Source: a virus (lineage: Duplodnaviria > Heunggongvirae > Uroviricota > Caudoviricetes). Taken from it: a stretch of 64,000 nucleotides of DNA. Position 1 is the stretch's first letter; each line of letters opens with the position of its first letter. Below the pieces are notes generated by a model. The model had not been told where the DNA came from. It ran no database searches and saw nothing but the letters and a program-made list of their open reading frames with translations. The DNA is taken from the IMG/VR virus record IMGVR_UViG_3300043105_000137, one strand, 5' to 3'. A program made the position numbers and the translations under genes. This document shows positions 1 to 64,000 of this stretch, piece after piece.

Positions 1-39
1 ACATCTCAATCATCTAAACAAGAAAGAACTTAATAGACT

Positions 40-121
40 GCTCATGTGGCGGAATTGGTAGACGCGACAGACTTAGGATCTGTTGTCAAAAGACGTATGG
101 GTTCGAGTCCCTTCATGAGCA
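40..121 (+). tRNA. tRNA-Leu (anticodon TAG), type II with long variable arm
   Basis: The acceptor stem gctcatg/catgagc pairs perfectly. The D-arm reads gcggaattggtagacgc and the anticodon stem-loop acaga-cuuagga-ucugu. A GGTTCGAGTCC T-loop is present. Confidence 0.8.
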
Positions 122-131
122 CCTAAACAAT

Positions 132-204
132 GTTGACGTACCCAAGTGGTTAAGGGACTGGTCTGCAAAACCATTATTCAGCGGTTCGACTCCGCTCGTC
201 AACT
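132..204 (+). tRNA. tRNA-Cys (anticodon GCA)
   Basis: The acceptor stem is gttgacg/cgtcaac. The anticodon stem-loop reads ctggt-cugcaaa-accat and the T-arm agcgg-ttcgact-ccgct. Confidence 0.8.
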
Positions 205-206
205 CT

Positions 207-800
207 ATGGATTGGACTGAGAACATTGACATATTAAAGAGATATATATTTGTAGATAAACTTTCTTATGAGGAAATTGGTCGTCTATTTGGATGTTCTG
301 GTAACAATATCAAGAAAGTAATGAGGAATAGAGGTTTTGAGTTACCTGTTCGGTCTAAAAACTCAGGAAAACAACCTGTCAATAAAGGTCAAGGTAAGAA
401 AACCTACTGTAAATATTGTGGAAAAGAAATAAAGTCCGGATGTAAATATTGTTCAAATAAATGTCAACAGGACTTTGAATATAAACAGTGGGTGGAACAT
501 TACAAATTAGATAACTCAATCGCTAAGTCAACAAAATGGGGACAATTACCTAAGCAATTACGACGTTATATATTTGAAAAGTTTGATTATAAATGTTGTG
601 AATGTGGTTGGTCAAAAGTAAACCCATATACAAACACTATTCCTTTAGAAATCGATCACATAGATGGAAACTCAGAAAATAACTCTGAGAATAATTTAAG
701 ATTGGTTTGTCCAAATTGTCACTCACTCACTTCTACATATAAAGGAGCGAATAGAGGTTTTGGTAGAAATATCACATGGACAATAAAAGACAAACATTAG
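207..800 (+). CDS. HNH homing endonuclease with an N-terminal HTH
   Basis: The protein carries the HNH core EIDHIDGN...LRLVCPNCHSL. It is inserted between tRNA genes, as is typical of phage homing endonucleases. Confidence 0.7.
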   Translation: MDWTENIDILKRYIFVDKLSYEEIGRLFGCSGNNIKKVMRNRGFELPVRSKNSGKQPVNKGQGKKTYCKYCGKEIKSGCKYCSNKCQQDFEYKQWVEHYKLDNSIAKSTKWGQLPKQLRRYIFEKFDYKCCECGWSKVNPYTNTIPLEIDHIDGNSENNSENNLRLVCPNCHSLTSTYKGANRGFGRNITWTIKDKH

Positions 801-804
801 GTTG

Positions 805-877
805 GGGTCCGTAGCTCAGATGGTAGAGCACCACACTTTTAATGTGGGGGTCGTGGGTTCGAGTCCCACCGGGCTCA
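805..877 (+). tRNA. tRNA-Lys (anticodon TTT)
   Basis: The D-arm is gctcagatggtagagc, the anticodon stem-loop ccaca-cuuuuaa-tgtgg, and the T-arm gtggg-ttcgagt-cccac. Confidence 0.8.
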
Positions 878-976
878 CAATTACATAAATATATTAGATG
901 AAGTAAAGATTCATACCGCAACTTTTTAGTACATAAATTTATATAGGTGGTTTTGATTTTGAATCTTGTTGATTAT

Positions 977-1061
977 GGAGAGTAAACTTTTGAGGTAAAA
1001 GGACGGTCTGCTAAACCGATTGTACGAGTAATCGTATGTGGTTCGTGTCCACTGCTCTCCG
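977..1061 (+). tRNA. tRNA-Ser (anticodon GCT), type II
   Basis: The acceptor stem is ggagagt/gctctcc and the anticodon loop cugcuaa. The variable arm is long. Confidence 0.7.
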
Positions 1062-1249
1062 CATTAATACTAACCTTAAAATTTTCTACCTATGCGATTT
1101 GAAGATGTTACTTTTGAAAAACAGTTGAGAAACTTTACTGACTACCAAATTCGTCAGATGTTAAATGAACCAAATGTAAGTGAAGAAAGAGATTTTAATA
1201 ATTTACATCCTTGGTTATTCTGACCATACACAATATGTAAAACAAACAA

Positions 1250-1810
1250 ATGACAACCAAAGCGAAACAAATTATTGACGCAACTTTAACTATTGAAGGT
1301 GGATATGCAAATGTAAAAGGAGATAGAGGTGGAGAAACTTACTGTGGTATTTCCAGAAAGAATTGGCCTAAGTGGTCTGGATGGAGTATTGTAGATAAGA
1401 ATAAACCTCTAAAATGGAATCAAAAAATAAACAATCTACAATTACAAACATTAGTAGAGGAATTTTATCTCACTAATTTTTATAACACTATGAAGATTGA
1501 TAGTTTTGATTCTTTATTAATCTCAGCTCATTTATATGATCATGCAGTAAATAGTGGTTGTGTAGGTTCAGTTAAATTATTACAACAAGCCATAAATAAA
1601 GTATGTAAGGTGAATATTGTTGTAGATGGTAAGATTGGACAAACAACAATTTCATATGCTAATGGAGTTCATAAAGATGAAATTGCGAAGGAATTAGGTA
1701 ATCAAAGAATCCAAAGATATAAGGATAATGTTGCTAAAAATCCTTCACAAAAACAATTCTTGACAGGTTGGTTAAATCGAGTTCAAGATACAATTAAAAA
1801 ATTTGGTTAA
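1250..1810 (+). CDS. GH108-family lysozyme-like protein with a PG_binding_3-like C-terminus
   Basis: The N-terminus EGGYANVKGDRGGETYCGIS matches the GH108 signature EGGYxNDxxDxGGxTxxGI. The C-terminus contains a VDGKIGQTTIS segment typical of PG_binding_3. Confidence 0.6.
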   Translation: MTTKAKQIIDATLTIEGGYANVKGDRGGETYCGISRKNWPKWSGWSIVDKNKPLKWNQKINNLQLQTLVEEFYLTNFYNTMKIDSFDSLLISAHLYDHAVNSGCVGSVKLLQQAINKVCKVNIVVDGKIGQTTISYANGVHKDEIAKELGNQRIQRYKDNVAKNPSQKQFLTGWLNRVQDTIKKFG

Positions 1811-1819
1811 ACAAATTTT

Positions 1820-1904
1820 GGAGAGGTGGCAGAGTGGTCGATTGCGGCGGTCTTGAAAACCGTTGGCCATTATTGGTCCGGGGGTTCGAATCCCTCCCTC
1901 TCCG
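1820..1904 (+). tRNA. tRNA-Ser (anticodon TGA), type II
   Basis: The acceptor stem ggagagg/cctctcc pairs perfectly. The anticodon stem-loop is gcggt-cuugaaa-accgt and the T-arm ggggg-ttcgaat-ccctc. Confidence 0.8.
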
Positions 1905-1909
1905 CCGAT

Positions 1910-2478
1910 AACCGAGGCTATCTGAAAGGCAATGGATGTGTGTTCTATTCGGACTCTTGGTGAACAAAGTCTGTAAAAAATCATCTTCTGGCAACCCACG
2001 ATGGTAAACAAGGAATTTGAGTTTTTATGAGATGAACAAAACTATAGGAGTACGTTGGTGTCAGCCATAATTTAGTTCACAAAATGAATGGAAAAGAAGG
2101 GGGCGAACCTTTGACTCCTACGGGAGTGGGGTGAGGGTGGAATGACCACCGGAGAAATAAGGTTCAGACCTTGGTTCACCTATTGGTAACAATAGGTCGG
2201 CCTCAAATGGTCTATACCGAATAAGGGGTGTCTTATAGTTGAAGGTATGTGGTCTCATATCAAGATATTTGAACACCTATCACATCTTGGGTTACTATTA
2301 CATGGCAGTACCCCATGATAGGACTAAGGTGTCAAAGGTATAGAAAATCCATTGGGGTTGGGTGCATGGGTGACTGTGTATCACAAGGTTCTCAGGTCTG
2401 TGTGTTTTGTCCCGCTGAGCCTCTCTAGCGTGTTCGAGAACGTTTCTATCAACCGGGCAGGTTATCTCCCATAAAGAC
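1910..2478 (+). ncRNA. Candidate structured non-coding RNA, class unknown
   Basis: About 570 nt contain no plausible + strand ORF. GC content is visibly higher than in the flanks and there are many local inverted repeats. The region ends in an intrinsic terminator. Confidence 0.3.
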
Positions 2479-2512
2479 TGGATTTAATTATCCGGTCTTT
2501 TTTTTGACGATT
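2479..2512 (+). terminator. Rho-independent terminator
   Basis: The stem CTGGAT/ATCCGG has one G-U pair and is followed by a run of eight T residues. Confidence 0.6.
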
Positions 2513-2542
2513 TTATTTCGTAATGTCCATTTTCATCCTTTT

Positions 2543-2563
2543 TTTGTTATGTTTAATATGTAA
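2543..2563 (+). promoter_or_regulatory. Class-2 conserved upstream motif (TTTGTTATGTTTAATATGTAA)
   Basis: This is one of at least 12 near-identical copies in the window. It sits just upstream of the likely true start at 2589. Confidence 0.5.
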
Positions 2564-2588
2564 TTTAATAATTAATACTTATAAAGAT

Positions 2589-3062
2589 ATGGATAATAAA
2601 TTTATAAAGCTCACTTTTGATGACACGAGTATTTCCAAAAAGACTGTAGAAAATCGGACTATTGTATCGGTATGGTCTGGTTTCAAATTCACAAAACTGG
2701 AAGCTGAGTTGGAAAATCTTGGTTTGAAAACACTTCCTGAACCCATTGCAACAATCCTGACTAAGTATGGGTATAAGAGAGATTTCAAGAAGAATATTTG
2801 GAAAGCTAAGTCAACAGGTGTGGCAACTCTTTCTCCTGATGATGAGAACAATGATGTCACAGGTTATCGTATCGCAATGAGTCGAGCTAAACGTAAGGCA
2901 TATATCAAGGCGACTAATTGTCTTAGAGAAATTAGTGGAATTTTTGATGAAGTAAGTGACCTATTCTACTTTTCATCATATCGTCTTGGTCAGTTTGAGA
3001 TTGAAGAAACAGAAGCCATTGAAGATGTAATCGATCATGGTTATTCTGGTGGTAAAAAGTAA
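2589..3062 (+). CDS. Hypothetical protein
   Basis: The track ORF starts at 2523, but that start would place the conserved promoter motif inside the coding sequence. The start was therefore moved to the ATG at 2589 (MDNKFIKL...). Confidence 0.45.
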   Translation: MDNKFIKLTFDDTSISKKTVENRTIVSVWSGFKFTKLEAELENLGLKTLPEPIATILTKYGYKRDFKKNIWKAKSTGVATLSPDDENNDVTGYRIAMSRAKRKAYIKATNCLREISGIFDEVSDLFYFSSYRLGQFEIEETEAIEDVIDHGYSGGKK

Positions 3063-3081
3063 ATCCTAAAATAAAATAAAA

Positions 3082-4224
3082 ATGCAGATATTAGAAAAAA
3101 CAGAGTTAGACTTTTCAGATGTTTTGATTAAGCCTCGTCGTTCCACTATCGCCAGTCGTAAAGATGCAGATATAACACGAGAGTATAAATTCAAATGGTG
3201 TCCTTATACGATTAAAGGAACTGGTATAATGCAGGCTAATATGGGTACAATCGGTAACTTTGATGTGACGAGGAAGATGTTAAAAGTTGGTTTGTTTGCC
3301 TGTCTGCATAAACACCATGAAGTTAATGACCTTATTGACTTCTTCAAGAGTTTGTCTGACGATGAACGAAAACGAACATTTATTTCTATTGGACTAAAAG
3401 ACAATGGTGTTGATAAACTGAAACAACTGAATGAAGAAGTTTTCAGTGGTAAAGACTATAGTATGTCCATTTGTATTGATGTCCCTAATGGTTATATTCC
3501 ACAGGTAAAACAACTGGTCATTGATATTCGTAAGGTATATCCTAATTGTCTTTTGATGGTTGGTAATGTTGTTACTGGTGATATTGTTGAAGACCTTATC
3601 CTTTCGGGAGCTGACATAATCAAAGCTGGAATTGGTGGTGGTGGACAATGTATCACGAGAAAACAAACTGGTGTAGGTCGCCCTCAATTATCAACTATCA
3701 TAGAATGTGCGGATGCGGCTCACCAAGTGGGGGGTATGTGTTGTTCTGATGGTGGAATTACTTGTCCGGGTGATATTGGTAAGGCTTTTGGAGCAGGTGC
3801 GGATTTTATCATGATTGGTAGTTTGTATGCTGGAACAACGGAAGCTGATGGAGAAATAGTTGAAAAGACATACCTCACAAATGAACGAACAACAGAGGTG
3901 GTTAATTATGTCATGGGTGTAGTTAATCATGAAAAAGTATATGAAACCAAAAAGTTCAAGTTGTTCTATGGTATGAGTTCATCACTGGCTCAGGAAAAAT
4001 TTGGTGATGGAAAACGTAAGTATCGAGCCAGTGAAGGCCGTGTTAGTTTGGTACCATATGTAGGTTCAGTTGATGATGTAAATGAGGAATTTCTTGGTGG
4101 ATTGAGAAGTACAATGACATATATAGGAGCAACAAAACTTAAAGATATACCTAAGTGTTGTGTGTTCTATAAAGTGAATAATCAGTTGAACCGTACATAT
4201 GAAGGTTCAACAATAGGATATTAA
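3082..4224 (+). CDS. guaC: GMP reductase (IMPDH/GuaC family)
   Basis: The N-terminus LDFSDVLIKPRRST, the GIGGGGQCITR motif and the segment CSDGGITCPGDIGKAFGAGADFIMIG all match GuaC signature regions. Confidence 0.8.
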   Translation: MQILEKTELDFSDVLIKPRRSTIASRKDADITREYKFKWCPYTIKGTGIMQANMGTIGNFDVTRKMLKVGLFACLHKHHEVNDLIDFFKSLSDDERKRTFISIGLKDNGVDKLKQLNEEVFSGKDYSMSICIDVPNGYIPQVKQLVIDIRKVYPNCLLMVGNVVTGDIVEDLILSGADIIKAGIGGGGQCITRKQTGVGRPQLSTIIECADAAHQVGGMCCSDGGITCPGDIGKAFGAGADFIMIGSLYAGTTEADGEIVEKTYLTNERTTEVVNYVMGVVNHEKVYETKKFKLFYGMSSSLAQEKFGDGKRKYRASEGRVSLVPYVGSVDDVNEEFLGGLRSTMTYIGATKLKDIPKCCVFYKVNNQLNRTYEGSTIGY

Positions 4225-4226
4225 TT

Positions 4227-4448
4227 ATGATGACTTTTGAATTAAACGACGAAGAAGAAAAGGAAGCGTTGGCCTTTATGGAGGAACATAAGAAAGTGTG
4301 TCCTCATTCCTTCGCTAATGGAAACCTCCCCGCAACAGGTGAACATTACTATTATAAGTTCATTCCCGGAGGTCTTGGTTCATCAGTCTTAATCGGATGT
4401 GTTTACTGTAATGTTGAAAAGGACATTACTGATGTTAGTTGTTGGTGA
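4227..4448 (+). CDS. Hypothetical small Cys-containing protein
   Basis: The ORF has an ATGA overlap with the guaC stop. Confidence 0.4.
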   Translation: MMTFELNDEEEKEALAFMEEHKKVCPHSFANGNLPATGEHYYYKFIPGGLGSSVLIGCVYCNVEKDITDVSCW

Positions 4449-4573
4449 TGTATACCTTAGTAAATGTTTATGGTTTAGGTAGTTTTGGGAAGTTTTATGA
4501 TTTAGAGTCAGCGGAGAACTACCTGTTTTCACTTGATGATTGGATTGACTGGATGGTTGAGAAAATTTAACAT

Positions 4574-4604
4574 GAGAGGGGTCGCATGACCTCTCTCTTT
4601 TTTG
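4574..4604 (+). terminator. Rho-independent terminator
   Basis: A GAGAGG...CCTCTC stem-loop is followed by TTTTTT. Confidence 0.55.
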
Positions 4605-4620
4605 TTATGTTTAGGTTATG
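4601..4620 (+). promoter_or_regulatory. Class-2 conserved upstream motif ending in a start codon
   Basis: The sequence TTTGTTATGTTTAGGTTATG has its terminal ATG coinciding with the start of the small ORF at 4618. Confidence 0.45.
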
Positions 4621-4782
4621 AAAAGATATAAGTACAAAATAGTTAGAACCAACAAGGAGGTTTCAGAAGCCCAGTTGAACACACTTGGTAGACAGGGGTG
4701 GGAACTGTGTGGAGTGACCTATGACAATGTATGGGGATTGACATATTACATTAAAAAAGAAATTGAAGAAACGAATGGGTAA
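4618..4782 (+). CDS. Small hypothetical protein (54 aa)
   Basis: The sequence is MKRYKYKIVRTNKEVSEAQLNTLGRQGWELCGVTYDNVWGLTYYIKKEIEETNG. It falls below the 60-aa cutoff of the track. A promoter motif lies immediately upstream. Confidence 0.4.
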   Translation: MKRYKYKIVRTNKEVSEAQLNTLGRQGWELCGVTYDNVWGLTYYIKKEIEETNG

Positions 4783-5362
4783 GATAGTATTTAATTATGG
4801 TTGTATGGGTTCAGGTAAGACATCTAAAATGTTAACCCAATTTGATTCATACAAACGACGAAGAAAAAATCCAATTATTGTAAAACCATGTGTTGACACC
4901 AGAGAAACAACTGGGAATGACACTAAATTCATTGGTTGGGGTGTAACGAAATCACGAATTACGAAAAATGAAGAACCCACATATTATTTTGAAGACCTTA
5001 GAGAATCCTTATCATTACTTGATTTTGGGGTTCTTTTTGTTGATGAAGCTCAGTTTTTGACAAGAGAAGATGTGTTAACTCTATGTGATATTGCCGACAT
5101 TAGAGGTATTGATGTCTTTTGTTATGGTCTAAAAACTGACATTAATGGTGAGTTATTTGAAGGGAGTAAACATTTATTGGCACTTGCTGATGAATTTATT
5201 GAGATTGATACCCCTTGTGAGATTGATAGATGTGATGGAAAAGCTATTTGTCATATTAGATTTGTCAATGGTGAAATCGAATATGGAGGTCCGAGTGTAG
5301 AAATCGAACAAGGTAATGTAACATATAAATCAGTTTGTAGAAAACACTGGCATCATTTGTAA
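4775..5362 (+). CDS. tdk: Thymidine kinase
   Basis: The P-loop is FNYGCMGSGKTS and Walker B is LFVDEAQFL. The C-terminal zinc-ribbon cysteines are present (VCRKHW). The track start at 4763 is a TTG, so the ATG at 4775 is preferred. Confidence 0.85.
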   Translation: MGKIVFNYGCMGSGKTSKMLTQFDSYKRRRKNPIIVKPCVDTRETTGNDTKFIGWGVTKSRITKNEEPTYYFEDLRESLSLLDFGVLFVDEAQFLTREDVLTLCDIADIRGIDVFCYGLKTDINGELFEGSKHLLALADEFIEIDTPCEIDRCDGKAICHIRFVNGEIEYGGPSVEIEQGNVTYKSVCRKHWHHL

Positions 5363-5363
5363 T

Positions 5364-6497
5364 ATGGAAAGAAGTACCGGACTATCACCTATAATTAAAT
5401 ATACTGGTGGTAAAGAAAAAGAATTACCATATATCATTCCCAACCTCCCTGAATTTGATAGATACTTTGAACCATTTGTGGGTGGAGGTTCTGTATTCAT
5501 GGGTGTAGAAGCCAATGAATACTATATCAATGACTTTTCGTGGGAATTGACAGACCTATATAAATGTATTAAAACCTCTGATAATCAATTCTTTGAGTAT
5601 GTTGGAGATATTATTAAGTCTTGGGGGTTAGTAAAACATTTATTTCTCACATCCAAAAAATACTTAGTTGATGGTATATACTCAATATTCTGGAAAGATG
5701 TCATTCGTGAGAGTAGAGTAAAAGATATGATTGATGCTTATTGTGAAGACTATAAAGATAATATTGATTGTATCTGTCCTGATTCATTTAAGAAAACTAA
5801 TTGGACTTTTATTCAAGAACTCAAAACGAATTTATTTCGCAAGATGAAACGAATGAAAAAGTTGGATGAGAATAATACTGAACTTGACCTAATGATGGCT
5901 GATGATAATATACAAACCGCCATTCACTCTGCTCTGTATATGACTTATCGAACTTTGTATAATGATGAGAAACTAACTAAACAAGATAGAACTCTCCACT
6001 GTGCCTTGTATTTTTTTATTAGGAACTATGCTTACTCAGGGATGTTTAGGTATAATGACAATGGTGAATTTAATGTACCCTATGGAGGAATGGGATATAA
6101 TAAAAAATCATTATCAAGTAAAACTAATTATTACAAGTCAGATGAGGTGATGGAACATTTCAATAAGACCTCTATATTCAATCTTGACTTTGAGGAATTT
6201 TTGAAGAAATGTAATCCAACCGAGAATGATTTTATATTCTTGGATCCTCCTTATGACAGTACCTTCTCCACTTATGCCCAGAATGAATTTACAAAGGATG
6301 ACCAAATTAGATTAGCGAACTATCTTATCAATGAATGTAAAGCTAAGTGGATGGTAGATATTAAATATACAGATTTCATTTATGACCTGTATAACAAACC
6401 CGGAATCAGGATTGTGACGTTTGACAAGAAATACCAAGTCAATTTTATGGGTAGAAATGACACGAACGTCACACACATAATGATAATGAATTACTAA
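5364..6497 (+). CDS. DNA N6-adenine methyltransferase (Dam-like, D12 class)
   Basis: The protein carries motif I FEPFVGGGSV and motif IV FLDPPY. No cognate restriction endonuclease gene is adjacent, so this is an orphan methyltransferase. Confidence 0.7.
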   Translation: MERSTGLSPIIKYTGGKEKELPYIIPNLPEFDRYFEPFVGGGSVFMGVEANEYYINDFSWELTDLYKCIKTSDNQFFEYVGDIIKSWGLVKHLFLTSKKYLVDGIYSIFWKDVIRESRVKDMIDAYCEDYKDNIDCICPDSFKKTNWTFIQELKTNLFRKMKRMKKLDENNTELDLMMADDNIQTAIHSALYMTYRTLYNDEKLTKQDRTLHCALYFFIRNYAYSGMFRYNDNGEFNVPYGGMGYNKKSLSSKTNYYKSDEVMEHFNKTSIFNLDFEEFLKKCNPTENDFIFLDPPYDSTFSTYAQNEFTKDDQIRLANYLINECKAKWMVDIKYTDFIYDLYNKPGIRIVTFDKKYQVNFMGRNDTNVTHIMIMNY

Positions 6498-6510
6498 AAA
6501 TTGTAAAAAC

Positions 6511-6540
6511 TCAGTCAATGTTAACTTAAACTTGGCTGAG
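6511..6540 (+). terminator. Hairpin terminator candidate
   Basis: The arms ctcagtcaa...ttggctgag form an imperfect 9-bp inverted repeat, followed by a T-rich tract. Confidence 0.35.
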
Positions 6541-6560
6541 TTTGTTATTTTTATAGTGAA
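6541..6560 (+). promoter_or_regulatory. Class-2 conserved upstream motif
   Basis: The sequence TTTGTTATTTTTATAGTGAA lies upstream of the Thg1-like gene. Confidence 0.45.
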
Positions 6561-6577
6561 ATTCAAAATTAATTGTT

Positions 6578-7351
6578 ATGATTTTCCGAACCCTAAAAGA
6601 AAAATGTGAGTATTACAGAAGTCTGACTGATTATCGACTTCTTCCAAATGGTTACATTATGGTTATGATTGATGGTAAGAATTTTTCCACATTAATCAAA
6701 AACAAATTTGAGAAACCATTTGATGAGCAGTTTATTGAGATGATGAATAAAACTGCGAAGTATCTATGTAAGAATATCCAAAATTGTGTAGGTGCTTTTG
6801 TTCAATCAGATGAAATTAGTCTTGTCATTCGAGACACTAATGAAACCTGTGTACCCTTTGATGGTAGAATGTGTAAACTTTTGTCCATCATTCCCTCTAT
6901 TGCAACATCATACTTCACAAAGTTGATGATTGAATATGAGTTGAAACTTGTCCCCAGATTTGACCACATCTTTGAAATGAAAGATTATGTGTTCGACTGT
7001 AAGGTATGGGTTGTTCCTAATGAGAATGATATGTTAGCTTGGTTCTTATACCGTCAGATAGATTGTATTAAGAACTCAAAGAATCAGTTTTGTCAGACAT
7101 ATCTCTCACACAACACCCTGAGAGGACACAATTCAGATGAACAAGTTAAGTTGTGTTTGGAACAGACTGGAAATGATTGGAATTTGGTTTCTGATGATAA
7201 AAAGTTTGGTCGTTTCATCTACAAATCACAAGTAGTTAAAGTAAACCCAGAAGGACAGGAATATACCAGAAGTGTATGGGATATTGTTTCTTATGAGATT
7301 GCTAACAAAGAAAACAGAGAAGACTTAAAAAATAAATGGTTAAATAAATGA
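6578..7351 (+). CDS. Thg1-like protein (tRNA-His guanylyltransferase / 3'-5' nucleotidyltransferase family)
   Basis: The segments MVMIDGKNFSTL and AFVQSDEISLVIRD align with the Thg1 regions VVRLDGRNFHRF and AYGQSDEYSFVF that contain the catalytic carboxylates. Confidence 0.6.
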   Translation: MIFRTLKEKCEYYRSLTDYRLLPNGYIMVMIDGKNFSTLIKNKFEKPFDEQFIEMMNKTAKYLCKNIQNCVGAFVQSDEISLVIRDTNETCVPFDGRMCKLLSIIPSIATSYFTKLMIEYELKLVPRFDHIFEMKDYVFDCKVWVVPNENDMLAWFLYRQIDCIKNSKNQFCQTYLSHNTLRGHNSDEQVKLCLEQTGNDWNLVSDDKKFGRFIYKSQVVKVNPEGQEYTRSVWDIVSYEIANKENREDLKNKWLNK

Positions 7352-7818
7352 AGACAATGCGAAAATTCATAGTTTGTCTATTGATGTCTTTTATTGGACT
7401 GACATCATGTGTGGTGGCTCAGAGTGTTGACAGTGATTATCGACCAGTTTATTATGATTATGTCATCACCGGACTTATCAATGACCCGGCCTTTGTGAAT
7501 GATGGGTTTTATTCATATCACATTGTGGGAACTATTCCAAGTAATGTGTATTGGGAACTTCTACCTTGTGGTATTGAGGTAGGTCTATATAATCAAAGTG
7601 GTATTTTTATTAGGAATTTTGTCCCAGTAAAGAGATGGATTTTCTACAATCATTCACGACACCATTATTATGATAGGCCTCGTGGATACCAACCTAAATA
7701 TAGAACACAACCTCGACACAACAACCGACCACAAGTTAGACAAAATAAATCTAACAACCGACCACAGGGGAAACCGAATACACAACAACATAATAACGGT
7801 GGTAGAGGCCGACGATAA
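7348..7818 (+). CDS. Secreted lipoprotein with a basic Pro/Gln/Asn/Arg-rich tail
   Basis: A signal peptide with lipobox (LTSC) is present. The C-terminus reads RPRGYQPKYRTQPRHNNRPQ...GGRGRR. Confidence 0.5.
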   Translation: MKTMRKFIVCLLMSFIGLTSCVVAQSVDSDYRPVYYDYVITGLINDPAFVNDGFYSYHIVGTIPSNVYWELLPCGIEVGLYNQSGIFIRNFVPVKRWIFYNHSRHHYYDRPRGYQPKYRTQPRHNNRPQVRQNKSNNRPQGKPNTQQHNNGGRGRR

Positions 7819-7871
7819 TACAATAGAAAGTTGAACTGAAAATGATTCAACTTTCTAATTTTTAAGAAGTT

Positions 7872-8231
7872 ATGAAAAGAAAACCGATAAGTAAAAAACT
7901 CAGGGAGGAAGTTTATAAAAAATACAACGGTCACTGTGCATATTGTGGATGTGAGTTGGAGATGAAAGATATGCAAGTTGACCATGTTGTTTCAGTATAT
8001 CGTTCATATTGGAAAAAAGAAGATATAGATTTGAATGATATAGACAACCTGATGCCTTCTTGTCGTCAATGTAACTATTATAAAGATGTACTGACAATAG
8101 AAGGGTTTAGGAACAAATTGAAAACCCTGATGTCAAGAGTTAAACAACCATTTATTTACCGTCTTGCTGAGAAATACAACATGGTAACAGAGTTGGAGTG
8201 GGATGGTTTATTTTATTTTGAGAAACAATGA
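7872..8231 (+). CDS. HNH endonuclease
   Basis: The motifs CAYCGCEL...VDHVV...CRQCNYYK are present. Confidence 0.7.
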   Translation: MKRKPISKKLREEVYKKYNGHCAYCGCELEMKDMQVDHVVSVYRSYWKKEDIDLNDIDNLMPSCRQCNYYKDVLTIEGFRNKLKTLMSRVKQPFIYRLAEKYNMVTELEWDGLFYFEKQ

Positions 8232-9673
8232 ACAAAACATATCTGAACACAATAGGAGATTTTTCCATTAAGTTACCTTTCAAATTAAATGACCAACAAT
8301 TAGATGCACTCGATGAGGTTGACAAATTCATAAAAGACAACAATCCTGATAATCGAGTGCTCACAATAATGGGATGGGCTGGAACAGGTAAAACGACTAT
8401 GATGGAAATTGTCTATGCTCGTTACTGGACATATCGACCTATCCTATTCGCGGCGACTACACACAAGGCGGCGGCGGTCTTAAAATCAAAAGTGGGTAAG
8501 AAAGTATATACAGTCAACTCTCTATTTGGTATTATGATTGAATATGACCTTGATGGTAATGAGTTTGACGCTTCCAAAAAGAAAAGAACATATGCTGACA
8601 AAGATGAAATCCGAGACCATAGTATTATAATTATTGATGAGGCGTCTATGTTGTCTGAAGATAATTATAAAGATGTCATTGAAAAAAGTGAAGCACATGG
8701 TTGTAAGATTATTTTCATTGGTGATCCTGCCCAGTTAGCTCCTGTGAATGAAGGTGATATTTCTATTGTATTTAGAGATAAGAATAAAAACATCGAACTC
8801 ACAAAAGTAGAGAGAACTGATGATGTCCCTATTTTGGAAGAAGCAACCAAAGTGAGAATAGAAGGAGAACTATCATATTCATCTAAGTATGAGGGAGATA
8901 AAGGTGTCAGATATATAACCACAGGAAATGAACTAATAGAAATTATTGATAAGTATATTGATGGACTAAAAACAGACCCTAATTATTTTAGAATTTTGAC
9001 ATACACAAATAATAATGTTGAAAAACTAAACTCAGTGATTAGAAAAAAACTTGGATATGGTCTAATTCCTGAACCGGGTGAACCATTAATGTCTTATAGT
9101 AATTGGGGTTATCACAATGGAACTTATCGTTTCCTTAACTCTGAAAGTTATACTGTTGATGAAATAATATCAGAACGTAAAGAAAGAGTAAAGGATTTAA
9201 TTCATTCATATTGTGGTGACTTGGAACTTACAATAACAGATATGTATATTTCAGATGCGATAGGAACACCTTTGGAAATACCTTATATAGATGTGAGAAA
9301 TAATCCTGTCAATTATGAGGCTTGTAAAATTGTATGTTATGAGAAAGTTGAACAGTGGCGAAGATATAAAGATTGTGAAACACCTATCCAAAAAGGAATG
9401 GTGTTGAAACGTATCAAAGCACTGGATGAGTTATTGTTTGTAAATGATAATATATATGACCAATATGGAAACCTATTACAAGCTAAGGTAGTTGATTTTG
9501 GTTATGTTCACACTATCCACAAATCACAAGGTTGTACTTTTGGAAATGTACTATTGAATGATATCGACATTTCAAATAAGTGTGGTGATGAAAAAATACA
9601 AAGACAACTAAGATATGTAGGTCTAACACGAGCGAAAGATTTCGTGGCAATTTTGACGAATCATATAAATTAA
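8228..9673 (+). CDS. Dda/RecD-like SF1 DNA helicase
   Basis: Walker A is GWAGTGKTT and Walker B IIIDEASML. The C-terminal motif VHTIHKSQGCTF is present. Confidence 0.75.
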   Translation: MNKTYLNTIGDFSIKLPFKLNDQQLDALDEVDKFIKDNNPDNRVLTIMGWAGTGKTTMMEIVYARYWTYRPILFAATTHKAAAVLKSKVGKKVYTVNSLFGIMIEYDLDGNEFDASKKKRTYADKDEIRDHSIIIIDEASMLSEDNYKDVIEKSEAHGCKIIFIGDPAQLAPVNEGDISIVFRDKNKNIELTKVERTDDVPILEEATKVRIEGELSYSSKYEGDKGVRYITTGNELIEIIDKYIDGLKTDPNYFRILTYTNNNVEKLNSVIRKKLGYGLIPEPGEPLMSYSNWGYHNGTYRFLNSESYTVDEIISERKERVKDLIHSYCGDLELTITDMYISDAIGTPLEIPYIDVRNNPVNYEACKIVCYEKVEQWRRYKDCETPIQKGMVLKRIKALDELLFVNDNIYDQYGNLLQAKVVDFGYVHTIHKSQGCTFGNVLLNDIDISNKCGDEKIQRQLRYVGLTRAKDFVAILTNHIN

Positions 9674-9688
9674 TAAAATAACATAGAT

Positions 9689-10051
9689 ATGGAAAAAGAG
9701 TTACCTAACCATTCACTACTAAGAATGGAAGTTCAAAATCTTCATCAGTTTACGATACAACATCTAAATCAATTCAATGATGAGTTGAACCAGATGATTT
9801 CTCAGGAACTTGATCGTTGGATTGAAACAGGATTGAACGAAGAAATTGTTTCAAGTCTGGATAAACATTTGAATGACATGATTAATCAATTAATTCAAGA
9901 ACAGGCTTACAGTTTAATCTCAACTAAAATTTCAGAGGGAGTGAAGAAATATGTTGATGATAAACTTCCGGAGGACAAAGTAAATGAGATTATTGCGAAT
10001 GTGATGGAAGTAAAGTTTCCTTACATTAGTCTAAACAACCAAAAACTTTAA
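9689..10051 (+). CDS. Hypothetical protein
   Basis: A 120-aa ORF in a compact gene array. Confidence 0.45.
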   Translation: MEKELPNHSLLRMEVQNLHQFTIQHLNQFNDELNQMISQELDRWIETGLNEEIVSSLDKHLNDMINQLIQEQAYSLISTKISEGVKKYVDDKLPEDKVNEIIANVMEVKFPYISLNNQKL

Positions 10052-10112
10052 CAAATTTTTAGCACTTAAAATTTGGAGGACTGAAAAAAAACCTGTATCT
10101 TTGTAGTGTAAT
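10048..10112 (+). promoter_or_regulatory. Class-1 promoter cassette (Bacteroidota sigma-A type)
   Basis: An upstream element TTAACAAATTTTTAGCACTTAAAATTTGG is followed by TTTG, a 20-nt spacer, TAtcTTTG, then tagtgtaa. Confidence 0.6.
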
Positions 10113-10130
10113 TAATAAACACCACTAAAA

Positions 10131-10433
10131 ATGGAAACTAAACAGGAACTTCGAGATGAAATCAGACGTCTAAACAATGAGATGACTGATTTGAAAACTG
10201 AAAATATTAAACTCATCCAAAAACTTGACCAGTTTGACACAGCATATGAAAACTGGAAAACATTAAACGGTCAGTTCTTGGATAGATACATCAAAGATTA
10301 TCTAAAAAATAATCTATCTATTGAAATGTCATATACTGGTGATTATGGTCAAGAATCACAATTATCTAATGTTAACATTTCAATAGATGATGTAAAAATC
10401 ATTTCAACAGACAATTATCCCAGTTATTTCTAA
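10131..10433 (+). CDS. Hypothetical coiled-coil protein
   Basis: A 100-aa ORF preceded by a promoter cassette. Confidence 0.5.
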   Translation: METKQELRDEIRRLNNEMTDLKTENIKLIQKLDQFDTAYENWKTLNGQFLDRYIKDYLKNNLSIEMSYTGDYGQESQLSNVNISIDDVKIISTDNYPSYF

Positions 10434-10445
10434 AACTTAAAGAAT

Positions 10446-11060
10446 ATGTTTAGTTACGACCACAACTACTTAGGTAAATTGTATATAGTTAAGGCCAAGT
10501 GTCTTAGTAAATATGCAAGAAAGTCCCTCCGTTCACCCCTATTCACTGTCCACAATAATGAGGAAGGTGATTTCATAGGACTCACCTCAGAATACTTGGG
10601 TGAAGAATATGATTGGGGTTTGGTAAAAATCACTGAAGATTTTGGTGATAAAGTAAAAGGCATGGTATATCTCCTTGATGTACATTGTTGTTACCAATAT
10701 GGAAATCTTGTCAGTGAAGAAATCATTGAGAAAGAAGACTTGGTTTTACTTAACTGGCCGATGGTTATGTATCTATATAATGTCCTTGGTTGGGATTGGT
10801 TGGTAGATAGTTACCTTCGTTATCTTGAAATCTTCTCAACTGGTCGTTCAGGTATCACATCAGACTGGGCGATTAGAGATTTCAAAACAGATAAGGTTCT
10901 CAAAGAGTTCAAAGACAGAGAGGATTATGATGAAAACTATGTTCCTTGGATGATTAAACAAGTTGAAACACAGATGAACATTAATCAAATCGAAACCGAG
11001 TTAGAAAACAAATTCCCTAAACTTTATAACAACAACTATCATGTATCAAGCCGAAGTTAA
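10446..11060 (+). CDS. Hypothetical protein
   Basis: A 204-aa ORF. Confidence 0.45.
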   Translation: MFSYDHNYLGKLYIVKAKCLSKYARKSLRSPLFTVHNNEEGDFIGLTSEYLGEEYDWGLVKITEDFGDKVKGMVYLLDVHCCYQYGNLVSEEIIEKEDLVLLNWPMVMYLYNVLGWDWLVDSYLRYLEIFSTGRSGITSDWAIRDFKTDKVLKEFKDREDYDENYVPWMIKQVETQMNINQIETELENKFPKLYNNNYHVSSRS

Positions 11061-11218
11061 AGAAGTCTTTAATGACACCCTTCTCAAACCCTCTTACTCA
11101 GGTAAAAAAATGACAAAGGATGACCTCGTTAAGTTTTGGGGTTTGAATGAACCGGACATTGAATGGTATAATCTCTATGAGGTTGACCAAAATGGTAATC
11201 GTAAAATGATGAAATAAA

Positions 11219-12493
11219 ATGAAACTAACATTCAAAGACATAGAAGATAAAGGACTTCTCTTATATCGTTACATAAGGGGTTCACAGGTCTATGGTACCA
11301 ATGTCGAAACAAGTGACGTTGATGAAGGTGGTATCTATATCGCTCCCTCAAATCAACTTCTTGACCTTGGTTTTGATTACCAGAATGAAATCTGTGATGA
11401 GAAACATGATACCTGTTGGTGGGAGATAGGTAAGTTCATGAGACTACTCCTATCATCTAACCCCACTGTATTGGAAGCCCTGTTCGTTCCTGATGATAAG
11501 GTCTTGTATGAACACCCCATCATTACGAATATCAAAAAGTATCGTGACCAATTCATCACCAAACAATGTTTCATGCCTTTTGGTGGTTATGCTGTGTCTC
11601 AGATTAAAAAGGCTCAGGGACAAGATAAGAAAATTCACTGGGACATTGAGAAGATGGTTAGAAAGACTCCCCTCGATTTTTGTTATACTTTTAAGGGACA
11701 GGGTAGTCAAAACATTCAAACTTGGCTCAGTGAACGAGGTCTTGACCAAAGTAACTGTGGATTGGTAAATGTGCCCAATATGCCTAATATGTTTGATGTG
11801 TTCTATGACTTTGGTCAACACATTGAACTAAATGGTATCACAAAAGAATTTTTCACCGACGAAAAAAATCGTAATGACAAATTCTTGAACTATGTATATA
11901 CAACTTTAACATCTAAATTTGACCAGACCGAAATGAAATGGTCTTGGGTAATGAAAAATCTTTATGAAAAAATTAAAACTCCTTTTGGTAAACACTGCGG
12001 TATCATTTCTAATGTGGGTTCAAGTAATGAAATCCGTTTTTCAGAAACATTAAAAGGTTCTACACCTATTTGTTATATGTCTTACAATGAAAATGGTTAT
12101 AGACAACATTGTAAGAAATATCGTGAGTATGAGGATTGGAAGAAAAACCGTAACAAAGCTCGGTATGAAAACAACCTTGAAGGACTCGAAAAAGAAAACT
12201 CAGCGAAGTTCTATGATGCTAAGAATATGTGTCACTGTTTCCGTCTGATTTCTATGGCGATTGAAGTAGCTAAGGGTGAAGGACTTAAACTTGACCGTAG
12301 AGGAATTGATGCTGATTTTCTCCTTGATGTTAGAAATAGAAAATATACTTATGATGAGTTGATGTCTAAACTAACAGAACTTAAATCTCAAATGGATGAA
12401 GAAATATCTAAATCTGTTATTCCTGATGAGATTTCTGTTGATATGGTAAATGACCTCCTGTTATATGCACGAAATAAATTCAACCAGAAATGA
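11219..12493 (+). CDS. Pol-beta-superfamily nucleotidyltransferase
   Basis: The N-terminus carries GSQVYGTNVETSDVDEGG, a match to the GS-x9-13-DxD nucleotidyltransferase signature. Confidence 0.5.
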   Translation: MKLTFKDIEDKGLLLYRYIRGSQVYGTNVETSDVDEGGIYIAPSNQLLDLGFDYQNEICDEKHDTCWWEIGKFMRLLLSSNPTVLEALFVPDDKVLYEHPIITNIKKYRDQFITKQCFMPFGGYAVSQIKKAQGQDKKIHWDIEKMVRKTPLDFCYTFKGQGSQNIQTWLSERGLDQSNCGLVNVPNMPNMFDVFYDFGQHIELNGITKEFFTDEKNRNDKFLNYVYTTLTSKFDQTEMKWSWVMKNLYEKIKTPFGKHCGIISNVGSSNEIRFSETLKGSTPICYMSYNENGYRQHCKKYREYEDWKKNRNKARYENNLEGLEKENSAKFYDAKNMCHCFRLISMAIEVAKGEGLKLDRRGIDADFLLDVRNRKYTYDELMSKLTELKSQMDEEISKSVIPDEISVDMVNDLLLYARNKFNQK

Positions 12494-12699
12494 TAGGATA
12501 TATTTTAGGTATTTTAGTAGCATATTGTCTTGGACTTTATACTATCCATATCATATTGAGTGATTACAAAAAATCATCTCTTAGGTTCAAAAACATACAA
12601 CGTGATTTGATATTTCACTTTATAATGTCACTCTTTTCTTGGGGATCCGTTGTAGTTTATATCATCTTAATAATTCAACTTCACATTTATAAAAATTGA
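12490..12699 (+). CDS. Small membrane protein
   Basis: Two predicted hydrophobic helices. Confidence 0.4.
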   Translation: MIGYILGILVAYCLGLYTIHIILSDYKKSSLRFKNIQRDLIFHFIMSLFSWGSVVVYIILIIQLHIYKN

Positions 12700-12929
12700 T
12701 TATGAGCACTTGGTTAATTATTTTTATCATCTATGTTCTTGGTTGTATAGTTAACTTCTGGTTGACTGGAAAAATCACAAAGAACTATTATAAAACTCGA
12801 CCTGTCCCCTCAAAAGAAACCCTCAGAAAAGACAGATTGATTGACCTTATCCTGTCAATTTCATCTTGGATCGGTGTCATGGCTCTGTTGTTCAGTTCTG
12901 TTTGTTACTATGCAGGAGATGAAGATTAA
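12696..12929 (+). CDS. Small membrane protein
   Basis: Two hydrophobic helices and an ATGA overlap with the upstream gene. Confidence 0.4.
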   Translation: MIMSTWLIIFIIYVLGCIVNFWLTGKITKNYYKTRPVPSKETLRKDRLIDLILSISSWIGVMALLFSSVCYYAGDED

Positions 12930-12942
12930 TAATAAGTAAGGT

Positions 12943-13095
12943 ATGTTTACAGGAATTCATGCTATCGTTTTGATGATTATGTGTTACTGTGCAGGTATTG
13001 GAGCCATTATCTTTGGACTCGAAATCATTATCTACGTTATAACCTACAGTATTCTCGATAGAAAAGAAAAACAATTAGAAAAATGGCGACACTAA
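12943..13095 (+). CDS. Small membrane protein (50 aa)
   Basis: The hydrophobic sequence MFTGIHAIVLMIMCYCAGIGAIIFGLEIIIYV.. falls below the track cutoff. Confidence 0.3.
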   Translation: MFTGIHAIVLMIMCYCAGIGAIIFGLEIIIYVITYSILDRKEKQLEKWRH

Positions 13096-13230
13096 CATTT
13101 TGTATATTATGTTTCTTTGTGGTTGTGGTTGCCTCTCTGTTTTGTTGGTTGATCATTAATGTTTACTTTGATATTTGTGAGAACATTAGGGATATTAAAA
13201 AAATAAACAAAAAATTAAACAAAGAAAAAT
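13081..13230 (+). CDS. Small membrane protein (49 aa)
   Basis: The hydrophobic sequence MATLTFCILCFFVVVVASLFCWLIINVYF.. falls below the track cutoff. Confidence 0.3.
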
Positions 13231-13600
13231 GAAAAAGTTTAAGACAGAAGAAGTCAAACAGAAAGCTCTGAACATTTTATATAATGACAACAATCTCTCT
13301 AAGAAAAATGTTGATAGTTATATAAATGGTTGGTTGGATGCTCAGAAAGAATGTGACCAACCAATGAAAGATGACATTACTGATTTTATAAAATACTTCT
13401 CAGATAAGACTGATAAAAATTCATTCTATCAAGAACTCCAACGACATTATGGATATAGTGGTTATACATCACTTCCCCAAAATGTAAATGTGATTATTGA
13501 TAAGTATGACAAGATATGTGATAAACTAAAAGAAGTTGTCACAATGCTTGATGAAGTCTATTCACTGAAATTACATTCTAAAGATTATGTCGGTCAATGA
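13229..13600 (+). CDS. Hypothetical protein
   Basis: A 123-aa ORF. Confidence 0.45.
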   Translation: MKKFKTEEVKQKALNILYNDNNLSKKNVDSYINGWLDAQKECDQPMKDDITDFIKYFSDKTDKNSFYQELQRHYGYSGYTSLPQNVNVIIDKYDKICDKLKEVVTMLDEVYSLKLHSKDYVGQ

Positions 13601-13677
13601 TATTCTATTAGTGATAGCCATGGCATTAGCTGTCGTGACTATCTGTCTTTTAATATATGTTTTTATAAAATTGTGGG

Positions 13678-14769
13678 ATGAATGATTTAATTAAAGACCT
13701 ATACTTTACGAAAAGTTTCGTCAGTTATTCACATGGTCTAAATAAATGTTTTGGTTGTAAGTATTGTCGAGCGATTGAAACTGACAAATTAAACTATGAC
13801 ATTTTACCAGAAGAAATCAATCCCATCTTCAAAAGTTTTCCGGTTGCGATTAATTTGATGTATGGAGATCCCCTTCTACAAGTTGATGATACTGTAAAGA
13901 AACTTAGGAGATTGGAAAGTGTTGGTCATACAGGCCCAGTTATCATAATCACCAAAGGAGATATATCAAAGTTTCCTATTTTGGAAACTTTTGACTTGAA
14001 CCTTCATTTTGGTTTATCTACTTTTGGTTATGATTCTCCTTATGATGGTAATACATTAAAACGGTTTATTCACAATCTCGATGTCATTTCTCAAAGTAAT
14101 TACAAGTATAACATTGAGTTCAGACCTATCATTCGTGATGTAAATGACTCTGATGATGTCTTTGACTTTGTATGTCGAACTGCTTCTGAATATAAAACAT
14201 CTATTGGGTATTCAGGATTACAGGTCAACCCCTCACTAAAACAATATTTAGAAAGTCAAGATATTCATTTCAAACCGTATGATGGACATGAGTTTGGGTT
14301 GAAGAAATTTATATCTGATGAGAGAGATAATAGACTGAGAGAAATTGCTAAGTCTTATGATGTCCCTATTTTTAGAAAGACTTCATGTTTAATTGCCCAT
14401 ACACATAATCTGGAAAGGGATCCAAATGCACATTATTATAGACCAAATGAGGTTGGTTGTTGGGATTGTCCTATGAGGGATAAATGTATGAGTTATAAGA
14501 AATCCCATGAAACAAAAACTAAACTTGATATTGAAATCCCCTTTAATTATGAGTTAATCCATGATGTAAAATACCAATGTGGTCTATTGAAAGCAGGTCT
14601 ATGTAAATTTCCATCTAATGATTGTTTGAATATATCCGGAACTGTGATTAAAATAGATGATGAGATTACGACGACAGATGTTCGTGCGATAAAATGGTTA
14701 ACCGGATATACAGTCCAAGCCAAATTTCAAGAATTACCCTACCTATCAAAAAACTGGTTAAAACAATGA
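13678..14769 (+). CDS. Hypothetical Cys-cluster protein, possibly a radical-SAM-like Fe-S enzyme
   Basis: An N-terminal CFGCKYC cluster (CxxCxxC) is followed by a Gly-rich MYGDPLL segment. This fit is weak because canonical radical SAM enzymes have CxxxCxxC. Confidence 0.3.
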   Translation: MNDLIKDLYFTKSFVSYSHGLNKCFGCKYCRAIETDKLNYDILPEEINPIFKSFPVAINLMYGDPLLQVDDTVKKLRRLESVGHTGPVIIITKGDISKFPILETFDLNLHFGLSTFGYDSPYDGNTLKRFIHNLDVISQSNYKYNIEFRPIIRDVNDSDDVFDFVCRTASEYKTSIGYSGLQVNPSLKQYLESQDIHFKPYDGHEFGLKKFISDERDNRLREIAKSYDVPIFRKTSCLIAHTHNLERDPNAHYYRPNEVGCWDCPMRDKCMSYKKSHETKTKLDIEIPFNYELIHDVKYQCGLLKAGLCKFPSNDCLNISGTVIKIDDEITTTDVRAIKWLTGYTVQAKFQELPYLSKNWLKQ

Positions 14770-15095
14770 AACCTCAAATTACTGCGAAAGAACTATTGAA
14801 TAATCCCAAATATTATGAGGAAATAGTTAATAAAGTGTACCAAATCATCCTAAAATCTTCAACTTTTGTTAATGTTTATTTAGAAGGACATGAAGTTGAA
14901 ATGATTGATGTAGATTTCAATGGTGAAGGAAGATTTAAGGAAGTTGAAGAATACTTTGAAGATTTCGCAATAGAATATAAATGGATTTGTCACATCTATG
15001 ATGATGCTATGGATATGATTCGTGATAATTATAGAGTTTATGGATATGACAATGACGAATTTTTCTCTTATAAAAAAGATGAATATTATGATTGA
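14766..15095 (+). CDS. Small acidic protein
   Basis: The start was moved to the ATG overlapping the upstream stop (ATGA). The protein is rich in D and E. Confidence 0.4.
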   Translation: MKPQITAKELLNNPKYYEEIVNKVYQIILKSSTFVNVYLEGHEVEMIDVDFNGEGRFKEVEEYFEDFAIEYKWICHIYDDAMDMIRDNYRVYGYDNDEFFSYKKDEYYD

Positions 15096-15339
15096 AAAGA
15101 AAGAAGATTTTACAATTAAAGAATTAAGAGAGTGGATAAGACATGACTTTTTAGATGCCTTGTCTTATGCAGTCAATAATGATGATGATTTATATCTCTG
15201 TCAAAAGTTTCAGAATTATTTTCTTTGGAGAGTAGGTCGAGTACATTGGGGGGGAGTGACAACTGAAACTGCACATTTTTTTAATGAACATAAAGAATTA
15301 ATTAATACAATAGTTGAATTAGTAAATGAAAAAGTATGA
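15088..15339 (+). CDS. Small hypothetical protein
   Basis: The start was chosen at the ATGATTGA overlap. The track ORF begins at 15022. Confidence 0.35.
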   Translation: MIEKKEDFTIKELREWIRHDFLDALSYAVNNDDDLYLCQKFQNYFLWRVGRVHWGGVTTETAHFFNEHKELINTIVELVNEKV

Positions 15340-15634
15340 TAATAGATATAGTGAGTCCGAACTATCATCAGCACGTGAGGATTGTGGAGAGATATGGGAT
15401 GAAGTAATCGCCGAAGTAGCTCAGTTAGTTGTTGATGAGTTTATCAGTTGTGAATCTTCTTGGGAGGTTGTTTCTGAAAAAATTGACAATGGTGGAATAA
15501 AGAAATTTGTATTTGAGTATTTTGACCAGTCGGATTTTGATGAAGATTTTGTTGATGGTATATATGGAAATGTGATGGATAATATTCTTGATGACATTTT
15601 TGATAGTTTGATAATAATGGGGATGGGGAAATAA
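15326..15634 (+). CDS. Small, very acidic protein
   Basis: The 102-aa protein is dominated by D, E, F and I residues. Confidence 0.45.
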   Translation: MKKYDNRYSESELSSAREDCGEIWDEVIAEVAQLVVDEFISCESSWEVVSEKIDNGGIKKFVFEYFDQSDFDEDFVDGIYGNVMDNILDDIFDSLIIMGMGK

Positions 15635-15637
15635 CTT

Positions 15638-15702
15638 TTAACAAATTTTTAGCACTTAAAATTTGGAGATGTTAGAAAAAACCTGTAACTTTGTAGTGTA
15701 AT
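15638..15702 (+). promoter_or_regulatory. Class-1 promoter cassette
   Basis: The sequence is TTTTAACAAATTTTTAGCACTTAAAATTTGG...TAacTTTGtagtgtaa. Confidence 0.6.
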
Positions 15703-15718
15703 TAAAAAACAAGATATA

Positions 15719-16339
15719 ATGACAGAACAAGATTACATAGAATATGCTGAACAAGCCTTCGACAATATAGTTGATGCTCTTGAACAGATTGAACTTGGAA
15801 AGGTAACAATCCTTACAGGTGACAATGGTTCAGGTAAGTCACTTATTAGAAAAGTCCTTGCTTCTGACCTCAAAAGAAAGAACAATGGTGAGAAGGTGAT
15901 TGTTGCGGATTCTTCTATGGATAAACGAACCGGACTTCATAGTGAAATGGGTGGTGGTGGTGTTTTCCTTCGTGACACATCTTGGGTAGCAACATCAAGT
16001 AACACAATGAATGGAATCAAAGGTTTGTTTAGTTGTTCAGATGACCGTTATATCGTACTTGATGAACCTGAAATTGGTATGAGTGCTTCTATGCAAATGT
16101 CATGGGGTAAATATATCAATGACTACTTGACTGAAAATAAGGACAAATACAAAGGTGTTCTTATCATTTCTCACTCAAAAACTCTGATTAATCAACTCAC
16201 AATCGCTGACAAATTCATTAATATCCAAAAGAAAACCAAAGAAGAATGGATGAATGAAGAACCAGAGATGATTGATATTGAAGAATTTGAGAAAAAATCA
16301 AATGCTCTTTATAAGGTGTTGTCAAATCACCTCAAATAA
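15719..16339 (+). CDS. P-loop ATPase (ABC/AAA_21-like)
   Basis: Walker A is GDNGSGKS and the Walker B / D-loop region reads VLDEPEIGMS. Confidence 0.55.
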   Translation: MTEQDYIEYAEQAFDNIVDALEQIELGKVTILTGDNGSGKSLIRKVLASDLKRKNNGEKVIVADSSMDKRTGLHSEMGGGGVFLRDTSWVATSSNTMNGIKGLFSCSDDRYIVLDEPEIGMSASMQMSWGKYINDYLTENKDKYKGVLIISHSKTLINQLTIADKFINIQKKTKEEWMNEEPEMIDIEEFEKKSNALYKVLSNHLK

Positions 16340-16363
16340 GTCTAACCTCTAATTTCAAATAAA

Positions 16364-16543
16364 ATGGACAAATACGACCTCAAAGAAAAATTGGTTCACC
16401 TACATGAAACAATAGATGCAAAACTTCGTGACCTCATGTATAGTGAATGTGATGAAGAAACAGGTGAGATTCGAGATAGAATTTACATCCGCCTCTCTAA
16501 TGAACTCTATAAACTTGAAGAAGAAATTTATAACATCTATTAA
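16364..16543 (+). CDS. Small hypothetical protein (59 aa)
   Basis: The sequence begins MDKYDLKEKLVHLHETIDAKL... and falls below the track cutoff. Confidence 0.3.
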   Translation: MDKYDLKEKLVHLHETIDAKLRDLMYSECDEETGEIRDRIYIRLSNELYKLEEEIYNIY

Positions 16544-16545
16544 TT

Positions 16546-17025
16546 ATGATTGCTGAAAATTATAAAACTCTCGAACAAGCTATCACCATCCTTGAAATTC
16601 TTGGTGTTCCTCACTATGACATGATGGTGTGTGGAAGTATCGCTCTTGATATTTGTGGTTTGTTCCCTGAAAATAGAGACGCCGCCACTGACATAGACAT
16701 TGTTATCCGAGTAAAACATGATGAAATAGAAGCTTATCGTCGACTTATTCTCTGGGTAAACAATATCCAAGAACGTGTAATGGGACAAGAAACATCACCC
16801 GGAAAACCCATGTCACTATATATGAAAGGTGATAAACACATTGATATATGGTTGGTGGACAAAGAAACTACCGACTTTGGAACAGATATTCAATTCCAAT
16901 CAAAGGATCCTGTTGTGACTGGTTTCTGGGTTGAACGACCTATCGACTGTATCAACAAAAAGAAAGAATACAATCGAACAAAAGACATTAAGGATATTCA
17001 ATCAATCGTAAAAAAAATATTATGA
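16546..17025 (+). CDS. Minimal nucleotidyltransferase (pol-beta fold)
   Basis: The segment CGSIALDICGL...DIDIVIRV matches the GS...DxD nucleotidyltransferase signature. Confidence 0.5.
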   Translation: MIAENYKTLEQAITILEILGVPHYDMMVCGSIALDICGLFPENRDAATDIDIVIRVKHDEIEAYRRLILWVNNIQERVMGQETSPGKPMSLYMKGDKHIDIWLVDKETTDFGTDIQFQSKDPVVTGFWVERPIDCINKKKEYNRTKDIKDIQSIVKKIL

Positions 17026-17285
17026 TAAATCTCGCTGATATACTAAGACATTGTAAAAAAGGTATCACACTCTACACTACAGTCTATGGTGAAGTAACAT
17101 TTAATGGTGTTTCTGAATTTGAGACCATTATGTTTTCGTGCGATATTAATGATGATGAGGTCTTTTGTGATGCAACTGATATGTATGGAAAGTTGTTCTC
17201 AAAAGGTGAGTGTATCATTTTCCCAAGCTATGACCGTCTCAAATGGAATGATGTTAAGGAAGTAAATGGTGAACTGTCATGGTAA
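17022..17285 (+). CDS. Hypothetical protein
   Basis: An 87-aa ORF with an ATGA overlap. Confidence 0.4.
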   Translation: MINLADILRHCKKGITLYTTVYGEVTFNGVSEFETIMFSCDINDDEVFCDATDMYGKLFSKGECIIFPSYDRLKWNDVKEVNGELSW

Positions 17286-17797
17286 ATCGAATAAGTGTTT
17301 TTTCACAAGCTGACTTCGACATTAAGATGTGGCGAATGAATATCAGCGATGAAAATGTGGAGAGAGAAACAGACAAGGCGTTCATCTCTATCATTGGAAC
17401 ACCGGATTGTCTTAACAACTATCTCCATGAAGAAACATATCACTGGTTCCAAAAAGATACAGATAATGTGTTGAATATGGAATTTGATGATGTGAATGAT
17501 GACCAATTCCTATACAAAGGGACAACGTTCTTAGGTATCAGTGAAGACCAAGCTAAGAAATGTGTAGAATTTATTGAACGAAATAAAGGTCGTAATTTCT
17601 ATATTCACTGTCGAGCTGGTAAATCAAGATCACAAGCCATCTGTCGTTTCATACTTGATATGTATGGTGAAGAATATGGATACACTGAAAAAGAATCATG
17701 TCTATCCAGTAACCCTCCCAAAACACCTAACATCAGGGTGTTGACTATGTTGAAAAGAGAATTTTATAAACTCCATAATATGTTTGAAGAAAAATGA
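17279..17797 (+). CDS. Protein tyrosine / dual-specificity phosphatase
   Basis: The CX5R catalytic loop IHCRAGKSRS is present. Confidence 0.6.
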   Translation: MVNRISVFSQADFDIKMWRMNISDENVERETDKAFISIIGTPDCLNNYLHEETYHWFQKDTDNVLNMEFDDVNDDQFLYKGTTFLGISEDQAKKCVEFIERNKGRNFYIHCRAGKSRSQAICRFILDMYGEEYGYTEKESCLSSNPPKTPNIRVLTMLKREFYKLHNMFEEK

Positions 17798-18210
17798 CAA
17801 CTATTTTTATTATAACAGGTCTTGTTTTTGTTATATTTCTATTACTATCGGAGATGTATTCTAACTACAAGACGAAAAGATTTCGTAAGTCTATGTTATT
17901 TGGGGCACTCAATCCCAAAGGATATATCGAAAAATGGGAACAAGAACCTGAGACACACCCTCTATCATCAATACAAATCTTGGAAGCATATGGAAGACCT
18001 GATTGTATTGAAATAATAGAAGAAACAGATGCTAAGGTAAGTTATCAAATAAAACCCAAATTTGTCTGGTTTTATAAAGGAAGTGTCAAAGTTTCTGGTC
18101 CGATGTTTGTAAGTTTTGACAGTCAATATCGTGTCATAAAGATAGATGATATGTCTTATACATCAATGGAGAAACCCAGTTACATTACAGATGTTCATGT
18201 AAAAAAGTAA
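17794..18210 (+). CDS. Membrane-anchored hypothetical protein
   Basis: An N-terminal transmembrane helix is predicted. Confidence 0.4.
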   Translation: MTTIFIITGLVFVIFLLLSEMYSNYKTKRFRKSMLFGALNPKGYIEKWEQEPETHPLSSIQILEAYGRPDCIEIIEETDAKVSYQIKPKFVWFYKGSVKVSGPMFVSFDSQYRVIKIDDMSYTSMEKPSYITDVHVKK

Positions 18211-18239
18211 ACAAAAGTTAATTAAATCTCAAATAAATT

Positions 18240-19061
18240 ATGTTTAAGAAGTTTCTATTTTTTGTCATGGCCATTGTTACCATGATGTCTATGTCCTCTT
18301 GTCATATGGTTACTCCTGATGCTGATGAGGAAGCGGTTCTTATTTACAAGCCTTGGTTTTTTGGTCATGGTGGTGTTGATGATACCCCTGTTCAAACTGG
18401 TCTGACTTGGTGTTGTGCATCTACAAGTTCAGAAACATTCAAAATCACACCCCAACGATATGATGTTGATTTTGATGATATTATGTCTAATGATAACACC
18501 CCTCTGGACTATGCGACATATATCACCCTCCAAATCACACCGGGTAAATCTCCTATTCTAATGAAGAACTATGGTGTTGATTGGTTCAAGAATAACATTG
18601 AAGTAGTATATCGTAATTTCGTTCGTGAGGAGATTTCAAAGTATAGTCCTTTTGACCTAATGTCTAACCGAGAAGTTTGTACACAGATTGATACCGCAGT
18701 AAAGAATAAACTGGTGACACATATTCAAAATCTGTCAAAGAAGAAAGAATTTCCTGTTGAAGTTCGAGAAGTCATCACAGGTCGAGCTAAACCTAATGAC
18801 AAACAACTGGCTGAGATGAATAACACCGCCGCCGCAATTCAAGCTCGTCAAACTCAACAACGACTGGCTGAAAAAGAGGAAGCCCGTAAGAAAGCTGAGA
18901 TCGCTCGTGCTGAGGCCGACAAGGCGTATATGAAAGAGATGAACCTATCCCCTGAACAGTTTATCATGTTGAAGATTGTAGATAAAGCCAATCCCAATGT
19001 TGATATTGTTTTGGGTGGTGGAACAAACTCAATGTGGAATATCCGTCGAGGTGATAAATAA
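18240..19061 (+). CDS. SPFH/band-7 domain lipoprotein
   Basis: A signal peptide with lipobox (SMSSC) is present. The C-terminus has the Ala/Glu/Lys/Arg-rich coiled coil QARQTQQRLAEKEEARKKAEIARAEADKA typical of the HflK/C prohibitin family. Confidence 0.45.
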   Translation: MFKKFLFFVMAIVTMMSMSSCHMVTPDADEEAVLIYKPWFFGHGGVDDTPVQTGLTWCCASTSSETFKITPQRYDVDFDDIMSNDNTPLDYATYITLQITPGKSPILMKNYGVDWFKNNIEVVYRNFVREEISKYSPFDLMSNREVCTQIDTAVKNKLVTHIQNLSKKKEFPVEVREVITGRAKPNDKQLAEMNNTAAAIQARQTQQRLAEKEEARKKAEIARAEADKAYMKEMNLSPEQFIMLKIVDKANPNVDIVLGGGTNSMWNIRRGDK

Positions 19062-19122
19062 AATCTGGGAAGGGGAGTGAAACAATCTCCCCAACCCAAT
19101 TAATCTTAAATCAAACAACAAG

Positions 19123-19335
19123 ATGATTATAAACTTTGGTACCTGTGAAGATAAGATTGACCTTTATGGCCGACCTATCAAAAAATATGGATTTCGTTTC
19201 AAGAGATTTAACTACCTTATTGTAAAGGGTTGGAAAAATTATGAGCTCTTTCAATACCCTCTCAAAAATAAAAAAATGATTAGAGGTCAATTCTTAAACT
19301 CAATAGAAATTAAATGGATATGGCAAACAAATTAA
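19123..19335 (+). CDS. Hypothetical protein
   Basis: A 70-aa basic ORF. Confidence 0.3.
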   Translation: MIINFGTCEDKIDLYGRPIKKYGFRFKRFNYLIVKGWKNYELFQYPLKNKKMIRGQFLNSIEIKWIWQTN

Positions 19336-19631
19336 CTCGTGATGAACTTGAACGTCACCTTCTGGAAGTAAACAAACAACTGGAACAAGAACGTATCGAA
19401 CATCAAAAAACTATTGACCAAATTAATGAAAACTATTCTCAGTTACAAAGAGACCGAGAGAATGAGGAATATTATCAATGGGTGGAGAAAAATGGTAAGT
19501 TCCTTAGTAGATTCATTACAGACTTTATCGAGGAAAACCTTCAGATTTCATATCAAAATGAAGATGGATATGCCCATGTAGGTCTTTATTTTGGAAATGT
19601 TGAGATTAGTTATGATAGTGATATAATTTAA
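19314..19631 (+). CDS. Hypothetical coiled-coil protein
   Basis: A 105-aa ORF. Confidence 0.4.
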   Translation: MDMANKLTRDELERHLLEVNKQLEQERIEHQKTIDQINENYSQLQRDRENEEYYQWVEKNGKFLSRFITDFIEENLQISYQNEDGYAHVGLYFGNVEISYDSDII

Positions 19632-19644
19632 TAATAGATTAACT

Positions 19645-19929
19645 ATGAGCACAAGTTGTAAAATAAAGATTATAGATTCAAGAAGTGAGAAACCTGTTGA
19701 GTTATATGTATCACAAGATGGTTATCCCCACTATATTGGACAGAAATTGAAACTCCTTCTTGACAAACCAAAATCCGGTAGAGATTATCTTTGGGAGTTG
19801 TTGTCATCAGGTTTTGAACCAGAATATGACCCTGGTTTTAGTGATGCAGACTTTAATTATATAGTCTATCCTGAAAATCAAAAAATTACATATCAAAAAT
19901 ATAAAAGTAACGAAATTAATGAGTTGTAA
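19645..19929 (+). CDS. Hypothetical protein
   Basis: A 94-aa ORF. Confidence 0.4.
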   Translation: MSTSCKIKIIDSRSEKPVELYVSQDGYPHYIGQKLKLLLDKPKSGRDYLWELLSSGFEPEYDPGFSDADFNYIVYPENQKITYQKYKSNEINEL

Positions 19930-19931
19930 TC

Positions 19932-20468
19932 ATGGCAAAATTAAGTGAAGAAATATTTAATGTAGAAAAATATATGGAGTTTAATTCTGAAGCCACCCTT
20001 GAAGAATATCTAAAACACCTCAAACGTATCGAAAAAGATCAAGACATTAAAACTTCATATGCTAATTGTTGGTATGGTAATTTGGTAGGTCGATATTTTG
20101 TTAAGGAAGATATGAAAACTCCTACTTTCCTGTATCGAGAAATATTCAAAGTTGACCATGTTGACTTGGAAAAACAAGAAGCCTACGCTCAAGAATGTTA
20201 CCAAGCTTGTGCTATCTATGACAAGTATGGACACCCCACTGAAGTACAAACAAATATCCAATATGACTGTGAGGAATGGTTGGAGATGTTTGATAATCCT
20301 TGGTTGGGTAATATCGAGAGAAAAAATGACCCTGACTCTGTGATATATGAAATCTCAAAAGATGATTATATTCGTTTGGTCAAGAAGTATTTTCAACCCT
20401 CTCAACTAAACACAATGGAGTTCTTAAATGAAGATATTGACGTAATTGATGAACAACAACATGATTAA
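19932..20468 (+). CDS. Paralog family A member 1
   Basis: Shares the motifs ATLEEYLKHL, NLVGRYFV, FDNPW and E-I-S-x-D-Y with 20811, 21284, 21771 and 22368. Confidence 0.5.
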   Translation: MAKLSEEIFNVEKYMEFNSEATLEEYLKHLKRIEKDQDIKTSYANCWYGNLVGRYFVKEDMKTPTFLYREIFKVDHVDLEKQEAYAQECYQACAIYDKYGHPTEVQTNIQYDCEEWLEMFDNPWLGNIERKNDPDSVIYEISKDDYIRLVKKYFQPSQLNTMEFLNEDIDVIDEQQHD

Positions 20469-20808
20469 AGTACAACATCAAATTTGGAAAGACCGAACCA
20501 CAGATTTGATTTTTGAAGAAGGTGGTACGGTTCACTTGGATATATATGATGAACCAATTTCTTTGATATATCCGGTTAAGTCTTATATCTATTGTTTGTA
20601 TGTAGACGAAGATAAACGTAAACAAGGTATTGCTACAAGACTTCTACAAAAGGCTGAACAGTTGGCTAAGGAAGCAGGTATGACAGAAGTATATCTTGAT
20701 TATAATAAGGTTGTCCCCAATGACATACTTGAATGGTATATTCGTAATGGGTATAAACCTCTGATGGAAAATAGTGATGATACAATAACTTTAGTAAAAC
20801 AATTATAA
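20446..20808 (+). CDS. GNAT-family N-acetyltransferase
   Basis: The acetyl-CoA binding motif reads VDEDKRKQGIATRLLQKAEQLAKEAGMTEVYL. Confidence 0.55.
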   Translation: MMNNNMIKVQHQIWKDRTTDLIFEEGGTVHLDIYDEPISLIYPVKSYIYCLYVDEDKRKQGIATRLLQKAEQLAKEAGMTEVYLDYNKVVPNDILEWYIRNGYKPLMENSDDTITLVKQL

Positions 20809-20810
20809 CA

Positions 20811-21281
20811 ATGGGTTCTGGATTACAAAAACTTAGAGATTTCCTACAAGATAATCCCAAGGCATCTCTACAAGAATATTATGATTACCTTCAGGAAGAA
20901 AAGAAGGAACGTAACATGAGAAAAATAAAATACAATGCTTGGTTTGAGGAACAAGTAGGTAAATGTTTCAAACTTACTATCCCTAATAAGTATTTGTGTT
21001 ATTTCTTGTTGTCTGCAGTTGACCTTGACACAAAACGAGGATTGACTAAAAAATTGTATGAAGTTCATTTTGACAACTATGATGAACAACAAAGTGTGAC
21101 CGTTACAAGACTGGATAATCACAACGTTCCATTCGATAAGTTTGATAATCCATATGCCCTTATTGAAGAAATGTCTCTTAATCCACACCGATATGTAGAA
21201 ATTTCATCTGATGAGTATATAAAAGCTATGAATGAAATACAAAAAATACAAGCATCATCTGATAAACTTTCACTGTTATAA
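20811..21281 (+). CDS. Paralog family A member 2
   Basis: Carries the motifs ASLQEYYDYL, FEEQVGKCF and FDNPY. Confidence 0.5.
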   Translation: MGSGLQKLRDFLQDNPKASLQEYYDYLQEEKKERNMRKIKYNAWFEEQVGKCFKLTIPNKYLCYFLLSAVDLDTKRGLTKKLYEVHFDNYDEQQSVTVTRLDNHNVPFDKFDNPYALIEEMSLNPHRYVEISSDEYIKAMNEIQKIQASSDKLSLL

Positions 21282-21283
21282 CT

Positions 21284-21784
21284 ATGGAAAAATATTTTAA
21301 GGAACTAAAACAATATCTTTTTATTCATCCAGACGCAACTCTTGAAGAATTTAAACAATACTATGTTAAAACTAAATTTTTTGAAGAACTGGATAACAAT
21401 AGTGAGTATGCCCAGTGGTTTAAGACATTGGTAGGAAAATATTTTGTGATTAAGATTAATGGAGACGCTGAAATTCTTTACTTTAAGGTTGACCATGTTT
21501 CAAATGACACCGCCAAAACTCACACAATATTTAAATTCATCAATCACACAAACCTTGATGGGGATTATCAACAGTCATTAAAGTTTGAATGGGACAAAGA
21601 AATCCCTCTATATATCTTTGACAATCCATATTCAACTGTCGATTTAGATTATGATGTTAATAAAATTGAAGTCTTTGAAATAAGTGAATTTGAGTATTCA
21701 CATATGAGAGAAGAAGTCAATGGTCTTTTGGATGTATTCAATCAAATTGAACATATAGAAACTAAACATATTGAAAATGAATGA
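21284..21784 (+). CDS. Paralog family A member 3
   Basis: Carries the motifs ATLEEFKQYY, LVGKYFV and FDNPY. Confidence 0.5.
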   Translation: MEKYFKELKQYLFIHPDATLEEFKQYYVKTKFFEELDNNSEYAQWFKTLVGKYFVIKINGDAEILYFKVDHVSNDTAKTHTIFKFINHTNLDGDYQQSLKFEWDKEIPLYIFDNPYSTVDLDYDVNKIEVFEISEFEYSHMREEVNGLLDVFNQIEHIETKHIENE

Positions 21785-22349
21785 GAATATTACAATGGAA
21801 GAATTGGCCTATGAGTCTCTAAAAAAACGAGAACCAGAAGAACCAAATTATGAAAACTACACAAATCCTTATCGAGATGAATTAAATGATGATGATGATG
21901 TTCCAGAGGTAATTCGTGAAAATGAACTAATGGAACTCTATCTAAAAGAACATCCCGAAGGTAATTACTCCGGTTTCCTTGAGTGGTCGGATTCATATAT
22001 GTTGGAACAGGATACCGAGAAGTTACATAAACTACGACCTTGGATTAGAGAGGATGATGAATACATAGATAAGTATTACAAACTTATTGATCACAAGAGT
22101 AATACGACTATGGTTTTCTATGTTCCTGAAATCCAAACCCAGAGTTATAAGATTGAAAATGTCTATATCCACTATGTTAATGAAAATGTATTCAAGTATA
22201 GTCCTTATGGTAAACTACGTTATCAAATCTTCCATAAAGAATCAAGAATTAAAGAAGAAGATTATGAAGGTTTGGAAGTTATTGAAATCACCAAAGAACA
22301 ATATAATGAGGTGATTAATGCATTCAACCAACTTGTCTATACTTTTTGA
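21771..22349 (+). CDS. Paralog family A member 4 (divergent)
   Basis: Shares the C-terminal E-I-T-x-E-Q-Y motif and its size with the family. Confidence 0.4.
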   Translation: MKMNENITMEELAYESLKKREPEEPNYENYTNPYRDELNDDDDVPEVIRENELMELYLKEHPEGNYSGFLEWSDSYMLEQDTEKLHKLRPWIREDDEYIDKYYKLIDHKSNTTMVFYVPEIQTQSYKIENVYIHYVNENVFKYSPYGKLRYQIFHKESRIKEEDYEGLEVIEITKEQYNEVINAFNQLVYTF

Positions 22350-22367
22350 CAACTAAAATTATAAACA

Positions 22368-22871
22368 ATGAGTTCACAAGAATTAAATGATGCGGCGGAT
22401 TATTTAGTAGACCACCCTGACGCAACTCTTCGAGATTATTTAGTATATCATCACAGTAAAGAGAAACAATTTAATCTCAGTGATAAAGAGAAACAATGTT
22501 TACAATTCTACAATAACTTAGTTGGTCGTTATTTCGTATTGGAAGACCTTAACAAAAAAGTCAAATCGGTTTTTCAAATAACAGATTATGACGAACCTGT
22601 TGGTGGTTTTTGGACGAAACGATTCTACGAAATTTCTGATGACATTTATATGGAGAATGGAATATTCATGTCAATTCAAACCGAAAGTTTTGTATCTGAA
22701 CAGTATATCGACAATCCTTATAGTGAGAATTTTAACCCTCACCCTAATGTAAAATGTACAGAAATCACAGAAACACAATATAATAGTGTGGTTGAGTTGT
22801 TTGATGAGATGGTAAGTATTCAAAGTAATGTTTATAAAGTTCTATCAAATCACGACAACAAAACTAAATAG
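22368..22871 (+). CDS. Paralog family A member 5
   Basis: Carries the motifs ATLRDYLVYH, NLVGRYFVLED and IDNPY. Confidence 0.5.
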   Translation: MSSQELNDAADYLVDHPDATLRDYLVYHHSKEKQFNLSDKEKQCLQFYNNLVGRYFVLEDLNKKVKSVFQITDYDEPVGGFWTKRFYEISDDIYMENGIFMSIQTESFVSEQYIDNPYSENFNPHPNVKCTEITETQYNSVVELFDEMVSIQSNVYKVLSNHDNKTK

Positions 22872-22895
22872 AATGTTTTTAATATTTTAACAGGA

Positions 22896-22945
22896 TTCAT
22901 TTGGAGAAACCAGATGAATCCTGTAACTTTGTATTGTAATTAAAA
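22896..22945 (+). promoter_or_regulatory. Class-1 promoter variant inside a hairpin
   Basis: The sequence is TTTGG...TAacTTTGtattgtaa. It is flanked by the 10-bp inverted repeat caggattcat/atgaatcctg. Confidence 0.4.
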
Positions 22946-22975
22946 AACAACATTACACAAGATGAAAGATAAAAG

Positions 22976-23042
22976 ATTTAACAAATTTTTAGCACTTAAA
23001 ATTTGGTCAGGTCAAAAAAATCAATTATCTTTGTAGTGTAAA
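22976..23042 (+). promoter_or_regulatory. Class-1 promoter cassette
   Basis: The full cassette is followed by a conserved leader AAAAGAAAACAAAAGTTTAACTCTCTAAA. Confidence 0.6.
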
Positions 23043-23078
23043 AAGAAAACAAAAGTTTAACTCTCTAAACAAAAAATT

Positions 23079-23345
23079 ATGGCAACGAAAACTAAATATC
23101 GTTTATACACAACTGGAAATTATGACTATGAAATCATTAAAATCCAAAAACGTAGATGGTGGGGATGGCAAACTATCAAGACTTATCCTCCATTCAGTTG
23201 GGTTGATGGTGAAGTAGATTTAACTACCAGAGATGGGAATCATCCAATTAGAGAACATGCTGAGAAACTACTCAATCTATTGGAAGATGATATATTGGTT
23301 AAATATCCACCCCAACGACCACTTCTTGAAAGAATCCTTTTTTAA
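23079..23345 (+). CDS. Hypothetical protein (88 aa)
   Basis: Sits behind a strong promoter cassette and the conserved leader. Confidence 0.5.
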   Translation: MATKTKYRLYTTGNYDYEIIKIQKRRWWGWQTIKTYPPFSWVDGEVDLTTRDGNHPIREHAEKLLNLLEDDILVKYPPQRPLLERILF

Positions 23346-23365
23346 TAGGATTACATAAGATAAAA

Positions 23366-23433
23366 GATTTAACAAATTTTTAGCACTTAAAATTTGGTCA
23401 GGTCAAAAAAATCAAGTATCTTTGTAGTGTAAA
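23366..23433 (+). promoter_or_regulatory. Class-1 promoter cassette
   Basis: Near-identical to the copy at 22976-23042, including the leader. Confidence 0.6.
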
Positions 23434-23470
23434 AAGAAAACAAAAGTTTAACTCTCTAAATAAAGAAATC

Positions 23471-23746
23471 ATGACAACCCTTCAACAACTCCGTAAAGCT
23501 CTCCAAACGTCAATCGTTACTTTCACCTACGTCAAAAAGAATGGTGAACTCCGAGAAGCTAAGGGTACCACAGACCCTGAATACATCTCCGAACAAAACT
23601 ACCGCCCACAAGGTGGTTATGGTCCGGGTGAATATGGTTTCAACTCTTACTGGGACATCGACCGTTGTGACTGGCGATGCTACCACCCAAGTTCAGTGGT
23701 GGAAATCAAATCTATTCAACCACTTGAAGAAGAAGCAGAAGTTTAA
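23471..23746 (+). CDS. Hypothetical protein (91 aa)
   Basis: Sits behind a promoter cassette and the conserved leader. Confidence 0.5.
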   Translation: MTTLQQLRKALQTSIVTFTYVKKNGELREAKGTTDPEYISEQNYRPQGGYGPGEYGFNSYWDIDRCDWRCYHPSSVVEIKSIQPLEEEAEV

Positions 23747-23852
23747 ACATTTTAGTCATATCGTTCATTCCCACAGGTGTAATAGTCCTGATCGGTAAAA
23801 GACCTGTGGGAATTTTTTCAAACAAAATCACTAACTATCTAAACAATAAATC

Positions 23853-24377
23853 ATGTCTACAACTTTTACCCAATATACAGTCAAGAAAACATTACCCATC
23901 TTTGGTGAAGACAAACCCCGAAAAGGTGACACATTCTTTTGGGATGACAATACGAAAAGTTATCGTACACGAGATGGTAAAGTTCTCCCAAGTTTTGTAA
24001 ATATAAATGACAAAACCAACTTTACCGAAACCGAACGAACTTATCCTTTTGAATCTGGTTCACACGTTATGTTCACCTACCGAGGGCACAACCAAACCGG
24101 AGTTATTCAAAACCCCATCACTCCTTTTGACACTTATATCAAAATAGATGGTAGTTATGACAATATAGTCCATGTCAAATTGGAGGACATCGAAAAACCT
24201 GTATCTGACTACAAATATTGGTACATCAGTTCGACAGGTCAAATCCGCTCAGCTATCATTGGAATACGTGAATCTGTAGATGAGTTCCGTAAACAATGTG
24301 GTAACTACTTTGACACAAAATCAGAAGCTGAGTATTATATTAAACATCTCCCAAACATTAAAAATTCCGAATCATGA
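23853..24377 (+). CDS. Hypothetical protein with a family-B-like C-terminal module
   Basis: The C-terminus YWYISSTGQIRS...NYFDTKSEAEYYIK resembles the YYYV..G.I....NYF.T.eEA..S.lY module of the 45-58 kb paralog family. Confidence 0.45.
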   Translation: MSTTFTQYTVKKTLPIFGEDKPRKGDTFFWDDNTKSYRTRDGKVLPSFVNINDKTNFTETERTYPFESGSHVMFTYRGHNQTGVIQNPITPFDTYIKIDGSYDNIVHVKLEDIEKPVSDYKYWYISSTGQIRSAIIGIRESVDEFRKQCGNYFDTKSEAEYYIKHLPNIKNSES

Positions 24378-24520
24378 AGGTATCTAAGTTAAAAGAAATT
24401 CTAAATAGTCTTCCTGATGAATGTGAAGATTATGATGTCATCTTTGGTGAATGTGTTATTGGTGACAAAATACGTTCTATCAAGGTTAAAGGAAAGAAAA
24501 TTGTAGTATCTTACGTCTAA
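24374..24520 (+). CDS. Small hypothetical protein (48 aa)
   Basis: An ATGA-overlapped ORF, MKVSKLKEILNSLPDECEDYDVIFGEC... Confidence 0.3.
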   Translation: MKVSKLKEILNSLPDECEDYDVIFGECVIGDKIRSIKVKGKKIVVSYV

Positions 24521-24532
24521 AAATCTGTCATT

Positions 24533-24901
24533 ATGCGAACTTATCAATTTATCAACTCAGTTCAAATCGTAGAAATCAGGTTATTTGGTTCAAAGGAATA
24601 TTCTCCTATTTGTTACCACACAAAACATCATCTCTTTGGTATCTCTTTTCTTCCAGTCATTGGTGGATACTACCATGATGTTTTAACTTCACAAAACATA
24701 CCGGAATCTGAAATAAAAGATTATATTGATGAAGACTTGTATATCCACCCTGACACTAAGTATGTCATGGAGTACCCCAGTGTTGAAATCCACCTCTCCA
24801 ATGATGATGTGATAACTCGACATTTCAAAACATATGAGAGAGCTGATAAGTTCACACATGCCCTTATCAATGAATCTGGAGCTCGATTTTATAAACTCTA
24901 A
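24533..24901 (+). CDS. Hypothetical protein
   Basis: A 122-aa ORF. Confidence 0.4.
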   Translation: MRTYQFINSVQIVEIRLFGSKEYSPICYHTKHHLFGISFLPVIGGYYHDVLTSQNIPESEIKDYIDEDLYIHPDTKYVMEYPSVEIHLSNDDVITRHFKTYERADKFTHALINESGARFYKL

Positions 24902-24947
24902 GTGAGAATCCTGACTGATAATTGGTTAGGATGAAAACCAAAAAAAA

Positions 24948-24967
24948 TTTGTTATATTTAATATGAA
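24948..24967 (+). promoter_or_regulatory. Class-2 conserved upstream motif overlapping a start codon
   Basis: In TTTGTTATATTTAATATGAAT the ATG is the start of the SLT gene. Confidence 0.45.
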
Positions 24968-25472
24968 TCTTCTGCGATTGCAAAGATTTCTATTTATTAT
25001 TTCCCTATTTTTTAATACCGTTTTCACTCTCTATTTTCTCCTTAGACCAACTAACCAAGAAAACACAGTGGAAACGGTTTCTTTAGGTCAAGAAAATAAT
25101 ATAAAGGAATCTGATGACCAAATGTCTGATTGGAATATGTTCACTATGGCTCTGATGAAGGTTGAAAGTGAATATGACTCAACACAGGTATCCTCAAAAG
25201 GTGCAAAAGGTTATTTTCAAATCACTCCAGTCTATGTTAATGAGGTAAATCGAGTTCACAATACAAATTACAGTATGAACGATGTCCTCAGTTTTGACTC
25301 AGCCTATGAAATATTTGACCTTATGCAGAAAGCCCACAACCCGGATTATTCAATGAAAACAGCCATCCAACTACACAATGGTAAATCTTATTGGTATCGG
25401 AAAAGGGTAATGAATGCTTATGAGGATATAAAAAAATATGAAAAATTACGGCGAAAAGTCGTACGAACATAA
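24963..25472 (+). CDS. Lytic transglycosylase (SLT domain), membrane-anchored
   Basis: An N-terminal transmembrane helix is predicted. The segment MKVESEYDSTQVSSKGAKGYFQITP matches the SLT catalytic motif (ES...G.GLMQI). Confidence 0.5.
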   Translation: MNLLRLQRFLFIISLFFNTVFTLYFLLRPTNQENTVETVSLGQENNIKESDDQMSDWNMFTMALMKVESEYDSTQVSSKGAKGYFQITPVYVNEVNRVHNTNYSMNDVLSFDSAYEIFDLMQKAHNPDYSMKTAIQLHNGKSYWYRKRVMNAYEDIKKYEKLRRKVVRT

Positions 25473-25473
25473 A

Positions 25474-25498
25474 TTTGTTTGTTATATTTAATATGTAA
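25474..25498 (+). promoter_or_regulatory. Class-2 conserved upstream motif
   Basis: The sequence TTTGTTTGTTATATTTAATATGTAA lies 58 nt upstream of the OmpA-like gene. Confidence 0.45.
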
Positions 25499-25555
25499 GT
25501 TTTTTAACCGTTAGTTCTTATTAAAACAAAATTTAATAAAAGGAAAAAAGATTTT

Positions 25556-26674
25556 ATGAAAAAAATTATTATGATGTTGGTGATGGTATTTGCCTCACTT
25601 TCAATGTTTGCCCAACAAACCACAGTTGAGGGTTCTAAATTCTTCGATAACACTTATGTTGGTGTTTCTGTTGGTGGACAAGTTGGTATGAATGATATTA
25701 TTGGTCATTCAAATTGGACAGTAGCTCCTGATGCTAATCTCTATCTTGGTAAATGGTTCACTCCTATCTTTGGTATGGAACTTAATGGTGAAGCAGTATT
25801 CCATGATGGTTTCTCTACACGAAACAAATTCGTAGACGCAAGTTATGTTGGACTGAACGCCCGTCTAAATCTCAACAATATCTTTCACAAATATCGTGGT
25901 GAAAGTGACCGAGTAGAAGTAATCCCCTTCGTTGGTGTTGGTTGGCTTCATGCTTATGGTAATGGTACAGTAGAAGATAAAGGTAATGTTCCTACCGTTC
26001 AAGCAGTTGGTCGTAATGCCTTCGCCACTAAAATGGGTATTGACTTGGCCTTCAATCTTGGTGAAACAAAAGCTTGGGTAATTGATGTTCGACCCACTGT
26101 AATGTATGCCCTTTCAGGTTCTAATTACACTGGTGAACCTTACTACAATGTAAACAAAGCACGTGTTGGTCTTGAAGTTGGTTTCACATATAAGTTTGGA
26201 CATAAAAATTCAAAGGGTGTAACAACTCACAACTTCACAAAAGCTTATACAGTTCGTGAATATGATGAAATGGTAGAACGTCTATCTAATGTAACTCCTG
26301 ATACTGTTGTAGTTACTAATGATGTTGTTCGTGAAGTTGTTCGTGAAGTACCCGTAACAAGTTATGTAGTATCATCTCCTTACTTTACAAAGGGTGAATA
26401 TACTTTGGATCCCACTTCAAATAAAGTCCTTGACACTCTCGCAACTCAAATTAAGAGTGACAACAAAGAATATGTAATCACTGGTTGGGCATCTATCGAA
26501 GGTGAGGAAACTTATAACTCAACACTCTCACTCCATCGTGCAGAAGCTGTTCGTAATGCACTTGTAGAACGTGGTGTACCTACTACTCGTCTGTCTGTGG
26601 TTGCTGGTGGTGCTACTCAGCAATTTGGTTCTGACTACGAAAGTAATCGTACGGTAACTGTTACAAGTAAATAA
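25556..26674 (+). CDS. OmpA-family outer-membrane protein
   Basis: A signal peptide is predicted. The N-terminal region looks beta-barrel-like. The C-terminus LSLHRAEAVRNALVERGVPTTRLSVVAGGATQ...NRTVTV matches the OmpA peptidoglycan-binding signature. Confidence 0.6.
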   Translation: MKKIIMMLVMVFASLSMFAQQTTVEGSKFFDNTYVGVSVGGQVGMNDIIGHSNWTVAPDANLYLGKWFTPIFGMELNGEAVFHDGFSTRNKFVDASYVGLNARLNLNNIFHKYRGESDRVEVIPFVGVGWLHAYGNGTVEDKGNVPTVQAVGRNAFATKMGIDLAFNLGETKAWVIDVRPTVMYALSGSNYTGEPYYNVNKARVGLEVGFTYKFGHKNSKGVTTHNFTKAYTVREYDEMVERLSNVTPDTVVVTNDVVREVVREVPVTSYVVSSPYFTKGEYTLDPTSNKVLDTLATQIKSDNKEYVITGWASIEGEETYNSTLSLHRAEAVRNALVERGVPTTRLSVVAGGATQQFGSDYESNRTVTVTSK

Positions 26675-26695
26675 ATTAATTAAACATAAATAACC

Positions 26696-26723
26696 TTGGT
26701 GGTGATGTAAAAGTCACCACCAA
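26696..26723 (+). terminator. Hairpin terminator
   Basis: A perfect 10-bp stem ttggtggtga/tcaccaccaa is followed by an A/T-rich tract. Confidence 0.5.
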
Positions 26724-26759
26724 TAAATAAAATAAAAATTCAATAATAACTAAAAAATC

Positions 26760-26939
26760 ATGAAGAAAATTCTTATCGCGATTGTTGCAGTGTTTGCTAT
26801 GTCATGTGTTGCTTGTACAAATGGTGCAGGTGCTGGTTCTGAAACCTCTACTGACTCTACCGAAGTCGTTGTTGACTCTCTTGGTGTAGATTCACTTGCT
26901 GTTGACACAGTAGCCGTTGATTCACTTGGTATCTAAAAC
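26760..26939 (+). CDS. Small secreted lipoprotein (59 aa)
   Basis: The sequence MKKILIAIVAVFAMSCVAC... has a lipobox, followed by repeated (V/A)DSL motifs. It falls below the track cutoff. Confidence 0.4.
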
Positions 26940-26977
26940 TTACAATACAGTTAATTAGTAAACAGAACTAAACGGTC

Positions 26978-27013
26978 GGGACAAAGTAATTTACTTTGCC
27001 CCATTTTTTTTTG
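26978..27013 (+). terminator. Rho-independent terminator
   Basis: The stem gggacaaagtaa/ttactttgcccc is followed by T9. Confidence 0.6.
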
Positions 27014-27033
27014 TTATTTTTTTTAGTAAAATA

Positions 27034-27073
27034 TTTGGTGGTTTCAATTTTTTCTTGTATCTTTGTAGTGTAA
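27034..27073 (+). promoter_or_regulatory. Class-1 promoter (core only)
   Basis: The core reads ATTTGG...TAtcTTTGtagtgtaa. Confidence 0.55.
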
Positions 27074-27090
27074 TTCAAAACAAACAATAT

Positions 27091-27537
27091 ATGAGAACAA
27101 GAAAAGACATAATCAAAGAAGTTGATGATTTGGTCAACTATTGGAAAGATAAACACGAACTCTTTCATGGTGGTTGTATGTTCGCCGCATCTGAAATCGC
27201 TCGTCATCTCGAAGAACTGGGTATCCCATATAACATTATTGTCTGGGCACCTCGTTTGAAATCAATCAAAACCTCAACACTTAGTGAAATCGTTTATGAT
27301 GGTCTTTGCTATCATGTTGGTATCTCTGTTCGTGTTGGTAATAAAAATGTCGTCATTGGTGGTGAAATAAAATACACTGTTATGTTTGGTCGAGGATTAG
27401 CCAGAATAAAAAGACAATCCACCGCCAAAGAACTACGAAAGGTATATCGTGATGGTGACTGGAATCAAAGTTGGAACACGAAATATAATCGTACGTTCAA
27501 AAAAGACTTGAATAAAATTTTTGAATCAAATATTTAA
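27091..27537 (+). CDS. Hypothetical protein, paralog of 31971-32429
   Basis: The start was moved to the ATG at 27091, downstream of the promoter. It shares the F(D/H)GGC, IIGG and W-N-x-x-W motifs with 31971. Confidence 0.5.
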   Translation: MRTRKDIIKEVDDLVNYWKDKHELFHGGCMFAASEIARHLEELGIPYNIIVWAPRLKSIKTSTLSEIVYDGLCYHVGISVRVGNKNVVIGGEIKYTVMFGRGLARIKRQSTAKELRKVYRDGDWNQSWNTKYNRTFKKDLNKIFESNI

Positions 27538-27543
27538 TTAACT

Positions 27544-28479
27544 ATGGGATGTTTTAATTCATCTGGGTGTATCTCACAAATCCCCATTCAAGAAGGTCAA
27601 AGGGTCGCTGGTATCCTGTGTAAAATTCAATCTGACCTTGACTTTAGTGACGCTATTCTCTGGAATGGTTGTTACTCACTAATACCTATGTGCCCAATTA
27701 TCTATGGTGTTTATAATGACTATGGTTATCTCACTCCTGATGAGGGTATTCTAACTGTTAAAATATTAGAACAGTTTTTTGATGAAGACATTGATGGTGT
27801 TCTATGTTACTTTAACAATCTCACTTATTTTGGTGGTGATGAATGGAAAAGTGAACCGAGTCCGGAAACACAAAAGATGATGAAACTTAGAGATAATGAT
27901 GAAATCCGTCACAAACGATTTTACAACATCCCCAAAAAAGTAAATCTAAACAACCCTTACAATCACTTCTGTCTTGTCTTGGAACATGAGGATGTAGTAA
28001 AAAAGATTATAGACTCTCAGGACTTCAATTACTTCGCTTGGAATTATGGTATCAAAAACAAAACCAAAGCGACATCTTGGAGTGAAATGTATGATGAACA
28101 ACTTGAAATATTTCGTGAGGATGGTCTTGATGACTTTTTCTCAGATGCCGAAAATGACGAAAGAGTTAACATCATAAGAATCCTTAGTTTAGGTTATCCT
28201 ATTTTCCCAGTTCGTCAACAATACCTCAATGTTGGTTTATATAATGATGTCAAAGGCCACCAATATTTTATGGATTTTTTGCGTCATTATCCATCTAATT
28301 TTTGTTATATTTTTGATGAGAGACTTAAAGATGAATACCTCGACACAATCAGGTTTTATCTCGGTCTGACCACTTATCAACTTAAAATGTATCTACGTCG
28401 TGATAGTGCTGGTCAAAATGATGACAGAGAGTTCTTCAAGTCACTCATCGAAACTTATTCAAAGATACTTAATAAATGA
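27544..28479 (+). CDS. Hypothetical protein
   Basis: A 311-aa ORF. Confidence 0.45.
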   Translation: MGCFNSSGCISQIPIQEGQRVAGILCKIQSDLDFSDAILWNGCYSLIPMCPIIYGVYNDYGYLTPDEGILTVKILEQFFDEDIDGVLCYFNNLTYFGGDEWKSEPSPETQKMMKLRDNDEIRHKRFYNIPKKVNLNNPYNHFCLVLEHEDVVKKIIDSQDFNYFAWNYGIKNKTKATSWSEMYDEQLEIFREDGLDDFFSDAENDERVNIIRILSLGYPIFPVRQQYLNVGLYNDVKGHQYFMDFLRHYPSNFCYIFDERLKDEYLDTIRFYLGLTTYQLKMYLRRDSAGQNDDREFFKSLIETYSKILNK

Positions 28480-28706
28480 CAGTATGGTTAATTCGTGGAT
28501 ACCATTACCCAGACGAACACATCGAATATGAGATGTGTCCTTATGACCTCTATGATATGTTAGTCGCCCTACATGGTCACACGATTTATGAAACAATTAG
28601 AAATAGATATAAATTCCTAAGTATTTGTTACTTTAGCGAACGTAAATGTAAAAGAATTGTAAACCAGTTAAATAGTATTACTTATGTTGACGAAAGAAGA
28701 AATTGA
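28476..28706 (+). CDS. Hypothetical protein
   Basis: A 76-aa ORF. Confidence 0.35.
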   Translation: MTVWLIRGYHYPDEHIEYEMCPYDLYDMLVALHGHTIYETIRNRYKFLSICYFSERKCKRIVNQLNSITYVDERRN

Positions 28707-28890
28707 ACTCGCAGATGAAGTTTTTGAACAAGACATCACTGACAACTATCTCGATTATCTTATTGCTGAGTTTGAACAGAATACTCACAACATCAACCTA
28801 ATGTGTGATATTCTAAGAGAAGCAAGACGTGTTGGATATGAGGGTGAACCAATCCCCTCAATTCAAAAATTCTTGGCAAATGGTGACTGA
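28684..28890 (+). CDS. Hypothetical acidic protein
   Basis: A 68-aa ORF. Confidence 0.35.
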   Translation: MLTKEEIELADEVFEQDITDNYLDYLIAEFEQNTHNINLMCDILREARRVGYEGEPIPSIQKFLANGD

Positions 28891-29149
28891 CCTATATCAT
28901 TACCTGTTCACTATCCAACCTGAATTTTATCTTCACCTCTTGGTTTCACTTATCTTGGTTTTATTAATCAGTAAGTTTTTCAAATCAATGGAGAAGATAA
29001 ACCAAGCATCCGTTTCATGTCTTATAACATTGTTCATCGGTCTATGTAAGGAACTCTACGATTATTTTTCGTATGGAGTTTTTGACCAAGTAGATATGTT
29101 ATTTGATGAAATCGGATGCTGGATTGGGTGGGTTTTGTTAATTTTTTAA
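28829..29149 (+). CDS. Membrane protein
   Basis: Two or three hydrophobic helices are predicted. Confidence 0.35.
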   Translation: MLDMRVNQSPQFKNSWQMVTDLYHYLFTIQPEFYLHLLVSLILVLLISKFFKSMEKINQASVSCLITLFIGLCKELYDYFSYGVFDQVDMLFDEIGCWIGWVLLIF

Positions 29150-29162
29150 TTTTATTGTTAAG

Positions 29163-29450
29163 ATGATTCAACATTCAATTTCTGAAGATAATGTGGAAGT
29201 TACAATATCTATCGAAGATTATTTACTTCTGAAAAAATATTACCACTTCTGTCGAAACTGGGCTCCATGTATTGATGTATGTCCCAAATGTGGAGCGTTC
29301 AATCCAAGAGGTTATGTCTGTATTCACTGTAACTATGGTGGTGAAGGTGATGATATAACTCTCGAAGAAAACAAAAAATTCACCGAACATTTTGAAGAAA
29401 GGATTATGGATACTGAAATCCTTGAACCAGAAGACATCGCATTTTGTTAA
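29163..29450 (+). CDS. Zinc-ribbon-containing hypothetical protein
   Basis: The cysteine pairs CPKCGAFNPRGYVCIHC are present. Confidence 0.4.
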   Translation: MIQHSISEDNVEVTISIEDYLLLKKYYHFCRNWAPCIDVCPKCGAFNPRGYVCIHCNYGGEGDDITLEENKKFTEHFEERIMDTEILEPEDIAFC

Positions 29451-30394
29451 TTATGAGACATTTAGATAACCTCACCAGAATGGCCTCCAAAAAAGAATGG
29501 ATAAAGGCTCTTATTAATGACCTTATTAGTGATCGTGGTCAAAATCCTGATACTCGATTTCAAGACCTTTACAATTTGAATTACAACTTTCAACTTCGTA
29601 AAGAGTATGAAATCATTGGTATTGTATTGGATATAGTCTATGATAATGTCGGTCCAAAACCATGTACCCATTTCATCAATCTAACTGTTGAAAAGGTAAA
29701 TAAAATTATCCTCAACCTTATTAAATGTCGTTATATCCTTGAAGATGCTTGGGGATTAACCACCACATTTGAAATCATTACCAAAAATTATTATGAGAAA
29801 TTAAGTGAAGATGAAAAACAAGATATGATGTATGTTGCTCTCACTATTGATTATCTCGTGGACTTGTTTGGTATGATGGATGTATGTGATGTCGTTGGTT
29901 ACAATATCTACCCGGACACATTAGATGGTAAACATATGGATGTACCTTCTATCTTGAAATCAAACTGGGAAAATTATATTGATAAACCATATGACCTGTT
30001 GGGAAACTACTATAAAGATTACTTCCCCGACTTGGTATATAATAAACTTCCATCAATCATTCCGGGTATCATGAAAGATATTGATGAGATGGATGAGATA
30101 AAAGAACAACAACGTATCAATGAAGAAGAGTTCAAACGTATAAGGAAAACAAGAATGAAGAAAGTTATTCCTTGTGATGAGAACCCTATTATTGGAAACC
30201 GCATAGTAAATGATAAAACTTTCGCCATTCGTTTACGTTCATTCCTTAAAGATGTAAATGTATGTGATGAGATGGGACAGGAAGAAAAAAATTACTTGAT
30301 GATGGTCGCTAATAAACTAATTAACTATCAGGCGGCCTCCGTTACTGAACCTGATGAAAAAGACTATTTAACAAGATGTAATATCGAAATATAA
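29444..30394 (+). CDS. Hypothetical protein
   Basis: A 316-aa ORF. Confidence 0.45.
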   Translation: MLIMRHLDNLTRMASKKEWIKALINDLISDRGQNPDTRFQDLYNLNYNFQLRKEYEIIGIVLDIVYDNVGPKPCTHFINLTVEKVNKIILNLIKCRYILEDAWGLTTTFEIITKNYYEKLSEDEKQDMMYVALTIDYLVDLFGMMDVCDVVGYNIYPDTLDGKHMDVPSILKSNWENYIDKPYDLLGNYYKDYFPDLVYNKLPSIIPGIMKDIDEMDEIKEQQRINEEEFKRIRKTRMKKVIPCDENPIIGNRIVNDKTFAIRLRSFLKDVNVCDEMGQEEKNYLMMVANKLINYQAASVTEPDEKDYLTRCNIEI

Positions 30395-30675
30395 TGACTT
30401 CACTTAAAATGACCCATGATTCACTTATTGGTCGATTAAACAACCTACCTATGAAAAGTATCGACCAAGTTTTTAATTTTCTTAATGAGAATTCAATCCC
30501 TGTCTATAATGTTCATAAGACATTAGATAAAGACCTCGGAAAGATGGGACAGGTTATGAAGGTTACTTTTGACCTCTCACAAGATGATTACAAGGGAACT
30601 ATAACTATCCGAGGTATTGAACATGAAAATAGATTTTGGTCTCCGGAAACACATGGTTTTGTCTTAGCTTACTGA
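30394..30675 (+). CDS. Hypothetical protein
   Basis: A 93-aa ORF. Confidence 0.4.
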   Translation: MTSLKMTHDSLIGRLNNLPMKSIDQVFNFLNENSIPVYNVHKTLDKDLGKMGQVMKVTFDLSQDDYKGTITIRGIEHENRFWSPETHGFVLAY

Positions 30676-30816
30676 CCTTTTGACATGGTTGTAACAAAAT
30701 TGTAAAATTGTTGTAAAAAATTTGACAAAATTTGTGAAATTTTTTTTCATAAATATCTACACAAAGATGATACAAATAGAAAAAATTTGAGTTCAATTTG
30801 ACAAAAATCTAACTTC

Positions 30817-30838
30817 TTTGTTATATTTAATATGTAAG
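30817..30838 (+). promoter_or_regulatory. Class-2 conserved motif with an ATG-TAA mini start-stop
   Basis: The sequence is TTTGTTATATTTAATATGTAA. Confidence 0.45.
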
Positions 30839-30880
30839 GTTTTTGAGAGAACAACAACTCAAAAACAATATTGAAAGATT

Positions 30881-30901
30881 TTTGTTATATTTAATATGTA
30901 T
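30881..30901 (+). promoter_or_regulatory. Class-2 conserved motif
   Basis: The sequence TTTGTTATATTTAATATGTAT faces an ORF-free 590-nt region. Confidence 0.45.
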
Positions 30902-31490
30902 CCAATTAAAGTGAATGAACTTTAAGAGTGTATACGATAGGTTGAAGTACCGCCGATTTTAAGCCTGTGGACTACCGAAAGTCAAGGTAGAATGAATCAG
31001 GAAGTTAATAGACAACACCTAAATTGTTTTCTTTTAACATACTATTTACTTGGGGAATGTGTCTTAACCTCAAGTTGGCTCGCGGAGAAATCTTATTGCA
31101 GTCTGTGATTGATAACTGAGGTTTTGAGGATGTGGGAAGTTGGAGGGGTATCCAACGAAAGACACAAATGGAAAAGATGAGACATAATACATCATCGTTG
31201 GGAAATGGGGATGTATTTATAATTTTGGGACTTCAAATTTAATTGTTGAAGTGAGGACTTTTTACTTATATTGATTGATTGATTAGATTATAGTTAATTT
31301 TTATTTTTTTTTTGAGAACGTAGAAATTCAATAAGTGAAGTCCCGAAAATCCTAAACAAGTTTTCACTTCACAACAAAAGGGGAAAATAGATGGTGATTA
31401 TTAATGGTTGTTGTGAAACAACCATTAATTTTTTTGAAAAAGCCGTTGGGAGAAACAATCCCAACACTACATATACAAAATAAACGTTAT
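30902..31490 (+). ncRNA. Candidate non-coding transcript, function unknown
   Basis: There is no ORF longer than 60 aa on the + strand. Two class-2 motifs lie just upstream and multiple hairpins (for example acttcaa...ttgaagt, gtgaagt...acttcac) are present. Confidence 0.25.
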
Positions 31491-31494
31491 TGTT

Positions 31495-31875
31495 ATGAAG
31501 AAATTTATGATGATATGTATGTTGTTGGTTTGCACCCTGATGTCGGGAATGGCAGAGACCACACCCACTCAGGTCGAACACGGAAAAGCAACTTACTATT
31601 CCCAAACTTGTAGGAATATTACAAGTAGTGGAGAAAGACTTCACCCTGAGAAACTAACCTGTGCTCACAAGGTGTTTCCATTTGGTACACTCCTTAAAGT
31701 GACCAACAAGAAGAATGGAAAATCTGTAGTGGTGAAAGTAAATGACAGGGGACCATTTGTAAAAGGTCGTATTGTCGATTTGTCTTGGTCAGCCGCCCGC
31801 GAACTTGATATGTTAAAAGCTGGTGTAGTTGATGTAGTCATCGAGGTTATTTCACTTGGTGATAAGAAAAGATGA
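31495..31875 (+). CDS. RlpA-like double-psi beta-barrel lytic transglycosylase, secreted
   Basis: A signal peptide is predicted. The segment ATYYSQTC...SGERL...LTCAHKVFPFGTLLKVTNKKNGKSVVVKVNDRGPFVKGRIVDLSWSAAREL closely matches the RlpA DPBB domain. Confidence 0.75.
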   Translation: MKKFMMICMLLVCTLMSGMAETTPTQVEHGKATYYSQTCRNITSSGERLHPEKLTCAHKVFPFGTLLKVTNKKNGKSVVVKVNDRGPFVKGRIVDLSWSAARELDMLKAGVVDVVIEVISLGDKKR

Positions 31876-31899
31876 AGTTTCTATTTTTTATAATAGAAC

Positions 31900-31932
31900 G
31901 AGATGTCAACAAAAATTGACATCTCTTTTTTT
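31900..31932 (+). terminator. Rho-independent terminator
   Basis: A 10-bp perfect stem gagatgtcaa/ttgacatctc is followed by T7. Confidence 0.7.
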
Positions 31933-31970
31933 GTTCATACCACCATAAATAAAATAAAACCTATTCAATC

Positions 31971-32429
31971 ATGACATTAGATGTTCAAGATAAATTTGTA
32001 AAAGAACTGGATGACACAACCCAACTATATGACAAAGAATATACAATTTTTGATGGAGGTTGTGCTTGGGTTGCTTATGTACTATCCTCTATTTTGGAAA
32101 GAGCGAAGGTACCTTATACGGTTACTCTATTTGTCCAACCTAAATACCGTCACTTAGATATGTTTAAGTTAGCCCAGAAAGATTTAATCGCACATATTGG
32201 TATCACTGTTGACTATAAAAACAGAAAACTTATCATTGGTGGTGACTTCACTGATACATATCGTCACTATGGTGTTGGTAGTTATGAAATCCCCAATATC
32301 ACATCAGAGGACTTAAAAAATCTATACGAAAACAATTCGTGGAATCCCGGATATGATAATGTGGAACAAGTGAACTCTGATTACAAAGATGATATGGAAA
32401 CTATCTTTATTGATTATTCCAATCTTTAA
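31971..32429 (+). CDS. Hypothetical protein, paralog of 27091-27537
   Basis: Shares the FDGGC, IIGG and WN motifs with 27091. Confidence 0.5.
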   Translation: MTLDVQDKFVKELDDTTQLYDKEYTIFDGGCAWVAYVLSSILERAKVPYTVTLFVQPKYRHLDMFKLAQKDLIAHIGITVDYKNRKLIIGGDFTDTYRHYGVGSYEIPNITSEDLKNLYENNSWNPGYDNVEQVNSDYKDDMETIFIDYSNL

Positions 32430-32431
32430 TT

Positions 32432-32453
32432 TTTGTTATCTTTATAGTAAATG
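32432..32453 (+). promoter_or_regulatory. Class-2 conserved motif ending at the start codon
   Basis: In TTTGTTATCTTTATAGTAAATG the ATG is the start of the ORF at 32451. Confidence 0.45.
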
Positions 32454-32744
32454 AAAAAAGAAGAATACATAGTTTGTTCTGCGATACGAAGACTGTCACC
32501 CAGAAATTGTAAACCCTACCACAACAATAATGATATTTGTGACATCGAGTTGGGCTTACGTCACCATGATATTTTTCAAAGATATATCGGTGAAGTTTCT
32601 AAAAGACCAAGTGATCAAGGTTTTTTCACATCACATGGTAGATTTGTTGGAAGAAAAGAGGCGTACATTATTGCTTACAACGCAGGACAGGTGACTGAGA
32701 AACCATCAGAAACAAGATTACTATTTTCAGAAGATTTATATTAA
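32451..32744 (+). CDS. Hypothetical protein
   Basis: A 97-aa ORF. Confidence 0.45.
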   Translation: MKKEEYIVCSAIRRLSPRNCKPYHNNNDICDIELGLRHHDIFQRYIGEVSKRPSDQGFFTSHGRFVGRKEAYIIAYNAGQVTEKPSETRLLFSEDLY

Positions 32745-32748
32745 AGAG

Positions 32749-33000
32749 ATGAGAAAAGAAAATTTTACAGATTTAGCAGATGTTGTCGAAAGAAATCAAG
32801 AATTTTTTGACAACATGATGACACAAGACACCCAACCTAAAAATATCGGTACATATACTCAAGAAGAACAAGGTGACGACCGTTCTGATTTAGATGCGAT
32901 GATTGATGTATATGACTATGAATACTTCCTCAAGCATGGATGTTTCATGAGTGGACAACAAAAAAGAAAAATGAAAAGACGACTTTCACGTCGAATGTGA
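32749..33000 (+). CDS. Hypothetical protein with a basic C-terminus
   Basis: An 83-aa ORF. Confidence 0.4.
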   Translation: MRKENFTDLADVVERNQEFFDNMMTQDTQPKNIGTYTQEEQGDDRSDLDAMIDVYDYEYFLKHGCFMSGQQKRKMKRRLSRRM

Positions 33001-33009
33001 TTATAATGA

Positions 33010-33033
33010 GCCGAGTTCTATTACTTGGCTCTT
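33010..33033 (+). terminator. Hairpin terminator candidate
   Basis: The arms gagccgagt...acttggctc form a 9-bp stem including one G-U pair. Confidence 0.35.
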
Positions 33034-33145
33034 GTTATATCTGTACGGCTTAAAATAACGAGTTCTGACGGACTTTACTGACTGAGATGAAGAAGTTACC
33101 ATCCGGACTGTTAAAGTGTCTTAAAATCAAAATAAATAAGTAAAT

Positions 33146-33505
33146 ATGAGAAATTACAAAGTAGAAAGGTTGAAGAAAGGTGAAACTATAATCTCCAGAG
33201 AACCGGGAAATTCGATGACACCAATTTTGAAATCCAGAGAACCAGTAATATTAGTTCCCGAAACCGACTGGAATCAATTTAAGAAAGGTGACATCGCTTA
33301 CATTAAAATTCATGGAAACTACTATACTCACTTGGTATATGCTGTTGATAAAGAAAAAGGACTTCAAATAGGAAATAATCATGGACATATACAAGGTTGG
33401 ACAAAGAAAGTTTTCGCACGAGCAATCTTAATCCCCCATGAGTGGACAAACAAAGCCGAAGAATACTTAGAGATATGGAAAACGACCATAAATACTGTAA
33501 ATTGA
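33146..33505 (+). CDS. S24/S26-like peptidase domain protein (LexA/UmuD/signal-peptidase fold)
   Basis: The segment REPGNSMTPIL...KKGDIAYIK matches the G(D/N)SMxP..L and GD core of S24/S26 peptidases. Confidence 0.45.
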   Translation: MRNYKVERLKKGETIISREPGNSMTPILKSREPVILVPETDWNQFKKGDIAYIKIHGNYYTHLVYAVDKEKGLQIGNNHGHIQGWTKKVFARAILIPHEWTNKAEEYLEIWKTTINTVN

Positions 33506-33520
33506 TCGTTGTAAAATATC

Positions 33521-35431
33521 ATGGCTTTTCTTCAAAACAAATTTATAGAAGATTATAAAACCGCCTGTCAAATACAAAAACTATATAAACAAATATATAG
33601 AATTTGTTATAAGATGGGCAACTATTATGTACCAAAAGGTAGTAGAATTGTTACTGTCACTTCAGATGATGGTACAACTCGACAAGTATATAGACCCGTA
33701 TATAACAATAGAATAATTGAGACTGATGGGTGGTATGATGGTAATGAAGATGTAAAAATTCACCCAAATGGTGTTAAATCAATATCTTTAACTCAAAATA
33801 CATATCTTACAATATCACAAATTGAAGATTTATATCTGTATAATAATATTATTCTTGCTAGTTATGATAGTACCACACAAAATGTTCCACAATATTTAAA
33901 AACAGGTGAGCTAAATGAGAAATTCAAATCTATATCTGTCGAAATACAATCATTATTATTCACATTGATTGATTCCGAAGCTCTAACGCCTTTTAGAACA
34001 TCATACACATATTATCCCGTAATGGATGCCAGATACCCCCATGTTCACTGGGCTTATGTTGCGATGAAAAATAATATGAATAAGTCACAAAGACGAATAT
34101 TCTATAACACTTGTATCGGTAAAACACTTCAAGAATATAAACGATTTACCACACACACATTTCCCAGAATATATAAACAACCTTGGGATAGTGGAACTTG
34201 GACACATACAGAGGATGAAACAAATTTGACCGATAGAGATAGAGTAAAAAAGAAAATGTATAAACAATGGTCAAGAACAGATTCAAGTGCTAACTATCTA
34301 ATTCTTAAAGCTGAGGAAGTATTAGAGAAATATGGTTGGCCTGAAGATGACCTTATTAAAACAAGTGAAGTCCCTGTTAGAATTGTTTTCTTTACAGGTG
34401 CGGGTATGAGTGAGGAAAATGGTATCTATACATATAAGAGTGAGGAAGAAGGTAATTTGTGGTATGAGAACCCTATTGATATGATAATGACAAAATCCGG
34501 GTGGAATTCTGACCCTGTTTTCTTGAATAGATTTTTTAATGAATTGAGAGCCAGTTACATTAATAAAAATACCATGCATCTTGGTTATCAAATTATAAAT
34601 AAATTCATTAATGATACTATTGGTGAAGGAACAAATAAACATAATACCTTTGATGTGAAAATCATTACTCAGAATATTGATGACCTACATGACAAAGCAT
34701 TATGTGACTATTTTTTTAGATATTATAACACGTCATATGAACCCCCGATATATGGAATTAGTGATAGTGGTTTTTATAAATATATGAAATTTACCAATAT
34801 TGGAAAATCTATGACAGCGAAAGAATTCATAGATGAACACCTTATACATCTTCATGGTAATTTAATGATTATGTGCAATGAAGATGATGTCGATAATACA
34901 AACTACCATGCTGACTTATCATATTGGACAAAAAGTGTTTCCGAAGATGATAACACAACAACAACAACATTGGCAGGAGTTTCAAAATATAAAAAAGTAA
35001 ATGGTAAGTATGTACAATCCGGAGTTGTAACAATAGACACAACAGAAAGTCATAAAGATTGTGGATTACCAACAGATGCTAAGGTTTGGACTTATTTCCC
35101 AAAAGTCAAACAGACATCAAATGGTAATGCAAAGATGAGACCTTGGATTACTCTATATCACGAAACCGTAAATAGAATGACAGAAGCTATCGAATTGGTT
35201 AGGTCTTGTGACATATTCGTAATGGTGGGAACTTCATTAGAAACTTTCCCCGCAGCCAATTTAATGACTTATGTTCCATCGACTACACCTATCATATATA
35301 TAGACCCAAATCCAAATACTGAAATGATAGAAAAACTAAAGATGACCAGTAGAACAGAAATAGTTAAAACATATGCACCAAATGGTCTTTCTCATGTGTT
35401 AGATGTATATCTTATGGGTTTGAAAATATAG
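33521..35431 (+). CDS. SIR2 (sirtuin-like) domain protein fused to an N-terminal domain of about 280 aa with no recognisable motifs
   Basis: Four sirtuin motifs appear in order: FFTGAGMSEENGI (GAGxS), TQNIDDLH (QNIDxLH), HLHGN (catalytic His) and VMVGTSLETFPAANL (GTSL..P). The canonical Zn-binding cysteine pairs are absent. Confidence 0.7.
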   Translation: MAFLQNKFIEDYKTACQIQKLYKQIYRICYKMGNYYVPKGSRIVTVTSDDGTTRQVYRPVYNNRIIETDGWYDGNEDVKIHPNGVKSISLTQNTYLTISQIEDLYLYNNIILASYDSTTQNVPQYLKTGELNEKFKSISVEIQSLLFTLIDSEALTPFRTSYTYYPVMDARYPHVHWAYVAMKNNMNKSQRRIFYNTCIGKTLQEYKRFTTHTFPRIYKQPWDSGTWTHTEDETNLTDRDRVKKKMYKQWSRTDSSANYLILKAEEVLEKYGWPEDDLIKTSEVPVRIVFFTGAGMSEENGIYTYKSEEEGNLWYENPIDMIMTKSGWNSDPVFLNRFFNELRASYINKNTMHLGYQIINKFINDTIGEGTNKHNTFDVKIITQNIDDLHDKALCDYFFRYYNTSYEPPIYGISDSGFYKYMKFTNIGKSMTAKEFIDEHLIHLHGNLMIMCNEDDVDNTNYHADLSYWTKSVSEDDNTTTTTLAGVSKYKKVNGKYVQSGVVTIDTTESHKDCGLPTDAKVWTYFPKVKQTSNGNAKMRPWITLYHETVNRMTEAIELVRSCDIFVMVGTSLETFPAANLMTYVPSTTPIIYIDPNPNTEMIEKLKMTSRTEIVKTYAPNGLSHVLDVYLMGLKI

Positions 35432-35461
35432 TAATTAACTAAATCTAAATATTTATCAATC

Positions 35462-35497
35462 AACCGAATAGAAGTAAAATCTATTCGGTTTTTTTAT
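35462..35497 (+). terminator. Rho-independent terminator
   Basis: An 11-bp stem aaccgaataga/tctattcggtt is followed by T7. Confidence 0.7.
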
Positions 35498-35608
35498 TTC
35501 ACCACCAGTAGACCGTTTGTTATATCATATAATATATACTCTATGAATACGGATGTTGATCAAATTTTTTTATATTTTAACAGTAAATTAGGGTGAATCA
35601 CTATTTAC

Positions 35609-35630
35609 TTTGTTATCTTTATCATGTAAT
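35609..35630 (+). promoter_or_regulatory. Class-2 conserved motif
   Basis: The sequence is TTTGTTATCTTTATCATGTAA. A related copy, TTTGTTATATCATATAATAT, lies at 35513-35538. Confidence 0.4.
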
Positions 35631-35645
35631 TAATTTAGAAACAAC

Positions 35646-36224
35646 ATGATATTAGGAAGTCATAAATCATTAAGTTATATCACACCTAAGAAATGGTGGA
35701 TGTGGTTTCTTACTCCAATGTATAAACACCAAAGTAAGGACTTAGGACAACAACTCAAAGAAGGTATTAGAGTTCTTGATATTAATGTCCGATTTGATGA
35801 TCATGGTAATGTATCTGTCTGTGATGGGATATATGAAACCAAAAGTTATAATCCCAGAGTATTCACACTACACACTATTAATAAGATAGACAACTTTGGT
35901 GATAAAGATACCGATTATTACATCATTCTCACCCTCGATACAAAAAAGGCGTCATTAATACAAGAAGTGGAATTCATTAAACTATGTAAGGAATTCACAA
36001 GTAGATATTTTAGAAATAATGTTCACTTGCTTGGTTGTAGACGTAAGTTTGATAATGAGAAGGTATATGTTGGTTCACCTGATTTCACTGATATGTCTAT
36101 TATCTCAGCAACAGACCAAAAAGATTCTCGATGGTATGAGAAACTTATCCCTTGGTTCTATGCGAAACGAAAAAACGAAACTATTGAACCCACCTCAAAT
36201 GTAACCCTTTTGGACTTCATTTGA
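35646..36224 (+). CDS. PI-PLC X-domain-like phosphodiesterase (tentative)
   Basis: The segments ILGSHKSLSY and IRVLDINVRFDDHGN resemble the His-containing catalytic segments of the PLC-like phosphodiesterase fold. Confidence 0.3.
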   Translation: MILGSHKSLSYITPKKWWMWFLTPMYKHQSKDLGQQLKEGIRVLDINVRFDDHGNVSVCDGIYETKSYNPRVFTLHTINKIDNFGDKDTDYYIILTLDTKKASLIQEVEFIKLCKEFTSRYFRNNVHLLGCRRKFDNEKVYVGSPDFTDMSIISATDQKDSRWYEKLIPWFYAKRKNETIEPTSNVTLLDFI

Positions 36225-36227
36225 TTT

Positions 36228-36292
36228 TTAACAAAGTTTTAGCACTTAAAATTTGGAGATGTTATAAAAAACCTGTAACTTTGTAGTGTAAA
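36228..36292 (+). promoter_or_regulatory. Class-1 promoter cassette, copy 1 of 3 in tandem
   Basis: The sequence is TTTTAACAAAGTTTTAGCACTTAAAATTTGG...TAacTTTGtagtgtaa. Confidence 0.6.
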
Positions 36293-36325
36293 ACAAAAAG
36301 AACATTGAAAAGATGATTGAAAAAA

Positions 36326-36394
36326 GATTTAACAAATTTTTAGCTCTTAAAATTTGGTCAAGTCAAAAAAATCAAGTATCTTTGTAGTGTAATT
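36326..36394 (+). promoter_or_regulatory. Class-1 promoter cassette, copy 2 of 3
   Basis: A near-identical cassette. Confidence 0.6.
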
Positions 36395-36423
36395 AAAAAC
36401 AACATTACACAAGATGATTGAAA

Positions 36424-36494
36424 AAAGATTTAACAAATTTTTAACACTTAAAATTTGGTCAGGTCGAAAAAATCAAGTATCTTTGTAATGTAAA
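36424..36494 (+). promoter_or_regulatory. Class-1 promoter cassette, copy 3 of 3, with the conserved leader
   Basis: The cassette plus the leader AAAACAAAAACAAAGTTTAACTCTCTAAA lie upstream of the ATG at 36531. Confidence 0.6.
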
Positions 36495-36530
36495 ACAAAA
36501 ACAAAGTTTAACTCTCTAAAACAAGAAACA

Positions 36531-36863
36531 ATGAAAGGTTCAGTAATCGTAAATGGTCAGGTAATGACACAAGAAAAATATAAACAAGCAGTCATTACTA
36601 CCCTCGAAGAAAACAATAACAAATGGATGACTTGTGACGAAATGGTCGAGTGGGCATCTCACCACAACTTATGTGAACGTAAGAACGCATATCGAAAGGC
36701 AATGTCTCACCCCCTCTGGAAAATCATCTCTAACATGATGGAGGAAAAAAATCCGGTCATCACTCGAATGTCAAACATCAACAATGTTTTCATCTACAAG
36801 TTGAAAGTATCCAATGTCTATATTGACAAAAATGGTCGTCGTTGGGTACGTCGTCAAAAATAG
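36531..36863 (+). CDS. Hypothetical protein, paralog of 37892-38233
   Basis: Shares VNGQ..T...Y..AV...L..N.N.WMT..E...WAS...L.E.KNA.R.A.SHPLWKIIS.MM with 37892. Confidence 0.5.
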   Translation: MKGSVIVNGQVMTQEKYKQAVITTLEENNNKWMTCDEMVEWASHHNLCERKNAYRKAMSHPLWKIISNMMEEKNPVITRMSNINNVFIYKLKVSNVYIDKNGRRWVRRQK

Positions 36864-37103
36864 AGTTTTTTGAATTTGTTATATATAAATTGTAAAGAAC
36901 CTCACCGCAATTCATATCAAGAATTTATAAATGAAGTGTAATTATCTTAGGTTCTTGTTAATACAAAAATTAAAAGGTTATGGTACACATTAGATCACCT
37001 TTTGGAAGAGACATTCCTTCAATCTGACCGAGCTCTAAGATTGAAGAACCCCAAAGAGACGTCTTTGGTCTGGGACTTTTTCGCGAATAGTCCCTTCATG
37101 GAG

Positions 37104-37188
37104 AACTCAGTAAGTCTCAGTTGGTCGAGCTATGTTGAATTTCTTTATTGAAACCCATGCGACGAGGGTTCGAGTCCCTCCTGAGTTC
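37104..37188 (+). tRNA. tRNA-like element, possibly a degenerate or insert-containing tRNA
   Basis: The acceptor stem aactcag/ctgagtt pairs perfectly over 7 bp and the T-arm gaggg-ttcgagt-ccctc is canonical. The D-region and anticodon region are irregular (33 nt between the D-arm and T-arm), so it may be a pseudo-tRNA. Confidence 0.3.
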
Positions 37189-37272
37189 CTAAGAATTTTG
37201 TTGAAATGCTTTTTTATTACATTTTTTTCATATTACTATATTTTTAATATTATATAAGTTTTTGATTTAATT

Positions 37273-37292
37273 ATCATGTCGTGAGACATGAC
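37273..37292 (+). repeat. GTGA-tetraloop hairpin repeat, copy a
   Basis: The structure is tcatgtc-GTGA-gacatga. Confidence 0.5.
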
Positions 37293-37351
37293 CATAACAA
37301 ATGAGTTTTAATTGATATTTTTAAAGTTGTTTAAAATTTACACATTAAATA

Positions 37352-37379
37352 ATCATCATGTCGTGAGATAGACTGATTA
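37352..37379 (+). repeat. GTGA-tetraloop hairpin repeat, copy b (degenerate 3' arm)
   Basis: The sequence taatcatcatgtc-GTGA-gatagactgatta abuts the 5' end of the tRNA at 37380. Confidence 0.45.
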
Positions 37380-37452
37380 AACTCCGTAGCTCAGTTGGTA
37401 GAGCGTCTGGTTAAACACTGGAAGGTCGTGGGTTCGAGTCCCATCGGAGTTA
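37380..37452 (+). tRNA. tRNA with a non-canonical anticodon loop UUAAACA (nominal anticodon AAA with C37)
   Basis: The acceptor stem aactccg/cggagtt, the D-arm gctcagttggtagagc and the T-arm gtggg-ttcgagt-cccat are all canonical. The anticodon stem tctgg/ctgga contains two G-U pairs. Confidence 0.55.
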
Positions 37453-37471
37453 CTTTTTCATTTGATGCTTT

Positions 37472-37487
37472 TATGTCGTGAGACATA
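37472..37487 (+). repeat. GTGA-tetraloop hairpin repeat, copy c
   Basis: The structure is tatgtc-GTGA-gacata. Confidence 0.5.
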
Positions 37488-37583
37488 ACCATAGTAAGTG
37501 TTTTTTTTTAGTACATTATTTTTTTTTCATTGTATATAAGTTTTTGATTTATAAATAAATTATTTATTAAGTGAGAGAGAGAA

Positions 37584-37612
37584 AATCATCATGTCGTGAG
37601 ACATGATTGATT
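37584..37612 (+). repeat. GTGA-tetraloop hairpin repeat, copy d
   Basis: The sequence aatcatcatgtc-GTGA-gacatgattgatt ends 1-2 nt before tRNA-Lys. Confidence 0.5.
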
Positions 37613-37613
37613 A

Positions 37614-37686
37614 GGCTTCGTAGCTCAGTTGGTAGAGCAACTGACTCTTAATCAGTGGGTCGTGGGTTCGAGCCCCACCGGAGTCA
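37614..37686 (+). tRNA. tRNA-Lys (anticodon CTT)
   Basis: The acceptor stem ggcttcg/cggagtc contains G-U pairs. The anticodon stem-loop is actga-cucuuaa-tcagt and the T-arm gtggg-ttcgagc-cccac. Confidence 0.75.
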
Positions 37687-37747
37687 CAGAGTTTTTTACT
37701 AATTTTTTTAAATTATTCTTATAGAATTTAAATTTTTACACACAAAT

Positions 37748-37776
37748 AATCATCATGTCGTGAGATAGCATTGATT
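37748..37776 (+). repeat. GTGA-tetraloop hairpin repeat, copy e
   Basis: The sequence aatcatcatgtc-GTGA-gatagcattgatt abuts the tRNA at 37777. Confidence 0.45.
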
Positions 37777-37851
37777 GACTTCGTACGTCTCAGCTGGTAG
37801 AGCGTCTGGTTAAACACTGGAAGGTCGTGGGTTCGATCCCCACCGAAGTCA
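37777..37851 (+). tRNA. Second tRNA with the UUAAACA anticodon loop, with an irregular D-arm
   Basis: The acceptor stem gacttcg/cgaagtc pairs perfectly. The anticodon arm is identical to the one at 37380. The D-region carries 3 extra nt (tacgtctcagctggtagagc) and the T-arm is gtggg-ttcgatc-cccac. Confidence 0.45.
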
Positions 37852-37891
37852 CAAATTAAATTTATTGTAAAATTTCTAAAACATTAAAATC

Positions 37892-38233
37892 ATGGCACGC
37901 AAAGGAAACGTGAAAGTAAATGGTCGTACTTTGACCACAACAGATTACTCAGACGCAGTTGTAGAAGCACTCCGTCACAATGGTAATAACTGGATGACCG
38001 TCAATCAAATCATTGCATGGGCATCTGACAACAAACTGGTTGAGAAGAAGAATGCTCCCCGTCAAGCAGTTTCTCACCCCCTCTGGAAAATCATCTCAAT
38101 GATGATGTATGACACCCAGTACAAAGGTGTTGACCACAATCTTGAACGTCGTGTTGTTCATGGTAAGTATGCCTACCGTTTGAAGAACGCAGACTATGCT
38201 TACATTAATGGTAATGAAATCATCGACCTTTAA
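37892..38233 (+). CDS. Hypothetical protein, paralog of 36531-36863
   Basis: Carries the shared SHPLWKIIS motif. Confidence 0.5.
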   Translation: MARKGNVKVNGRTLTTTDYSDAVVEALRHNGNNWMTVNQIIAWASDNKLVEKKNAPRQAVSHPLWKIISMMMYDTQYKGVDHNLERRVVHGKYAYRLKNADYAYINGNEIIDL

Positions 38234-38431
38234 TTATTAATATTTTATATAAGAACAATCCGGACTGAGTTCTTGCATTTCTTTGAAGTCCTTTATTTTC
38301 AACTATGACAAGACCTCCCCCTGTTTATAGAAAATTTATTGAGATAGGATTATATTTAGAGTATTGTCAAACCCCCAAACAAGTCCACGAAGATGGCACG
38401 AGCCTCCCCTTAATTACGAAATATTATCGTC

Positions 38432-38725
38432 ATGAAAAAAATTTTATTTATTATATCAATCCTTTTTATATCCCTAACCTCGTGTAAGGATGTTAACAAA
38501 CCTGTGGTAGAACATCAACGAGAAGTAGGTTATGAAGTTGTAGATAGAACCAAAATATATAATGTCCCTTTTGATGGGTTTGTTTCATCAATCACTTCAT
38601 TCAAATACAAAGGTCATTCATATATATACTTCGCCCATCAAAAAGGAGGTGGTCTGATACATGACCCAGATTGTCCATGTCACAAAGATCAACCGAAAGA
38701 AGTTGAAGAAATGACAGAATATTAA
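38432..38725 (+). CDS. Small lipoprotein
   Basis: The signal peptide and lipobox read MKKILFIISILFISLTSC. Confidence 0.45.
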   Translation: MKKILFIISILFISLTSCKDVNKPVVEHQREVGYEVVDRTKIYNVPFDGFVSSITSFKYKGHSYIYFAHQKGGGLIHDPDCPCHKDQPKEVEEMTEY

Positions 38726-38734
38726 AGAACTACA

Positions 38735-38797
38735 CAAACTCTAACCCATTAACAGATTCGGCAAGTTAGCTCAGTCACCTACTAAGTTAGAGTTTGT
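38735..38797 (+). repeat. Long hairpin (12-bp stem, 40-nt loop)
   Basis: The arms are acaaactctaac...gttagagtttgt. The 3' arm overlaps a class-2 motif. Confidence 0.45.
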
Positions 38798-38813
38798 TAT
38801 TTTTAGAGTATGA
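38793..38813 (+). promoter_or_regulatory. Class-2 conserved motif ending at the start codon
   Basis: In TTTGTTATTTTTAGAGTATG the ATG is the start of the ORF at 38810. Confidence 0.45.
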
Positions 38814-39448
38814 AAGATATAAATTTTAAGTTAGTCTTTTCAGGAAAGTTATCTTCTTGGACTGACGTTTTTAATATAATCGAACAAGCTGAAGATAACC
38901 ATGATGTTCGTTTCCTAATTAAAGTGGATGGAACAACATATAGTTATTTTTGGTGGAATGAATATACTAAATCTTGGAATATGTTTTTTTCGTATTTCAA
39001 GAATTATGAACTGAAATCAACAACAAAATGGCCTTATTATTGGTGGCCTGATGCCGTAGATGTTTATATGGTAACTGACCCGACGATTTTTATTCGTGAA
39101 CTTCAAAACGATTTACGACATGAGTCTTTCCAAAAATTAACTTATCCTGACTCTAAACTGAGTGTAATGGTGGATATGATTAAACCTATACTTGGCTCAG
39201 TGGTTGAAGTTAAAAATGAGAAAGTATTGTTGTTGGGATTGTCTTATACATTTGATGACTATTATTACTACTACCTGACACAAGATAATAAAATCGGTTT
39301 CACATCTTCGGTAGGAAAAATAGTTCAACATTATGACCAAACACGAGCTGAGTTATTGAAGGAGGACATTGAAACAAAACAACTTGTCCAGAACCTTAGA
39401 TGGGAACATTTCAAAGACGCTCCGGAAATAGAAATAATACACGTTTAA
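38810..39448 (+). CDS. Hypothetical protein
   Basis: A 212-aa Trp/Tyr-rich ORF. Confidence 0.45.
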   Translation: MKDINFKLVFSGKLSSWTDVFNIIEQAEDNHDVRFLIKVDGTTYSYFWWNEYTKSWNMFFSYFKNYELKSTTKWPYYWWPDAVDVYMVTDPTIFIRELQNDLRHESFQKLTYPDSKLSVMVDMIKPILGSVVEVKNEKVLLLGLSYTFDDYYYYYLTQDNKIGFTSSVGKIVQHYDQTRAELLKEDIETKQLVQNLRWEHFKDAPEIEIIHV

Positions 39449-39450
39449 TT

Positions 39451-40311
39451 ATGATAACATTTGTTTTAATTATCTTAGCAATTTTAATACTTCCTTATAT
39501 CCTTCATTTTTTGGGATTGGAAATATCAGAGTATTACAGAAAGAAATATAATGATCGTGAACTGGTCAAGGAATTCAAAAACTATCGAGGTTATATTGGA
39601 TTTTATAACAACCCCAGTCTTATGATTTATTATACACATCATGGAGTTTATACCGACTGTAAATGGGCTCACAAAATTCTAATCTATTTTGGTGGTTGTG
39701 TCTTGTGTTGGCAATGGGGTAATGACTTCAATGAGAATACAGGTCTTGACTATGCTTCTATTTCATACTCTTGGGGTTGGGATTCTATCAATGGTGAAAA
39801 ATGGTGGACTGATTTTAGATGGCGTAACCGTACTTTTTCTAACCCTTTCAAAGCAACCCACTATGATAACTCTTGGATAATCGACTTTAATAATAAGACG
39901 TTAGTTGAGAAAAGACAATTAGATGACATTAATGATTATCCTCTTGTTGATGTTAGATTGAATACCACCTACCGTATGAAGAATGACACAGTTCAAGATG
40001 TTTCCCGTATCCGTTGGTGGATTGAACAATGGGAATGGTCAGTGCCCTTCCTCAATAAAATAGGTCTTGGTAATTATTGTAAGAAAATAAATGTTGACCT
40101 CGAATTCCAATCTGACACTGAACTTGGCGTCAATCGGGATTCTTGGAAGGGTGGTGTAATGGGTGCCACTGTTAGAATTAGTGATGAACCCGAACTTCTC
40201 AAACTTTATCTCGACATCGTTAAACATCAGAAATTGGAGAAGATACCTCTACTCAGAACGGCTATCAAAAACCGTATCGACTATTTTATGAATGAAGAAA
40301 AAAAATATTGA
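39451..40311 (+). CDS. Membrane-anchored hypothetical protein
   Basis: The start was chosen at MITFVLIILAILILPYILHFLG, a transmembrane helix. The track start at 39400 overlaps the upstream gene. Confidence 0.4.
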   Translation: MITFVLIILAILILPYILHFLGLEISEYYRKKYNDRELVKEFKNYRGYIGFYNNPSLMIYYTHHGVYTDCKWAHKILIYFGGCVLCWQWGNDFNENTGLDYASISYSWGWDSINGEKWWTDFRWRNRTFSNPFKATHYDNSWIIDFNNKTLVEKRQLDDINDYPLVDVRLNTTYRMKNDTVQDVSRIRWWIEQWEWSVPFLNKIGLGNYCKKINVDLEFQSDTELGVNRDSWKGGVMGATVRISDEPELLKLYLDIVKHQKLEKIPLLRTAIKNRIDYFMNEEKKY

Positions 40312-40327
40312 TTTATTTGCGATTTAA

Positions 40328-40385
40328 GACACTTTGAGGTGACAGATGATAACTTCTCTATCCTGACACCTCAAAGTCCGTCAGA
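40328..40385 (+). terminator. Strong hairpin (about 15-bp stem), candidate terminator
   Basis: The arms are gacactttgaggtgacag...ctgacacctcaaagtc. Confidence 0.4.
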
Positions 40386-40446
40386 AGTCCTCTAATTAAC
40401 TCCTACGACCATCCTTAATATCTTTTAACAGTAATACGAAATTATC

Positions 40447-40466
40447 TTTGTTATGTTTATAGTAAA
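40447..40466 (+). promoter_or_regulatory. Class-2 conserved motif
   Basis: The sequence is TTTGTTATGTTTATAGTAAA. Confidence 0.45.
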
Positions 40467-40487
40467 CTCCTTAAAAATCATCATCAC

Positions 40488-40649
40488 ATGGACAATACTC
40501 AAGAAAAAATTAGCGACATCATAGACCAACTAATGAAAGAGATGGGTATTCATTCTCTTGAAAACTTGGCTAACACAGATTTCGCTGATAAACTATATGA
40601 CAGATTAATTGAAAAAAATATTATCCCTAAAACCGTTGATAAATTATGA
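40488..40649 (+). CDS. Small hypothetical protein (53 aa)
   Basis: The sequence begins MDNTQEKISDIIDQLMKEMG... and has an ATGA overlap with the ORF at 40646. Confidence 0.3.
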   Translation: MDNTQEKISDIIDQLMKEMGIHSLENLANTDFADKLYDRLIEKNIIPKTVDKL

Positions 40650-40975
40650 CACTCGATGATATGCTCCCGTTCTTATGTATGTTTGTAGCCCCCTTACTAC
40701 TATATTTTATTTGTCTTATAGTAGCTGAGTGGTGGGACTATGACCAAAAATTCAACCCAACGAAAGCTTGGATACATATTAACTTTGATGGTGATATCCA
40801 ACGTTTCCTTTTCCAGAACCAGACTATATTGGTTAGAGATAGGATGGGTGAATATGAAATAGGAACAAATTTTCAATTCGATGACAACAAGAAACTATAT
40901 TGTATGAAACGTCGAGATGGAACATACAAATATTTCTATGTTAACGACTCAATAGATGTAATAGTATTGGAATGA
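40646..40975 (+). CDS. Membrane-anchored hypothetical protein
   Basis: An N-terminal transmembrane helix is predicted. Confidence 0.4.
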   Translation: MTLDDMLPFLCMFVAPLLLYFICLIVAEWWDYDQKFNPTKAWIHINFDGDIQRFLFQNQTILVRDRMGEYEIGTNFQFDDNKKLYCMKRRDGTYKYFYVNDSIDVIVLE

Positions 40976-41229
40976 GAAAATATATATTGACATTTGAAAA
41001 GTATCCCAATGAACCTCTCACTATTCTTGATGATGAGTTGAATTGGGAAGTGACGGATAGTAACGAAACACAATATGGATGGAATAGACAATACTCAGCT
41101 CACTTTACATACAAAGATATTGAGTTGACCTTCCACCAATGGACTAATGAATTTGATTTCGTTGAGTCATATCCGGAGATTGATTGTGATGAACCTGTTA
41201 ATTTTAATGTAGAAGAATATGAAAACTAA
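40972..41229 (+). CDS. Hypothetical acidic protein
   Basis: An 85-aa ORF. Confidence 0.4.
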   Translation: MRKYILTFEKYPNEPLTILDDELNWEVTDSNETQYGWNRQYSAHFTYKDIELTFHQWTNEFDFVESYPEIDCDEPVNFNVEEYEN

Positions 41230-41830
41230 AAAGACTTATACTTATCGAATCAAAGTTACCTGTTATCCTGAGAAATGGAAATATAAAGGTGAACCCCAAC
41301 CATACGTATTCTATATAAATGATGATGACCTCACATTTGAAAAGACACGTGTGGATTTCAAAGATGGTAGTGAAGAATATACCGCTAAGATTGAACTGAA
41401 ACGACTATGGGATCAAGACATCACTATCAAAGTTTCTAAATGGATTGGTGGTAAAAATGAAAATTACTATTATCCCACAGTGTCAAGTAAGGATGCATTA
41501 GTTGAATATAGATGTTGTATTGGTAAATCTTGGATATCTAATAAAGAAATCAAATGTGTGTGTGAATATTGTGGGTACGAAAAAAATCGTCGGTATGACT
41601 TGGTTGATATTAACTGGGAAAATATTCACAAATACTCAGCTAACATTTGGGTTAATCCTCCAATACAAGAGTACAATGGTTGTCTAATATATAAATGTCA
41701 AAGATGTAACAAGACACACATCATTAATTTTTTCATGAACCCCTCAACTTGGACTGTAAAAAATTGTAAAAATGTGAAGGTACAAGATTTAGGTATTTGG
41801 AAATTTGGTGGTGGAGAAATAATGGAATGA
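41219..41830 (+). CDS. Hypothetical Cys-rich protein
   Basis: Contains the cysteine pairs CVCEYCGYEKN and CQRCNKTH. Confidence 0.45.
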   Translation: MKTKKTYTYRIKVTCYPEKWKYKGEPQPYVFYINDDDLTFEKTRVDFKDGSEEYTAKIELKRLWDQDITIKVSKWIGGKNENYYYPTVSSKDALVEYRCCIGKSWISNKEIKCVCEYCGYEKNRRYDLVDINWENIHKYSANIWVNPPIQEYNGCLIYKCQRCNKTHIINFFMNPSTWTVKNCKNVKVQDLGIWKFGGGEIME

Positions 41831-42294
41831 ACATGAAGGAATATATTAATGAGTTTATTGATTGGCTCAGTATCTACTACATTGATAGAGATGATGACCA
41901 AGGTTTTTTCGACATAGGTAGATGTTCAAATACTATACTGAATTGTTGGGTGTCTATTAAAATTCAGACCAACTGTTACAAGAAAACCGACACTTCAGTC
42001 CAAACATGGTGTGACATTTGTGATGCTGTTCTTGATTTTGATGAGGAAAAACCTTATGTGAGAAAATACAAGAACTATATCCAGAAACTAATTGATGAAC
42101 ATAAACTCCACCCAGATGTAGATTATGTTGATTCTACACTTGTCAAAACTGATGGAGGTGATAACTACTTAAAGATAGCTTCCTTACTTGACATACTTGA
42201 ATATAATTTCCAACATCCGGAGACAATGGTGGAGAAATTTAGAGTGGAATTAGTTGTCAAATATCGAGAAATATATGAAACTGTCGTACGATAA
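41827..42294 (+). CDS. Hypothetical protein
   Basis: The start is at the ATGA overlap. The track starts at 41797. Confidence 0.4.
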   Translation: MNMKEYINEFIDWLSIYYIDRDDDQGFFDIGRCSNTILNCWVSIKIQTNCYKKTDTSVQTWCDICDAVLDFDEEKPYVRKYKNYIQKLIDEHKLHPDVDYVDSTLVKTDGGDNYLKIASLLDILEYNFQHPETMVEKFRVELVVKYREIYETVVR

Positions 42295-42814
42295 ATTCAG
42301 TAAAGAAGTCAGGGATATAATTAATAGGATGCCTGATGAACTCGTAGGTGTAAATTTGTCCGCTGATGATAGATATGAACTCCCCACTAATTGTACATAT
42401 TACTTCTGGGTGCAAAGTTATGGTTTACCTAATGTTGAAGATGGTCGAACAGGAATAAACACTGGATGGATAATTGACCAACTCTTGACAACTTACCCAA
42501 ATACAATGAGTGACTGGGCTGATGATTTTATACGAGAGAGATTATTCAGAGACAGTGAAACATATGAGTTCGTCAGAGAAAGGATACCTGATGTGACCAA
42601 TGCTTATGAATATTATCTTTGGTTACTTAGTGTTGTGTTAGACGAAATACGAAAGTTAAGTTTTGAACAGGCTAATGACCTCGACATAAAGTGGGCTAAA
42701 CCTCACACTAAATTGGAGAAATATTTGATTATAGATTATGACCATAGAGTAAAACAAATAGAAGAAATACAAAATGACTTCACGAAACGATACAATCTTC
42801 AAATTACTCAATAA
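42254..42814 (+). CDS. Hypothetical protein
   Basis: A 186-aa ORF. The true start may be the internal Met at 42275. Confidence 0.4.
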   Translation: MSNIEKYMKLSYDKFSKEVRDIINRMPDELVGVNLSADDRYELPTNCTYYFWVQSYGLPNVEDGRTGINTGWIIDQLLTTYPNTMSDWADDFIRERLFRDSETYEFVRERIPDVTNAYEYYLWLLSVVLDEIRKLSFEQANDLDIKWAKPHTKLEKYLIIDYDHRVKQIEEIQNDFTKRYNLQITQ

Positions 42815-43202
42815 CAAATATTCATGTAAAGGTTCACTCCGAGATGACCTTTTGAAATACTCCACATTAGAACCTGAGAACAATCAAACTATCTTTATGG
42901 TAGCTGACATTATTGATGAGTTAACTGGTAAAGGACATAATGAGGAAATTAGAAAGACCATTGATGAGTATGAGGATGAACGTATTGGATTTTGTAGAAT
43001 TAAATATTGTCCGGTTAACCATTACAGAATTATAGACAGTTCAAAAATAATCAAGAAAGATAAGATGGTTTCAGTAATGGTAGCTAATGTAATTGATGAC
43101 ATTAGGGAAATCAAAACAATCTGGGAGAAAACAGATAGAAATGACATGCCGTTTATTTTGACCAGTAAATTTTATACGATGTTAAAAAATATTGTGATAT
43201 GA
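42774..43202 (+). CDS. Hypothetical protein
   Basis: A 142-aa ORF. Confidence 0.4.
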   Translation: MTSRNDTIFKLLNNKYSCKGSLRDDLLKYSTLEPENNQTIFMVADIIDELTGKGHNEEIRKTIDEYEDERIGFCRIKYCPVNHYRIIDSSKIIKKDKMVSVMVANVIDDIREIKTIWEKTDRNDMPFILTSKFYTMLKNIVI

Positions 43203-43618
43203 CTTTTGATGAATGTTCCGCTAAGTATGTGATTGACTTGGTGACTTATAATTTAGATGATAATAATACTTGTCGAGGTGTTGTGTTGGAGAAGAATGAT
43301 GATCCACTTTATCCCTCAGTAATAGGACAACAGTGGACAATCGCAGCTGATGTATTGGACACTATTTTGGAGATTAATACTGTGCCGTTGATAAAGAAAC
43401 ATATTGACCGACTACTTCAAGAGACACCTTCCGGAAAGAAATTCACTTCAAATGTATCCAGAAAGTCATTTAACAATCCAATATATGTAGTGGCTAATAT
43501 GATGGACACGATTGAACTATACCATGAGTTTATTAGTGGTGGTGGTTTTTGTCCCTCTATCTTTTCATTGATATTGTGTGATAAATGGGTTAATTGTTGG
43601 TTAAGTAAACGAAAATAA
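43199..43618 (+). CDS. Hypothetical protein
   Basis: A 139-aa ORF. Confidence 0.4.
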   Translation: MTFDECSAKYVIDLVTYNLDDNNTCRGVVLEKNDDPLYPSVIGQQWTIAADVLDTILEINTVPLIKKHIDRLLQETPSGKKFTSNVSRKSFNNPIYVVANMMDTIELYHEFISGGGFCPSIFSLILCDKWVNCWLSKRK

Positions 43619-43624
43619 ATCGTC

Positions 43625-44173
43625 ATGGAATTAGACAAAAGATATATCACACAGACTGAAATACGAGATGTGGTAAATGAAATCGACAGTCTTTATCAAC
43701 CGAGTGGAACTGTACTGGGTTTGACAGAAAAGGTTATAGAAAGACTCAAACAAAAATATGTCGGGGTTGGAGATGCAGAATTTAAAGGGATGGTTAATTA
43801 TGTCATTGAACTTATTCGTGTCTTTATTAATCCAGATGTAGAAGCCGACTTAAATGACAACATATATAATCTGATGATAAACAATTCAGACAAAAGGGAA
43901 TTGTCATTTAGAACAATCGAACCACAGATGTACACGAACTCAATATACCGTAACTTTTATTATGAGAATTTGGTCAGACTTCTTAATGTGGTAAATGATA
44001 TAGTGATTGACATATTGAAGGGAAGTTGGCACAGAACACCATTTTATCTTCGACTTTTAGACAGTTACCAGATGAGGATGACATATATTGAACATGGGCT
44101 TGTACAATTTCAAAGACATTTTACTATTACGACTGACGAAAAAAATCGTATCATAAAAAATCGAGAAGGTTAA
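43625..44173 (+). CDS. Hypothetical protein
   Basis: A 182-aa ORF. Confidence 0.45.
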   Translation: MELDKRYITQTEIRDVVNEIDSLYQPSGTVLGLTEKVIERLKQKYVGVGDAEFKGMVNYVIELIRVFINPDVEADLNDNIYNLMINNSDKRELSFRTIEPQMYTNSIYRNFYYENLVRLLNVVNDIVIDILKGSWHRTPFYLRLLDSYQMRMTYIEHGLVQFQRHFTITTDEKNRIIKNREG

Positions 44174-44177
44174 CAAT

Positions 44178-44232
44178 AATTAGCTGTTTTTATTTGGAGA
44201 GGTCGAGAAAAACCTGTAACTTTGTAGTGTAA
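44178..44232 (+). promoter_or_regulatory. Class-1 promoter, TTAGCTGTTTTTATTTGGAG subtype
   Basis: The sequence is tatTTGGag...TAacTTTGtagtgtaa. Confidence 0.55.
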
Positions 44233-44243
44233 TCAAAAAACAA

Positions 44244-44765
44244 ATGACAATGAACAAGTCACAAATATCAAACACCTTGGATGAGTTAATCACTAAGAAA
44301 CTCGTCGTCTATCAGGGTTATTCCTTTTCGAGAGTATGTACGGAGGAATTCTATCCAAAACATATCTTAGACTTAGCTCAGATTTTGGATATGATTTACA
44401 ATACTCACAAGGAGAAACAACATATCCTTGAGTATGACCCCGATTATTTCACTCTTTCTGAACATATCGCGGCTTCCTTAATCACACAAAAGTTAATCTA
44501 TAAACTCTGTTGTGATGAGGATAAAACCTACACATCATTGGTAGAACATGAAGTTGGTAAATTAATCCCAATGGACAATGATTATAACTTCAAAGATGTG
44601 AATGTAATGGACATCGCTAAGTTACTTGACCTAATGACAGCGAACAATTTCGTATCGTTTAGGGAAAGTTGGTCATGGGTTATTAAAGATATGAAACGTG
44701 ACCTCAACAAAATAGATGACCGAGATTATTTAGTTAACGACGTATTAAAAGGATTTTGGATATGA
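44244..44765 (+). CDS. Hypothetical protein
   Basis: A 173-aa ORF. Confidence 0.45.
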   Translation: MTMNKSQISNTLDELITKKLVVYQGYSFSRVCTEEFYPKHILDLAQILDMIYNTHKEKQHILEYDPDYFTLSEHIAASLITQKLIYKLCCDEDKTYTSLVEHEVGKLIPMDNDYNFKDVNVMDIAKLLDLMTANNFVSFRESWSWVIKDMKRDLNKIDDRDYLVNDVLKGFWI

Positions 44766-45283
44766 ATACTGTAAATAAAAAATTAATTGACTCTATCTTT
44801 GAGTTGGCTTCTAAAACTGACATGACATTCGCTACCTGTGTTAATAGTTGTTTATATGGTAGGAAACGTCAAGCTCAGGATGTGTCAATCATCAGTGGTG
44901 TGTTGTTGACATTTGAATGGGGTAATTTTGTCACCCGGTTCACACAGATTATCACCACCCTTATGAAAAGAAAAGCAGAGTTAGACACTACATATAAAAA
45001 TGTATATAAAGATGTGTTCGGTTCTGTTAAGGAAGGAATGTATCAAGACCTCAACCTCGAATGTGTTTGTGAGGTTCTTGATGAGTTTGAAGAAATTTAT
45101 CAGTCATTGGAAGTTCTACGTGTTCTTGGACTCCAGCATGATTTTGAAGGGATGAATGAAAACCTCGTGAGTGCTATTAAAAATTACACTTATTATCGTG
45201 ACTTAGCACATGCGAGAGTGATAGGATTTAATGTTGAATTTTATAACTTTCTGAAAAATGGAAATACAAGTAACCACGCCTGA
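44756..45283 (+). CDS. Hypothetical protein
   Basis: A 175-aa ORF. Confidence 0.45.
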   Translation: MDMNTVNKKLIDSIFELASKTDMTFATCVNSCLYGRKRQAQDVSIISGVLLTFEWGNFVTRFTQIITTLMKRKAELDTTYKNVYKDVFGSVKEGMYQDLNLECVCEVLDEFEEIYQSLEVLRVLGLQHDFEGMNENLVSAIKNYTYYRDLAHARVIGFNVEFYNFLKNGNTSNHA

Positions 45284-45665
45284 CCAATCTTCGATGTTGA
45301 TGGTCTTAGGTTTTGATCCCCGAACATCAGACTTCTACTATGATGGAAATGTATTAAACATCGGTAATATTTTCACAACAGATGAGGAAGGTTTGCCGAT
45401 TTATGATGAGTCGAAAGATGGAGATCAGCCTGCTTGGTCAGTTGGTGCCTTGATGAACCTCTACCCTAAAACAATCACTGACAAATATGATGAGGACAGT
45501 GCCGACATTTACATGAGTGTCGAGGTCGGAAAAGGAGTACCAGATGTCGTTATCTATTACCTAAACGGAAAAGAGTTCATCAGATTTCATTGCACAAAAG
45601 GTCTGGTAACTGGTTTGGTAGATTGTTTACATTACTTAGCTATTCATTATAATTTCGTACGATGA
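45258..45665 (+). CDS. Hypothetical protein
   Basis: A 135-aa ORF. Confidence 0.4.
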   Translation: MEIQVTTPDQSSMLMVLGFDPRTSDFYYDGNVLNIGNIFTTDEEGLPIYDESKDGDQPAWSVGALMNLYPKTITDKYDEDSADIYMSVEVGKGVPDVVIYYLNGKEFIRFHCTKGLVTGLVDCLHYLAIHYNFVR

Positions 45666-46174
45666 TGGAAAATGATTATCACTTTGGAGATAAATACGTG
45701 GTTGACTATCTTAATGAGTTCCCCGTTAGTGTTAGACATATGATACCTTTGTGGTGTGATGTGTATGGTGCCCTGAGATTTTATAGTATCGAATGTGAAG
45801 ATAGTCTCCGGACAACTGTTAAAATTATAAAATGTAAAACCGATGATGACAGAATCGTGAAGTTCAATTATCGAGGAATTGCCATGGTTGAGATAAGAGG
45901 CAAGAATTATGAACTGAGTGAAGATGTGTGTGGAGATGTGTCCCTCTATCCAAGTAAAGAGAAACTATCATGGTCGGAAGTATATAAACCACAAGACCGA
46001 GCTAAGAAAGGAAACAGGTATTTCTATATTAATGATTGTGGGTTAGTCCGTCAAGAAGAAGAACAACTCACCCCCACTGATTCCTGTCGTTGGCTTTTTG
46101 GAAATTACTTTATGACAGAAGGGGAAGCCGAGAAATCAAACATTTATTTTGCATACCATCCTAAACAAAAATAA
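45662..46174 (+). CDS. Paralog family B member (C-terminal module only)
   Basis: The C-terminus NRYFYINDCGLVRQ...GNYFMTEGEAEKSNIYFAY matches the family-B module. Confidence 0.45.
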   Translation: MMENDYHFGDKYVVDYLNEFPVSVRHMIPLWCDVYGALRFYSIECEDSLRTTVKIIKCKTDDDRIVKFNYRGIAMVEIRGKNYELSEDVCGDVSLYPSKEKLSWSEVYKPQDRAKKGNRYFYINDCGLVRQEEEQLTPTDSCRWLFGNYFMTEGEAEKSNIYFAYHPKQK

Positions 46175-46176
46175 AA

Positions 46177-48321
46177 ATGGCTGAGTATAAAGTAGGAGAT
46201 GTAGTAAGAATTAAGTCCAAGGAATGGTATGAACAACAAAAAGATAATAGTGGTGACATACCGTTTAAGTTTAATTCACAAAACAACAACCTTTATTTTC
46301 TTCGACCCATGAGTGAATATTGTGGGAAGAAAATGACAATCAGTGAAGTGCTAAATAATGGTCTATATCACTTAGCTGAGGATAATGGATATTTTTGTTG
46401 GATAGACCGATTTTTTGATGAATACGTAAAAGAGATGGAATATAAAAAAGGTCAAAAGGTGCGAATCAAATCTATTGAATGGTTCGCTAATCAACCCAAG
46501 GATATTGATGGGGATGTAGTAGCTTATGTTGGTGAAGAAGATGACCATGAGGTTTATTTCACCAAGAAGATGAGTGTGTATTGTGGACAAGTAATGACAA
46601 TTCAACAGGAAGCTGAAGATGGAGGTTATTATCTTAAGGAGGATATGTTGGATTTCATTTGGTCTCCCGCTTTCTTTGACTTAGCTGACGACACGAATTA
46701 CGAAAGATATAAAGTAGGAGATGTTGTCAAGGTAAAGTCCGAGGAATGGTTTGACTTGTTGCCCCACAATAATGAAGGTGATGTTGAGTTCGAGGATGAT
46801 GGAATTCAATATAAATTTCCGGAGAAGATGTATGATTACTGTGGACAAATAATGAAAATCAATGGAGTTAAGTCTGGTGTTTATACTCTTGATGGTGTTG
46901 ATGAGGATTACCTTTGGTCAGACAAGTTTTTTGATTCCGTTGGTGATAAGATTAAAGTGTGTGTAAAGGTAGCCAAGAAATACTCACCCGGTGATAAAGT
47001 AACTATTAAAGATTGGGATTGGTTTTCACGACAGACGAAAGATGAGTGTGGTGGATTTATCAAGGAACGAGGTGGACTAAAATTTTACTTCACCAAGGAC
47101 ATGGCTCAGTATTGTGGAAGGGAAATGACCATCCAAGAAGAAACATACTACACTGATGGAAACTACCGACTGAAGGAAGATGATCTTAATTATGACTGGG
47201 CACCTGATTTCTTTGAAGGGGGTGTTGAAGACATTATCGTTTACCCTCAGTTCAAAATCGGTGACAAGGTAAAGATACATGACAAGGAATGGTTCAATGA
47301 AATGTCCAAGGGAAAATTGTCAGGTTTAGGTGATGTTGTTGTTCCTACTAGAATTGGATATGCTTGTTTTACCCAAGAGATGAAGGAGTATTGTGACCAA
47401 GTAATGACCATCAAAGCAATCGACTGTAATGGTGATTATTTCATGGAGGAAGATAGTCAGTATTTCATTTGGTCTGATGAGTTCTTTGACTTAGTTGATG
47501 AGGATGAGGAAATATTTGATGATGTTGATGACATTGAAGTTGACTGTGATACTAACTCAGCCGTAGATAAACCGGAATTTGAGGTCAAGGAAGAAGTCAA
47601 ACCGAAACATAAAATTGGTGATGTTGTTCGAGTAAAATCCAAGGAATGGTATGATAAATCCGCTAAGACAGAAATAGGAGATATCGCCATCGATCAACCC
47701 TCCGGACATATTTGGTTCTGTAAAAAAATGACTCAGTATTGTGGACAAGAGTTAACAATTACGTCGGTCACAGAACAAGGTAATTATTTCACAAAGGAAG
47801 CCAATGATTATTTGTGGTGTGATGAGTTCTTTGAAGATGATGAAAATCCATTATTCTGGAAAACAACAGGCATCAACATTGCCAAGATATTGAATGGAAC
47901 ACCCAAGGGAACCAAGTTATATTCGCCCTGTTTTGGATATGTAAGATTTGGAAGTATCAGAAAAGTAACTAATGAAACAACCATATCAATCTTCACTAAT
48001 CCGAACATGGAACTGTCATCCAGATTGTTGTTAAATGAAGATGGTACACTCCAAGGATATGAAGATAATGAGTGTATCCTTTTCCCAAGTCACACAGAAC
48101 GAGATTGGTCTAAATATGTTTGTCCAAAGTGGCGAGCTTATGATGGAGAATTTTATTATGTAGATGCTGATGGAATAGTCAGAAGTGAACAAGACTATGG
48201 TGATGAGGAATATGATGTCAAACCAAGAGTAGAAAGACTATATAACTCTGGTAATTATTTCAAGACCGAAGAGGAAGCCAAGTCAAGTAAATTTTATAGA
48301 ATGTTTAACAACGAAAATTAA
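46177..48321 (+). CDS. Family B multi-repeat protein (714 aa)
   Basis: About seven tandem copies of a roughly 95-aa repeat (YKVGDVVRIKSKEWY...YCGxxMTI...G.Y.L.ED..W...FFD) are followed by the family-B C-terminal module (LYSPCFGYV...ECILFPS...DW...FYYVDADGIV...NYFKTEEEAKSSKFY). Confidence 0.55.
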   Translation: MAEYKVGDVVRIKSKEWYEQQKDNSGDIPFKFNSQNNNLYFLRPMSEYCGKKMTISEVLNNGLYHLAEDNGYFCWIDRFFDEYVKEMEYKKGQKVRIKSIEWFANQPKDIDGDVVAYVGEEDDHEVYFTKKMSVYCGQVMTIQQEAEDGGYYLKEDMLDFIWSPAFFDLADDTNYERYKVGDVVKVKSEEWFDLLPHNNEGDVEFEDDGIQYKFPEKMYDYCGQIMKINGVKSGVYTLDGVDEDYLWSDKFFDSVGDKIKVCVKVAKKYSPGDKVTIKDWDWFSRQTKDECGGFIKERGGLKFYFTKDMAQYCGREMTIQEETYYTDGNYRLKEDDLNYDWAPDFFEGGVEDIIVYPQFKIGDKVKIHDKEWFNEMSKGKLSGLGDVVVPTRIGYACFTQEMKEYCDQVMTIKAIDCNGDYFMEEDSQYFIWSDEFFDLVDEDEEIFDDVDDIEVDCDTNSAVDKPEFEVKEEVKPKHKIGDVVRVKSKEWYDKSAKTEIGDIAIDQPSGHIWFCKKMTQYCGQELTITSVTEQGNYFTKEANDYLWCDEFFEDDENPLFWKTTGINIAKILNGTPKGTKLYSPCFGYVRFGSIRKVTNETTISIFTNPNMELSSRLLLNEDGTLQGYEDNECILFPSHTERDWSKYVCPKWRAYDGEFYYVDADGIVRSEQDYGDEEYDVKPRVERLYNSGNYFKTEEEAKSSKFYRMFNNEN

Positions 48322-48328
48322 TCGTACG

Positions 48329-48820
48329 ATGAGTTTGAAATTACAAGTGAATAGTTTGGAAGCCCTCGAAAAGTTAATTGAAGGTGATGGGGAATTGGAA
48401 GTCCAGATAAAGGAAACAGTCCTCAACAAATTGGCGAACTCCTACATCAAGAAAATCGAAAATGAGGAAGTTGTCAATAAAGTGAAAGACATCATTGAAG
48501 GTTCTGTATATGATGAGAAACGATGGAATGGATATGTGAAAGACCATCTGGGAAAGGAAGTGGTCGAGAAGATTAGACAACAGACAAAAGATGAGGTTGA
48601 CCGTTTGATTGGGAATGAGATATATCAGATGCAAAACAATCTACTGTCTGTCATTAAGAAAGAATGTAAGAGATATGTTGACCAAATTTTCCCGATAGTG
48701 ATGGCTCAGGAATTTTCACGACAGGTTAGAAAGGCCGTAGATGGTGTTGTAAAGGAGGCCACTGAAAAAGCGAGGTCATCAGAAAACCCCAACGACAAAA
48801 ACATCCAGTTCTTTGAATGA
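48329..48820 (+). CDS. Hypothetical coiled-coil protein
   Basis: A 163-aa ORF. Confidence 0.45.
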   Translation: MSLKLQVNSLEALEKLIEGDGELEVQIKETVLNKLANSYIKKIENEEVVNKVKDIIEGSVYDEKRWNGYVKDHLGKEVVEKIRQQTKDEVDRLIGNEIYQMQNNLLSVIKKECKRYVDQIFPIVMAQEFSRQVRKAVDGVVKEATEKARSSENPNDKNIQFFE

Positions 48821-48835
48821 CGAAAATAAATCGTA

Positions 48836-48877
48836 GACTGTGCTAATGAAATTTTTAACATTTTTTTTAGCACAGTT
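48836..48877 (+). terminator. Perfect 10-bp hairpin overlapping the promoter -33 region
   Basis: The arms are actgtgctaa...ttagcacagt with a T-rich loop, followed by ttatttgg. Confidence 0.4.
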
Positions 48878-48920
48878 TATTTGGATATGTTGAAAAAAAC
48901 CAGTAACTTTGTAGTGTAAA
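48865..48920 (+). promoter_or_regulatory. Class-1 promoter
   Basis: The sequence is tatTTGGat...TAacTTTGtagtgtaa plus the leader AAAACAAAGTTAAACCCCAATAAAAC. Confidence 0.55.
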
Positions 48921-48960
48921 TAAAAAACAAAGTTAAACCCCAATAAAACAAAAAAAAATT

Positions 48961-49485
48961 ATGGTACTTTCACATTCTCAAATCGAAGGATTATTAAGTT
49001 GTATGATTGATGAAAAGGTCATATACCCCGGTGAATCATTCAAATCATTATCCAAAAAAAATGGTCGAAGTAATGCGGTCTTAAAACTATGTGAACTTCT
49101 GGACTATTTCTGGAGTGTTGATATGGATGAGGACAAAAGACTTACCGAAAATAATAAACACAAATGGATGGTTGAAAGGTTTCAGGCTGTGTCTGCTGAA
49201 TATGGAAATTTTATTAAGGCACATAAATGTTGGTGGCATGATAATTTTACATATACATACATAAATGACAACTTTTTTGTTCCATTTGACATATTCCCCT
49301 ACCAGACACGTTTAGATGATACGAAAAATATCGCTACATTGATTGATGTACTTTCCGAAGATCCTATTACCCAACCAATGTTTTGTGGTTCATCCAACAT
49401 TAAAAAATGGATGACTAACAAACTGGTTACTAATTTTAAAGAGAAGAAAAGATTTTGGGAAGTCGAAGGAGCTCGTGCAAACTAA
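48961..49485 (+). CDS. Hypothetical protein
   Basis: A 174-aa ORF. Confidence 0.45.
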   Translation: MVLSHSQIEGLLSCMIDEKVIYPGESFKSLSKKNGRSNAVLKLCELLDYFWSVDMDEDKRLTENNKHKWMVERFQAVSAEYGNFIKAHKCWWHDNFTYTYINDNFFVPFDIFPYQTRLDDTKNIATLIDVLSEDPITQPMFCGSSNIKKWMTNKLVTNFKEKKRFWEVEGARAN

Positions 49486-49503
49486 TTAAAGGTCAGTTCT
49501 GTT

Positions 49504-49716
49504 ATGAAAAATGATAAAACATTGTCTGGTGATGTGACAATGGACAGTATCAAAATTAAATTCCTGCAACTAAAAAACCCAAAATCCATTATTGACCGTC
49601 TGGGACATTATGACAAAGAGAAAAGTCACAGTAGGAATTGTCTCGATTTCCTTAATGAGATGGAGGACAACAATAGAATGGTTGAGTTGTTGGAAGAAAT
49701 AAAGAAAGCTGAGTGA
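49504..49716 (+). CDS. Hypothetical protein
   Basis: A 70-aa ORF. Confidence 0.35.
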   Translation: MKNDKTLSGDVTMDSIKIKFLQLKNPKSIIDRLGHYDKEKSHSRNCLDFLNEMEDNNRMVELLEEIKKAE

Positions 49717-49738
49717 CACAACTAAAATAAACAATCAA

Positions 49739-50389
49739 ATGAGCAATCAAGTAATGAAAAAGTTGGCCATAAGGATACTGAATAATTCTTTCTTTGGCAG
49801 TCAGGTTAATCTATATCGAGTAGACAAAGAGGGAATCGCTTGCTTTATCGCCAACACAATCAAACAAAAGGAATATGAAGAACAGACCATGACATTTGAA
49901 GAATATGGTCTGACATATGACTTCCGGAGACCGATACATGACTTAATGGTTGTGATTGATTTCATTGACAGTTTTGATGAGACATTGAGTATAGATGACA
50001 TTACCCACAAGAATGGTTTACCCAAGGCGGTGGAAGTATTTAGTTATCTTATGGAACTTCATTCTACTGAAAATGGTGTCCGAGGTGAAGTGAGCGAGAA
50101 TGATCCGTTGAGGTCGGAATGGCGAACTTTTGAAGATGAGTTACCTGAGTTGCTCGAGAAGCATCAAGGCAAGGAAACCGAATTAGTATCTGGTTGTTCA
50201 GTGATAAATTTCGCACGATTGATGGATTTATTGACAGAGGTTCAATTTGGTTTGACTAAGTTGAAATTCCATGATGAGGGTGTGAATGCTAAGATGAAAC
50301 ACTTGGCCAACAAATTCAACATCCTGAGAATAAAAACCGACAGGGACTATGCAACAATCCCACGTGAATTAATAGAAGGAACATTATAA
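49739..50389 (+). CDS. Hypothetical protein
   Basis: A 216-aa ORF. Confidence 0.45.
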   Translation: MSNQVMKKLAIRILNNSFFGSQVNLYRVDKEGIACFIANTIKQKEYEEQTMTFEEYGLTYDFRRPIHDLMVVIDFIDSFDETLSIDDITHKNGLPKAVEVFSYLMELHSTENGVRGEVSENDPLRSEWRTFEDELPELLEKHQGKETELVSGCSVINFARLMDLLTEVQFGLTKLKFHDEGVNAKMKHLANKFNILRIKTDRDYATIPRELIEGTL

Positions 50390-50401
50390 AAAATACAAGT
50401 T

Positions 50402-50860
50402 ATGAGAAATATACGTTTTCGTGGTAAGACAATGGACAAGCAGTGGGTTCATGGTTATCCCAGTAAAAATGTGTATCAAGACAAGACACAGATTATTGTA
50501 GGAAACCAGAATCACCTTGTTGATGAGAAAACAGTTGACCAATGGACTGGTTTGAATGACATCAATGGTGAGCCGATTTATGAGAATGACATCGTAGAGA
50601 GTATATTCAAATATGATGCTGTTTGTAATGGAGGTGTAATTCCAGATAATGATGCAACCGTCTGGGGTATTGTGAAATTTATAGATTTCAAGTTCGTTGT
50701 GATGATTATTAAGTCTGACAATCCTAAGTTGTTTGAAGATTTGGAATATTTGGACATAGTAGATTATGATGGGTGTTATGAGCCTGAGACATGGGAGGTA
50801 CTTGGAAACACGCATGATGACAATAAGATTTTAATTGAACTAAACGAAAATAAATCGTAA
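50402..50860 (+). CDS. YopX-family phage protein
   Basis: The segment RFRGK...QWTGLNDINGEPIYENDIV matches the YopX signature (FR.W......tGLkDknG.eIYEGDIv). Confidence 0.55.
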   Translation: MRNIRFRGKTMDKQWVHGYPSKNVYQDKTQIIVGNQNHLVDEKTVDQWTGLNDINGEPIYENDIVESIFKYDAVCNGGVIPDNDATVWGIVKFIDFKFVVMIIKSDNPKLFEDLEYLDIVDYDGCYEPETWEVLGNTHDDNKILIELNENKS

Positions 50861-50862
50861 TC

Positions 50863-50998
50863 ATGAAAAAAATCCGACTTGAAGATGCTCTGAAAGATGA
50901 GTATGGTGAAGATGACCTTTCAGATGTAATGGAAATCTTGAACCGTTTCGCTGATGATAAAATTGGCTCAGAAATCGACTTTGACTATGACCTTTAAC
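50863..50998 (+). CDS. Small acidic hypothetical protein (45 aa)
   Basis: The sequence begins MKKIRLEDALKDEYGEDDLSDVMEILNRFADDK... and falls below the track cutoff. Confidence 0.3.
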
Positions 50999-51008
50999 AA
51001 TTAGTGTC

Positions 51009-51725
51009 ATGAAATTTAACATTGGTGAGAAAGTTAGAGTAAAGTCCCACAAATGGTATGTTGAGATGTACCATAACAATATACTGAAATCGAAAGAGAA
51101 GTATATTGGTCAGGTTGTCACTATCGCACGAATTACCGACTGGGGTTATACTATTGTTGAAGATGAGGGTGTTAATGACTGGATGGAATGTGAGTTCGAC
51201 TTGTATGAGTTCGACCTGAGTGTTATCTTGGCTTATGCGAAAGGGACAATCTTGTGGTCTCCGGTCTTTGGGTATGTTGAACTCGTAGATGTACATAAGG
51301 ATACGATAGGTCTTCGTGTGGTGAATAAACAAACCATCATTGAAATTGACAAGTCTGGGCGGTGGCGAGATAACATACCCGGAGAGTGTATTCTGTGGCC
51401 AAGTGAAAAGTGCCGGGATTGGAGTGAGTTTGTGATTCCGAATAAACCTTGGAAAGCGAAGCGACATGACTTTTATTACTATGTGGATTCCGATGGTGAT
51501 ATTAAACATGACATTGAACAGGGAAAGAAATTGGAGTTCACACGTTGGAGGGTTCACAATTATTTTCCCACTATAGATGAAGCTCGGAAGTCAGACATTT
51601 ACAAGGGATTTCATGTCAATGCTCCCAATGATGAGGATTTGATTATAAAATACCAGACATCAATGGAATCACATCCGGGTTGTTTTGATGATTTGTTGTT
51701 TGGTTCTGACGATGACGAAAAATAA
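51009..51725 (+). CDS. Paralog family B member
   Basis: One N-terminal repeat (IGEKVRVKSHKWY...IGQVVTI) is followed by the C-terminal module (ILWSPVFGYVEL...GECILWPSEKCRDW...FYYYVDSDGDI...NYFPTIDEARKSDIY). Confidence 0.5.
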   Translation: MKFNIGEKVRVKSHKWYVEMYHNNILKSKEKYIGQVVTIARITDWGYTIVEDEGVNDWMECEFDLYEFDLSVILAYAKGTILWSPVFGYVELVDVHKDTIGLRVVNKQTIIEIDKSGRWRDNIPGECILWPSEKCRDWSEFVIPNKPWKAKRHDFYYYVDSDGDIKHDIEQGKKLEFTRWRVHNYFPTIDEARKSDIYKGFHVNAPNDEDLIIKYQTSMESHPGCFDDLLFGSDDDEK

Positions 51726-51759
51726 TCGTAAATCAGTAATCAGAAATTGTTAACATTAA

Positions 51760-51812
51760 TTAGCTGTTTTTATTTGGAGAAGTCAGAAAAAACCAGTAAC
51801 TTTGTAGTGTAA
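51760..51812 (+). promoter_or_regulatory. Class-1 promoter, TTAGCTGTTTTTATTTGGAG subtype
   Basis: The cassette is near-identical to 44178 and 58803 and carries the leader AAACAAAGTTAAACCCAATAAAAC. Confidence 0.55.
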
Positions 51813-51849
51813 ATAAAAAACAAAGTTAAACCCAATAAAACAAGAAACA

Positions 51850-52524
51850 ATGAAAAAAGTCAACAATCAATATAGAGTTAAATCCCTTCAGTGGTATGAC
51901 AGTCTCTACAATGGACAATTCAATGGACATATCTCTTTTGATGATGGTAATACGTTTTTCAGGGACATGCAACGGTACTGTGGTCAAATAGTCACTGTTC
52001 GAGAAACCTTTAAAGATGGCACATTTACAGTTGATGAGGATGGTGGATGTTATAGATGGACTGAGGAAATGATGGAAGATGAATTCCTCCCCGCTAACAT
52101 ATATGACATTCTAAAACATGCTAAGAAAGGTTATGTTCTCTATTGTCCTCTTTATGGTGGTAAGGTAAAACTGGAAAATGTGAATGAGGACAAAACCATC
52201 ACTGTTCTGACATCAGATGGAGAAGAAGCAACATTCAATGAGTATGGTCAAGTCACCTTCAATGGAAAAGTGATTGGAACTCAGCCTTGTTTATTCCCAG
52301 ACTCAAAAACAAACACTTGGGAGAATTTCCTTGGTTTCCACAGAAGTGAGCGATATGAAGAGGCAGAATATTACTTCATCGACCAGTACGGAACAATACA
52401 AGGAACAGTAGATAAAACAACAGAACGTGACATTCTCCGTTATGAGGCTTTCAATTATTTCTTCACGAGAGCTGAGGCCTTCCGTAGTGACATTTACCAA
52501 GCATACCATAAACTTCACTATTAA
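51850..52524 (+). CDS. Paralog family B member
   Basis: Carries the N-terminal repeat YRVKSLQWY...YCGQIVTV and the C-terminal module VLYCPLYGG...FYFIDQYGTI...NYFFTRAEAFRSDIY. Confidence 0.5.
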   Translation: MKKVNNQYRVKSLQWYDSLYNGQFNGHISFDDGNTFFRDMQRYCGQIVTVRETFKDGTFTVDEDGGCYRWTEEMMEDEFLPANIYDILKHAKKGYVLYCPLYGGKVKLENVNEDKTITVLTSDGEEATFNEYGQVTFNGKVIGTQPCLFPDSKTNTWENFLGFHRSERYEEAEYYFIDQYGTIQGTVDKTTERDILRYEAFNYFFTRAEAFRSDIYQAYHKLHY

Positions 52525-52564
52525 TTACGAAAACAAATCATCTAATCAGTAAAAAGAAAACGAT

Positions 52565-53242
52565 ATGAATTACAAAGTAGGTGATAGAGTAGTGGTCAAA
52601 TCAAAAAATTGGTATGACACTAAGAAATTCCTGAATGTAGGTGTCACTTGTGGTGCTTATATTTTCACTCCTGACATGGTTAAATTTTGTGACCAGACTG
52701 TAACTATCTCTGATGTGATTGATGACAGTTATTTGATTGATGAGGATGGGGGTGGAAATGTTTGGCGAGATGAGATGTTCGCTGGCTTTGAACCTGTTAA
52801 TATCTTCCAAACAATCTACCGAAACATCAAGGACTATGATTACTTGTGGTGTAATTTTCTTGGCACAGTTTACGTAGAAATGTTGAACCCGGATACTCAG
52901 ACCATACGAGTTCTCAAAAACATGCAGAGTTATGAGTTCAACAGATATGGACAGTTTAATTGTGAACCCAACCATGACAACACTCCACTTCATGTTCCCG
53001 TTTCACTTTTCCCTAATGAAGATGTGAAATCATGGAAAGAACTGGAAGTAGTTGATGAGTGGCCGAGAAAGGACTTTGGATTTTCATATTTCTTTGTTGA
53101 TGAGGTTGGACATATTCAAGTGACCAAGGATTTTCACACCGACGTAGATGACATGAGGTATAAAATCCACAACTATTTTATTAATGAACGAGATGCGAAA
53201 GGAAGTAAATTCTGGCGTATCTATCGAGAAAGGGAAAGTTAA
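52565..53242 (+). CDS. Paralog family B member
   Basis: Carries the N-terminal repeat YKVGDRVVVKSKNWY...FCDQTVTI and the C-terminal module ...FFVDEVGHI...NYFINERDAKGSKFW. Confidence 0.5.
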   Translation: MNYKVGDRVVVKSKNWYDTKKFLNVGVTCGAYIFTPDMVKFCDQTVTISDVIDDSYLIDEDGGGNVWRDEMFAGFEPVNIFQTIYRNIKDYDYLWCNFLGTVYVEMLNPDTQTIRVLKNMQSYEFNRYGQFNCEPNHDNTPLHVPVSLFPNEDVKSWKELEVVDEWPRKDFGFSYFFVDEVGHIQVTKDFHTDVDDMRYKIHNYFINERDAKGSKFWRIYRERES

Positions 53243-53244
53243 AG

Positions 53245-53877
53245 ATGGCTAAATATACGAAATACGATAAAGTTCGTGTGAGTCTCGGTCAGTTCAATTC
53301 ATCAGCTAAAATTATATCTGGAATGGAACAGTTCATAGATGAGGTCATGACTGTTTGTGATGTGAACCCAGATGGAAGTTACCAGATGTATGAAGATGAT
53401 GGAAGGTTCAAATGGTATGATGATTTCCTGATTGAAGAAAGCCGGGTGGACATAAACCACATCCTGAGATATTTCAAAGAAGGGACAATCTTGTATTCAC
53501 CAGCTTATGGATTTGTGGAACTAAAGAATGTAATGGACACTGGTGAGATTTTGGTTTGGGAGGTAGATTCCGAAATAGATATCCGAGCTCACATATTCGA
53601 CAGGTTTGGAAGACTCGACGGAAGTCCCGCTGGTGAATGTCTCCTGTTTCCAGATGCGTACCAGAGAGATTGGACAAAACTGAAAAACATCCCTACAGGT
53701 TGGCGTGCTGAGATAAATCAATCTTACTACTATGTGAATGATATTGGTGATATTGTTTATGTTCGAGATTGTGACAGTTACCAAGACCGACAGAGATATG
53801 TTATTCACAACTATTTTCGCACGAGAGAATTCGCAGAAGATAGTGAATTGTATAAACTATTAAATACGGAACAATGA
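53245..53877 (+). CDS. Paralog family B member
   Basis: Carries the C-terminal module ILYSPAYGFVEL...GECLLFPDAYQRDW...YYYVNDIGDI...NYFRTREFAEDSELY. Confidence 0.5.
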   Translation: MAKYTKYDKVRVSLGQFNSSAKIISGMEQFIDEVMTVCDVNPDGSYQMYEDDGRFKWYDDFLIEESRVDINHILRYFKEGTILYSPAYGFVELKNVMDTGEILVWEVDSEIDIRAHIFDRFGRLDGSPAGECLLFPDAYQRDWTKLKNIPTGWRAEINQSYYYVNDIGDIVYVRDCDSYQDRQRYVIHNYFRTREFAEDSELYKLLNTEQ

Positions 53878-54176
53878 GTATAGTGACCAATGTACCTCTT
53901 GGTGTCGGTCAAAGGCAGAATTACAACTATCAGATTTATGAGCTAATCAAATCCAACAGTGTGATTCAAAACCGAGCCGACGAAATCAAGACATTAATTG
54001 AAGAATACCCAAGTCAAAGGTTCGCTCAGTTAATCTGCAATTATATTTGTCCTGATTACCGTAGCCCTGAACCAAGTGTAGAAACCAAGTTAATCATGGA
54101 TGCTTTCTTTCCGGACTTCAGTGATCCGTTTTTTGAAGAAAGTTACCAGACCTATAATCGACTAAAACATGAGTAA
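53874..54176 (+). CDS. Hypothetical protein
   Basis: A 100-aa ORF. Confidence 0.4.
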   Translation: MSIVTNVPLGVGQRQNYNYQIYELIKSNSVIQNRADEIKTLIEEYPSQRFAQLICNYICPDYRSPEPSVETKLIMDAFFPDFSDPFFEESYQTYNRLKHE

Positions 54177-54645
54177 ATTCAATCTATTCGACACTTTACA
54201 TAGCCGAGATGAACTCCGGTGGTTTCCTACGTTGTTTTGGAGTCCTCTTTATGGTGATATGTACTTCCAGAGTTTTTTAGAGTACCGCCGGCTTCAGTTC
54301 AAGGTCTTAGATGGAGATGAGGTTGTCTTTGATGAATTTGGTCGACCTGTTGATTTTCCTAATAGTGAGCTGATGATATTTCCTAACAAGAGACAACAGG
54401 ATTGGTCAAAATGGTCAGACAAGATTCCTCTGAGGTGGCGAGGTGACGAAGGGGACACTTACTACTACATTGATGAGGTTGGAACGATTCGGGAGGACAC
54501 TGAGATGGACACTACTAAAGACCAAACTCGATGGATGATATGTAATTATTTCCAGACGAAAGAAATCGCACGGTCAACTCCACTATTCCAATCCTACCAA
54601 GTTTTATTATCTGCAATGGAACGACATCAAAAACCGGAAGAATGA
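54169..54645 (+). CDS. Paralog family B member (C-terminal module only)
   Basis: Carries ...MIFPNKRQQDW...TYYYIDEVGTI...NYFQTKEIARSTPLF. Confidence 0.45.
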   Translation: MSKFNLFDTLHSRDELRWFPTLFWSPLYGDMYFQSFLEYRRLQFKVLDGDEVVFDEFGRPVDFPNSELMIFPNKRQQDWSKWSDKIPLRWRGDEGDTYYYIDEVGTIREDTEMDTTKDQTRWMICNYFQTKEIARSTPLFQSYQVLLSAMERHQKPEE

Positions 54646-54875
54646 AATTTTATGTAGCTCGTGATGGAAATGATGTCCTTCACTTATTCAAATCAAAACC
54701 AGCTCGTCATAACCACTATAAAATCTGGTGTGGTCGAGGAGATGTGTTCCAAATTGACTCAGCACTTTGGCCAGATTTAAGATGGATAGATGAGGCACTA
54801 CCGATAGAGATAACTCAATTTCCTGATCCAACCAGAAAGGAATATCAAATTAAACCAAAATATGACATCGAATAA
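54642..54875 (+). CDS. Hypothetical protein
   Basis: A 77-aa ORF. Confidence 0.35.
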   Translation: MKFYVARDGNDVLHLFKSKPARHNHYKIWCGRGDVFQIDSALWPDLRWIDEALPIEITQFPDPTRKEYQIKPKYDIE

Positions 54876-55335
54876 AACAGTAACAACCATCAAACAGTCA
54901 TCAATTCTTCTCGACTGTGGAATTAATCCTGACTCAGCTGACCATCATTGGATATTCAAAGACATGGAGGGAAACTTCATTACGAAAAACGAATATGAAG
55001 AAAGATTTGAAAATAATGAGTATGGTCTACAACGTGAACTACTACCGAACTCAGACACGGATCCAGACATCATGTATCCTGCTTGGTCTCTCTGGTCACT
55101 GATAGATGCACTGAGAATCAACCCCAGTAAATATGAGTTGACCATAATCGTGTACCAAAATCATGAAGTTGACATTACTCTGACACTTAAAGAAACTCTG
55201 GAAGTCATTTTCCATAAATCTGGTGATCCTTTAGATGTTCTGGTTAAGTTAGTTGTCTTGGCCAAGTTTTCAACCTACTGTGAGGGACAACCCACTCTAC
55301 AGGAATTTGTTGATGGATGGGACTCAGCTCAGTAA
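54862..55335 (+). CDS. Hypothetical protein
   Basis: A 157-aa ORF. Confidence 0.45.
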   Translation: MTSNKTVTTIKQSSILLDCGINPDSADHHWIFKDMEGNFITKNEYEERFENNEYGLQRELLPNSDTDPDIMYPAWSLWSLIDALRINPSKYELTIIVYQNHEVDITLTLKETLEVIFHKSGDPLDVLVKLVVLAKFSTYCEGQPTLQEFVDGWDSAQ

Positions 55336-55372
55336 ACATAGATAGTTAAACAATATAAAAATTAGTTAAATT

Positions 55373-55627
55373 ATGATGCCTGATTTTATTACAATTTACC
55401 GTTACGACAAGAAAAAATACTACACCATCTCTATCTTCAAACATAAGGTAGGAGGTAAGTATTCATTCCTCAACATTACTAAGCAACATATCTGCCCTTG
55501 TGAGTTTGACACTTATGAGGATGCTATGAATGAGTTGAAAGAAAAGGAGCAGAAAGGTGAACTCAAAATCATGTCTACTTGGCAACCAGAAGTCCCAGTT
55601 GAAGATGGAATTGATAATGAATGGTAA
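55373..55627 (+). CDS. Hypothetical protein
   Basis: An 84-aa ORF. Confidence 0.4.
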   Translation: MMPDFITIYRYDKKKYYTISIFKHKVGGKYSFLNITKQHICPCEFDTYEDAMNELKEKEQKGELKIMSTWQPEVPVEDGIDNEW

Positions 55628-55880
55628 AACTCTACACCTTATCCTGAAATCCAAATGGTATGAGATGATTGAGTCAGGAGTGAAAAGGGAGGAATACCGA
55701 GATGTGAAACCCTATTGGACAAAACGGTTAGACGATACGAATTACGATACTGTTTGTTTCCATAAAGGTTACACATCAGAAACCTTGACTTTTCAGATCA
55801 CTGACATCTCCATCAGAACCGGAAATCCAGAATGGGGAGCTCAACCAGATGTCCAATATTATGTAATCAGTTTCCAATGA
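55617..55880 (+). CDS. ASCH/DUF3850-like small protein (tentative)
   Basis: The start is at the ATGA overlap. The segment HLILKSKWYEMIESGVKREEYRDVKPYW resembles the ASCH-like beta-barrel signature. Confidence 0.35.
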   Translation: MNGKTLHLILKSKWYEMIESGVKREEYRDVKPYWTKRLDDTNYDTVCFHKGYTSETLTFQITDISIRTGNPEWGAQPDVQYYVISFQ

Positions 55881-56380
55881 TTCCCAGTAAAGAAACCATC
55901 GACCGTCTGATAAATTCTGTCCCAGACTCAGCCATCGAAATATTTGGTGAACTTAATGACAACTATAATAAGATTTCCAGTTGTCGTTGTGCTGACTTCT
56001 TCCTTCGTGGATTTGAAGATGATGAGGTAGTAGATGCCAATGAATGGTTGGTCACTTGTGTGATTGACCGGATGATACTGAAATCTGATGAAGGGGTGGA
56101 ACGATGGATGGAACAGGTTATCAGGGAAAAACAGGACAAAGGTTATGGGGACTTCACATTCATCAGGAAACGCATGCGGAAATACATGGGGAATGAAAAG
56201 TTTTGGATTATTACTGTGATCCTGGACATTGTTTCTGAGATAACCGAACCACATGACTTCCCTAATGTATGCAGTTGGTTGTTATTCCTCAACTACTATA
56301 ATATCTTGGATAAAATTAACGACGAACGAAAGTACGAAAATGAAAACAACCATACTGAAACGACTGAGAAAGGAAGCTAA
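55832..56380 (+). CDS. Hypothetical protein
   Basis: A 182-aa ORF. Confidence 0.4.
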   Translation: MGSSTRCPILCNQFPMIPSKETIDRLINSVPDSAIEIFGELNDNYNKISSCRCADFFLRGFEDDEVVDANEWLVTCVIDRMILKSDEGVERWMEQVIREKQDKGYGDFTFIRKRMRKYMGNEKFWIITVILDIVSEITEPHDFPNVCSWLLFLNYYNILDKINDERKYENENNHTETTEKGS

Positions 56381-56669
56381 GAAAAATGTAAAGTTAGTTC
56401 CTATCTCCGGTAACATCTATGACCCTCAACCTCAGTTTTGTGTCCGGATAAGATATAAGAATAAGAAATATTACCTTTCCAAAGAAATGAAATGGACAAG
56501 GGACTGTTTCGACCGATTCGACTTCTTTGAAATAGGAGCGGCTGTATTTTTGAATGAAGGTCGGAGGTTATATATATTAGAGTATATTGAAGACCTACGT
56601 GACGAAAGACGAAATGAGGAAAACAAAAAAATAAGAAAAAATATTATCAAAAAGTTGACATCTCTCTAA
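56340..56669 (+). CDS. Hypothetical basic protein
   Basis: The start was moved to the internal ATG (MKTTILKRLRKEAKK) to reduce overlap. The track starts at 56253. Confidence 0.35.
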   Translation: MKTTILKRLRKEAKKNVKLVPISGNIYDPQPQFCVRIRYKNKKYYLSKEMKWTRDCFDRFDFFEIGAAVFLNEGRRLYILEYIEDLRDERRNEENKKIRKNIIKKLTSL

Positions 56670-56672
56670 TTT

Positions 56673-56693
56673 TTTGTTATTATTATAATGTAA
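56673..56693 (+). promoter_or_regulatory. Class-2 conserved motif
   Basis: The sequence is TTTGTTATTATTATAATGTAA. Confidence 0.4.
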
Positions 56694-56772
56694 GATAAAT
56701 TAAACGACATCTTACAAAATCAAATAATTTTTTAATTTTTAATTTTAATTTTTTTAAAAACGTTATAGTATT

Positions 56773-57885
56773 ATGACGAAAAATTTCATTGAATCTGCAC
56801 AAGCAGTACATGGTGACAAGTATGACTATTCTAAAGTCAATTTTGTAAACACTAAAACTAAAGTATGTATCATCTGCCCTGAACATGGTGAATTTTGGAT
56901 GACACCGCAGAACCACTTGGAAGGCCTTGGTTGTCCAGCATGTCGAGAAAATCAGATCAACCTCGACAACCAAAAGGAACACACTGAGTTTATTCGCAAG
57001 ACCGAGTTGGAAATGGACAAATCCCAACCTCGTTTCGCTGACAAGATGACAACAACTAAGTTCATTAACCAAGCTCGACAAGTACATGGTGACAAGTATG
57101 ACTATTCCTTGGTAGAGTATGTAAATTCAAAAACCAAGGTATGTATCATCTGCCCTGAACATGGTGAGTTCTGGATGAGCCCGATAAACCACTTGAAAGG
57201 ACTTGGTTGTCCGGACTGTTGGCATAATAAACACCAAATGACAACAGATGAGTTTATTGAAGAGGCACGACGACTGCATGGTAAAAAGTATGACTATTCT
57301 AAAACCAAGTACGTAAACGCAAGAACTAAGGTATGTATCATCTGTCCAAAACATGGTGAATTTTGGATGACACCTAAAGACCACCTCACTGGAAAAGGTT
57401 GTGCTGTATGTCGAAACGAGAAACACAAACTGACACAGGATGAGTTTATTCGCCGAGCCAAAGAAATTCATGGTGACAAATTCGACTACTCTAAGGTGAA
57501 ATATGTAAACTCAAACACCAAGGTATGTATCATCTGTCCAGAGAATGGTGCGTTCTGGTCAACCCCACGACACCACTTGAATGGTTACACTGGACAATCA
57601 GTATCAAACCGAGCAATCAAAAGGTTCATCAATAACGCTGAGAAAGACTTCGACGAGAAACAGTCAGATGAAAACCCCATCCAAGCTGAGCGAGATCGTA
57701 AAATAAGTCAAGAGTATTTCATCAACATGGCCAAAGAAATTCATGGTGACAAATATGACTACTCTAAGGTGAACTATGTAGACATGAAAACTGATGTATG
57801 TATTGTTGATGTCGAACATGGAGAATTTTATCAATCACCTAAAGACCACCTTATGGGGAAAACGATTTCATTCGCACGAAATTAA
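56773..57885 (+). CDS. Protein with six tandem zinc-ribbon (DUF4379-like) repeats
   Basis: The unit HGDKYDYSKV.YVN..TKVCIICPEHGEFW..P..HL.G.GCP.C recurs six times. Confidence 0.5.
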   Translation: MTKNFIESAQAVHGDKYDYSKVNFVNTKTKVCIICPEHGEFWMTPQNHLEGLGCPACRENQINLDNQKEHTEFIRKTELEMDKSQPRFADKMTTTKFINQARQVHGDKYDYSLVEYVNSKTKVCIICPEHGEFWMSPINHLKGLGCPDCWHNKHQMTTDEFIEEARRLHGKKYDYSKTKYVNARTKVCIICPKHGEFWMTPKDHLTGKGCAVCRNEKHKLTQDEFIRRAKEIHGDKFDYSKVKYVNSNTKVCIICPENGAFWSTPRHHLNGYTGQSVSNRAIKRFINNAEKDFDEKQSDENPIQAERDRKISQEYFINMAKEIHGDKYDYSKVNYVDMKTDVCIVDVEHGEFYQSPKDHLMGKTISFARN

Positions 57886-57930
57886 TAGAACTTACTGAAT
57901 GAATTTTTAATATATTTTGGCATGACTAAT

Positions 57931-57990
57931 TTGGAGAATTGAATTTTTTCTTGTACATTTGTAGAGTAAATAAAATTCAATTCTCCAAAT
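57931..57990 (+). promoter_or_regulatory. Class-1 promoter whose -7 element sits in the loop of a 17-bp perfect inverted repeat
   Basis: The arms ttggagaattgaatttt...aaaattcaattctccaa are perfect over 17 bp. The loop carries cttgtacaTTTGtagagtaa. Confidence 0.5.
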
Positions 57991-58011
57991 TTTTCACAAT
58001 CAAACAATCAT

Positions 58012-58761
58012 ATGAAATTAAATGTAGGTGATAAAGTAAGAGTCAAATCTCAACAGTGGTATTTAGAGAACAGAGATACAAACACCAAACAAATCTCGAT
58101 AGGTAAGATTGAACTCCCCTTCTATTTCAAAGAAGACATGAGTAATTTCTGTGACCAAATCGTGACCATTAAAGATAAAATAGACTCAACTTATTTTACC
58201 ATTGAGGAAGATAACAACGTCTGGACTTCCGGTTGTTTCTCAGCTCTCGTTAATTTAGATGGAACTGAAACCCCTATCCTCGACCTAATTCAAATCCTTG
58301 GTAAATGTGAAGAAAATCAAGTCTTCTACTGTCCGATGATTGGTGATGTAGTTGTGGATAGTATGTATGGTGATTGCATATTCCTGAGAAAACCAAAACT
58401 ACCCGGAGAAGAAACAATCCAGAAAAACAAATACTATATCAACAACGACCTGATACTTCATAAAGATGGCACGTTTGATGAGGATGGTGAAATCATGTTA
58501 TTCCCCTCTAAACATAAAAGAGATTGGAATGACTTTAATCCTATTCCTTGGAGGGCTCAACGTTATGGTGTTTATTTCTATGTAAATGAAATAGGCAATG
58601 TGGTCGCTAAGAATGACTATGGTGATGACTTTGATGAGAACCAGTATAAAATCGGTAACTATTTCAGAGTATATGAGTCGGCCTGTCAATCACTATTCTA
58701 CTTCATGAAACATCCAGAGATTGGTCATGAAGATACCACAGAACGACATTTGAAATATTGA
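58012..58761 (+). CDS. Paralog family B member
   Basis: Carries the N-terminal repeat LNVGDKVRVKSQQWY...FCDQIVTI and the C-terminal module ...IMLFPSKHKRDW...YFYVNEIGNV...NYFRVYESACQSLFY. Confidence 0.5.
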   Translation: MKLNVGDKVRVKSQQWYLENRDTNTKQISIGKIELPFYFKEDMSNFCDQIVTIKDKIDSTYFTIEEDNNVWTSGCFSALVNLDGTETPILDLIQILGKCEENQVFYCPMIGDVVVDSMYGDCIFLRKPKLPGEETIQKNKYYINNDLILHKDGTFDEDGEIMLFPSKHKRDWNDFNPIPWRAQRYGVYFYVNEIGNVVAKNDYGDDFDENQYKIGNYFRVYESACQSLFYFMKHPEIGHEDTTERHLKY

Positions 58762-58802
58762 CGAAAATAAATCGTAAATCAGTATTCAGATATTGTTAGC
58801 TT

Positions 58803-58858
58803 TATTTAGCGGTTTTTATTTGGAGATGTCGAGAAAAACTTGTATCTTTGTAATGTAA
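58803..58858 (+). promoter_or_regulatory. Class-1 promoter, TTAGCGGTTTTTATTTGGAG subtype
   Basis: The sequence is TTTGG...TAtcTTTGtaatgtaa. Confidence 0.55.
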
Positions 58859-58892
58859 AACAAAAGAACATTGAAAAGATGATTGATAAAAG

Positions 58893-58958
58893 ATTTAACA
58901 AATTTTTAGCACTTAAAATTTGGTCAAGTCAAAAAAATCAAGTATCTTTGTAATGTAA
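58893..58958 (+). promoter_or_regulatory. Class-1 promoter cassette with the conserved leader
   Basis: A full cassette identical in layout to 22976 and 23366. Confidence 0.6.
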
Positions 58959-58996
58959 AAAGAAAACAAGTTTAACTCTCTAAAAAACAAAAAACA

Positions 58997-59329
58997 ATGA
59001 AACGCATGTTCTTAGGTCTTTCAATGATGGCCGCTTATAATCAACATATCATCAACGGTAATCTTGGTATCGCAGTTCTCATCCTTGGTGGTTTCCTTTT
59101 CGTCATGGGTTTCAGAAAAGTCAGCGAAGCCTACCGTAAATTCAAAAGCAACAAAGACAACGTTGTTTATGAAAATGGTACTACTACCTACAACATCGGT
59201 CAAGACAACTACTACAATTTCATCGCTACTGGTAATGTCAAAATCAATGACAATGTATATACCGACTTTAATGTAGTTGAAACTCCCCTCGAAAACGGTA
59301 CAACCAAAGTGGAACTCTTCCGTAAATAA
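58997..59329 (+). CDS. Small membrane protein
   Basis: A hydrophobic N-terminal segment is present. The gene sits behind tandem promoters and the conserved leader. Confidence 0.5.
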   Translation: MKRMFLGLSMMAAYNQHIINGNLGIAVLILGGFLFVMGFRKVSEAYRKFKSNKDNVVYENGTTTYNIGQDNYYNFIATGNVKINDNVYTDFNVVETPLENGTTKVELFRK

Positions 59330-59360
59330 TCGTCACGAAAATCGTCTAAAAAAATAAACA

Positions 59361-59705
59361 ATGGACAGAACTAATAACCACTTCAAGGTCGGAGACAAAG
59401 TAAAAGTCAAAGACCTATCATCTCTCTCTAAAGTTTGTCCCGGATATGATGAACCTCTGATTATCTGTGACCCTGATGAAGAAGATGAATTATGGTATCC
59501 TCCTTACTCCGACTTCGCTGGTAAAACAGTTGAAATAATTGAAGCTCGGTGGATCAGTGGCGAATCCAGAGACAACAAAGGTAATCCACTCGAAGAAGGT
59601 TACTGGGTTTATCTAATCAATGAAGATGACGGTATCCTTAACTGGTATGACCCCTATTTTGAACAAGAAGTCGTTACGAAAAATAATCGCTCAAAAAAGA
59701 AATAA
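59361..59705 (+). CDS. Hypothetical protein
   Basis: A 114-aa ORF. Confidence 0.45.
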   Translation: MDRTNNHFKVGDKVKVKDLSSLSKVCPGYDEPLIICDPDEEDELWYPPYSDFAGKTVEIIEARWISGESRDNKGNPLEEGYWVYLINEDDGILNWYDPYFEQEVVTKNNRSKKK

Positions 59706-59707
59706 TC

Positions 59708-60070
59708 ATGAATAAAATAGCTACCTCAATTCAACAATCTGAGTTTCTCCTATCTAAAGGTGTCCCTGTTGAAACTGCTGATATGTTCTACTCAGTAACA
59801 GGTAAATATCTCTTGGCTAAACAGGATTACTCGATGGGACCTGATGATATTCCCGCTTGGTCTCTTTCCGCCCTGATGGAATTACACAACGGAATCAGTA
59901 TTTCTTCAGAACCGAATTGGGAACAAATTTATGAAGGTTATGTGGACTACAGTGACCCGAAAACCACTGACGCCGACTTCCAAAAATGTAACGGTCTGAA
60001 TTTCGTTGATGTCGTCTTTAACTGCATCCGTTATCTTCTCGACAATAACATCCCACTGTCCAACATTTAA
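59708..60070 (+). CDS. Hypothetical protein
   Basis: A 120-aa ORF. Confidence 0.45.
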   Translation: MNKIATSIQQSEFLLSKGVPVETADMFYSVTGKYLLAKQDYSMGPDDIPAWSLSALMELHNGISISSEPNWEQIYEGYVDYSDPKTTDADFQKCNGLNFVDVVFNCIRYLLDNNIPLSNI

Positions 60071-60081
60071 CTTTCAGTGAT

Positions 60082-60369
60082 ATGGAAAACATTGATATCT
60101 CTCCATCACTCGTAGAGGTAAATGGTCACAAGTTCTATCCATACGATACCAAATCATGTCCAATCTGTGGCAATGATATGGAACTAATGGATTGTTATGA
60201 TGAATGTCTGTCCGGCCCAAGGAATAGATTTCAAGGTACTTCTTCTCCTTGTCTAACGTCGGCCAAAGTAACTAACCAACCACTTTATCAATTTTTCACT
60301 TATCGTTGCCCTCATTGTGTATCAGAAATAAAATATAAACTAAATGGAAACAGCTTCTACGACATCTAA
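60082..60369 (+). CDS. Zinc-ribbon hypothetical protein
   Basis: The cysteine pairs CPICGN...CPHC are present. Confidence 0.4.
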   Translation: MENIDISPSLVEVNGHKFYPYDTKSCPICGNDMELMDCYDECLSGPRNRFQGTSSPCLTSAKVTNQPLYQFFTYRCPHCVSEIKYKLNGNSFYDI

Positions 60370-60799
60370 TTTTTCCAACACCCCTAAACAATTCGACCTC
60401 ATCATTACGAATACGAAAGGCGAACATGGGAAAATTATGAATGTTGTCACTAAAAGATATAAAGGAGGATACCTATTCCTTTATGAATGTGTCTTCCTCG
60501 ATAAGTTTGGGTTCACATATAATGACACCCTCAATTATAATCAATTCAGACTGTTCGACCCGTTCTTGGTTAACTTCTACTCCAAGGATAAATTCAAAAA
60601 ACTCGAACAGACTCTATATGAAAATGGTTTAGTATCTCTCGATGACTGCATACTGTTCAAACCATCCCCTATTACTACTTCTGCTTCTACCGACGATCCA
60701 GTAAATCTAACCCCGGAAACAGACGCATGTAATGAACCGGAAACTAATTCAGGCATCACGATTAATATCAACATCGAAAACCTGACCATCAACCTTTAG
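60344..60799 (+). CDS. Hypothetical protein
   Basis: A 151-aa ORF. Confidence 0.4.
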   Translation: METASTTSNFSNTPKQFDLIITNTKGEHGKIMNVVTKRYKGGYLFLYECVFLDKFGFTYNDTLNYNQFRLFDPFLVNFYSKDKFKKLEQTLYENGLVSLDDCILFKPSPITTSASTDDPVNLTPETDACNEPETNSGITININIENLTINL

Positions 60800-61099
60800 T
60801 TTCCATCTGTGGTCTTTTCTTCGCACGACTTTTCGCCAAGTTTATGACCACCCTTATTTTGACCATCATTACATATGCTGACATAATCAGACCTTAAACT
60901 AATCATTACACAGTATGCTATTATTGTAAAATGTGCTAACCTAACTTTCTGAATATGTCACACAATCCCTTGGATTTCTTCTGAGGGATTGTTTTTTTGT
61001 ATTCTGACATTTTGTTACTATTTCCTGATTTTTACTTTCATTTTGACACCTCCTGAAGAAAAACTCAGGGGATTTTTTATAAGCATGTAAGTAAATCCC

Positions 61100-61830
61100 C
61101 TCTTTTACTTTCATTTTGTCATCTTAACCCAGTCCCCAGACTCAGCTGACCAGAACTCAACCCATATAACTGTCCATCCCCCTTCCTCAACTTAGCCCTC
61201 TTTACCATTCCTCTCCCTTTCCCTCACGATACGAATGACGAAACTACTACTCATCCACCCCCATATCTACCATACCGGATATATTAACCCCCAGATATAC
61301 ACCCCAGACTTCCAGATACCAGATTCCTCAACCCAGTAAATAACCCCCAGATACATATTAACCCTATTTCCTCTATTTTACCCTTTTTACTATACGAACG
61401 ATTTTACGATTTTTTCCATTTTTACCCCTTTTTTACTTAGCTAATTTTAAGACACATTTTTTCACTATTTTCCATGTTTTTCCCCTTTCTTACTTTTTAC
61501 CTCTTTTTACACTTTTTACCTCTTTTTTACTTAGCTTATTTTATTCCCCCTTTTTACCATATTTTACACTTTTTTGGAATTCTTGGAAATATGTGGAAAT
61601 CTGTGAAAACTACATTTCCGGCCTGTCCTGAGTTGGAGGGGTGGTTTTTCAAAGGAGTAAAATAAGCTAATTTCTGAGGGGGTAAAATAAGCTAATTTTG
61701 GGGTATTTTTAGGATATGTAAAAAAGACTAATTTTGGGGTATTTTTGGCCTATTTTGGGAGGGGGGTAAAATTAGCTAAAATTAGGGTTTTTTAGGGGGT
61801 ATTCAGAATCACTCAAAGAAGGCTAGAACT
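61100..61830. repeat. Repeat-rich, strand-skew-switching non-coding region: candidate replication origin or genome terminus
   Basis: The left part is C/T-rich with repeated AACCCCCAGATA(c/t)A units. At least 12 TTTTTAC(C) iterons follow. After about 61560 the + strand becomes G-rich, with repeated GTAAAATAAGCTAATTT and CTAATTTTGGGGTATTTTT units. Confidence 0.4.
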
Positions 61831-62027
61831 TGGCTCAGTAAATAAAAATAAATAAAAAATAAATTAAAATAAATTAAAAATAAATCGAAACAAATCTGAC
61901 AAAAATGAGTTAAAAAATTGGGTATATATTTTTGAATTTAATTAGCTCAGTATAAATAGATTACAAAAAAATTCGATAATAAAATATATAGATAAAAAAG
62001 ACATAATTTTACATTAATATTACAGAA

Positions 62028-62762
62028 ATGTTAAAAAATAATATGGGAATAAAAAATTGGGTTGAAAAAAGTGGGGGGGATGTCCGTTTTTGTTATGTTT
62101 TAAGTATGAATAGATTTTATTTTGATTTAAGGAAGGAAAACATCTTGAAGGAAGTAAGGGATGTTTTGAGTGAATTAGATCCTCGTTGTTTTGATTTTTT
62201 AGAATTTGACAAGCATTTTCTTAGGATATTGGATATGAATTGGAAAGAAGAAACAGATGTCAAATATAATAAAGATAATGAGAGTTATGAAGATAGTTAT
62301 GGTAATATGTCAGGGTATGAATATTACTGTAAGAATGCACCCTATATTGTAATTGTTTTATACAGTTATTATGGGGGTAATTTTTATGATTGGGGATATG
62401 GACAACGAGATAGGGAATATACTGAATGTCCTGAGTTAGCTGAGTATAGGGAACACATGAATAGTGATTGGCGAAGTATAATAGGAGGACATTTAGGTGG
62501 AGACACTGGATGTAGAGATAGAAAGGGAGAATTGATAGAGGTTGGAGATTTGGTATTTGAATATAATGTCAATAAATTACATAGAGTAGATATAGGGTTA
62601 AATGGTGAGGTTGTCGCAATAGAGATGATGACTGATGATGACTTATACTTAACGGGAATATGTAGTGATTGTATTATAGTAAAGAAATGGGATGAAATAG
62701 GCCAAGTAAAGAACGCAAGAGTAGATGAAGAAAGTTGTGAAAAAATTAGAGCTGGAATTTAA
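62028..62762 (+). CDS. Hypothetical protein (C-depleted coding block)
   Basis: A 244-aa ORF. The + strand is strongly purine-rich with very little C. Confidence 0.45.
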   Translation: MLKNNMGIKNWVEKSGGDVRFCYVLSMNRFYFDLRKENILKEVRDVLSELDPRCFDFLEFDKHFLRILDMNWKEETDVKYNKDNESYEDSYGNMSGYEYYCKNAPYIVIVLYSYYGGNFYDWGYGQRDREYTECPELAEYREHMNSDWRSIIGGHLGGDTGCRDRKGELIEVGDLVFEYNVNKLHRVDIGLNGEVVAIEMMTDDDLYLTGICSDCIIVKKWDEIGQVKNARVDEESCEKIRAGI

Positions 62763-63471
62763 GAGGTGGGGAAATTTGATTCCGCAGTATCATAAGGAGT
62801 ATGGTACAGGATTTCATAGTGCCCCTGTTGAGTGGGGTATTTATGCTTTTCCTCATGGTTTTGTAGAGAGTTTTTTATTAGGTGGAGTTGGGAGTGGAAA
62901 TATTGTGAATGGTCGACGGAAGTTTCTGAAAGATGAGAATGGGAAGAAGTTAAAGATACGACAAGTTGATTTATTTCATGAGTGGTTTGATGATAAGAAT
63001 CAGTATCACAAGGAATGGCGAGGAAAGTACAAGAAGTTATTTAAGGGGATAGATCCATATGATGTTAGTAGGTTTTGTTTAGATGAAGATACACAAACCC
63101 TAGGATGGGAGATGGGGAAGTCTTATGTTGAGAGTAGTTGGGTAATAGAGAATGAGCCGAGGACATTTAAGTATAGTGGAAATATATGGTGTCATTTTGT
63201 TGAAGTGGCGAAGCGGAGTGAGATATTGGCTGAGAGTGGAGGATGGATATTAGTAGATATACGTACCTATAAGAAATTATTGAAGAAATATTGTGACCGG
63301 ATAAAGTATGACAGTCACATATCAATAAATTACAAGTGGTATCGAGAGGCTGGGGTAGAATACAAGCCGAGAGGAAGGATTGGAGGATATCCTTTAAGTA
63401 ATATCAGTAAGGATTGGTTTGAGGTATTCATAGAAGATGTAACGAATAATAAAAAAAGGAAAAAGAGATGA
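62725..63471 (+). CDS. Hypothetical protein
   Basis: A 248-aa ORF that overlaps the upstream gene by 38 nt. Confidence 0.4.
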   Translation: MKKVVKKLELEFKRWGNLIPQYHKEYGTGFHSAPVEWGIYAFPHGFVESFLLGGVGSGNIVNGRRKFLKDENGKKLKIRQVDLFHEWFDDKNQYHKEWRGKYKKLFKGIDPYDVSRFCLDEDTQTLGWEMGKSYVESSWVIENEPRTFKYSGNIWCHFVEVAKRSEILAESGGWILVDIRTYKKLLKKYCDRIKYDSHISINYKWYREAGVEYKPRGRIGGYPLSNISKDWFEVFIEDVTNNKKRKKR

Positions 63472-64000
63472 AGATAAAGATAAAGATAAAGGAAGATTTG
63501 CGAGTATTGAAAGGTGGAACTGAATATGAGTTTGATTTTGAAGGGAAGAGTGAGCCTTTCATATATATTACTGGAAAGAATGGGTGTGGAAAGAGTACGT
63601 TGATAAATTGTGTTCGAGTTCGTCAGTGTGATAATGAAGGAGAAGACAGGAGTGGTTGGGGAGCGAAGTTAAGTTATGGTGATTTGTTTTCTGAGGATTT
63701 TGAGGGGAAGTCGGAAGTAGAGACGGATTTTGAGAAGATATATTTCTTATCGAGTGAATTTGATGACACTAAGAGTTTGAATAACTGTGCGAGTGCTGAG
63801 AGTTATGTAGAGTATGGTGGATATATGAATCGGCACAAGAGTAATGGGGAGAGTGAGTTAAATTTGATAGGGAAATGGTTAGTGGACAACAGGGACAAAT
63901 TTAATGACAAGACTTTGATTATCTTTGATGAGATAGACAAAGGATTATCGTTAGAATGGACTGTTGGGGTAGTGAATATGATGAACAAGTTGCATGAGCA
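63468..64000 (+). CDS. P-loop ATPase (AAA_15/AAA_23 or SMC-N-like), 3' partial
   Basis: Walker A is ITGKNGCGKST and Walker B LIIFDEID. The ORF runs off the end of the window. Confidence 0.5.
   Translation, partial: MKIKIKIKEDLRVLKGGTEYEFDFEGKSEPFIYITGKNGCGKSTLINCVRVRQCDNEGEDRSGWGAKLSYGDLFSEDFEGKSEVETDFEKIYFLSSEFDDTKSLNNCASAESYVEYGGYMNRHKSNGESELNLIGKWLVDNRDKFNDKTLIIFDEIDKGLSLEWTVGVVNMMNKLHE

Follow-up and report, generated by a model that had tools for sequence, protein, structure and literature searches.

A putative RNA end-repair gene set with linked RlaP and companion nucleotidyltransferases in a Lak-like megaphage

Phage RNA repair and the megaphage locus

The Pnkp/Rnl1 tRNA repair system of phage T4 is a countermeasure against tRNA cleavage. 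In the split CC-adding and A-adding enzymes, rebuilding of the tRNA 3' end is divided between two nucleotidyltransferases. An earlier study put RlaP forward as the principal RNA-repair nucleotidyltransferase of jumbo phages, in which the sporadic occurrence of Thg1-type genes is known as well (PMC7824862). The RlaP enzymes add one or two nucleotides onto 3'-OH ends of RNA and are unable to act on 3'-phosphate ends; these measurements are confined to Pseudomonas enzymes, distant from the RlaP considered here (PMC12776372). Toxins of the MenT type are kept inactive in two ways, by small antitoxins and by phosphorylation of the active site (PMC11375011).

The DNA analyzed here is a stretch of 64 kb (hereafter, the window) from a giant gut phage, a Lak-like megaphage with a Bacteroidota host and Bacteroidota-type promoters. 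The interval 11219–17797, on the + strand like all the window ORFs and promoters described below, is a stretch of a rightward-transcribed accessory arm rather than a single module, because it encompasses two transcription units and because comparative genomics divides its gene set. The motif TTTG-N20-TAnnTTTG occurs in 15 copies on the + strand of the window (3.2 expected over both strands combined), and a 21-mer upstream of this motif in 8 copies (0 expected). The predicted promoter at 10056–10103 (–33 TTTG, 20 nt, –7 TAtcTTTG, with the conserved 21-mer upstream) likely opens unit 1 (10131–15634), and the second predicted copy, at 15646–15693 before the ATPase gene, likely opens unit 2, from the ATPase to the SPFH gene or further. 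Behind this one promoter follow the genes for the ATPase, a 59-aa ORF, the small nucleotidyltransferase, an 87-aa ORF, the phosphatase and a 138-aa ORF, with 2-nt gaps or 4–7-nt overlaps between them. Tight gene packing is universal throughout this phage genome. The first-pass annotation credited several of the genes with class-1 promoters of their own; the repeated motif is real, but own promoters were overstated, the interval holding one copy.

RlaP, its companion and the Thg1-like enzyme

Judging by its sequence, the 424-aa ORF at 11219–12493 is a bona fide RlaP-family RNA 3'-terminal nucleotidyltransferase. It scores 70.3 bits against the Pfam RlaP profile (PF10127; cut-off 23), matches phrog_388 over the full length (E = 6e-48) and has 2103 homologues. 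The GS...SDVDE signature that was noticed initially is present at residues 21–22 and 32–36, and G21, S22, S32, D33 and D35, along with C-terminal residues, are invariant over distant phage RlaPs; the window protein thus retains the catalytic GS and DxD and the conserved C-terminal positions of the family (RlaP of P. fluorescens and P. aeruginosa, NrdC.11 of T4). The resemblance to ‘RlaP/CCA/cGAS-type' enzymes noted originally holds for RlaP, whereas the family searches give no support to CCA-adding or cGAS-like identities. Like other jumbo-phage RlaPs, the window protein is surrounded by tRNA-related genes (PMC7824862). Unlike the known RlaPs, it carries a ~100-aa insertion relative to the phrog_388 profile, lacks an RNA ligase gene nearby and has a dedicated companion nucleotidyltransferase, which is unmentioned in the RlaP literature searched. 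The gene content 3' of RlaP is different in each relative examined.

The companion (16546–17025, ~150 aa) is, as previously proposed, a minimal nucleotidyltransferase, with the LnuA/TM1012/MenT1 fold. The family is rare, with 93 representatives among 1.84 billion proteins, and its invariant residues are G30, D49, D51, K139, R144 and D147. The nearest structural relatives are antibiotic-modifying enzymes and one tRNA-modifying toxin; repair enzymes are not among them. Unlike the minimal nucleotidyltransferases LnuA, ANT(2'')-Ia and TM1012, the window companion has no Pfam match, the resistance families and AbiEii/DUF1814 included; AbiEii/DUF1814 is matched by one of 62 members of the companion family (E = 1e-3). 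LnuA and ANT(2'')-Ia adenylylate antibiotics, whereas the genomic context of the companion indicates RNA. The companion shows no sequence-level similarity to MenT1 (Rv0078A), the Mycobacterium tuberculosis toxin, and, unlike MenT1, is phage-encoded, has a repair enzyme as its linked gene or fusion partner and lacks a conserved antitoxin.

The companion adjoins RlaP or is fused with it in all 10 loci with informative context, which represent about seven lineages from one phage clade and span RlaP identities down to ~45%. The two are fused in four loci (L130, L137, L138 and L149), abut in three (L131, where stop and start overlap, L135 and L177), and lie 2.5–4 kb apart in the remaining three (L016, L023 and the window, with a distance of 4 kb and separate transcription units in the window). 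The L130 fusion is a single uninterrupted 647-aa ORF in which the RlaP part, 47% identical to the window RlaP, is followed by the companion domain. Over the linked loci, the identities of RlaP and the companion co-vary, indicating co-inheritance. The suspected link between the two nucleotidyltransferases is borne out by their fusion or adjacency in related phages. Because the companion is present in only 5 of 80 RlaP loci, RlaP does not depend on it.

Outside the interval originally singled out, 4 kb upstream of the window RlaP, lies a gene for a Thg1-like tRNA 5'-end (3'→5') nucleotidyltransferase (6578–7351; Thg1 PF04446, E = 3.3e-29, above the cut-off), which is counted here in the repair set. 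Of the 80 IMG/VR loci, 19 have a Thg1-like homologue no more than 8 kb from RlaP, and one also accompanies RlaP in L015, L016, L018 and Erwinia phage Kaldavass, a recurrent linkage that is not stated in the literature searched. In Salmonella phage KE22, a CCA-adding enzyme is encoded 2.6 kb from RlaP. The window contains six tRNA genes, none of which encodes CCA. The Thg1-like gene and the tRNA genes nearby agree with the RNA-repair context proposed earlier for the nucleotidyltransferases. The scan of the window ORFs (outside the neighborhood of the interval, those over ~150 aa) yielded no RNA ligase, no polynucleotide kinase/phosphatase and no 2H/cyclic phosphodiesterase; the phage genome, of at least 351 kb, reaches far past the 64-kb window searched for a ligase.

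The ATPase, the phosphatase and the passenger genes

The 206-aa protein encoded at 15719–16339 is, by its motifs and profile matches, a minimal ABC-superfamily ATPase (AAA_15/AAA_21-like). It contains Walker A (GDNGSGKS), Walker B with the D-loop (VLDEPEIG, including the LDEPE segment noted initially) and the H-loop (ISHS), and lacks the LSGGQ signature; its ABC_tran score of 23.6 is slightly under the cut-off of 25, and the family profile matches ABC-F, UvrA, ZnuC, AriA and Rad50. The ATPase gene is directly upstream of RlaP in Lak-A/C and 2.6–5.8 kb from it in L149, L043 and L033, L149 having both the ATPase and the RlaP–companion fusion. RlaP, found nearby in 6 of 26 ATPase loci, is the sole neighbor conserved across lineages, and the ATPase is near RlaP in 3 of the 80 RlaP loci. 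Accordingly, the ATPase is a loose, recurrent neighbor of RlaP, with most ATPase loci lacking a nearby RlaP, and the strong membership in a module that was implied at first is not upheld.

The 172-aa ORF at 17279–17797 encodes a dual-specificity-type Cys phosphatase. The HCRAGKSRS loop reported in the first-pass annotation is present, and HCxAGxSRS and D71 are invariant in the family. The protein resembles the DUSPs (phage D3 orf59/COG5350; phrog_5614) in the HCx5RS loop, the upstream invariant Asp and the similarity to DUSP catalytic-domain profiles (E = 4e-6 for the family profile against DUSP10). Unlike the DUSPs, it falls under the Pfam DSPc cut-off (23.6 against 33.5); all seven aligned family members match DSPc. 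The window protein also weakly matches a PTP-SAK domain from an RNA-repair protein (E = 0.0026). The phosphatase is found in none of the 80 RlaP loci, and no RlaP, small nucleotidyltransferase or ATPase is found within 8 kb in 80 phosphatase loci. In Lak phages, the phosphatase gene abuts ClpP, 64–170 kb from RlaP, and in 19–22 phage contigs of up to ~410 kb it is accompanied by genes for DnaK, DnaJ, an AAA+ protein and a HAD-like protein, so that its usual megaphage context consists of chaperone and protease genes rather than RNA-repair genes. L016 and L023 show the same succession of small nucleotidyltransferase, (small ORF) and phosphatase as the window, and the three loci that share it are close relatives (RlaP 70–73% identical). 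The phosphatase is therefore probably a passenger relative to RlaP.

The gene at 13678–14769 encodes a divergent radical-SAM-fold protein in which CxxCxxC replaces CxxxCxxC; C24, C27, C30, G63-D64-P65 and seven more cysteines are invariant in 31 homologues, and the predicted model (pLDDT 91.6) has RlmN and PFL-AE as the top Foldseek matches (E ~1e-5). It is absent from the 80 RlaP loci, lies away from RlaP in L024 and is a passenger with respect to RlaP. This is the largest unexplained gene of the interval, and it was omitted from the first-pass annotation. The 58-aa ORF at 11041–11217, which stops one nucleotide short of the RlaP start, occupies the same position in the close relatives L015, L016 and L023 (52–66% identity) and has no match among the 80 RlaP loci that are more distant. 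By their translations, the four small ORFs at 12490–13232 (69, 77, 50 and 49 aa) are hydrophobic passengers, and only for ORF 12696 does L015 contain a homologue, a weak one, following RlaP. Three lineage-specific small ORFs (14766–15634) have no family matches and no homologues in related loci; they were all described as very acidic, which holds for two (pI 4.4 and 4.05) but not for the third (pI 5.3), and, with pI below 5 in 14 of 34 neighboring ORFs, acidity is not distinctive. The 87-aa acidic ORF (17022–17285), which overlaps its neighbors by 4 and 7 nt, is kept only in L023, at 48% identity, where the small nucleotidyltransferase and phosphatase genes again flank it. Overall, the ORFs and motifs described initially stand, and the promoter and acidity claims do so in part.

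Competing explanations and the proposed repair set

The interval could be a mosaic of unrelated accessory genes with no cooperation among the enzymes. The variable content 3' of RlaP, the radical-SAM, phosphatase and acidic ORFs unlinked to it, and the co-directional, gene-dense organization of megaphage accessory arms are all compatible with this explanation, which is nevertheless unlikely given the companion beside or fused to RlaP in every informative locus and the Thg1–RlaP association recurring among distant phages. For the nucleotidyltransferase pair, the fusions and adjacencies argue against chance juxtaposition. Quite unlikely, too, is one co-functional end-healing or signaling module in which the phosphatase would clear 3'- or 5'-phosphates and so enable the nucleotidyltransferases. 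Such an activity would help, because RlaP is blocked by 3'-phosphate ends, and the weak PTP-SAK match, the closely packed genes from the ATPase to the 138-aa ORF behind one promoter and the gene order shared with two other phages are all consistent with it. However, packing is tight everywhere in the genome, the three loci are closely related, and outside these phages the phosphatase is unlinked to the nucleotidyltransferases and the ATPase, associating with ClpP or DnaK/DnaJ instead. The initial interpretation is thus supported with respect to RlaP and the nucleotidyltransferase link but not with respect to a single four-enzyme module.

Other explanations concern the small nucleotidyltransferase itself. 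It might be a MenT-like tRNA-modifying effector, either directed against the host to shut off translation or restrained in the manner of a toxin, with the 87-aa protein as inhibitor and the phosphatase reversing an inhibitory phosphorylation. The conserved C-terminal K..R.KD..D motif resembles the lysine/aspartate motif of DUF1814, and a small acidic ORF and the phosphatase follow directly downstream, reminiscent of the neutralization of MenT toxins by small antitoxins and phosphorylation (PMC11375011). Still, we consider this improbable: the four RlaP fusions and the universal RlaP linkage are more easily reconciled with a common pathway than with a toxin, the 87-aa ORF is confined to the window and L023, the AbiEii/DUF1814 match is limited to a single family member, and the presumed counterpart of MenT1 T39 before the DxD, placed by the published numbering rather than by alignment, is A or H in this family, with no conserved Ser/Thr (PMC11375011). 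Modification of a small molecule (an antibiotic or a metabolite), with no RNA role, would parallel the related LnuA and ANT(2''), but is highly improbable for a gene that is obligately linked or fused to an RNA-acting enzyme and whose product, in the window, matches none of the Pfam resistance families.

The best explanation, held with moderate confidence, is that the core of the locus is a tRNA/RNA end-repair set comprising the Thg1-like enzyme, RlaP and the companion, with passengers interspersed. The families, the folds, the linkage of the genes and the fusions are direct results of the comparisons; for the substrates, the cooperation of the enzymes and the anti-defense role, we infer the following scenario. 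Host ribotoxins or anticodon nucleases would cut tRNAs, either those of the host or the phage's own (six in the window), and trim nucleotides off; RlaP and the companion would rebuild the 3' end, perhaps splitting the work by nucleotide or substrate, the Thg1-like enzyme would restore 5' nucleotides, and the break would be sealed by a ligase from the host or from elsewhere in the phage genome. An accessory role is possible for the small ABC-type ATPase, whereas the phosphatase, radical-SAM, acidic and membrane ORFs would be passengers that have entered between the two partners of the nucleotidyltransferase pair. Such a set would resemble T4 Pnkp/Rnl1 as a phage answer to tRNA cleavage, unlike which the window encodes no Pnkp or ligase. 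The division of labor between RlaP and the companion, purely conjectural, would be akin to that of the split CC-adding and A-adding enzymes, which jointly rebuild the tRNA 3' end. The companion co-evolves with RlaP, sister lineages having fused it onto the RlaP C-terminus. RlaP was already known in jumbo phages; neither its obligate pairing with the companion nor the fusion of the two seems to have been described before.

Layout and predicted transcription units of the interval

The window is AT-rich (~34% GC), and its + strand holds nearly all of the long ORFs. The closest database relatives of the protein encoded at 11219, identified below as an RlaP, come from Prevotella Lak megaphages (40–42% identity) and from uncultured phages of ~640 kb. 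JGI and Logan contigs, the longest of 351 kb, encode an identical protein, and no DNA near-identical to the window was found in the phage collection. The relatives with 63–73% identical RlaPs have a conserved upstream backbone of thymidine kinase, Thg1, optionally HNH, a Dda-like helicase, small ORFs and RlaP. In the window, the + strand run of nucleotide-metabolism and DNA genes upstream of RlaP (3082–8231) includes genes for an IMPDH/GMP-reductase-like protein, thymidine kinase and a Dam-type methyltransferase, listed with two HNH endonucleases (207–800 and 7872–8231).

The element TTTG-N20-TAnnTTTG is present in 15 copies on the + strand, against a chance expectation of ~3.2 for both strands combined, and 8 of these copies share an upstream 21-mer (0 expected). 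This promoter-like repeat, which is evidently the ‘class-1 promoter’ of the first-pass annotation, fits the Bacteroides promoter consensus (-33 TTTG, -7 TAnnTTTG). The element together with the 21-mer forms three tandem + strand copies at 36236–36485 (starting at 36236, 36337 and 36438, with ~101 bp spacing), and close pairs are found at 22986/23377 and 58819/58903. Only two copies, at 10056–10103 and 15646–15693, are relevant to the interval 11219–17797, so that the interval is split between two predicted transcription units. The first (10131–15634) consists of a 58-aa ORF, RlaP, four small membrane ORFs, a 123-aa ORF, a gene for a radical-SAM-fold protein and three small ORFs; the second, from 15719 onwards, consists of an ATPase, a 59-aa ORF, a small nucleotidyltransferase, an 87-aa ORF, a phosphatase, a 138-aa ORF and an SPFH protein. 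Within each unit, the genes are separated by gaps of a few bases or overlap by 4–20 nt. A scan for intrinsic terminators found none, and a scan for sigma-70 promoters was uninformative (52 matches, 47 expected). The possibility that an alternative genetic code had produced artefactual ORFs here was rejected, the genes of the interval being intact and tightly packed under table 11.

The 303-aa ORF at 39400–40311 (+) matches the Pfam family Acb3, a CBASS inhibitor (E 3.5e-7, 30.7 bits, cut-off 27), which makes it a candidate anti-CBASS gene. Elsewhere on the + strand, a SIR2-domain protein of 636 aa (33521–35431; E 4e-15) precedes one of 192 aa that matches the PI-PLC X-domain (35646–36224; E 7e-7). 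A gap of ~1.2 kb without long ORFs (60800–62030) contains short AT-rich tandem repeats, and here the GC skew jumps from -0.22 to +0.59 between adjacent 2-kb bins.

RlaP and its small nucleotidyltransferase companion

The nucleotidyltransferase encoded at 11219 matches the Pfam family RlaP (PF10127; 70.3 bits, cut-off 23, E 2.7e-19) and phrog_388 (E 6.3e-48, residues 14–419), in agreement with the RlaP-like identity initially proposed for it. The protein retains the pol-beta motifs hG[GS] and DxD along with the conserved C-terminal residues; in an alignment of the window protein with RlaPs of Lak, Tenacibaculum, Erwinia and Salmonella phages, the invariant positions are G21, S22, S32, D33, D35, Y304, W307, R311, N312, R315, D333, K335, H339 and R342. 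Identity as a CCA-adding or cGAS/CD-NTase enzyme, types to which a resemblance was noted at the same time, was rejected, RlaP and phrog_388 being the only significant families. Searches of PDB sequences with RlaP alone and with an RlaP profile gave no match, and so no RlaP chain, in the copy searched, and a single-protein RlaP scan of viral contigs gave no confirmed match. The RlaP family owes its name to an RNA-ligase neighbourhood, whereas among the window ORFs scanned, which are part of a genome of at least 351 kb, there is no ligase-family match and no Pnkp-type end-healing enzyme. In Lak-B phages, RlaP is a single 766-aa ORF (3486–5783 in the Prevotella phage Lak-B2 contig, L003) with an in-frame insertion of ~360 aa between the residues equivalent to 320 and 333, which may be an intein.

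RlaP has been characterised recently, and its addition activity is known from the Pseudomonas enzymes only: these extend RNA 3'-OH ends by one or two NMPs, favour the 5' half of a cleaved tRNA mimic and are inactive on DNA and on 3'-phosphate ends (PMC12776372). They have been proposed to counter nucleotide-removing ribotoxins; the addition of nucleotides in vitro shows little specificity, and the path to correct tRNA repair is unclear (PMC12776372). Both RlaP and Thg1 have previously been listed among the RNA-repair components of jumbo phages (PMC7824862). The ORF at 6578 is a Thg1 homologue (PF04446, 101.9 bits, cut-off 29.2), and Thg1 homologues lie within 8 kb of RlaP, often abutting it, in 19 of 80 IMG/VR RlaP loci. 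Thg1 is likewise near RlaP in the Erwinia jumbo phage Kaldavass, whose Dam–Thg1–RlaP arrangement the window resembles, and a CCA-adding enzyme is encoded 2.6 kb from RlaP in the Salmonella phage KE22; thus, RlaP tends to have tRNA-end enzymes as neighbours. The window itself carries six tRNA genes (40–1906 and 37380–37687), none with an encoded 3' CCA, which include two tRNA-Lys (TTT, CTT) and a tRNA-Phe whose called anticodon, AAA, is unusual.

The small nucleotidyltransferase encoded at 16546 belongs to a narrow family, with only 93 representatives recovered by an exhaustive profile search of 1.84 billion proteins. One of these (P0265, 647 aa) combines an N-terminal RlaP domain, 47% identical to the window RlaP, with a C-terminal small-nucleotidyltransferase domain, 28% identical to the window protein, and is encoded on its contig (L130, 7255–9198) as one unbroken ORF under table 11; at another locus (L131), the gene of the small nucleotidyltransferase overlaps the stop codon of RlaP. 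The family is present in 5 of the 80 IMG/VR RlaP loci, three of which encode fusions (L137, L138 and L149), with the small nucleotidyltransferase located directly downstream of RlaP and followed by Thg1 in the remaining two (L135 and L177). One of the fusions (L149) has the ATPase of the window as a gene 2.6 kb downstream and so unites all three of the components present in the window. Across all loci with usable gene context, which include the window, L016 and L023 and span approximately seven lineages, the small nucleotidyltransferase is either fused to RlaP or no more than 4 kb away from it in every case (10 of 10). The short contigs L132–L134 carry the gene and yield no gene context. Among the linked loci, identity falls to ~45% for RlaP and to ~25% for the small nucleotidyltransferase, and the similarity matrices of the two proteins group the loci alike, a pattern suggestive of co-inheritance. 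No member of the family is found near RlaP in Lak or in L015, L017, L018, L033 and L043; the small nucleotidyltransferase is therefore an optional yet exclusive companion of RlaP. An alignment of 62 distant family members was too divergent for use, and scans of viral contigs and JGI metagenome contigs yielded no confirmed relatives.

The ATPase, the phosphatase and the radical-SAM protein

The ATPase (ORF at 15719) contains Walker A, Walker B with the D-loop, and the H-loop. Its invariant residues across homologues from Lak, other huge phages and Caulobacter/Brevundimonas jumbo phages are G34, N36, G39, K40, S41, D115, E116, E118, G120, H152 and S153; the homologue alignment lacks an LSGGQ and shows just a conserved (S/A)T(S/G) near T92. 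Both halves of the profile align to ABC-F, UvrA, ZnuC, AriA and Rad50. The window protein scores 23.6 against ABC_tran (cut-off 25), and homologues match AAA_15 (5.8e-8) and AAA_21 (2.2e-6). In 26 ATPase loci, RlaP is the sole neighbour conserved across lineages (6 of 26), adjoining the ATPase in Lak-type genomes and lying 2.8–5.8 kb away in L043 and L033. The true ATPase is present in 3 of the 80 RlaP loci.

The phosphatase (ORF at 17279) has the HCx5R(S/T) P-loop, in the form HCxAGxSRS, and an upstream general-acid Asp; D71, H110, C111, A113, G114, S116, R117 and S118 are invariant in seven homologues. The N-terminus is conserved in L015, L016 and L023, which supports the start at 17279. The protein alone scores 23.6 bits against Pfam DSPc, below the cut-off of 33.5, but 7 of 7 aligned members match this family (best E 5.4e-6), the profile finds DUSP10 in the PDB (E 4.3e-6), and the RefSeq labels of Pseudomonas-phage relatives are dual-specificity phosphatases. 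In the Lak genomes, 64–170 kb separate the phosphatase from RlaP, and the gene immediately downstream of the phosphatase is ClpP, which it abuts in Lak-B and Lak-C (5884–7057 in L019 and 5875–7055 in L020). Between 19 and 22 of 80 IMG/VR phosphatase loci, on contigs of up to ~410 kb, place it beside a HAD-like (DxDxT) gene, DnaK, DnaJ and an AAA+ ATPase, in a conserved block located around 8000–15800 in L047–L071. The ClpP, DnaK and DnaJ context hints at a possible role in protein quality control.

The first-pass annotation correctly recognised the motifs of RlaP, the ATPase and the phosphatase but left unmentioned the ORF at 13678–14769 (+; 363 aa). This protein has a divergent predicted radical-SAM fold and 400 homologues, mostly on phage-like contigs from gut metagenomes. 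It lacks the canonical CxxxCxxC of PF04055 and has, instead, an invariant CxxCxxC (C24-x2-C27-x2-C30), accompanied by an invariant GDP motif and seven more invariant cysteines. The predicted model (pLDDT 91.6) is a partial TIM-barrel radical-SAM fold, for which Foldseek returned RlmN, a radical-SAM methyltransferase and PFL-AE (E 1e-5, probability 1.0), with RlmN and PFL-AE as the nearest solved folds; precomputed PF04055 matches exist for two of the listed homologues. PDB profile searches with this protein and with the small nucleotidyltransferase gave spurious matches only, to designed proteins and L10. The gene is not linked to RlaP elsewhere.

Competing readings and a proposed role in RNA repair

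The reading of the entire interval as a single module, phosphatase included, is opposed by the survey of 160 loci: none of the 80 RlaP loci contains the phosphatase or the radical-SAM gene, and none of the 80 phosphatase loci contains RlaP, the small nucleotidyltransferase, the 87-aa ORF, the ATPase or the radical-SAM gene within 8 kb. Only the window, L016 and L023, whose RlaPs are 70–73% identical, have the small nucleotidyltransferase followed by the phosphatase, with an optional small ORF between the two. The original interpretation is right in part, as to RNA repair and the two nucleotidyltransferases, whose linkage is borne out by fusions and adjacency; it is weakly supported for the ATPase and not supported for the phosphatase. 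Position in the interval alone is no reason to count the phosphatase and the radical-SAM gene among RNA-repair components, and a module annotation for Lak-like megaphages that was attractive but unsupported is now corrected.

For the nucleotidyltransferase pair, three other readings have to be weighed. The companion could be a MenT-like effector or toxin: it shares with the MenT/AbiEii toxins structural similarity, the catalytic DxD and the C-terminal Lys/Asp motif, and the acidic 87-aa ORF (17022–17285) that overlaps the 3' end of its gene is an antitoxin candidate. However, the window protein has no Pfam match, and so none to the MenT/AbiEii models (DUF1814, PF08843), only 1 of 62 family members matches AbiEii (E 1e-3), and the 87-aa ORF is conserved in L023 only. 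A small-molecule nucleotidyltransferase would be expected to resemble the antibiotic-modifying LnuA/ANT(2'') enzymes, but the companion does not match a model of that family (e.g. PF10706). Finally, no two of the closer relatives share what lies downstream of RlaP with the window, and the two genes could be a pure mosaic juxtaposition. The strongest argument against all three readings is the existence of the fusions.

RlaP, Thg1, DSP-type phosphatases and ABC-type ATPases are all known kinds of proteins in huge phages; the accessible literature, a scope outside which the founding RlaP paper falls (Burroughs & Aravind 2016), makes no mention of the exclusive RlaP–companion pairing or of the bifunctional fusions. 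Somewhat more likely than not, this phage would use RlaP, the companion and Thg1 to rebuild trimmed tRNA ends. The companion would supply a second addition step or extra specificity, tRNA 3' ends being the substrate of MenT1-type enzymes; the substrates and the cooperation of the phage enzymes are what we infer here. We propose further, and with considerable doubt, that RlaP and the ~150-aa companion might be a previously unrecognised two-nucleotidyltransferase system for template-free rebuilding of RNA 3' ends, used together with Thg1 by Lak-like megaphages against host tRNA-targeting defences. The system would sometimes be a single bifunctional protein of 610–660 aa and might, for example, restore trimmed nucleotides of the tRNA anticodon loop or CCA, with the labour divided between RlaP and the companion. 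A dedicated partner nucleotidyltransferase, found fused to RlaP time and again, is a tangible candidate for the second step or for the specificity that is missing.

Follow-up and report, generated by a model that had tools for sequence, protein, structure and literature searches.

What does the sirtuin-like fusion protein encoded at this phage locus do, and does it act together with the genes on either side of it? The gene lies in a window of 64,000 nucleotides (the whole stretch of DNA analysed here), and its source is a large, uncultured phage. Annotated sirtuin genes occur in more than a thousand phage genomes, and the role ascribed to them (protein deacylation, ADP-ribosylation, or RNA repair) rests on computational prediction; in the literature that could be searched, we came upon no phage sirtuin with a biochemical characterisation.

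The open reading frame at 33521..35431 (plus strand) encodes a 636-aa protein in which an N-terminal, family-specific module is fused to a canonical, Zn-less sirtuin. A first, sequence-only reading of the locus had recognised a complete, ordered set of sirtuin motifs, and this assignment holds: GAGMS lies at residues 293-297, QNIDDLH at 384-390, and GTS at 570-572, with the catalytic His445 encoded at 34853-34855. G293, G295, S297, Q384, N385, D387, H445, G446, G570, and S572 are conserved without exception across 13 family clusters and CobB. Two checks proposed in the same reading, a profile search and a structure prediction, also place the protein among the sirtuins. The catalytic domain (34286..35431, plus strand; residues 256-636, pre-beta1 helix included) falls inside the Pfam SIR2 family PF02146: the match scores 56.6 bits (cutoff 24; E=4.3e-15) and is broken into two stretches by inserts. 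An AF2 model built from a 75-sequence alignment has the sirtuin fold, with a Foldseek TM of 0.78 on CobB (prediction from the single sequence, at pLDDT 33.5, was uninformative), and the best matches by sequence among solved structures are CobB/SIRT5-type sirtuins. The locus encodes an intact CobB-type sirtuin, of the housekeeping rather than the defence type.

Compared with the class III enzymes CobB and SIRT5, the phage protein shares the fold, the catalytic and NAD-binding residues, and the arginine of the YxxR motif, but it lacks the Zn ribbon, carries an insert of ~50 aa before the catalytic histidine and a segment of ~95 aa after it, and is alone in having a ~255-aa N-terminal module and a phage origin. 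The Zn-ribbon cysteines had been reported as missing, and indeed we found no CxxC between HG and RP, where a Zn-binding small domain would contribute two CxxC pairs. Many short cellular and phage sirtuin relatives show the same loss, which is therefore compatible with membership of the Zn-less branch. The first insert (34691..34840, plus strand; residues 391-440) separates QNIDDLH from HLHG; ordinary sirtuins have about 10 aa here, the family shows hypervariability (10-197 aa), and in relatives the segment is often acidic and CxC-rich. The segment that replaces the Zn ribbon (34877..35128, plus strand; residues 453-536) includes a beta-hairpin insert specific to this protein, at about residues 469-505, that is predicted with low confidence.

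Three further positions distinguish the protein from CobB and SIRT5. Arg343, the class III-type arginine of YxxR, is invariant, and the tyrosine position of the motif is occupied by Phe339 here, and by Phe in four other long-family members and the short P0017, with Tyr in the other eight. Two otherwise invariant motifs are also altered, the cofactor-loop FR being replaced by Y305-K306 and the peptide-binding FGE by Y546-H547-E548; most family members keep both FR and FGE. Changes of the same kinds occur in P0016 and P0019, at whose loci a second, canonical short sirtuin adjoins the long copy. This arrangement is a hint of a possible shift of the long copies away from standard deacyl-peptide binding.

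The long family was recovered only by exhaustive HMMER search; a word-indexed search with the family alignment missed it and gave canonical short sirtuins instead. Some short proteins, namely P0017 and the second sirtuins at loci L092 and L093, group within the long-family clade in a rough NJ tree. The sirtuin protein diverges much faster than the genes syntenic with it, yet its active site is fixed, a pattern expected of a host-targeting effector. Short Zn-less phage sirtuins (the Vibrio phage KVP40/phiSt2 type and those of huge gut phages; the clade of Iyer et al. 2022) are likewise phage-encoded, share core motifs such as HLHGxLxxxC...YH...KRMRP, and differ in being 220-260 aa long, with neither the N-terminal module nor the first insert; their lack of zinc has been noted before (PMC5107563). 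Two apparent 'Escherichia phage' sirtuin matches (H7 and H8) proved to come from a chimeric record that contains the chromosomal cobB of E. coli and are thus not evidence for phage sirtuins.

That an additional domain is fused to the N-terminus of the sirtuin had also been recognised, and it corresponds to residues 1-255 (33521..34285, plus strand). This module is predicted to be all-alpha, with conserved helices at pLDDT 84-91 in the AF2 model and a beta insert specific to this protein at about residues 32-95. F8, D11, D73, H174, H176, R191, Y195, P215, and Y218 are invariant, E265 being counted alongside them, and the motifs (F/Y)PHVHWAY and FP(K/R)xY(H/K)RxW stand out. We found no relatives of the module outside the fusion family, no Pfam or PDB match, and no free-standing copy. 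The module is previously undescribed, and what is new is a conserved module dedicated to a sirtuin. Inspection by eye led us to reject 2H phosphoesterase, HD, and HEPN assignments: there is one HxH, and no HxT/S pair, HD doublet, or Rx4-6H. The invariant Asp, His, Arg, and Tyr residues are more suggestive of a catalytic or ligand site than of a plain docking surface.

The reading that we favour, if tentatively, is that the protein is an active canonical-type sirtuin of the Zn-less CobB/SIRT5-like branch, whose alpha-helical N-terminal module most likely selects the substrate. The analysis itself shows the fold, the intact catalytic residues, membership of the family, the phage origin, and the fused architecture. 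We infer the enzymatic activity, the substrate class, and the role of the module, and for the reaction we draw on established sirtuin chemistry. On a specific protein of the host or the phage, the carbonyl oxygen of an acyl-lysine would attack C1' of the NAD+ ribose, held by Q384, N385, and D387, as nicotinamide departs; His445 would then activate a ribose hydroxyl, resolving the intermediate into free lysine and O-acyl-ADP-ribose. That Arg343 is invariant points to an acyl group of acidic type, for example succinyl, malonyl, or glutaryl. Because the protein diverges fast and its surface inserts are hypervariable, its target is suggested to be involved in phage-host conflict. The N-terminal module should carry substrate specificity, and pull-downs or structures of the fusion could thus reveal the target of a phage sirtuin. 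Against a deacylase, the nearest short phage sirtuins adjoin genes for RNA repair and ADP-ribose processing, not protein modification. The site-like invariant residues of the module and the altered FR and FGE motifs also weigh against it, as do the NCBIfam CobB models, which score far below their cutoffs (best 78 bits against 243).

RNA repair of the Tpt1/KptA kind is an unlikely alternative with several points in its favour. The sirtuin would remove a 2'-phosphate from repaired or cleaved RNA in an NAD+-dependent reaction, yielding ADP-ribose 1''-2'' cyclic phosphate; the substrate might be, for example, a tRNA cut by a host anticodon nuclease, and the N-terminal module, perhaps with the PLC-like protein encoded downstream, would provide RNA binding or a phosphoesterase step. 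Tpt1/KptA has a fold unrelated to sirtuins and is a functional analogue only, with parallel chemistry: an oxygen nucleophile attacks NAD+ C1'', nicotinamide is lost, and the ribose 2''-OH resolves the adduct. Iyer et al. 2022 (PMC9503650) proposed such a role for the majority clade among viral sirtuins, and their prediction covers phage sirtuins whose genes are linked with those for 2H, Nudix, cREC, HAD, calcineurin-like, and RNA-ligase proteins.

Comparative gene context bears on RNA repair in both directions. Among 125 open reading frames up to 3 kb away from the 14 IMG/VR short sirtuins nearest the family core, we identified YqeY (five), the RNA-repair HAD domain HAD_SAK_2 (three), Nudix (three), Metallophos (three), NADAR (one), and ADP-ribosylglycohydrolase (one). 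The close database matches P0003 and P0004 carry, like our protein, an N-terminal fusion (~150 aa) on a Zn-less CobB-like core; theirs is a recognisable NT5C-like HAD phosphatase (PF06941), in contrast to the all-alpha module, so a phosphoesterase occupies the module's fusion position. In nine of 13 members the module itself is basic, and many of its invariant residues are His, Arg, or Tyr; Arg343 could bind phosphate as readily as carboxylate. Genes for RlaP and a Thg1-like enzyme are also present in the phage, and there are tRNA genes 2 kb downstream in the window and just downstream in L095, where the PLC-like gene is kept as well. However, the genes typical of short-sirtuin loci (HAD_SAK, Nudix, calcineurin-like, YqeY, and NADAR) are absent around the long family. 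In the window and the loci of eight relatives, no 2H, Nudix, cREC, PIN, RNA-ligase, kinase, HAD_SAK, or calcineurin-like gene adjoins the long sirtuin (zero of nine loci). The PLC-like gene, moreover, lies beyond a terminator and is missing from the loci other than L095, and the second catalytic His of its product is not conserved. RlaP and Thg1 are 21-27 kb distant, T5-type phage sirtuins are less similar to the long-family clade (32%, E=2e-16) than is CobB (39%, E=3e-35), and no sirtuin is known to have such activity. A search of Rfam around the operon returned tRNAs only and no regulatory RNA.

It is quite improbable that the protein is instead a mono-ADP-ribosyltransferase acting on protein or nucleic acid, with the N-terminal module picking a host target and host functions being hijacked as by T4 Alt/Mod or SirTM. 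The FGE and FR loop substitutions could favour transfer over deacylation, and the rapid divergence of the gene would fit such a role. Class M SirTM enzymes have Gln in place of the catalytic His, a conserved partner Arg, and a linked macrodomain (PMC4518038). They also keep the Zn domain, whereas the phage protein retains His445, lacks a Zn domain, and showed no macrodomain partner in window-wide Pfam scans; since the catalytic His is present and a macrodomain is lacking, we reject membership of the SirTM type.

Still more doubtful is the idea that the N-terminal module forms a second catalytic or ligand-sensing centre, making the fusion a single-chain two-step enzyme of an undescribed kind. 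In one version, RNA end-healing or opening of a cyclic phosphate would be coupled to NAD+-dependent 2'-phosphate removal by the sirtuin, countering host tRNA or RNA nucleases. In another, R2K ATP-grasp and CofE-like ligases would write acidic aminoacyl-lysine marks, and the protein would erase them. Genes for these ligases adjoin two family members; we looked for a second sirtuin, R2K, or CofE-like gene in the 64-kb window and found none.

An NADase or anti-defence decoy, options raised by the sequence-only reading, would be related to antiphage SIR2 effectors and act by depletion of NAD+ or by sequestering a defence signal, and it is very unlikely: the protein shares the Rossmann-type NAD+-binding SIR2 superfamily domain of ThsA, DSR, SIR2-HerA, and the Avs5 SIR2, and the phage carries counter-defence genes (an Acb3-like CBASS inhibitor, 39400-40311), but PADLOC, the Pfam family, and the structure ranking largely refute an NADase or decoy of the defence type. 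We did not find for this protein the combination of a match to a defence-system SIR2 model with a sensor or partner (SLOG, TIR, HerA, or STAND). This corrects a tempting but unsupported link to NAD-depleting defence proteins.

Does the sirtuin act with its neighbours? It had been described as flanked by an S24-like peptidase gene and a PI-PLC-like phosphodiesterase gene, in an operon bounded by terminators at 33010 and 35462. Both terminators are borne out. The upstream terminator-like hairpin (33008..33031, plus strand; 9-bp stem with five GC pairs, MFE -15.3 kcal/mol, z=-5.4, matched in stability by none of 200 shuffles) closes the preceding unit and forms the 5' boundary of a two-gene unit, and an intrinsic-terminator-like hairpin (35462..35490, plus strand; 11-bp stem and T-run, tail TTTTTTATTT, z=-5.7) forms the 3' boundary. 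Between them lie the sirtuin gene and, 15 nt from it, a gene for a 119-aa protein (33146..33505, plus strand). The PLC-like gene (35646..36224, plus strand) belongs to a separate transcription unit.

That these three genes form one functional system is contradicted by comparative gene context. Two of them are closely spaced between terminators, and a PLC-like gene comes after the sirtuin in L095 as it does in the window, but synteny between these two loci means that the order they have in common does not count as independent evidence. None of the 32 IMG/VR homologues of the 119-aa gene (40-87% identity, the 87%-identical one included) has a sirtuin, PLC-like, or other window gene within 6 kb; in L092 its homologue lies 2.7 kb upstream of the sirtuin with six genes between, and in the 21-kb L095 locus it is missing. 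The PLC-like gene is behind the terminator, and of the eight loci from relatives, seven lack it. Thus the 119-aa gene is co-transcribed with the sirtuin here and unlinked elsewhere, and the apparent three-gene arrangement, highly improbable as a system, is a local accident of gene order.

The annotations of the two neighbours fared differently. The 192-aa downstream protein does have a PI-PLC-X-like phosphodiesterase domain (PF00388, 29.4 bits, cutoff 23.1), and an alignment with Listeria PI-PLC (E=0.19) puts its GSHKS over the catalytic His of the GTHD motif, so the first catalytic His is present. We found no IMG/VR relatives; L095 carries a 41% identical homologue that has no Pfam match of its own, shares GSH(K/N)S, and does not conserve the candidate second His, His53. 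At only 192 aa, the window protein may not form a complete TIM barrel. For the 119-aa soluble protein, a LexA/signal-peptidase-clan (S24/S26-like) domain with weak matches to S24 and archaeal-type signal peptidase, the LexA/UmuD-like call stands in part. Its own match to PF00717 (15.8 bits) is below the cutoff of 23.3, and all 15 of 15 homologues match that family at E<=1 (best 1.8e-9); the serine nucleophile, the invariant Ser23 of GNSM here, lies in a GNSM(T/L)P motif that 34 homologues conserve fully or almost fully. The lysine general base of the S24 Ser/Lys dyad, however, is replaced by an invariant His62, which aligns with the catalytic His of SEC11C.

The 636-aa ORF (33521-35431, + strand) encodes an intact, canonical-type sirtuin core (residues 256-636) joined to a conserved orphan N-terminal module (residues 1-255), a fusion that evolves fast in large uncultured phages. 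Phage sirtuins and their Zn-less state were already known; what is new here is the N-terminal module, a hypervariable insert and the rapid divergence. A word-indexed protein search returned almost nothing, and an exhaustive HMMER search of 1.84 billion representatives recovered 12 more clusters (P0007-P0016, P0018 and P0019; 441-624 aa, E 1e-30 to 1e-52) whose matches reach N-terminal of the sirtuin core. The N-terminal domain described in the sequence-only reading is thus real and conserved across these clusters, which together with our protein form the long family. Its invariant residues in the alignment are F8, D11, D73, H174, H176, R191, Y195, P215, Y218, E265, Y271 and G272, with the motifs (F/Y)PHVHWAY and FP(K/R)xY(H/K)RxW. 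Conservation of residues 1-31 shows that translation starts at the ATG at 33521 and not at M32, the choice of gene callers (P0001, 605 aa). A 176-aa JGI protein on a 1.6-kb contig (P0006) matches residues 1-152 at 82% identity before its sequence becomes unrelated; it probably represents the same gene in a related phage, altered by a frameshift or by mis-assembly, and supports the 33521 start codon.

The module is predicted to be all-alpha, with conserved helices at pLDDT 84-91. No relatives of it were detected by Pfam on 12 members at E<=5, by a PDB profile search, or in BFVD, the word-indexed protein database, IMG/VR, GTDB representative genomes or JGI metagenomes, and among 9,870 ORFs from 1.75 Mb of loci its HMM matched long sirtuins only, with no free-standing copy. 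The long family is also marked by a hypervariable insert that separates QNxDxLH from HLHG. It spans 10-197 residues in the long family versus ~10 in ordinary sirtuins (~50, with one Cys, in our protein), is strongly acidic (pI ~4.1) and bears CxCxC clusters in six members. Acidic inserts with metallothionein-like clusters such as CECGCDSDCDCGCC occur in P0008, P0009, P0010, P0012, P0014, P0015 and P0018 and are absent from our protein; the similar Cys cluster of P0018 lies at another insertion point. These Cys-rich inserts may bind metal in place of the lost Zn ribbon, or may be disordered regions that act as mimics. In a rough NJ tree built on the cores, the long family falls in a single clade with a short sirtuin (P0017) and the second sirtuins of two relatives' loci (L092 and L093); the clade is sister first to Zn-less short proteins and then to CobB, and our protein has the longest branch.

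The sirtuin motif set originally noted, including its His and Asn, held up in alignment with E. coli CobB (reference sequence taken from a chimeric 'phage' record with a chromosomal lolCDE-nagK-cobB-potD region): G293/G295/S297, Q384/N385/D387/H390, catalytic H445-G446, R540-P541, E548, G570-T-S572 and P577 are common to both. In the class III YxxR motif Arg343 is invariant and Tyr is Phe in our protein. The Zn-ribbon cysteines are indeed missing, with no CxxC between HG and RP; the loss is shared by many short relatives, including Halomonas and Bacteroidetes proteins annotated as deacylases, and was noted earlier for KVP40-type Vibrio phage sirtuins (PMC5107563). In structure ranking, deacylases scored highest (Sir2Af1 18.0, PfSir2A 17.6, SIRT2 15.4, SIRT1 15.3, SIRT4 15.0, Hst2 14.6, SIRT6 13.1). 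The two comparisons suggested beforehand, ADP-ribosylating SirTM (12.1) and ThsA (9.9), both fell under these deacylases, and the other defence SIR2s ranked lower still (SIR2-HerA 9.6 and 7.5; Avs5 7.0-7.6). PADLOC defence models gave zero matches to the 636-aa protein or to the 119- and 192-aa proteins encoded beside it, even at E<=1. The sirtuin domain is therefore of the housekeeping type, not a defence-type SIR2. The observation behind the sequence-only reading was confirmed and its interpretation partly supported, and its defence framing was not.

We propose that the protein would be catalytically active, applying standard sirtuin chemistry to a substrate chosen by the N-terminal module. 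We tentatively favour a target-specific protein deacylase, because its fold and residue set are deacylase-like, as are its nearest cellular relatives, and because the FGE peptide-binding loop is kept in most family members. The main rival, somewhat unlikely in our view, is Tpt1-like removal of RNA 2'-phosphates. For most viral sirtuins, Iyer et al. (2022) predicted a KptA/Tpt1-like role in RNA repair from the 2H, Nudix, cREC, HAD, calcineurin-like and RNA-ligase genes linked to them, and for minorities a role as ADP-ribosyltransferases in toxin-antitoxin or HerA systems (PMC9503650). The gene neighbourhoods of the nearest short relatives point the same way: the 125 ORFs lying up to 3 kb from 14 IMG/VR sirtuins (40-50% identity to short members of the clade) include recurrent YqeY (5), HAD_SAK_2 (3), Nudix (3) and Metallophos (3) genes, and NADAR, ADP-ribosylglycohydrolase, NAD synthase and Tad3 occur once each. 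Further support comes from two database relatives (P0003 and P0004) that carry a HAD domain fused at the position of the N-terminal module, and from the module itself, which is His/Arg/Tyr-rich and mostly basic. It also comes from the cofactor-loop FR and peptide-binding FGE motifs, which are altered in our protein (Y305-K306 and Y546-H547-E548), with similar changes in P0016 and P0019 (YY for FR; YDE and YEE for FGE). However, the partners recorded around the short relatives are all absent from the long-family loci, which offer no direct linkage.

The phage itself encodes a Thg1-like protein of the tRNA-His guanylyltransferase family (6578-7348, +; E=3e-29) and an RlaP 'RNA repair pathway' nucleotidyltransferase (11219-12493, +; E=3e-19), which, like its tRNA genes, suit Tpt1-like activity. 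From the two enzymes, RNA or tRNA repair-type functions are predicted for the phage, but 21-27 kb from the sirtuin. A third reading, protein ADP-ribosylation, is improbable. The defining marks of SirTM are a Gln where the catalytic His would be and a linked macrodomain (PMC4518038); our protein has neither. An NADase or decoy is effectively excluded by the absence of PADLOC matches and by a structure ranking that puts such proteins below deacylases.

The three ORFs lie exactly where first placed, all on the + strand. Hairpins at 33008-33031 and 35462-35490 are real and far more stable than shuffled sequences (z=-5.4 and -5.7), and they bound a unit of two genes, the 119-aa gene (33146-33505) and the sirtuin, 15 nt apart, with the PLC-like gene (35646-36224) beyond the terminator. 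On its own, the 119-aa protein stays below the Peptidase_S24 threshold; it has 32 IMG/VR homologues (40-87% identity, mostly on 100-410 kb contigs), 15/15 tested family members match PF00717 (best E=1.8e-9), and GNSMxP is conserved. The general-base Lys of LexA and UmuD is replaced in the family by an invariant His, which lines up with the catalytic His of the signal peptidase SEC11C; a weak match to the model for archaeal-type signal peptidases is consistent with this. At none of the 32 homologue loci, not even the 87%-identical one, does a sirtuin, PLC-like or other window gene occur within 6 kb, so the adjacency to the sirtuin is specific to this phage. The 192-aa protein scores 29.4 bits against PI-PLC-X, above the cutoff of 23.1, and its N-terminal GSHKS aligns to the catalytic-His motif of Listeria PI-PLC; the candidate second His, however, is not kept by the homologue at a relative's locus (L095), which lacks a Pfam match, and IMG/VR holds no relatives. 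A three-gene system of the 119-aa protein, sirtuin and PLC-like protein is effectively excluded, given the sirtuin-free 119-aa loci and the intervening terminator.

Every long-family member lies on a phage-like contig made up of small genes that share a strand. Synteny with the window is seen at two loci, L095 (an NCBI MAG contig; SLT 59%, OmpA 66%, DPBB 66%, PLC-like 41%, sirtuin only 27% identity) and L092 (DPBB 63%, 119-aa gene 79%, sirtuin 29%). The sirtuin is therefore the fastest-diverging gene of the block, with its active site fixed. At L092 (7730-13027) and L093 (193-2740) the long sirtuin is directly followed by a second, canonical short one; in L092, a CofE-like F420 gamma-glutamyl ligase (E=6e-35) and an R2K ATP-grasp come after it, and L088 (28-3404) too has an R2K gene. 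Peptide or aminoacyl ligases beside class III-like sirtuins may form a writer/eraser system for acidic acyl-lysines; no second sirtuin, CofE-like ligase or R2K gene was found in the window. L095 carries an opposite-strand IS605 OrfB/TnpB-like (Cas12f-related) gene (15964-16704, -), absent from the window.

With a short clade member as query, tblastn detects sirtuins in 1,010 phage records, among them T5-like, Klebsiella, Vibrio, Campylobacter and Streptomyces phages and huge gut phages, and IMG/VR yielded 120 loci; the literature searched contained no biochemical characterisation of one. Such counts include some host genes: 'phage' record ON470619.1 is E. coli chromosome (lolCDE-nagK-cobB-potD, integrase nearby) and CAKLQH020000011.1 an Acinetobacter gcvH-cobB chromosomal region.

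The window clearly belongs to a large phage. All its plausible genes lie on a single strand, with six tRNAs (ARAGORN) and a seventh (Rfam), and include a Dda-like helicase, Dam-type methyltransferase, HNH endonuclease, IMPDH/GMP reductase, SPFH protein, thymidine kinase and GH108 endolysin. Thirteen metagenomic contigs, the largest of them 326 kb long, encode the identical sirtuin protein, and DNA-level comparison found no close annotated phage. A small GNAT acetyltransferase (20446-20805, +; PF00583, E=6e-10), 13 kb upstream of the sirtuin, is a possible writer to its eraser. A gene at 39400-40311 (+) matches Pfam 'CBASS inhibitor Acb3' (30.7 bits vs cutoff 27, E=3.5e-7) and recurs at the equivalent relative position in L095 (21278-end), which suggests that this arm carries counter-defence genes. 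The tRNA cluster 1.2 kb 3' of the PLC-like gene (37380-37453, 37614-37687 and 37777-37851, +) comprises a tRNA-Phe with an unusual AAA anticodon, a tRNA-Lys(CTT) and a third found by Rfam only (39.8 bits; missed by ARAGORN); L095 has a tRNA-Lys(TTT) at the equivalent place. Paralogous 110- and 113-aa genes (36531-36863 and 37892-38233, +) flank the cluster; both match a single L095 gene (50-54% identity), and one has a weak CoiA nuclease-like Pfam match (E=3e-4). The 1.2 kb at 60800-62027 has no ORFs, a pyrimidine-rich + strand (GC skew -0.22) and short A/T-rich tandem repeats, and may be a module boundary, regulatory region or origin region; beyond it, at 62-64 kb, GC skew turns extremely positive (+0.59).

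What the first reader, a model, noticed from the sequence alone, without database searches (positions are those of the whole stretch)
37270..37780. Family of GTGA-tetraloop hairpins punctuating the second tRNA cluster
Five copies of a 16-30 nt hairpin ((aatcat)catgtc-GTGA-gacatg(attgatt)) occur at 37273, 37352, 37472, 37584 and 37748. Three of them end within 0-2 nt of a tRNA 5' end and two sit in spacers. GTGA is a GNRA-type stable tetraloop. The regular placement suggests RNA processing, stabilising or termination elements for a polycistronic tRNA precursor. They could alternatively be repeated regulatory protein binding sites. The first tRNA cluster at 40-1904 lacks them.
Basis: seen in the sequence. 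Interest (0 to 1): 0.6.

Follow-up and report, generated by a model that had tools for sequence, protein, structure and literature searches.

The report
Repeated hairpins in phage tRNA array
Five copies of one small RNA hairpin sit beside three duplicated lysine-type tRNA genes in a very large Bacteroidota phage; they are real and conserved, but look like ordinary punctuation of a precursor RNA rather than a new kind of element.

Summary
Five same-strand copies of ATGTCGTGAGA(C/T)A lie at 37274-37776. They occur nowhere else in about 84 kb of this phage, which includes 19 other tRNA genes.

They behave as hairpins in the + strand RNA:
- All five fold only on that strand, because of G-U pairs.
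- Between two natural haplotypes the 14-nt cores show 0/70 substitutions, against 39/385 in the spacers.
- Stem changes are compensatory or G-U-type.

The "regular placement" is explained by tandem duplication of a hairpin-tRNA module. The three tRNAs are paralogues, and natural variants have deleted part of the array.

Positions of the five copies:
- Three hairpins end 0-1 nt before a tRNA 5' end.
- hp3 caps a two-tier stem followed directly by U9, so it looks like a terminator.
- hp1 stands alone.

They are not a general tRNA-processing signal of this phage. They are not a known Rfam family or ribozyme, not a CRISPR-like repeat, and not a dispersed mobile repeat.

Best reading: cis-acting structures that define or protect RNA ends in a precursor made from three tandem promoters upstream. 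The apex is invariant in sequence, which leaves room for a specific binding factor. Searches for the same hairpin in other phages were inconclusive. Modest interest.

The parts
37274..37291 (+). hp1: free-standing spacer hairpin, UCAUGUC-GUGA-GACAUGA, 7 bp
   Evidence: -9.1 kcal/mol, z -3.1. In haplotype L027 the stem changes C-G to U-G and A.C to U-A.
37350..37379 (+). hp2: leader hairpin that abuts tRNA1. 4-bp apex UGUC/GAUA, an internal loop, then lower stem AAUCAU/(A)CUGAUU(A)
   Evidence: The helix ends 0 nt before tRNA position +1.
37380..37453 (+). tRNA1: a Lys-type paralogue with anticodon loop UUAAACA (AAA, with C at position 37)
   Evidence: 58.8 bits. The paralogy is shown.
37459..37509 (+). 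hp3 composite: lower stem CAUUUG/UAAGUG (37459-64 with 37495-500), apical hairpin 37471-37488 (UUAUGUC-GUGA-GACAUAA), then U9 (37501-37509). It looks like an intrinsic terminator placed after tRNA1
   Evidence: MFE -10.1 kcal/mol. The L027 haplotype keeps the two-tier fold with CAUUUUG/UAAAAUG, a paired insertion.
37584..37612 (+). hp4: leader hairpin before tRNA-Lys(CUU), about 12 bp with one bulge. It is the most perfect copy
   Evidence: (-13.3 kcal/mol, z -4.3).
37614..37687 (+). tRNA2: tRNA-Lys(CUU), canonical
   Evidence: 70.2 bits.
37748..37776 (+). hp5: leader hairpin that abuts tRNA3. Same architecture as hp2, with a weaker fold
   Evidence: (-6.3 kcal/mol, z -0.8). Its leader is 81% identical to the hp2 leader over 42 nt.
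37777..37851 (+). tRNA3: a paralogue of tRNA1 with the same anticodon arm and a 2-3 nt insertion in the D arm
   Evidence: 39.8 bits, Rfam only.
37103..37190 (+). tRNA-like element that heads the array. It has an acceptor stem, a T arm and a long anticodon-like arm, and no tool calls it a tRNA
   Evidence: (repeat families D3, D9). It is invariant among relatives.
36227..36504 (+). Three tandem Bacteroidota-type promoters (TTTG N19-21 TAnnTTTG) inside a 101-nt repeat of 2.7 copies. This is the probable source of the precursor transcript
   Evidence: No further TAnnTTTG occurs until 38945.

Best explanation
The five elements are paralogous copies of one small RNA stem-loop. Its apex is 5'-UGUC-GUGA-GA(C/U)A-3', a GNRA tetraloop closed by a C-G pair. 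The copies fold in the + strand transcript of a roughly 1-kb non-coding array that holds one tRNA-like element and three Lys-type tRNA paralogues.

The array grew by tandem duplication of a module: spacer hairpin, then leader hairpin plus tRNA. That duplication produces the regular spacing. Selection has since kept the hairpins while the spacers drifted.

The hairpins act in cis on the precursor RNA as structures that define and protect RNA ends:
- hp2, hp4 and hp5 fill the 5' leader up to 0-1 nt before the RNase P site. Cleavage would leave the upstream RNA with a nearly blunt, tetraloop-capped 3' end. The hairpin would also stop the AU-rich leader from mispairing with the tRNA.
- hp3 is the apex of a two-tier stem followed by U9. 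That makes it a terminator or 3'-end structure after tRNA1.
- hp1 is a free-standing copy.

Shown here: the copies exist, they fold only on one strand, they are under purifying selection, their stem changes are compensatory, and they are restricted to this array.

Inferred: co-transcription from the three tandem promoters at 36227-36504, the RNase P cleavage position, and the protective or terminating effect.
For: - Five copies against a chance expectation of 0.6.
- The hairpin forms in all five on the + strand. On the - strand it fails for copies 2 and 5.
- Window haplotype against L027 haplotype: cores 0/70 substitutions, tRNAs 2/311, spacers 39/385 plus 112 gap columns.
- Stem pair 6 runs through C-G, U-G and U-A. 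Pair 8 goes from A.C to U-A. Overall 87.5% of cells are paired, against 53% or less when the partners are slid.
- The hp3 lower stem is preserved by a paired U/A insertion and is followed by a U-run in both haplotypes.
- Predicted pre-tRNAs keep the leader hairpin next to an intact cloverleaf.
- There is no host-type promoter and no canonical terminator inside the array, and three tandem promoters lie upstream.
- The tRNAs and their leaders are paralogues.
Against: - No transcript data are available.
- Nineteen other tRNAs of the same phage do without the hairpin.
- Natural variants L030 and L031 have lost three of the five hairpins through recombination between tRNA1 and tRNA3. The element is therefore dispensable, at least in part.
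- A purely structural role would not need the 11-nt apex to be identical in all five paralogues.
- A helix that reaches position -1 is expected to slow bacterial RNase P rather than help it (established knowledge of RNase P leader binding, not tested here).
- hp5 folds no better than shuffled sequence (z -0.8).
Confidence: 0.5

Rival explanations
1. The hairpin is a sequence-specific binding site in RNA. The apex UGUC-GUGA-GAYA would be read by a phage or host protein or nuclease. That factor would give this particular tRNA array its own regulation, processing or protection. The lower stems would only present the apex.
For: - The 11-nt apex ATGTCGTGAGA is identical in all five paralogues and in both haplotypes, while everything around it varies.
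- The same apex is used in three different contexts: leader, terminator apex and free-standing.
- The exact 16-mer is somewhat commoner in viral contigs than two controls with permuted stems: 20 stretches, about 13 independent, against 2 and 7.
- The motif is multi-copy in a few unrelated contigs: L001, L004, L108, L117.
Against: - No candidate partner was identified. The neighbouring small ORFs have no RNA-binding annotation.
- The closest relative of the flanking gene (L036, 56% identity) has no copy.
- The enrichment in other phages rests on small numbers. Control 16-mers also land in two-tier hairpins.
Confidence: 0.22
2. The motif is a promoter or start element for a phage-encoded RNA polymerase. 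It could be hairpin-type as in N4, or T7-like with +1 at GUGAGA. Each tRNA would then get its own transcript with a 16-18 nt leader, and the type-A and type-B copies would act as tandem promoters.
For: - Conservation is asymmetric: the 5' arm, the loop and the first bases of the 3' arm are kept.
- The distance from the loop to tRNA position +1 is constant at 15-17 nt.
- No host-type promoter lies inside the array.
- In unrelated contigs L037, L108, L117 and L135, TGTCG(T/G)GAGACA recurs 30-40 nt upstream of start codons.
Against: - The motif is absent from the other roughly 83 kb and roughly 100 genes examined, so it is not a general phage promoter.
- No RNA polymerase gene was seen in the window.
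- Compensatory and G-U changes argue for pairing in RNA.
- Three strong host-type promoters already feed the array.
- The loop is 4 nt, not the 3 nt of N4 promoters.
Confidence: 0.1
3. The hairpins have no function of their own. They would be a relic, for example an old terminator, carried along when the tRNA module duplicated and kept similar by recency or by gene conversion.
For: - The copies are clearly paralogous and local.
- The array is recombinationally unstable.
- Three of the hairpins are dispensable in natural variants.
Against: - Type-A and type-B copies share nothing but the hairpin, so the duplications are old relative to spacer decay.
- 0/70 core changes against 10% in spacers between haplotypes gives P of about 6e-4 (own calculation).
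- Changes in the stems preserve or extend pairing.
- A 14-nt tract is too short for efficient gene conversion (general knowledge).
Confidence: 0.1
4. The element acts in DNA. The dyad-symmetric repeats would be iterons of a replication origin, operators for a dimeric repressor, or recombination sites.
For: There are five direct repeats with internal dyad symmetry in an AT-rich non-coding stretch. This arrangement is formally like the iterons of phage lambda's replication origin.
Against: - Two copies have lost the dyad but keep RNA pairing through G-U, which in duplex DNA, or on the other strand, is a mismatch.
- All copies are co-oriented with transcription.
- There is no GC-skew turn at 37 kb.
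- The natural deletion junctions lie inside the tRNAs, not in the hairpins.
Confidence: 0.05

Closest known systems
Stem-loops in leaders and spacers of bacterial and phage polycistronic tRNA/mRNA precursors that act as exonuclease barriers or end structures, for example the hairpins left by RNase III cuts in T7 early RNA, and REP-type stabilisers
   Same: A short stable hairpin is repeated between the units of a precursor. It ends up at or next to a processed end. It sits on the transcribed strand only.
   Different: The stems are 7-13 bp, too short for RNase III. The cut that would expose them is the RNase P site itself. The apex is invariant in sequence. The element is confined to one paralogous array rather than used genome-wide.
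Intrinsic (Rho-independent) terminators with GNRA tetraloops
   Same: This phage has a canonical terminator with a GUGA loop at 31400-31429 followed by T6. Its distant relative L036 has one right after tRNA-Lys. hp3 has a stem base followed by U9.
   Different: Four of the five copies have no adjacent U-tract. In hp3 the conserved hairpin is only the apex of a two-tier stem.
boxB hairpins of lambdoid nut sites
   Same: Both are small hairpins with a GNRA-type fold in phage transcripts. In both, the sequence of the apex matters because a protein reads it.
   Different: Here the loop is a true tetraloop rather than a pentaloop. No boxA partner was seen. There are five copies in 500 nt. No N-like protein was identified. 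The host is Bacteroidota.
Theta (minimal HDV-like) ribozymes next to tRNAs of gut phages (PMC10879173)
   Same: Both are small RNA elements that abut tRNA genes of Bacteroidota or Bacillota phages and are thought to shape tRNA ends.
   Different: Theta ribozymes lie 3' of the tRNA and form a nested double pseudoknot. These elements are simple hairpins, mostly 5' of the tRNA. Rfam gives no hit, and no P1 partner exists downstream of the tRNAs (own inspection).
Hairpin promoters of the phage N4 virion RNA polymerase
   Same: A 5-7 bp hairpin with a small purine-rich loop lies at a fixed short distance upstream of the RNA 5' end.
   Different: N4 promoter loops are 3 nt. They occur at several early genes and need a giant virion polymerase. 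Here the motif serves only one array and no such polymerase was seen.

Membership tests
Intrinsic terminator | A stable stem-loop followed immediately by a U-tract | tested here: inconclusive
   hp3: the base of a two-tier stem is followed by U9, and the fold is kept in both haplotypes. hp1, hp2, hp4 and hp5 have no adjacent U-tract. The terminator scan finds none on the + strand.
Theta / HDV-like ribozyme | The element starts within about 5 nt 3' of a tRNA and forms a nested double pseudoknot (P1, P1.1, P2, P3) | tested here: not met
   Three copies are 5' of tRNAs. No HDV-family or other ribozyme hit appears at E up to 10. By inspection, the sequences after tRNA1 and tRNA2 have no P1 partner.
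Any curated RNA family (Rfam 15) | A covariance-model match | tested here: not met
   Only tRNA reaches the gathering score. Nothing covers the hairpins even at E up to 10. The same holds for loci in other phages that carry the motif.
CRISPR repeat mimic (solitary repeat / RNA anti-CRISPR) | The same repeat forms arrays in bacterial genomes | tested here: not met
   The 18-mer TCATGTCGTGAGACATGA occurs in 14 stretches across 185,579 species genomes. All are single matches, with no arrays and none in Bacteroidota. I estimate about 17 by chance. A repeat that differs by even one base would have been missed.
RNase III processing site | About two turns (around 20 bp or more) of double-stranded RNA | tested here: not met
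   The stems are 7-13 bp.
lambda-type nut site | A boxB hairpin with a GNRA-like loop | tested here: met
   The GUGA tetraloop sits on a C-G closing pair in all five copies.
lambda-type nut site | An adjacent boxA element and an N-type antiterminator | tested here: not met
   No conserved boxA-like block lies next to all copies. The 3' flank (A/C)CAUA is shared only by hp1 and hp3, and what follows it varies. No N-like gene was recognised.
N4-type hairpin promoter | A 5-7 bp stem with a 3-nt loop, used at several early genes by a virion RNA polymerase | tested here: not met
   The loop is 4 nt. The motif is absent from the other roughly 83 kb. Whether a polymerase gene exists elsewhere in the genome of at least 352 kb could not be checked.
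Dispersed mobile repeat (REP / MITE-like) | Copies scattered over the genome, in both orientations | tested here: not met
   All copies lie within 500 nt in one orientation.

The most novel reading that the evidence does not exclude
The invariant apex UGUC-GUGA-GAYA could be a specific tag read by a trans-acting factor. That factor would route this unusual Lys-type array, two members of which have a non-canonical AAA/C37 anticodon loop, into its own maturation pathway. For example, it could hold off RNase P so that 5'-capped tRNA-like decoys accumulate against anticodon nucleases. The array lies in a neighbourhood that looks like an anti-defence island and the phage also encodes Thg1-like and RlaP RNA-repair enzymes. 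The same 13-16 nt hairpin seen next to tRNAs, tRNA-like minihelices and gene starts in unrelated phages would then be the same tag.
Probability: 0.1. Interest if true: 0.65.

Novelty: new member of a known kind. Interest (0 to 1): 0.3.

Why it matters
Phage tRNA arrays are increasingly seen as counter-defence tools, so how their RNAs are matured is of interest. This case is a clean natural example. A small hairpin is kept by selection right at RNase P sites and at a terminator apex, but only in one duplicated Lys-type array of a phage that carries about 20 other tRNAs. If the hairpin merely caps RNA ends, it is routine. If its invariant apex is read by a factor, it would mark a private processing route for a special set of tRNA-like RNAs.

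Tried and rejected
1. **Known RNA families.** Rfam at gathering score and at E up to 10 gave only tRNAs.
2. **Close or annotated relatives.**
   - GenBank phages have none; DNA hits are to tRNAs only, and the best helicase match is 34% identical.
   - The flanking 113-aa and 110-aa proteins have almost no homologues.
   - The one distant relative (L036) has a single tRNA-Lys followed by an ordinary terminator with a GUGA loop, and no copy of the motif.
3. **A wide family in other phages.**
   - Several of these sit in terminator-like or two-tier hairpins or next to tRNAs.
   - However, only 3 of 119 unique sites lie within 60 nt of a called tRNA, against about 1 expected.
   - Controls with permuted stems gave 2 and 7 stretches and also land in two-tier hairpins.
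   - The extended 18-mer in JGI metagenomes gave 11 chance-like hits.
   - Verdict: a modest excess that I cannot separate from the general abundance of C(GNRA)G hairpins.
4. **CRISPR-repeat mimic or host repeat.** No arrays were found in 185,579 genomes. Two hits in one Clostridium genome are an unrelated 79-nt tandem repeat whose loop varies.
5. **Shared partner protein.** An all-against-all BLAST of ORFs between the motif-bearing loci and the window found no protein shared with the window.
6. **Long-range pairing.** GGUUAUGG (36976) could pair with CCAUAAC after hp1. Both sides differ in haplotype L027, but they change to A.A, which is not compensatory.
7. **Microhelix mimic.** The 'hairpin + ACCA' idea for hp1 and hp3 fails because the CCA is ACA in one haplotype.
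8. **Resemblance to 16S rRNA.** An 11-nt match to 16S rRNA (UGUCGUGAGAU) was recalled from memory. The Bacteroidota sequence differs, so I dropped it.

Full report
**What is there.** The stretch 36864-37891 is non-coding and lies between two small + strand ORFs. In order, it holds:
- a conserved structured segment and an uncalled tRNA-like element (about 36985-37190);
- hairpin hp1 (37274-37291);
- hp2 (37350-37379), which abuts tRNA1 (37380-37453);
- hp3 (37471-37488);
- hp4 (37584-37612), one base before tRNA-Lys(CUU) (37614-37687);
- hp5 (37748-37776), which abuts tRNA3 (37777-37851, called by Rfam only).

The pattern CATGTCGTGAGACATG with up to 3 mismatches occurs five times, all on the + strand and all in this stretch. 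Chance expectation is 0.6, and 0 of 100 shuffles reach five.

Two details need correcting. The invariant block is ATGTCGTGAGA(C/T)A. And hp2 and hp5 have lost the outer part of the 3' arm: they keep a 4-bp apex with a G-U pair, an internal loop and the lower stem AAUCA/UGAUU.

**RNA or DNA, and which strand.**
- As + strand RNA, all five fold into the expected hairpin: -9.1, -7.6, -7.5, -13.3 and -6.3 kcal/mol, with z-scores from -3.1 to -0.8.
- As - strand RNA, hp2 and hp5 do not form it, because their G-U pairs become C-A.
- With the downstream tRNA attached, the predicted precursor keeps the leader hairpin directly next to an intact cloverleaf, with 0-1 nt between the helices.

**Selection.** Look-ups with the flanking 113-aa protein returned near-identical contigs from other samples with a second haplotype of the array (L027, L033, L035). 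Differences between the window and L027 are:

| Region | Substitutions |
|---|---|
| Spacers | 39 of 385 aligned positions, plus 112 gap columns |
| tRNAs | 2 of 311 |
| The five 14-nt hairpin cores | 0 of 70 |
| Outer stem positions | 5 of 58 |

At the spacer rate, no change in 70 sites has a probability of about 6e-4 (own calculation).

The outer stem changes are the informative ones. In hp1, C-G becomes U-G and an A.C mismatch becomes U-A, through changes on both sides. In hp3, U-A becomes U-G. Across the eight distinct copies, stem pair 6 runs C-G, U-G, U-A. Overall 87.5% of cells are paired, against 14-53% when the partners are slid. This is a small data set of related sequences, so the covariation is supportive rather than decisive. 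Nothing in it contradicts the fold.

**Where the regularity comes from.**
- tRNA1, tRNA2 and tRNA3 are paralogues, 69-84% identical over 77 nt.
- The hp2 and hp5 leaders are 81% identical over 42 nt.
- hp1 and hp3 share their 3' flank (82% over 34 nt).
- A T-rich block plus TATATAAGTTTTTGATTTA occurs twice.

The array is therefore two units of [spacer hairpin ... leader hairpin-tRNA] plus one [leader hairpin-tRNA]. The placement next to tRNAs was inherited by duplication and does not amount to three independent observations.

The array is also unstable. L030 and L031 carry a deletion that fuses tRNA1 to tRNA3, in both haplotype backgrounds. It leaves one tRNA and two hairpins.

**Not a general tRNA signal.** The phage is very large: the 110-aa neighbour is on a contig of 351,880 nt. 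Cluster 1 at the start of the window continues upstream. L179 adds 15 more tRNAs and a tmRNA-like call, so ARAGORN tRNAs outside the array.

A covariance model of the hairpin, run without filters over the window plus L179 (84.6 kb), scores the five copies at 34-44 bits. Nothing else unrelated scores above 16 bits. A further 9.5 kb downstream (L181) and the distant relative L036 have none. Whatever the hairpin does, it is private to this Lys-type array.

**Transcription context.**
- The window has 15 matches to the Bacteroidota promoter pattern TTTG N17-21 TAnnTTTG, mostly just ahead of ORFs.
- Three of them sit in a 101-nt tandem repeat at 36227-36504, upstream of ORF 36531-36863 and the array.
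- There is no TAnnTTTG between 36478 and 38945.
- The simple scan finds no + strand terminator in the array.

I infer one precursor that runs from these promoters through the array. This inference is not shown.

**hp3 is different.** Folding 37452-37512 gives a two-tier stem. CAUUUG (37459-64) pairs with UAAGUG (37495-500) around hp3, and U9 follows immediately. In the L027 haplotype the surrounding spacer is rearranged, with a 17-nt insertion. Even so, the lower stem is kept as CAUUUUG/UAAAAUG, an extra U matched by an extra A, and is again followed by a U-run. That is what a terminator or 3'-end structure after tRNA1 looks like.

The same phage uses a plain terminator with a GUGA loop at 31400-31429. 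L036 has one right after its tRNA-Lys. hp1 shows no such lower stem.

**Most likely mechanism.** The copies are cis-acting RNA structures that define or protect ends of the precursor.
- For hp2, hp4 and hp5, RNase P cleavage at tRNA position +1 would leave the upstream fragment ending in a nearly blunt, tetraloop-capped helix. That is a poor substrate for 3' exonucleases. The hairpin would also keep an AU-rich leader from invading the tRNA fold.
- hp3 terminates or caps the first unit.

These effects rest on general knowledge of RNase P and exonuclease behaviour, not on tests made here.

Two points cut against a purely structural role. The 11-nt apex is identical in all five old paralogues. 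And a helix that reaches position -1 should hinder rather than help bacterial RNase P. Both leave room for a factor that reads the apex (rival 1).

**Rivals.**
- A promoter for a phage polymerase would explain the asymmetric conservation and the fixed 15-17 nt distance to tRNA position +1. It is hard to square with the motif's absence from about 100 other genes, the G-U and compensatory changes, and the three host-type promoters already present.
- A DNA-level role (iterons, operator) is contradicted by the strand asymmetry and the flat GC-skew trend.
- A functionless relic is contradicted by the 0/70 against 10% contrast.

**Other phages.** Exact-match scans of viral contigs found the 16-mer in 25 stretches and the 14-mer in at least 119. 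Some cases are striking:
- the motif at the apex of terminator-like two-tier stems (L003, L020, L008, L012);
- the motif a few bases after tRNA-Trp (L014) or after tRNA-like minihelices (L057, L037);
- two copies 42 nt apart (L001);
- TGTCG(T/G)GAGACA repeated 30-40 nt before start codons in L037, L108, L117 and L135.

The controls temper this:
- Only 3 of 119 unique sites are within 60 nt of a called tRNA, against about 1 expected.
- Permuted-stem 16-mers give 2 and 7 stretches, against 20 (about 13 independent) for the real sequence. These controls also fall in two-tier hairpins.
- The 18-mer occurs in bacterial genomes at about the chance rate, with no arrays.
- The extended leader form is absent from JGI metagenome contigs.

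I regard a cross-phage family as unproven.

**Verdict.** The element is best filed as a lineage-specific member of the familiar class of precursor-RNA stem-loops, with an unexplained sequence-invariant apex. Interest is modest.

Noticed in passing
window 37380-37453 and 37777-37851: tRNA1 and tRNA3 are paralogues of tRNA-Lys(CUU). Their anticodon loop is UUAAACA, which gives anticodon AAA with C at position 37. ARAGORN calls tRNA1 'Phe(AAA)'. RNAfold closes the arm to a 6-bp stem with a 5-nt loop. The phage already has a canonical tRNA-Phe(GAA) and tRNA-Lys(UUU). These two may not be decoding tRNAs. AAA is complementary to the UUU anticodon of tRNA-Lys.
   Followed up: partly
window 36985-37190: A tRNA-like element (acceptor stem, D-like arm, T arm, and an anticodon-like arm about 10 nt too long) is preceded by three conserved hairpins. 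Neither ARAGORN nor Rfam calls it. It is invariant across all related contigs, while the neighbouring spacers vary.
   Followed up: partly
window 36227-36504: A 101-nt tandem repeat of 2.7 copies, in which each copy carries a Bacteroidota-type promoter (TTTG ... TAnnTTTG). This gives three tandem promoters ahead of ORF 36531 and the tRNA array.
   Followed up: partly
window 6578-7351 and 11219-12493: The phage encodes a Thg1-family protein (a 3'-5' polymerase that repairs tRNA 5' ends; Pfam E 3e-29) and an RlaP-family RNA-repair nucleotidyltransferase (E 3e-19).
   Followed up: no
L030:451-1058 and L031:1-582 (aligned to window 36864-37891): Natural variants carry a deletion of about 420 nt made by recombination between tRNA1 and tRNA3. 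It is seen in both haplotype backgrounds. It removes tRNA-Lys(CUU) and three hairpins and leaves a hybrid tRNA with an A1.C72 mismatch.
   Followed up: partly
L179:3031-9106 (upstream of window position 1) and L181:18511-18960: The first tRNA cluster continues upstream with 15 more tRNAs and a tmRNA-like call with a tag peptide. A SmpB homologue is encoded about 8 kb beyond the window end. The phage may therefore carry its own trans-translation pair.
   Followed up: no
window 985-1068: This sequence looks like a tRNA-Ser(GCU) with a long variable arm, but neither ARAGORN nor Rfam calls it. It is preceded at 925-960 by a block similar to the TTTAGTACAT...TATATAAGTTTTTGATTT block of the second array.
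   Followed up: no
window 33521-35431, 35646-36224, 39400-40311: The neighbours of the array are a Sir2-domain protein, a PI-PLC-X-like protein and an Acb3-like protein (a CBASS inhibitor family, E 3.5e-07). The setting looks like an anti-defence island.
   Followed up: no
L037, L108, L117, L135 (viral contigs): In these unrelated contigs TGTCG(T/G)GAGACA recurs 30-40 nt upstream of start codons and is preceded by GGTG-rich sequence. Both loops are GNRA. In L037 and L057 the hairpin follows a tRNA-like minihelix (acceptor stem plus T arm) by 2-3 nt. It could be a lineage-specific promoter or a 5'-UTR cap.
   Followed up: partly
L165:3660-3880 (Clostridium genome from a metagenome): A 79-nt intergenic tandem repeat contains GGTATCATGTC-(GTGA/GCCA)-GACATGATACC hairpins. 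It is a chance match to the 18-mer, and its loop is not conserved.
   Followed up: yes
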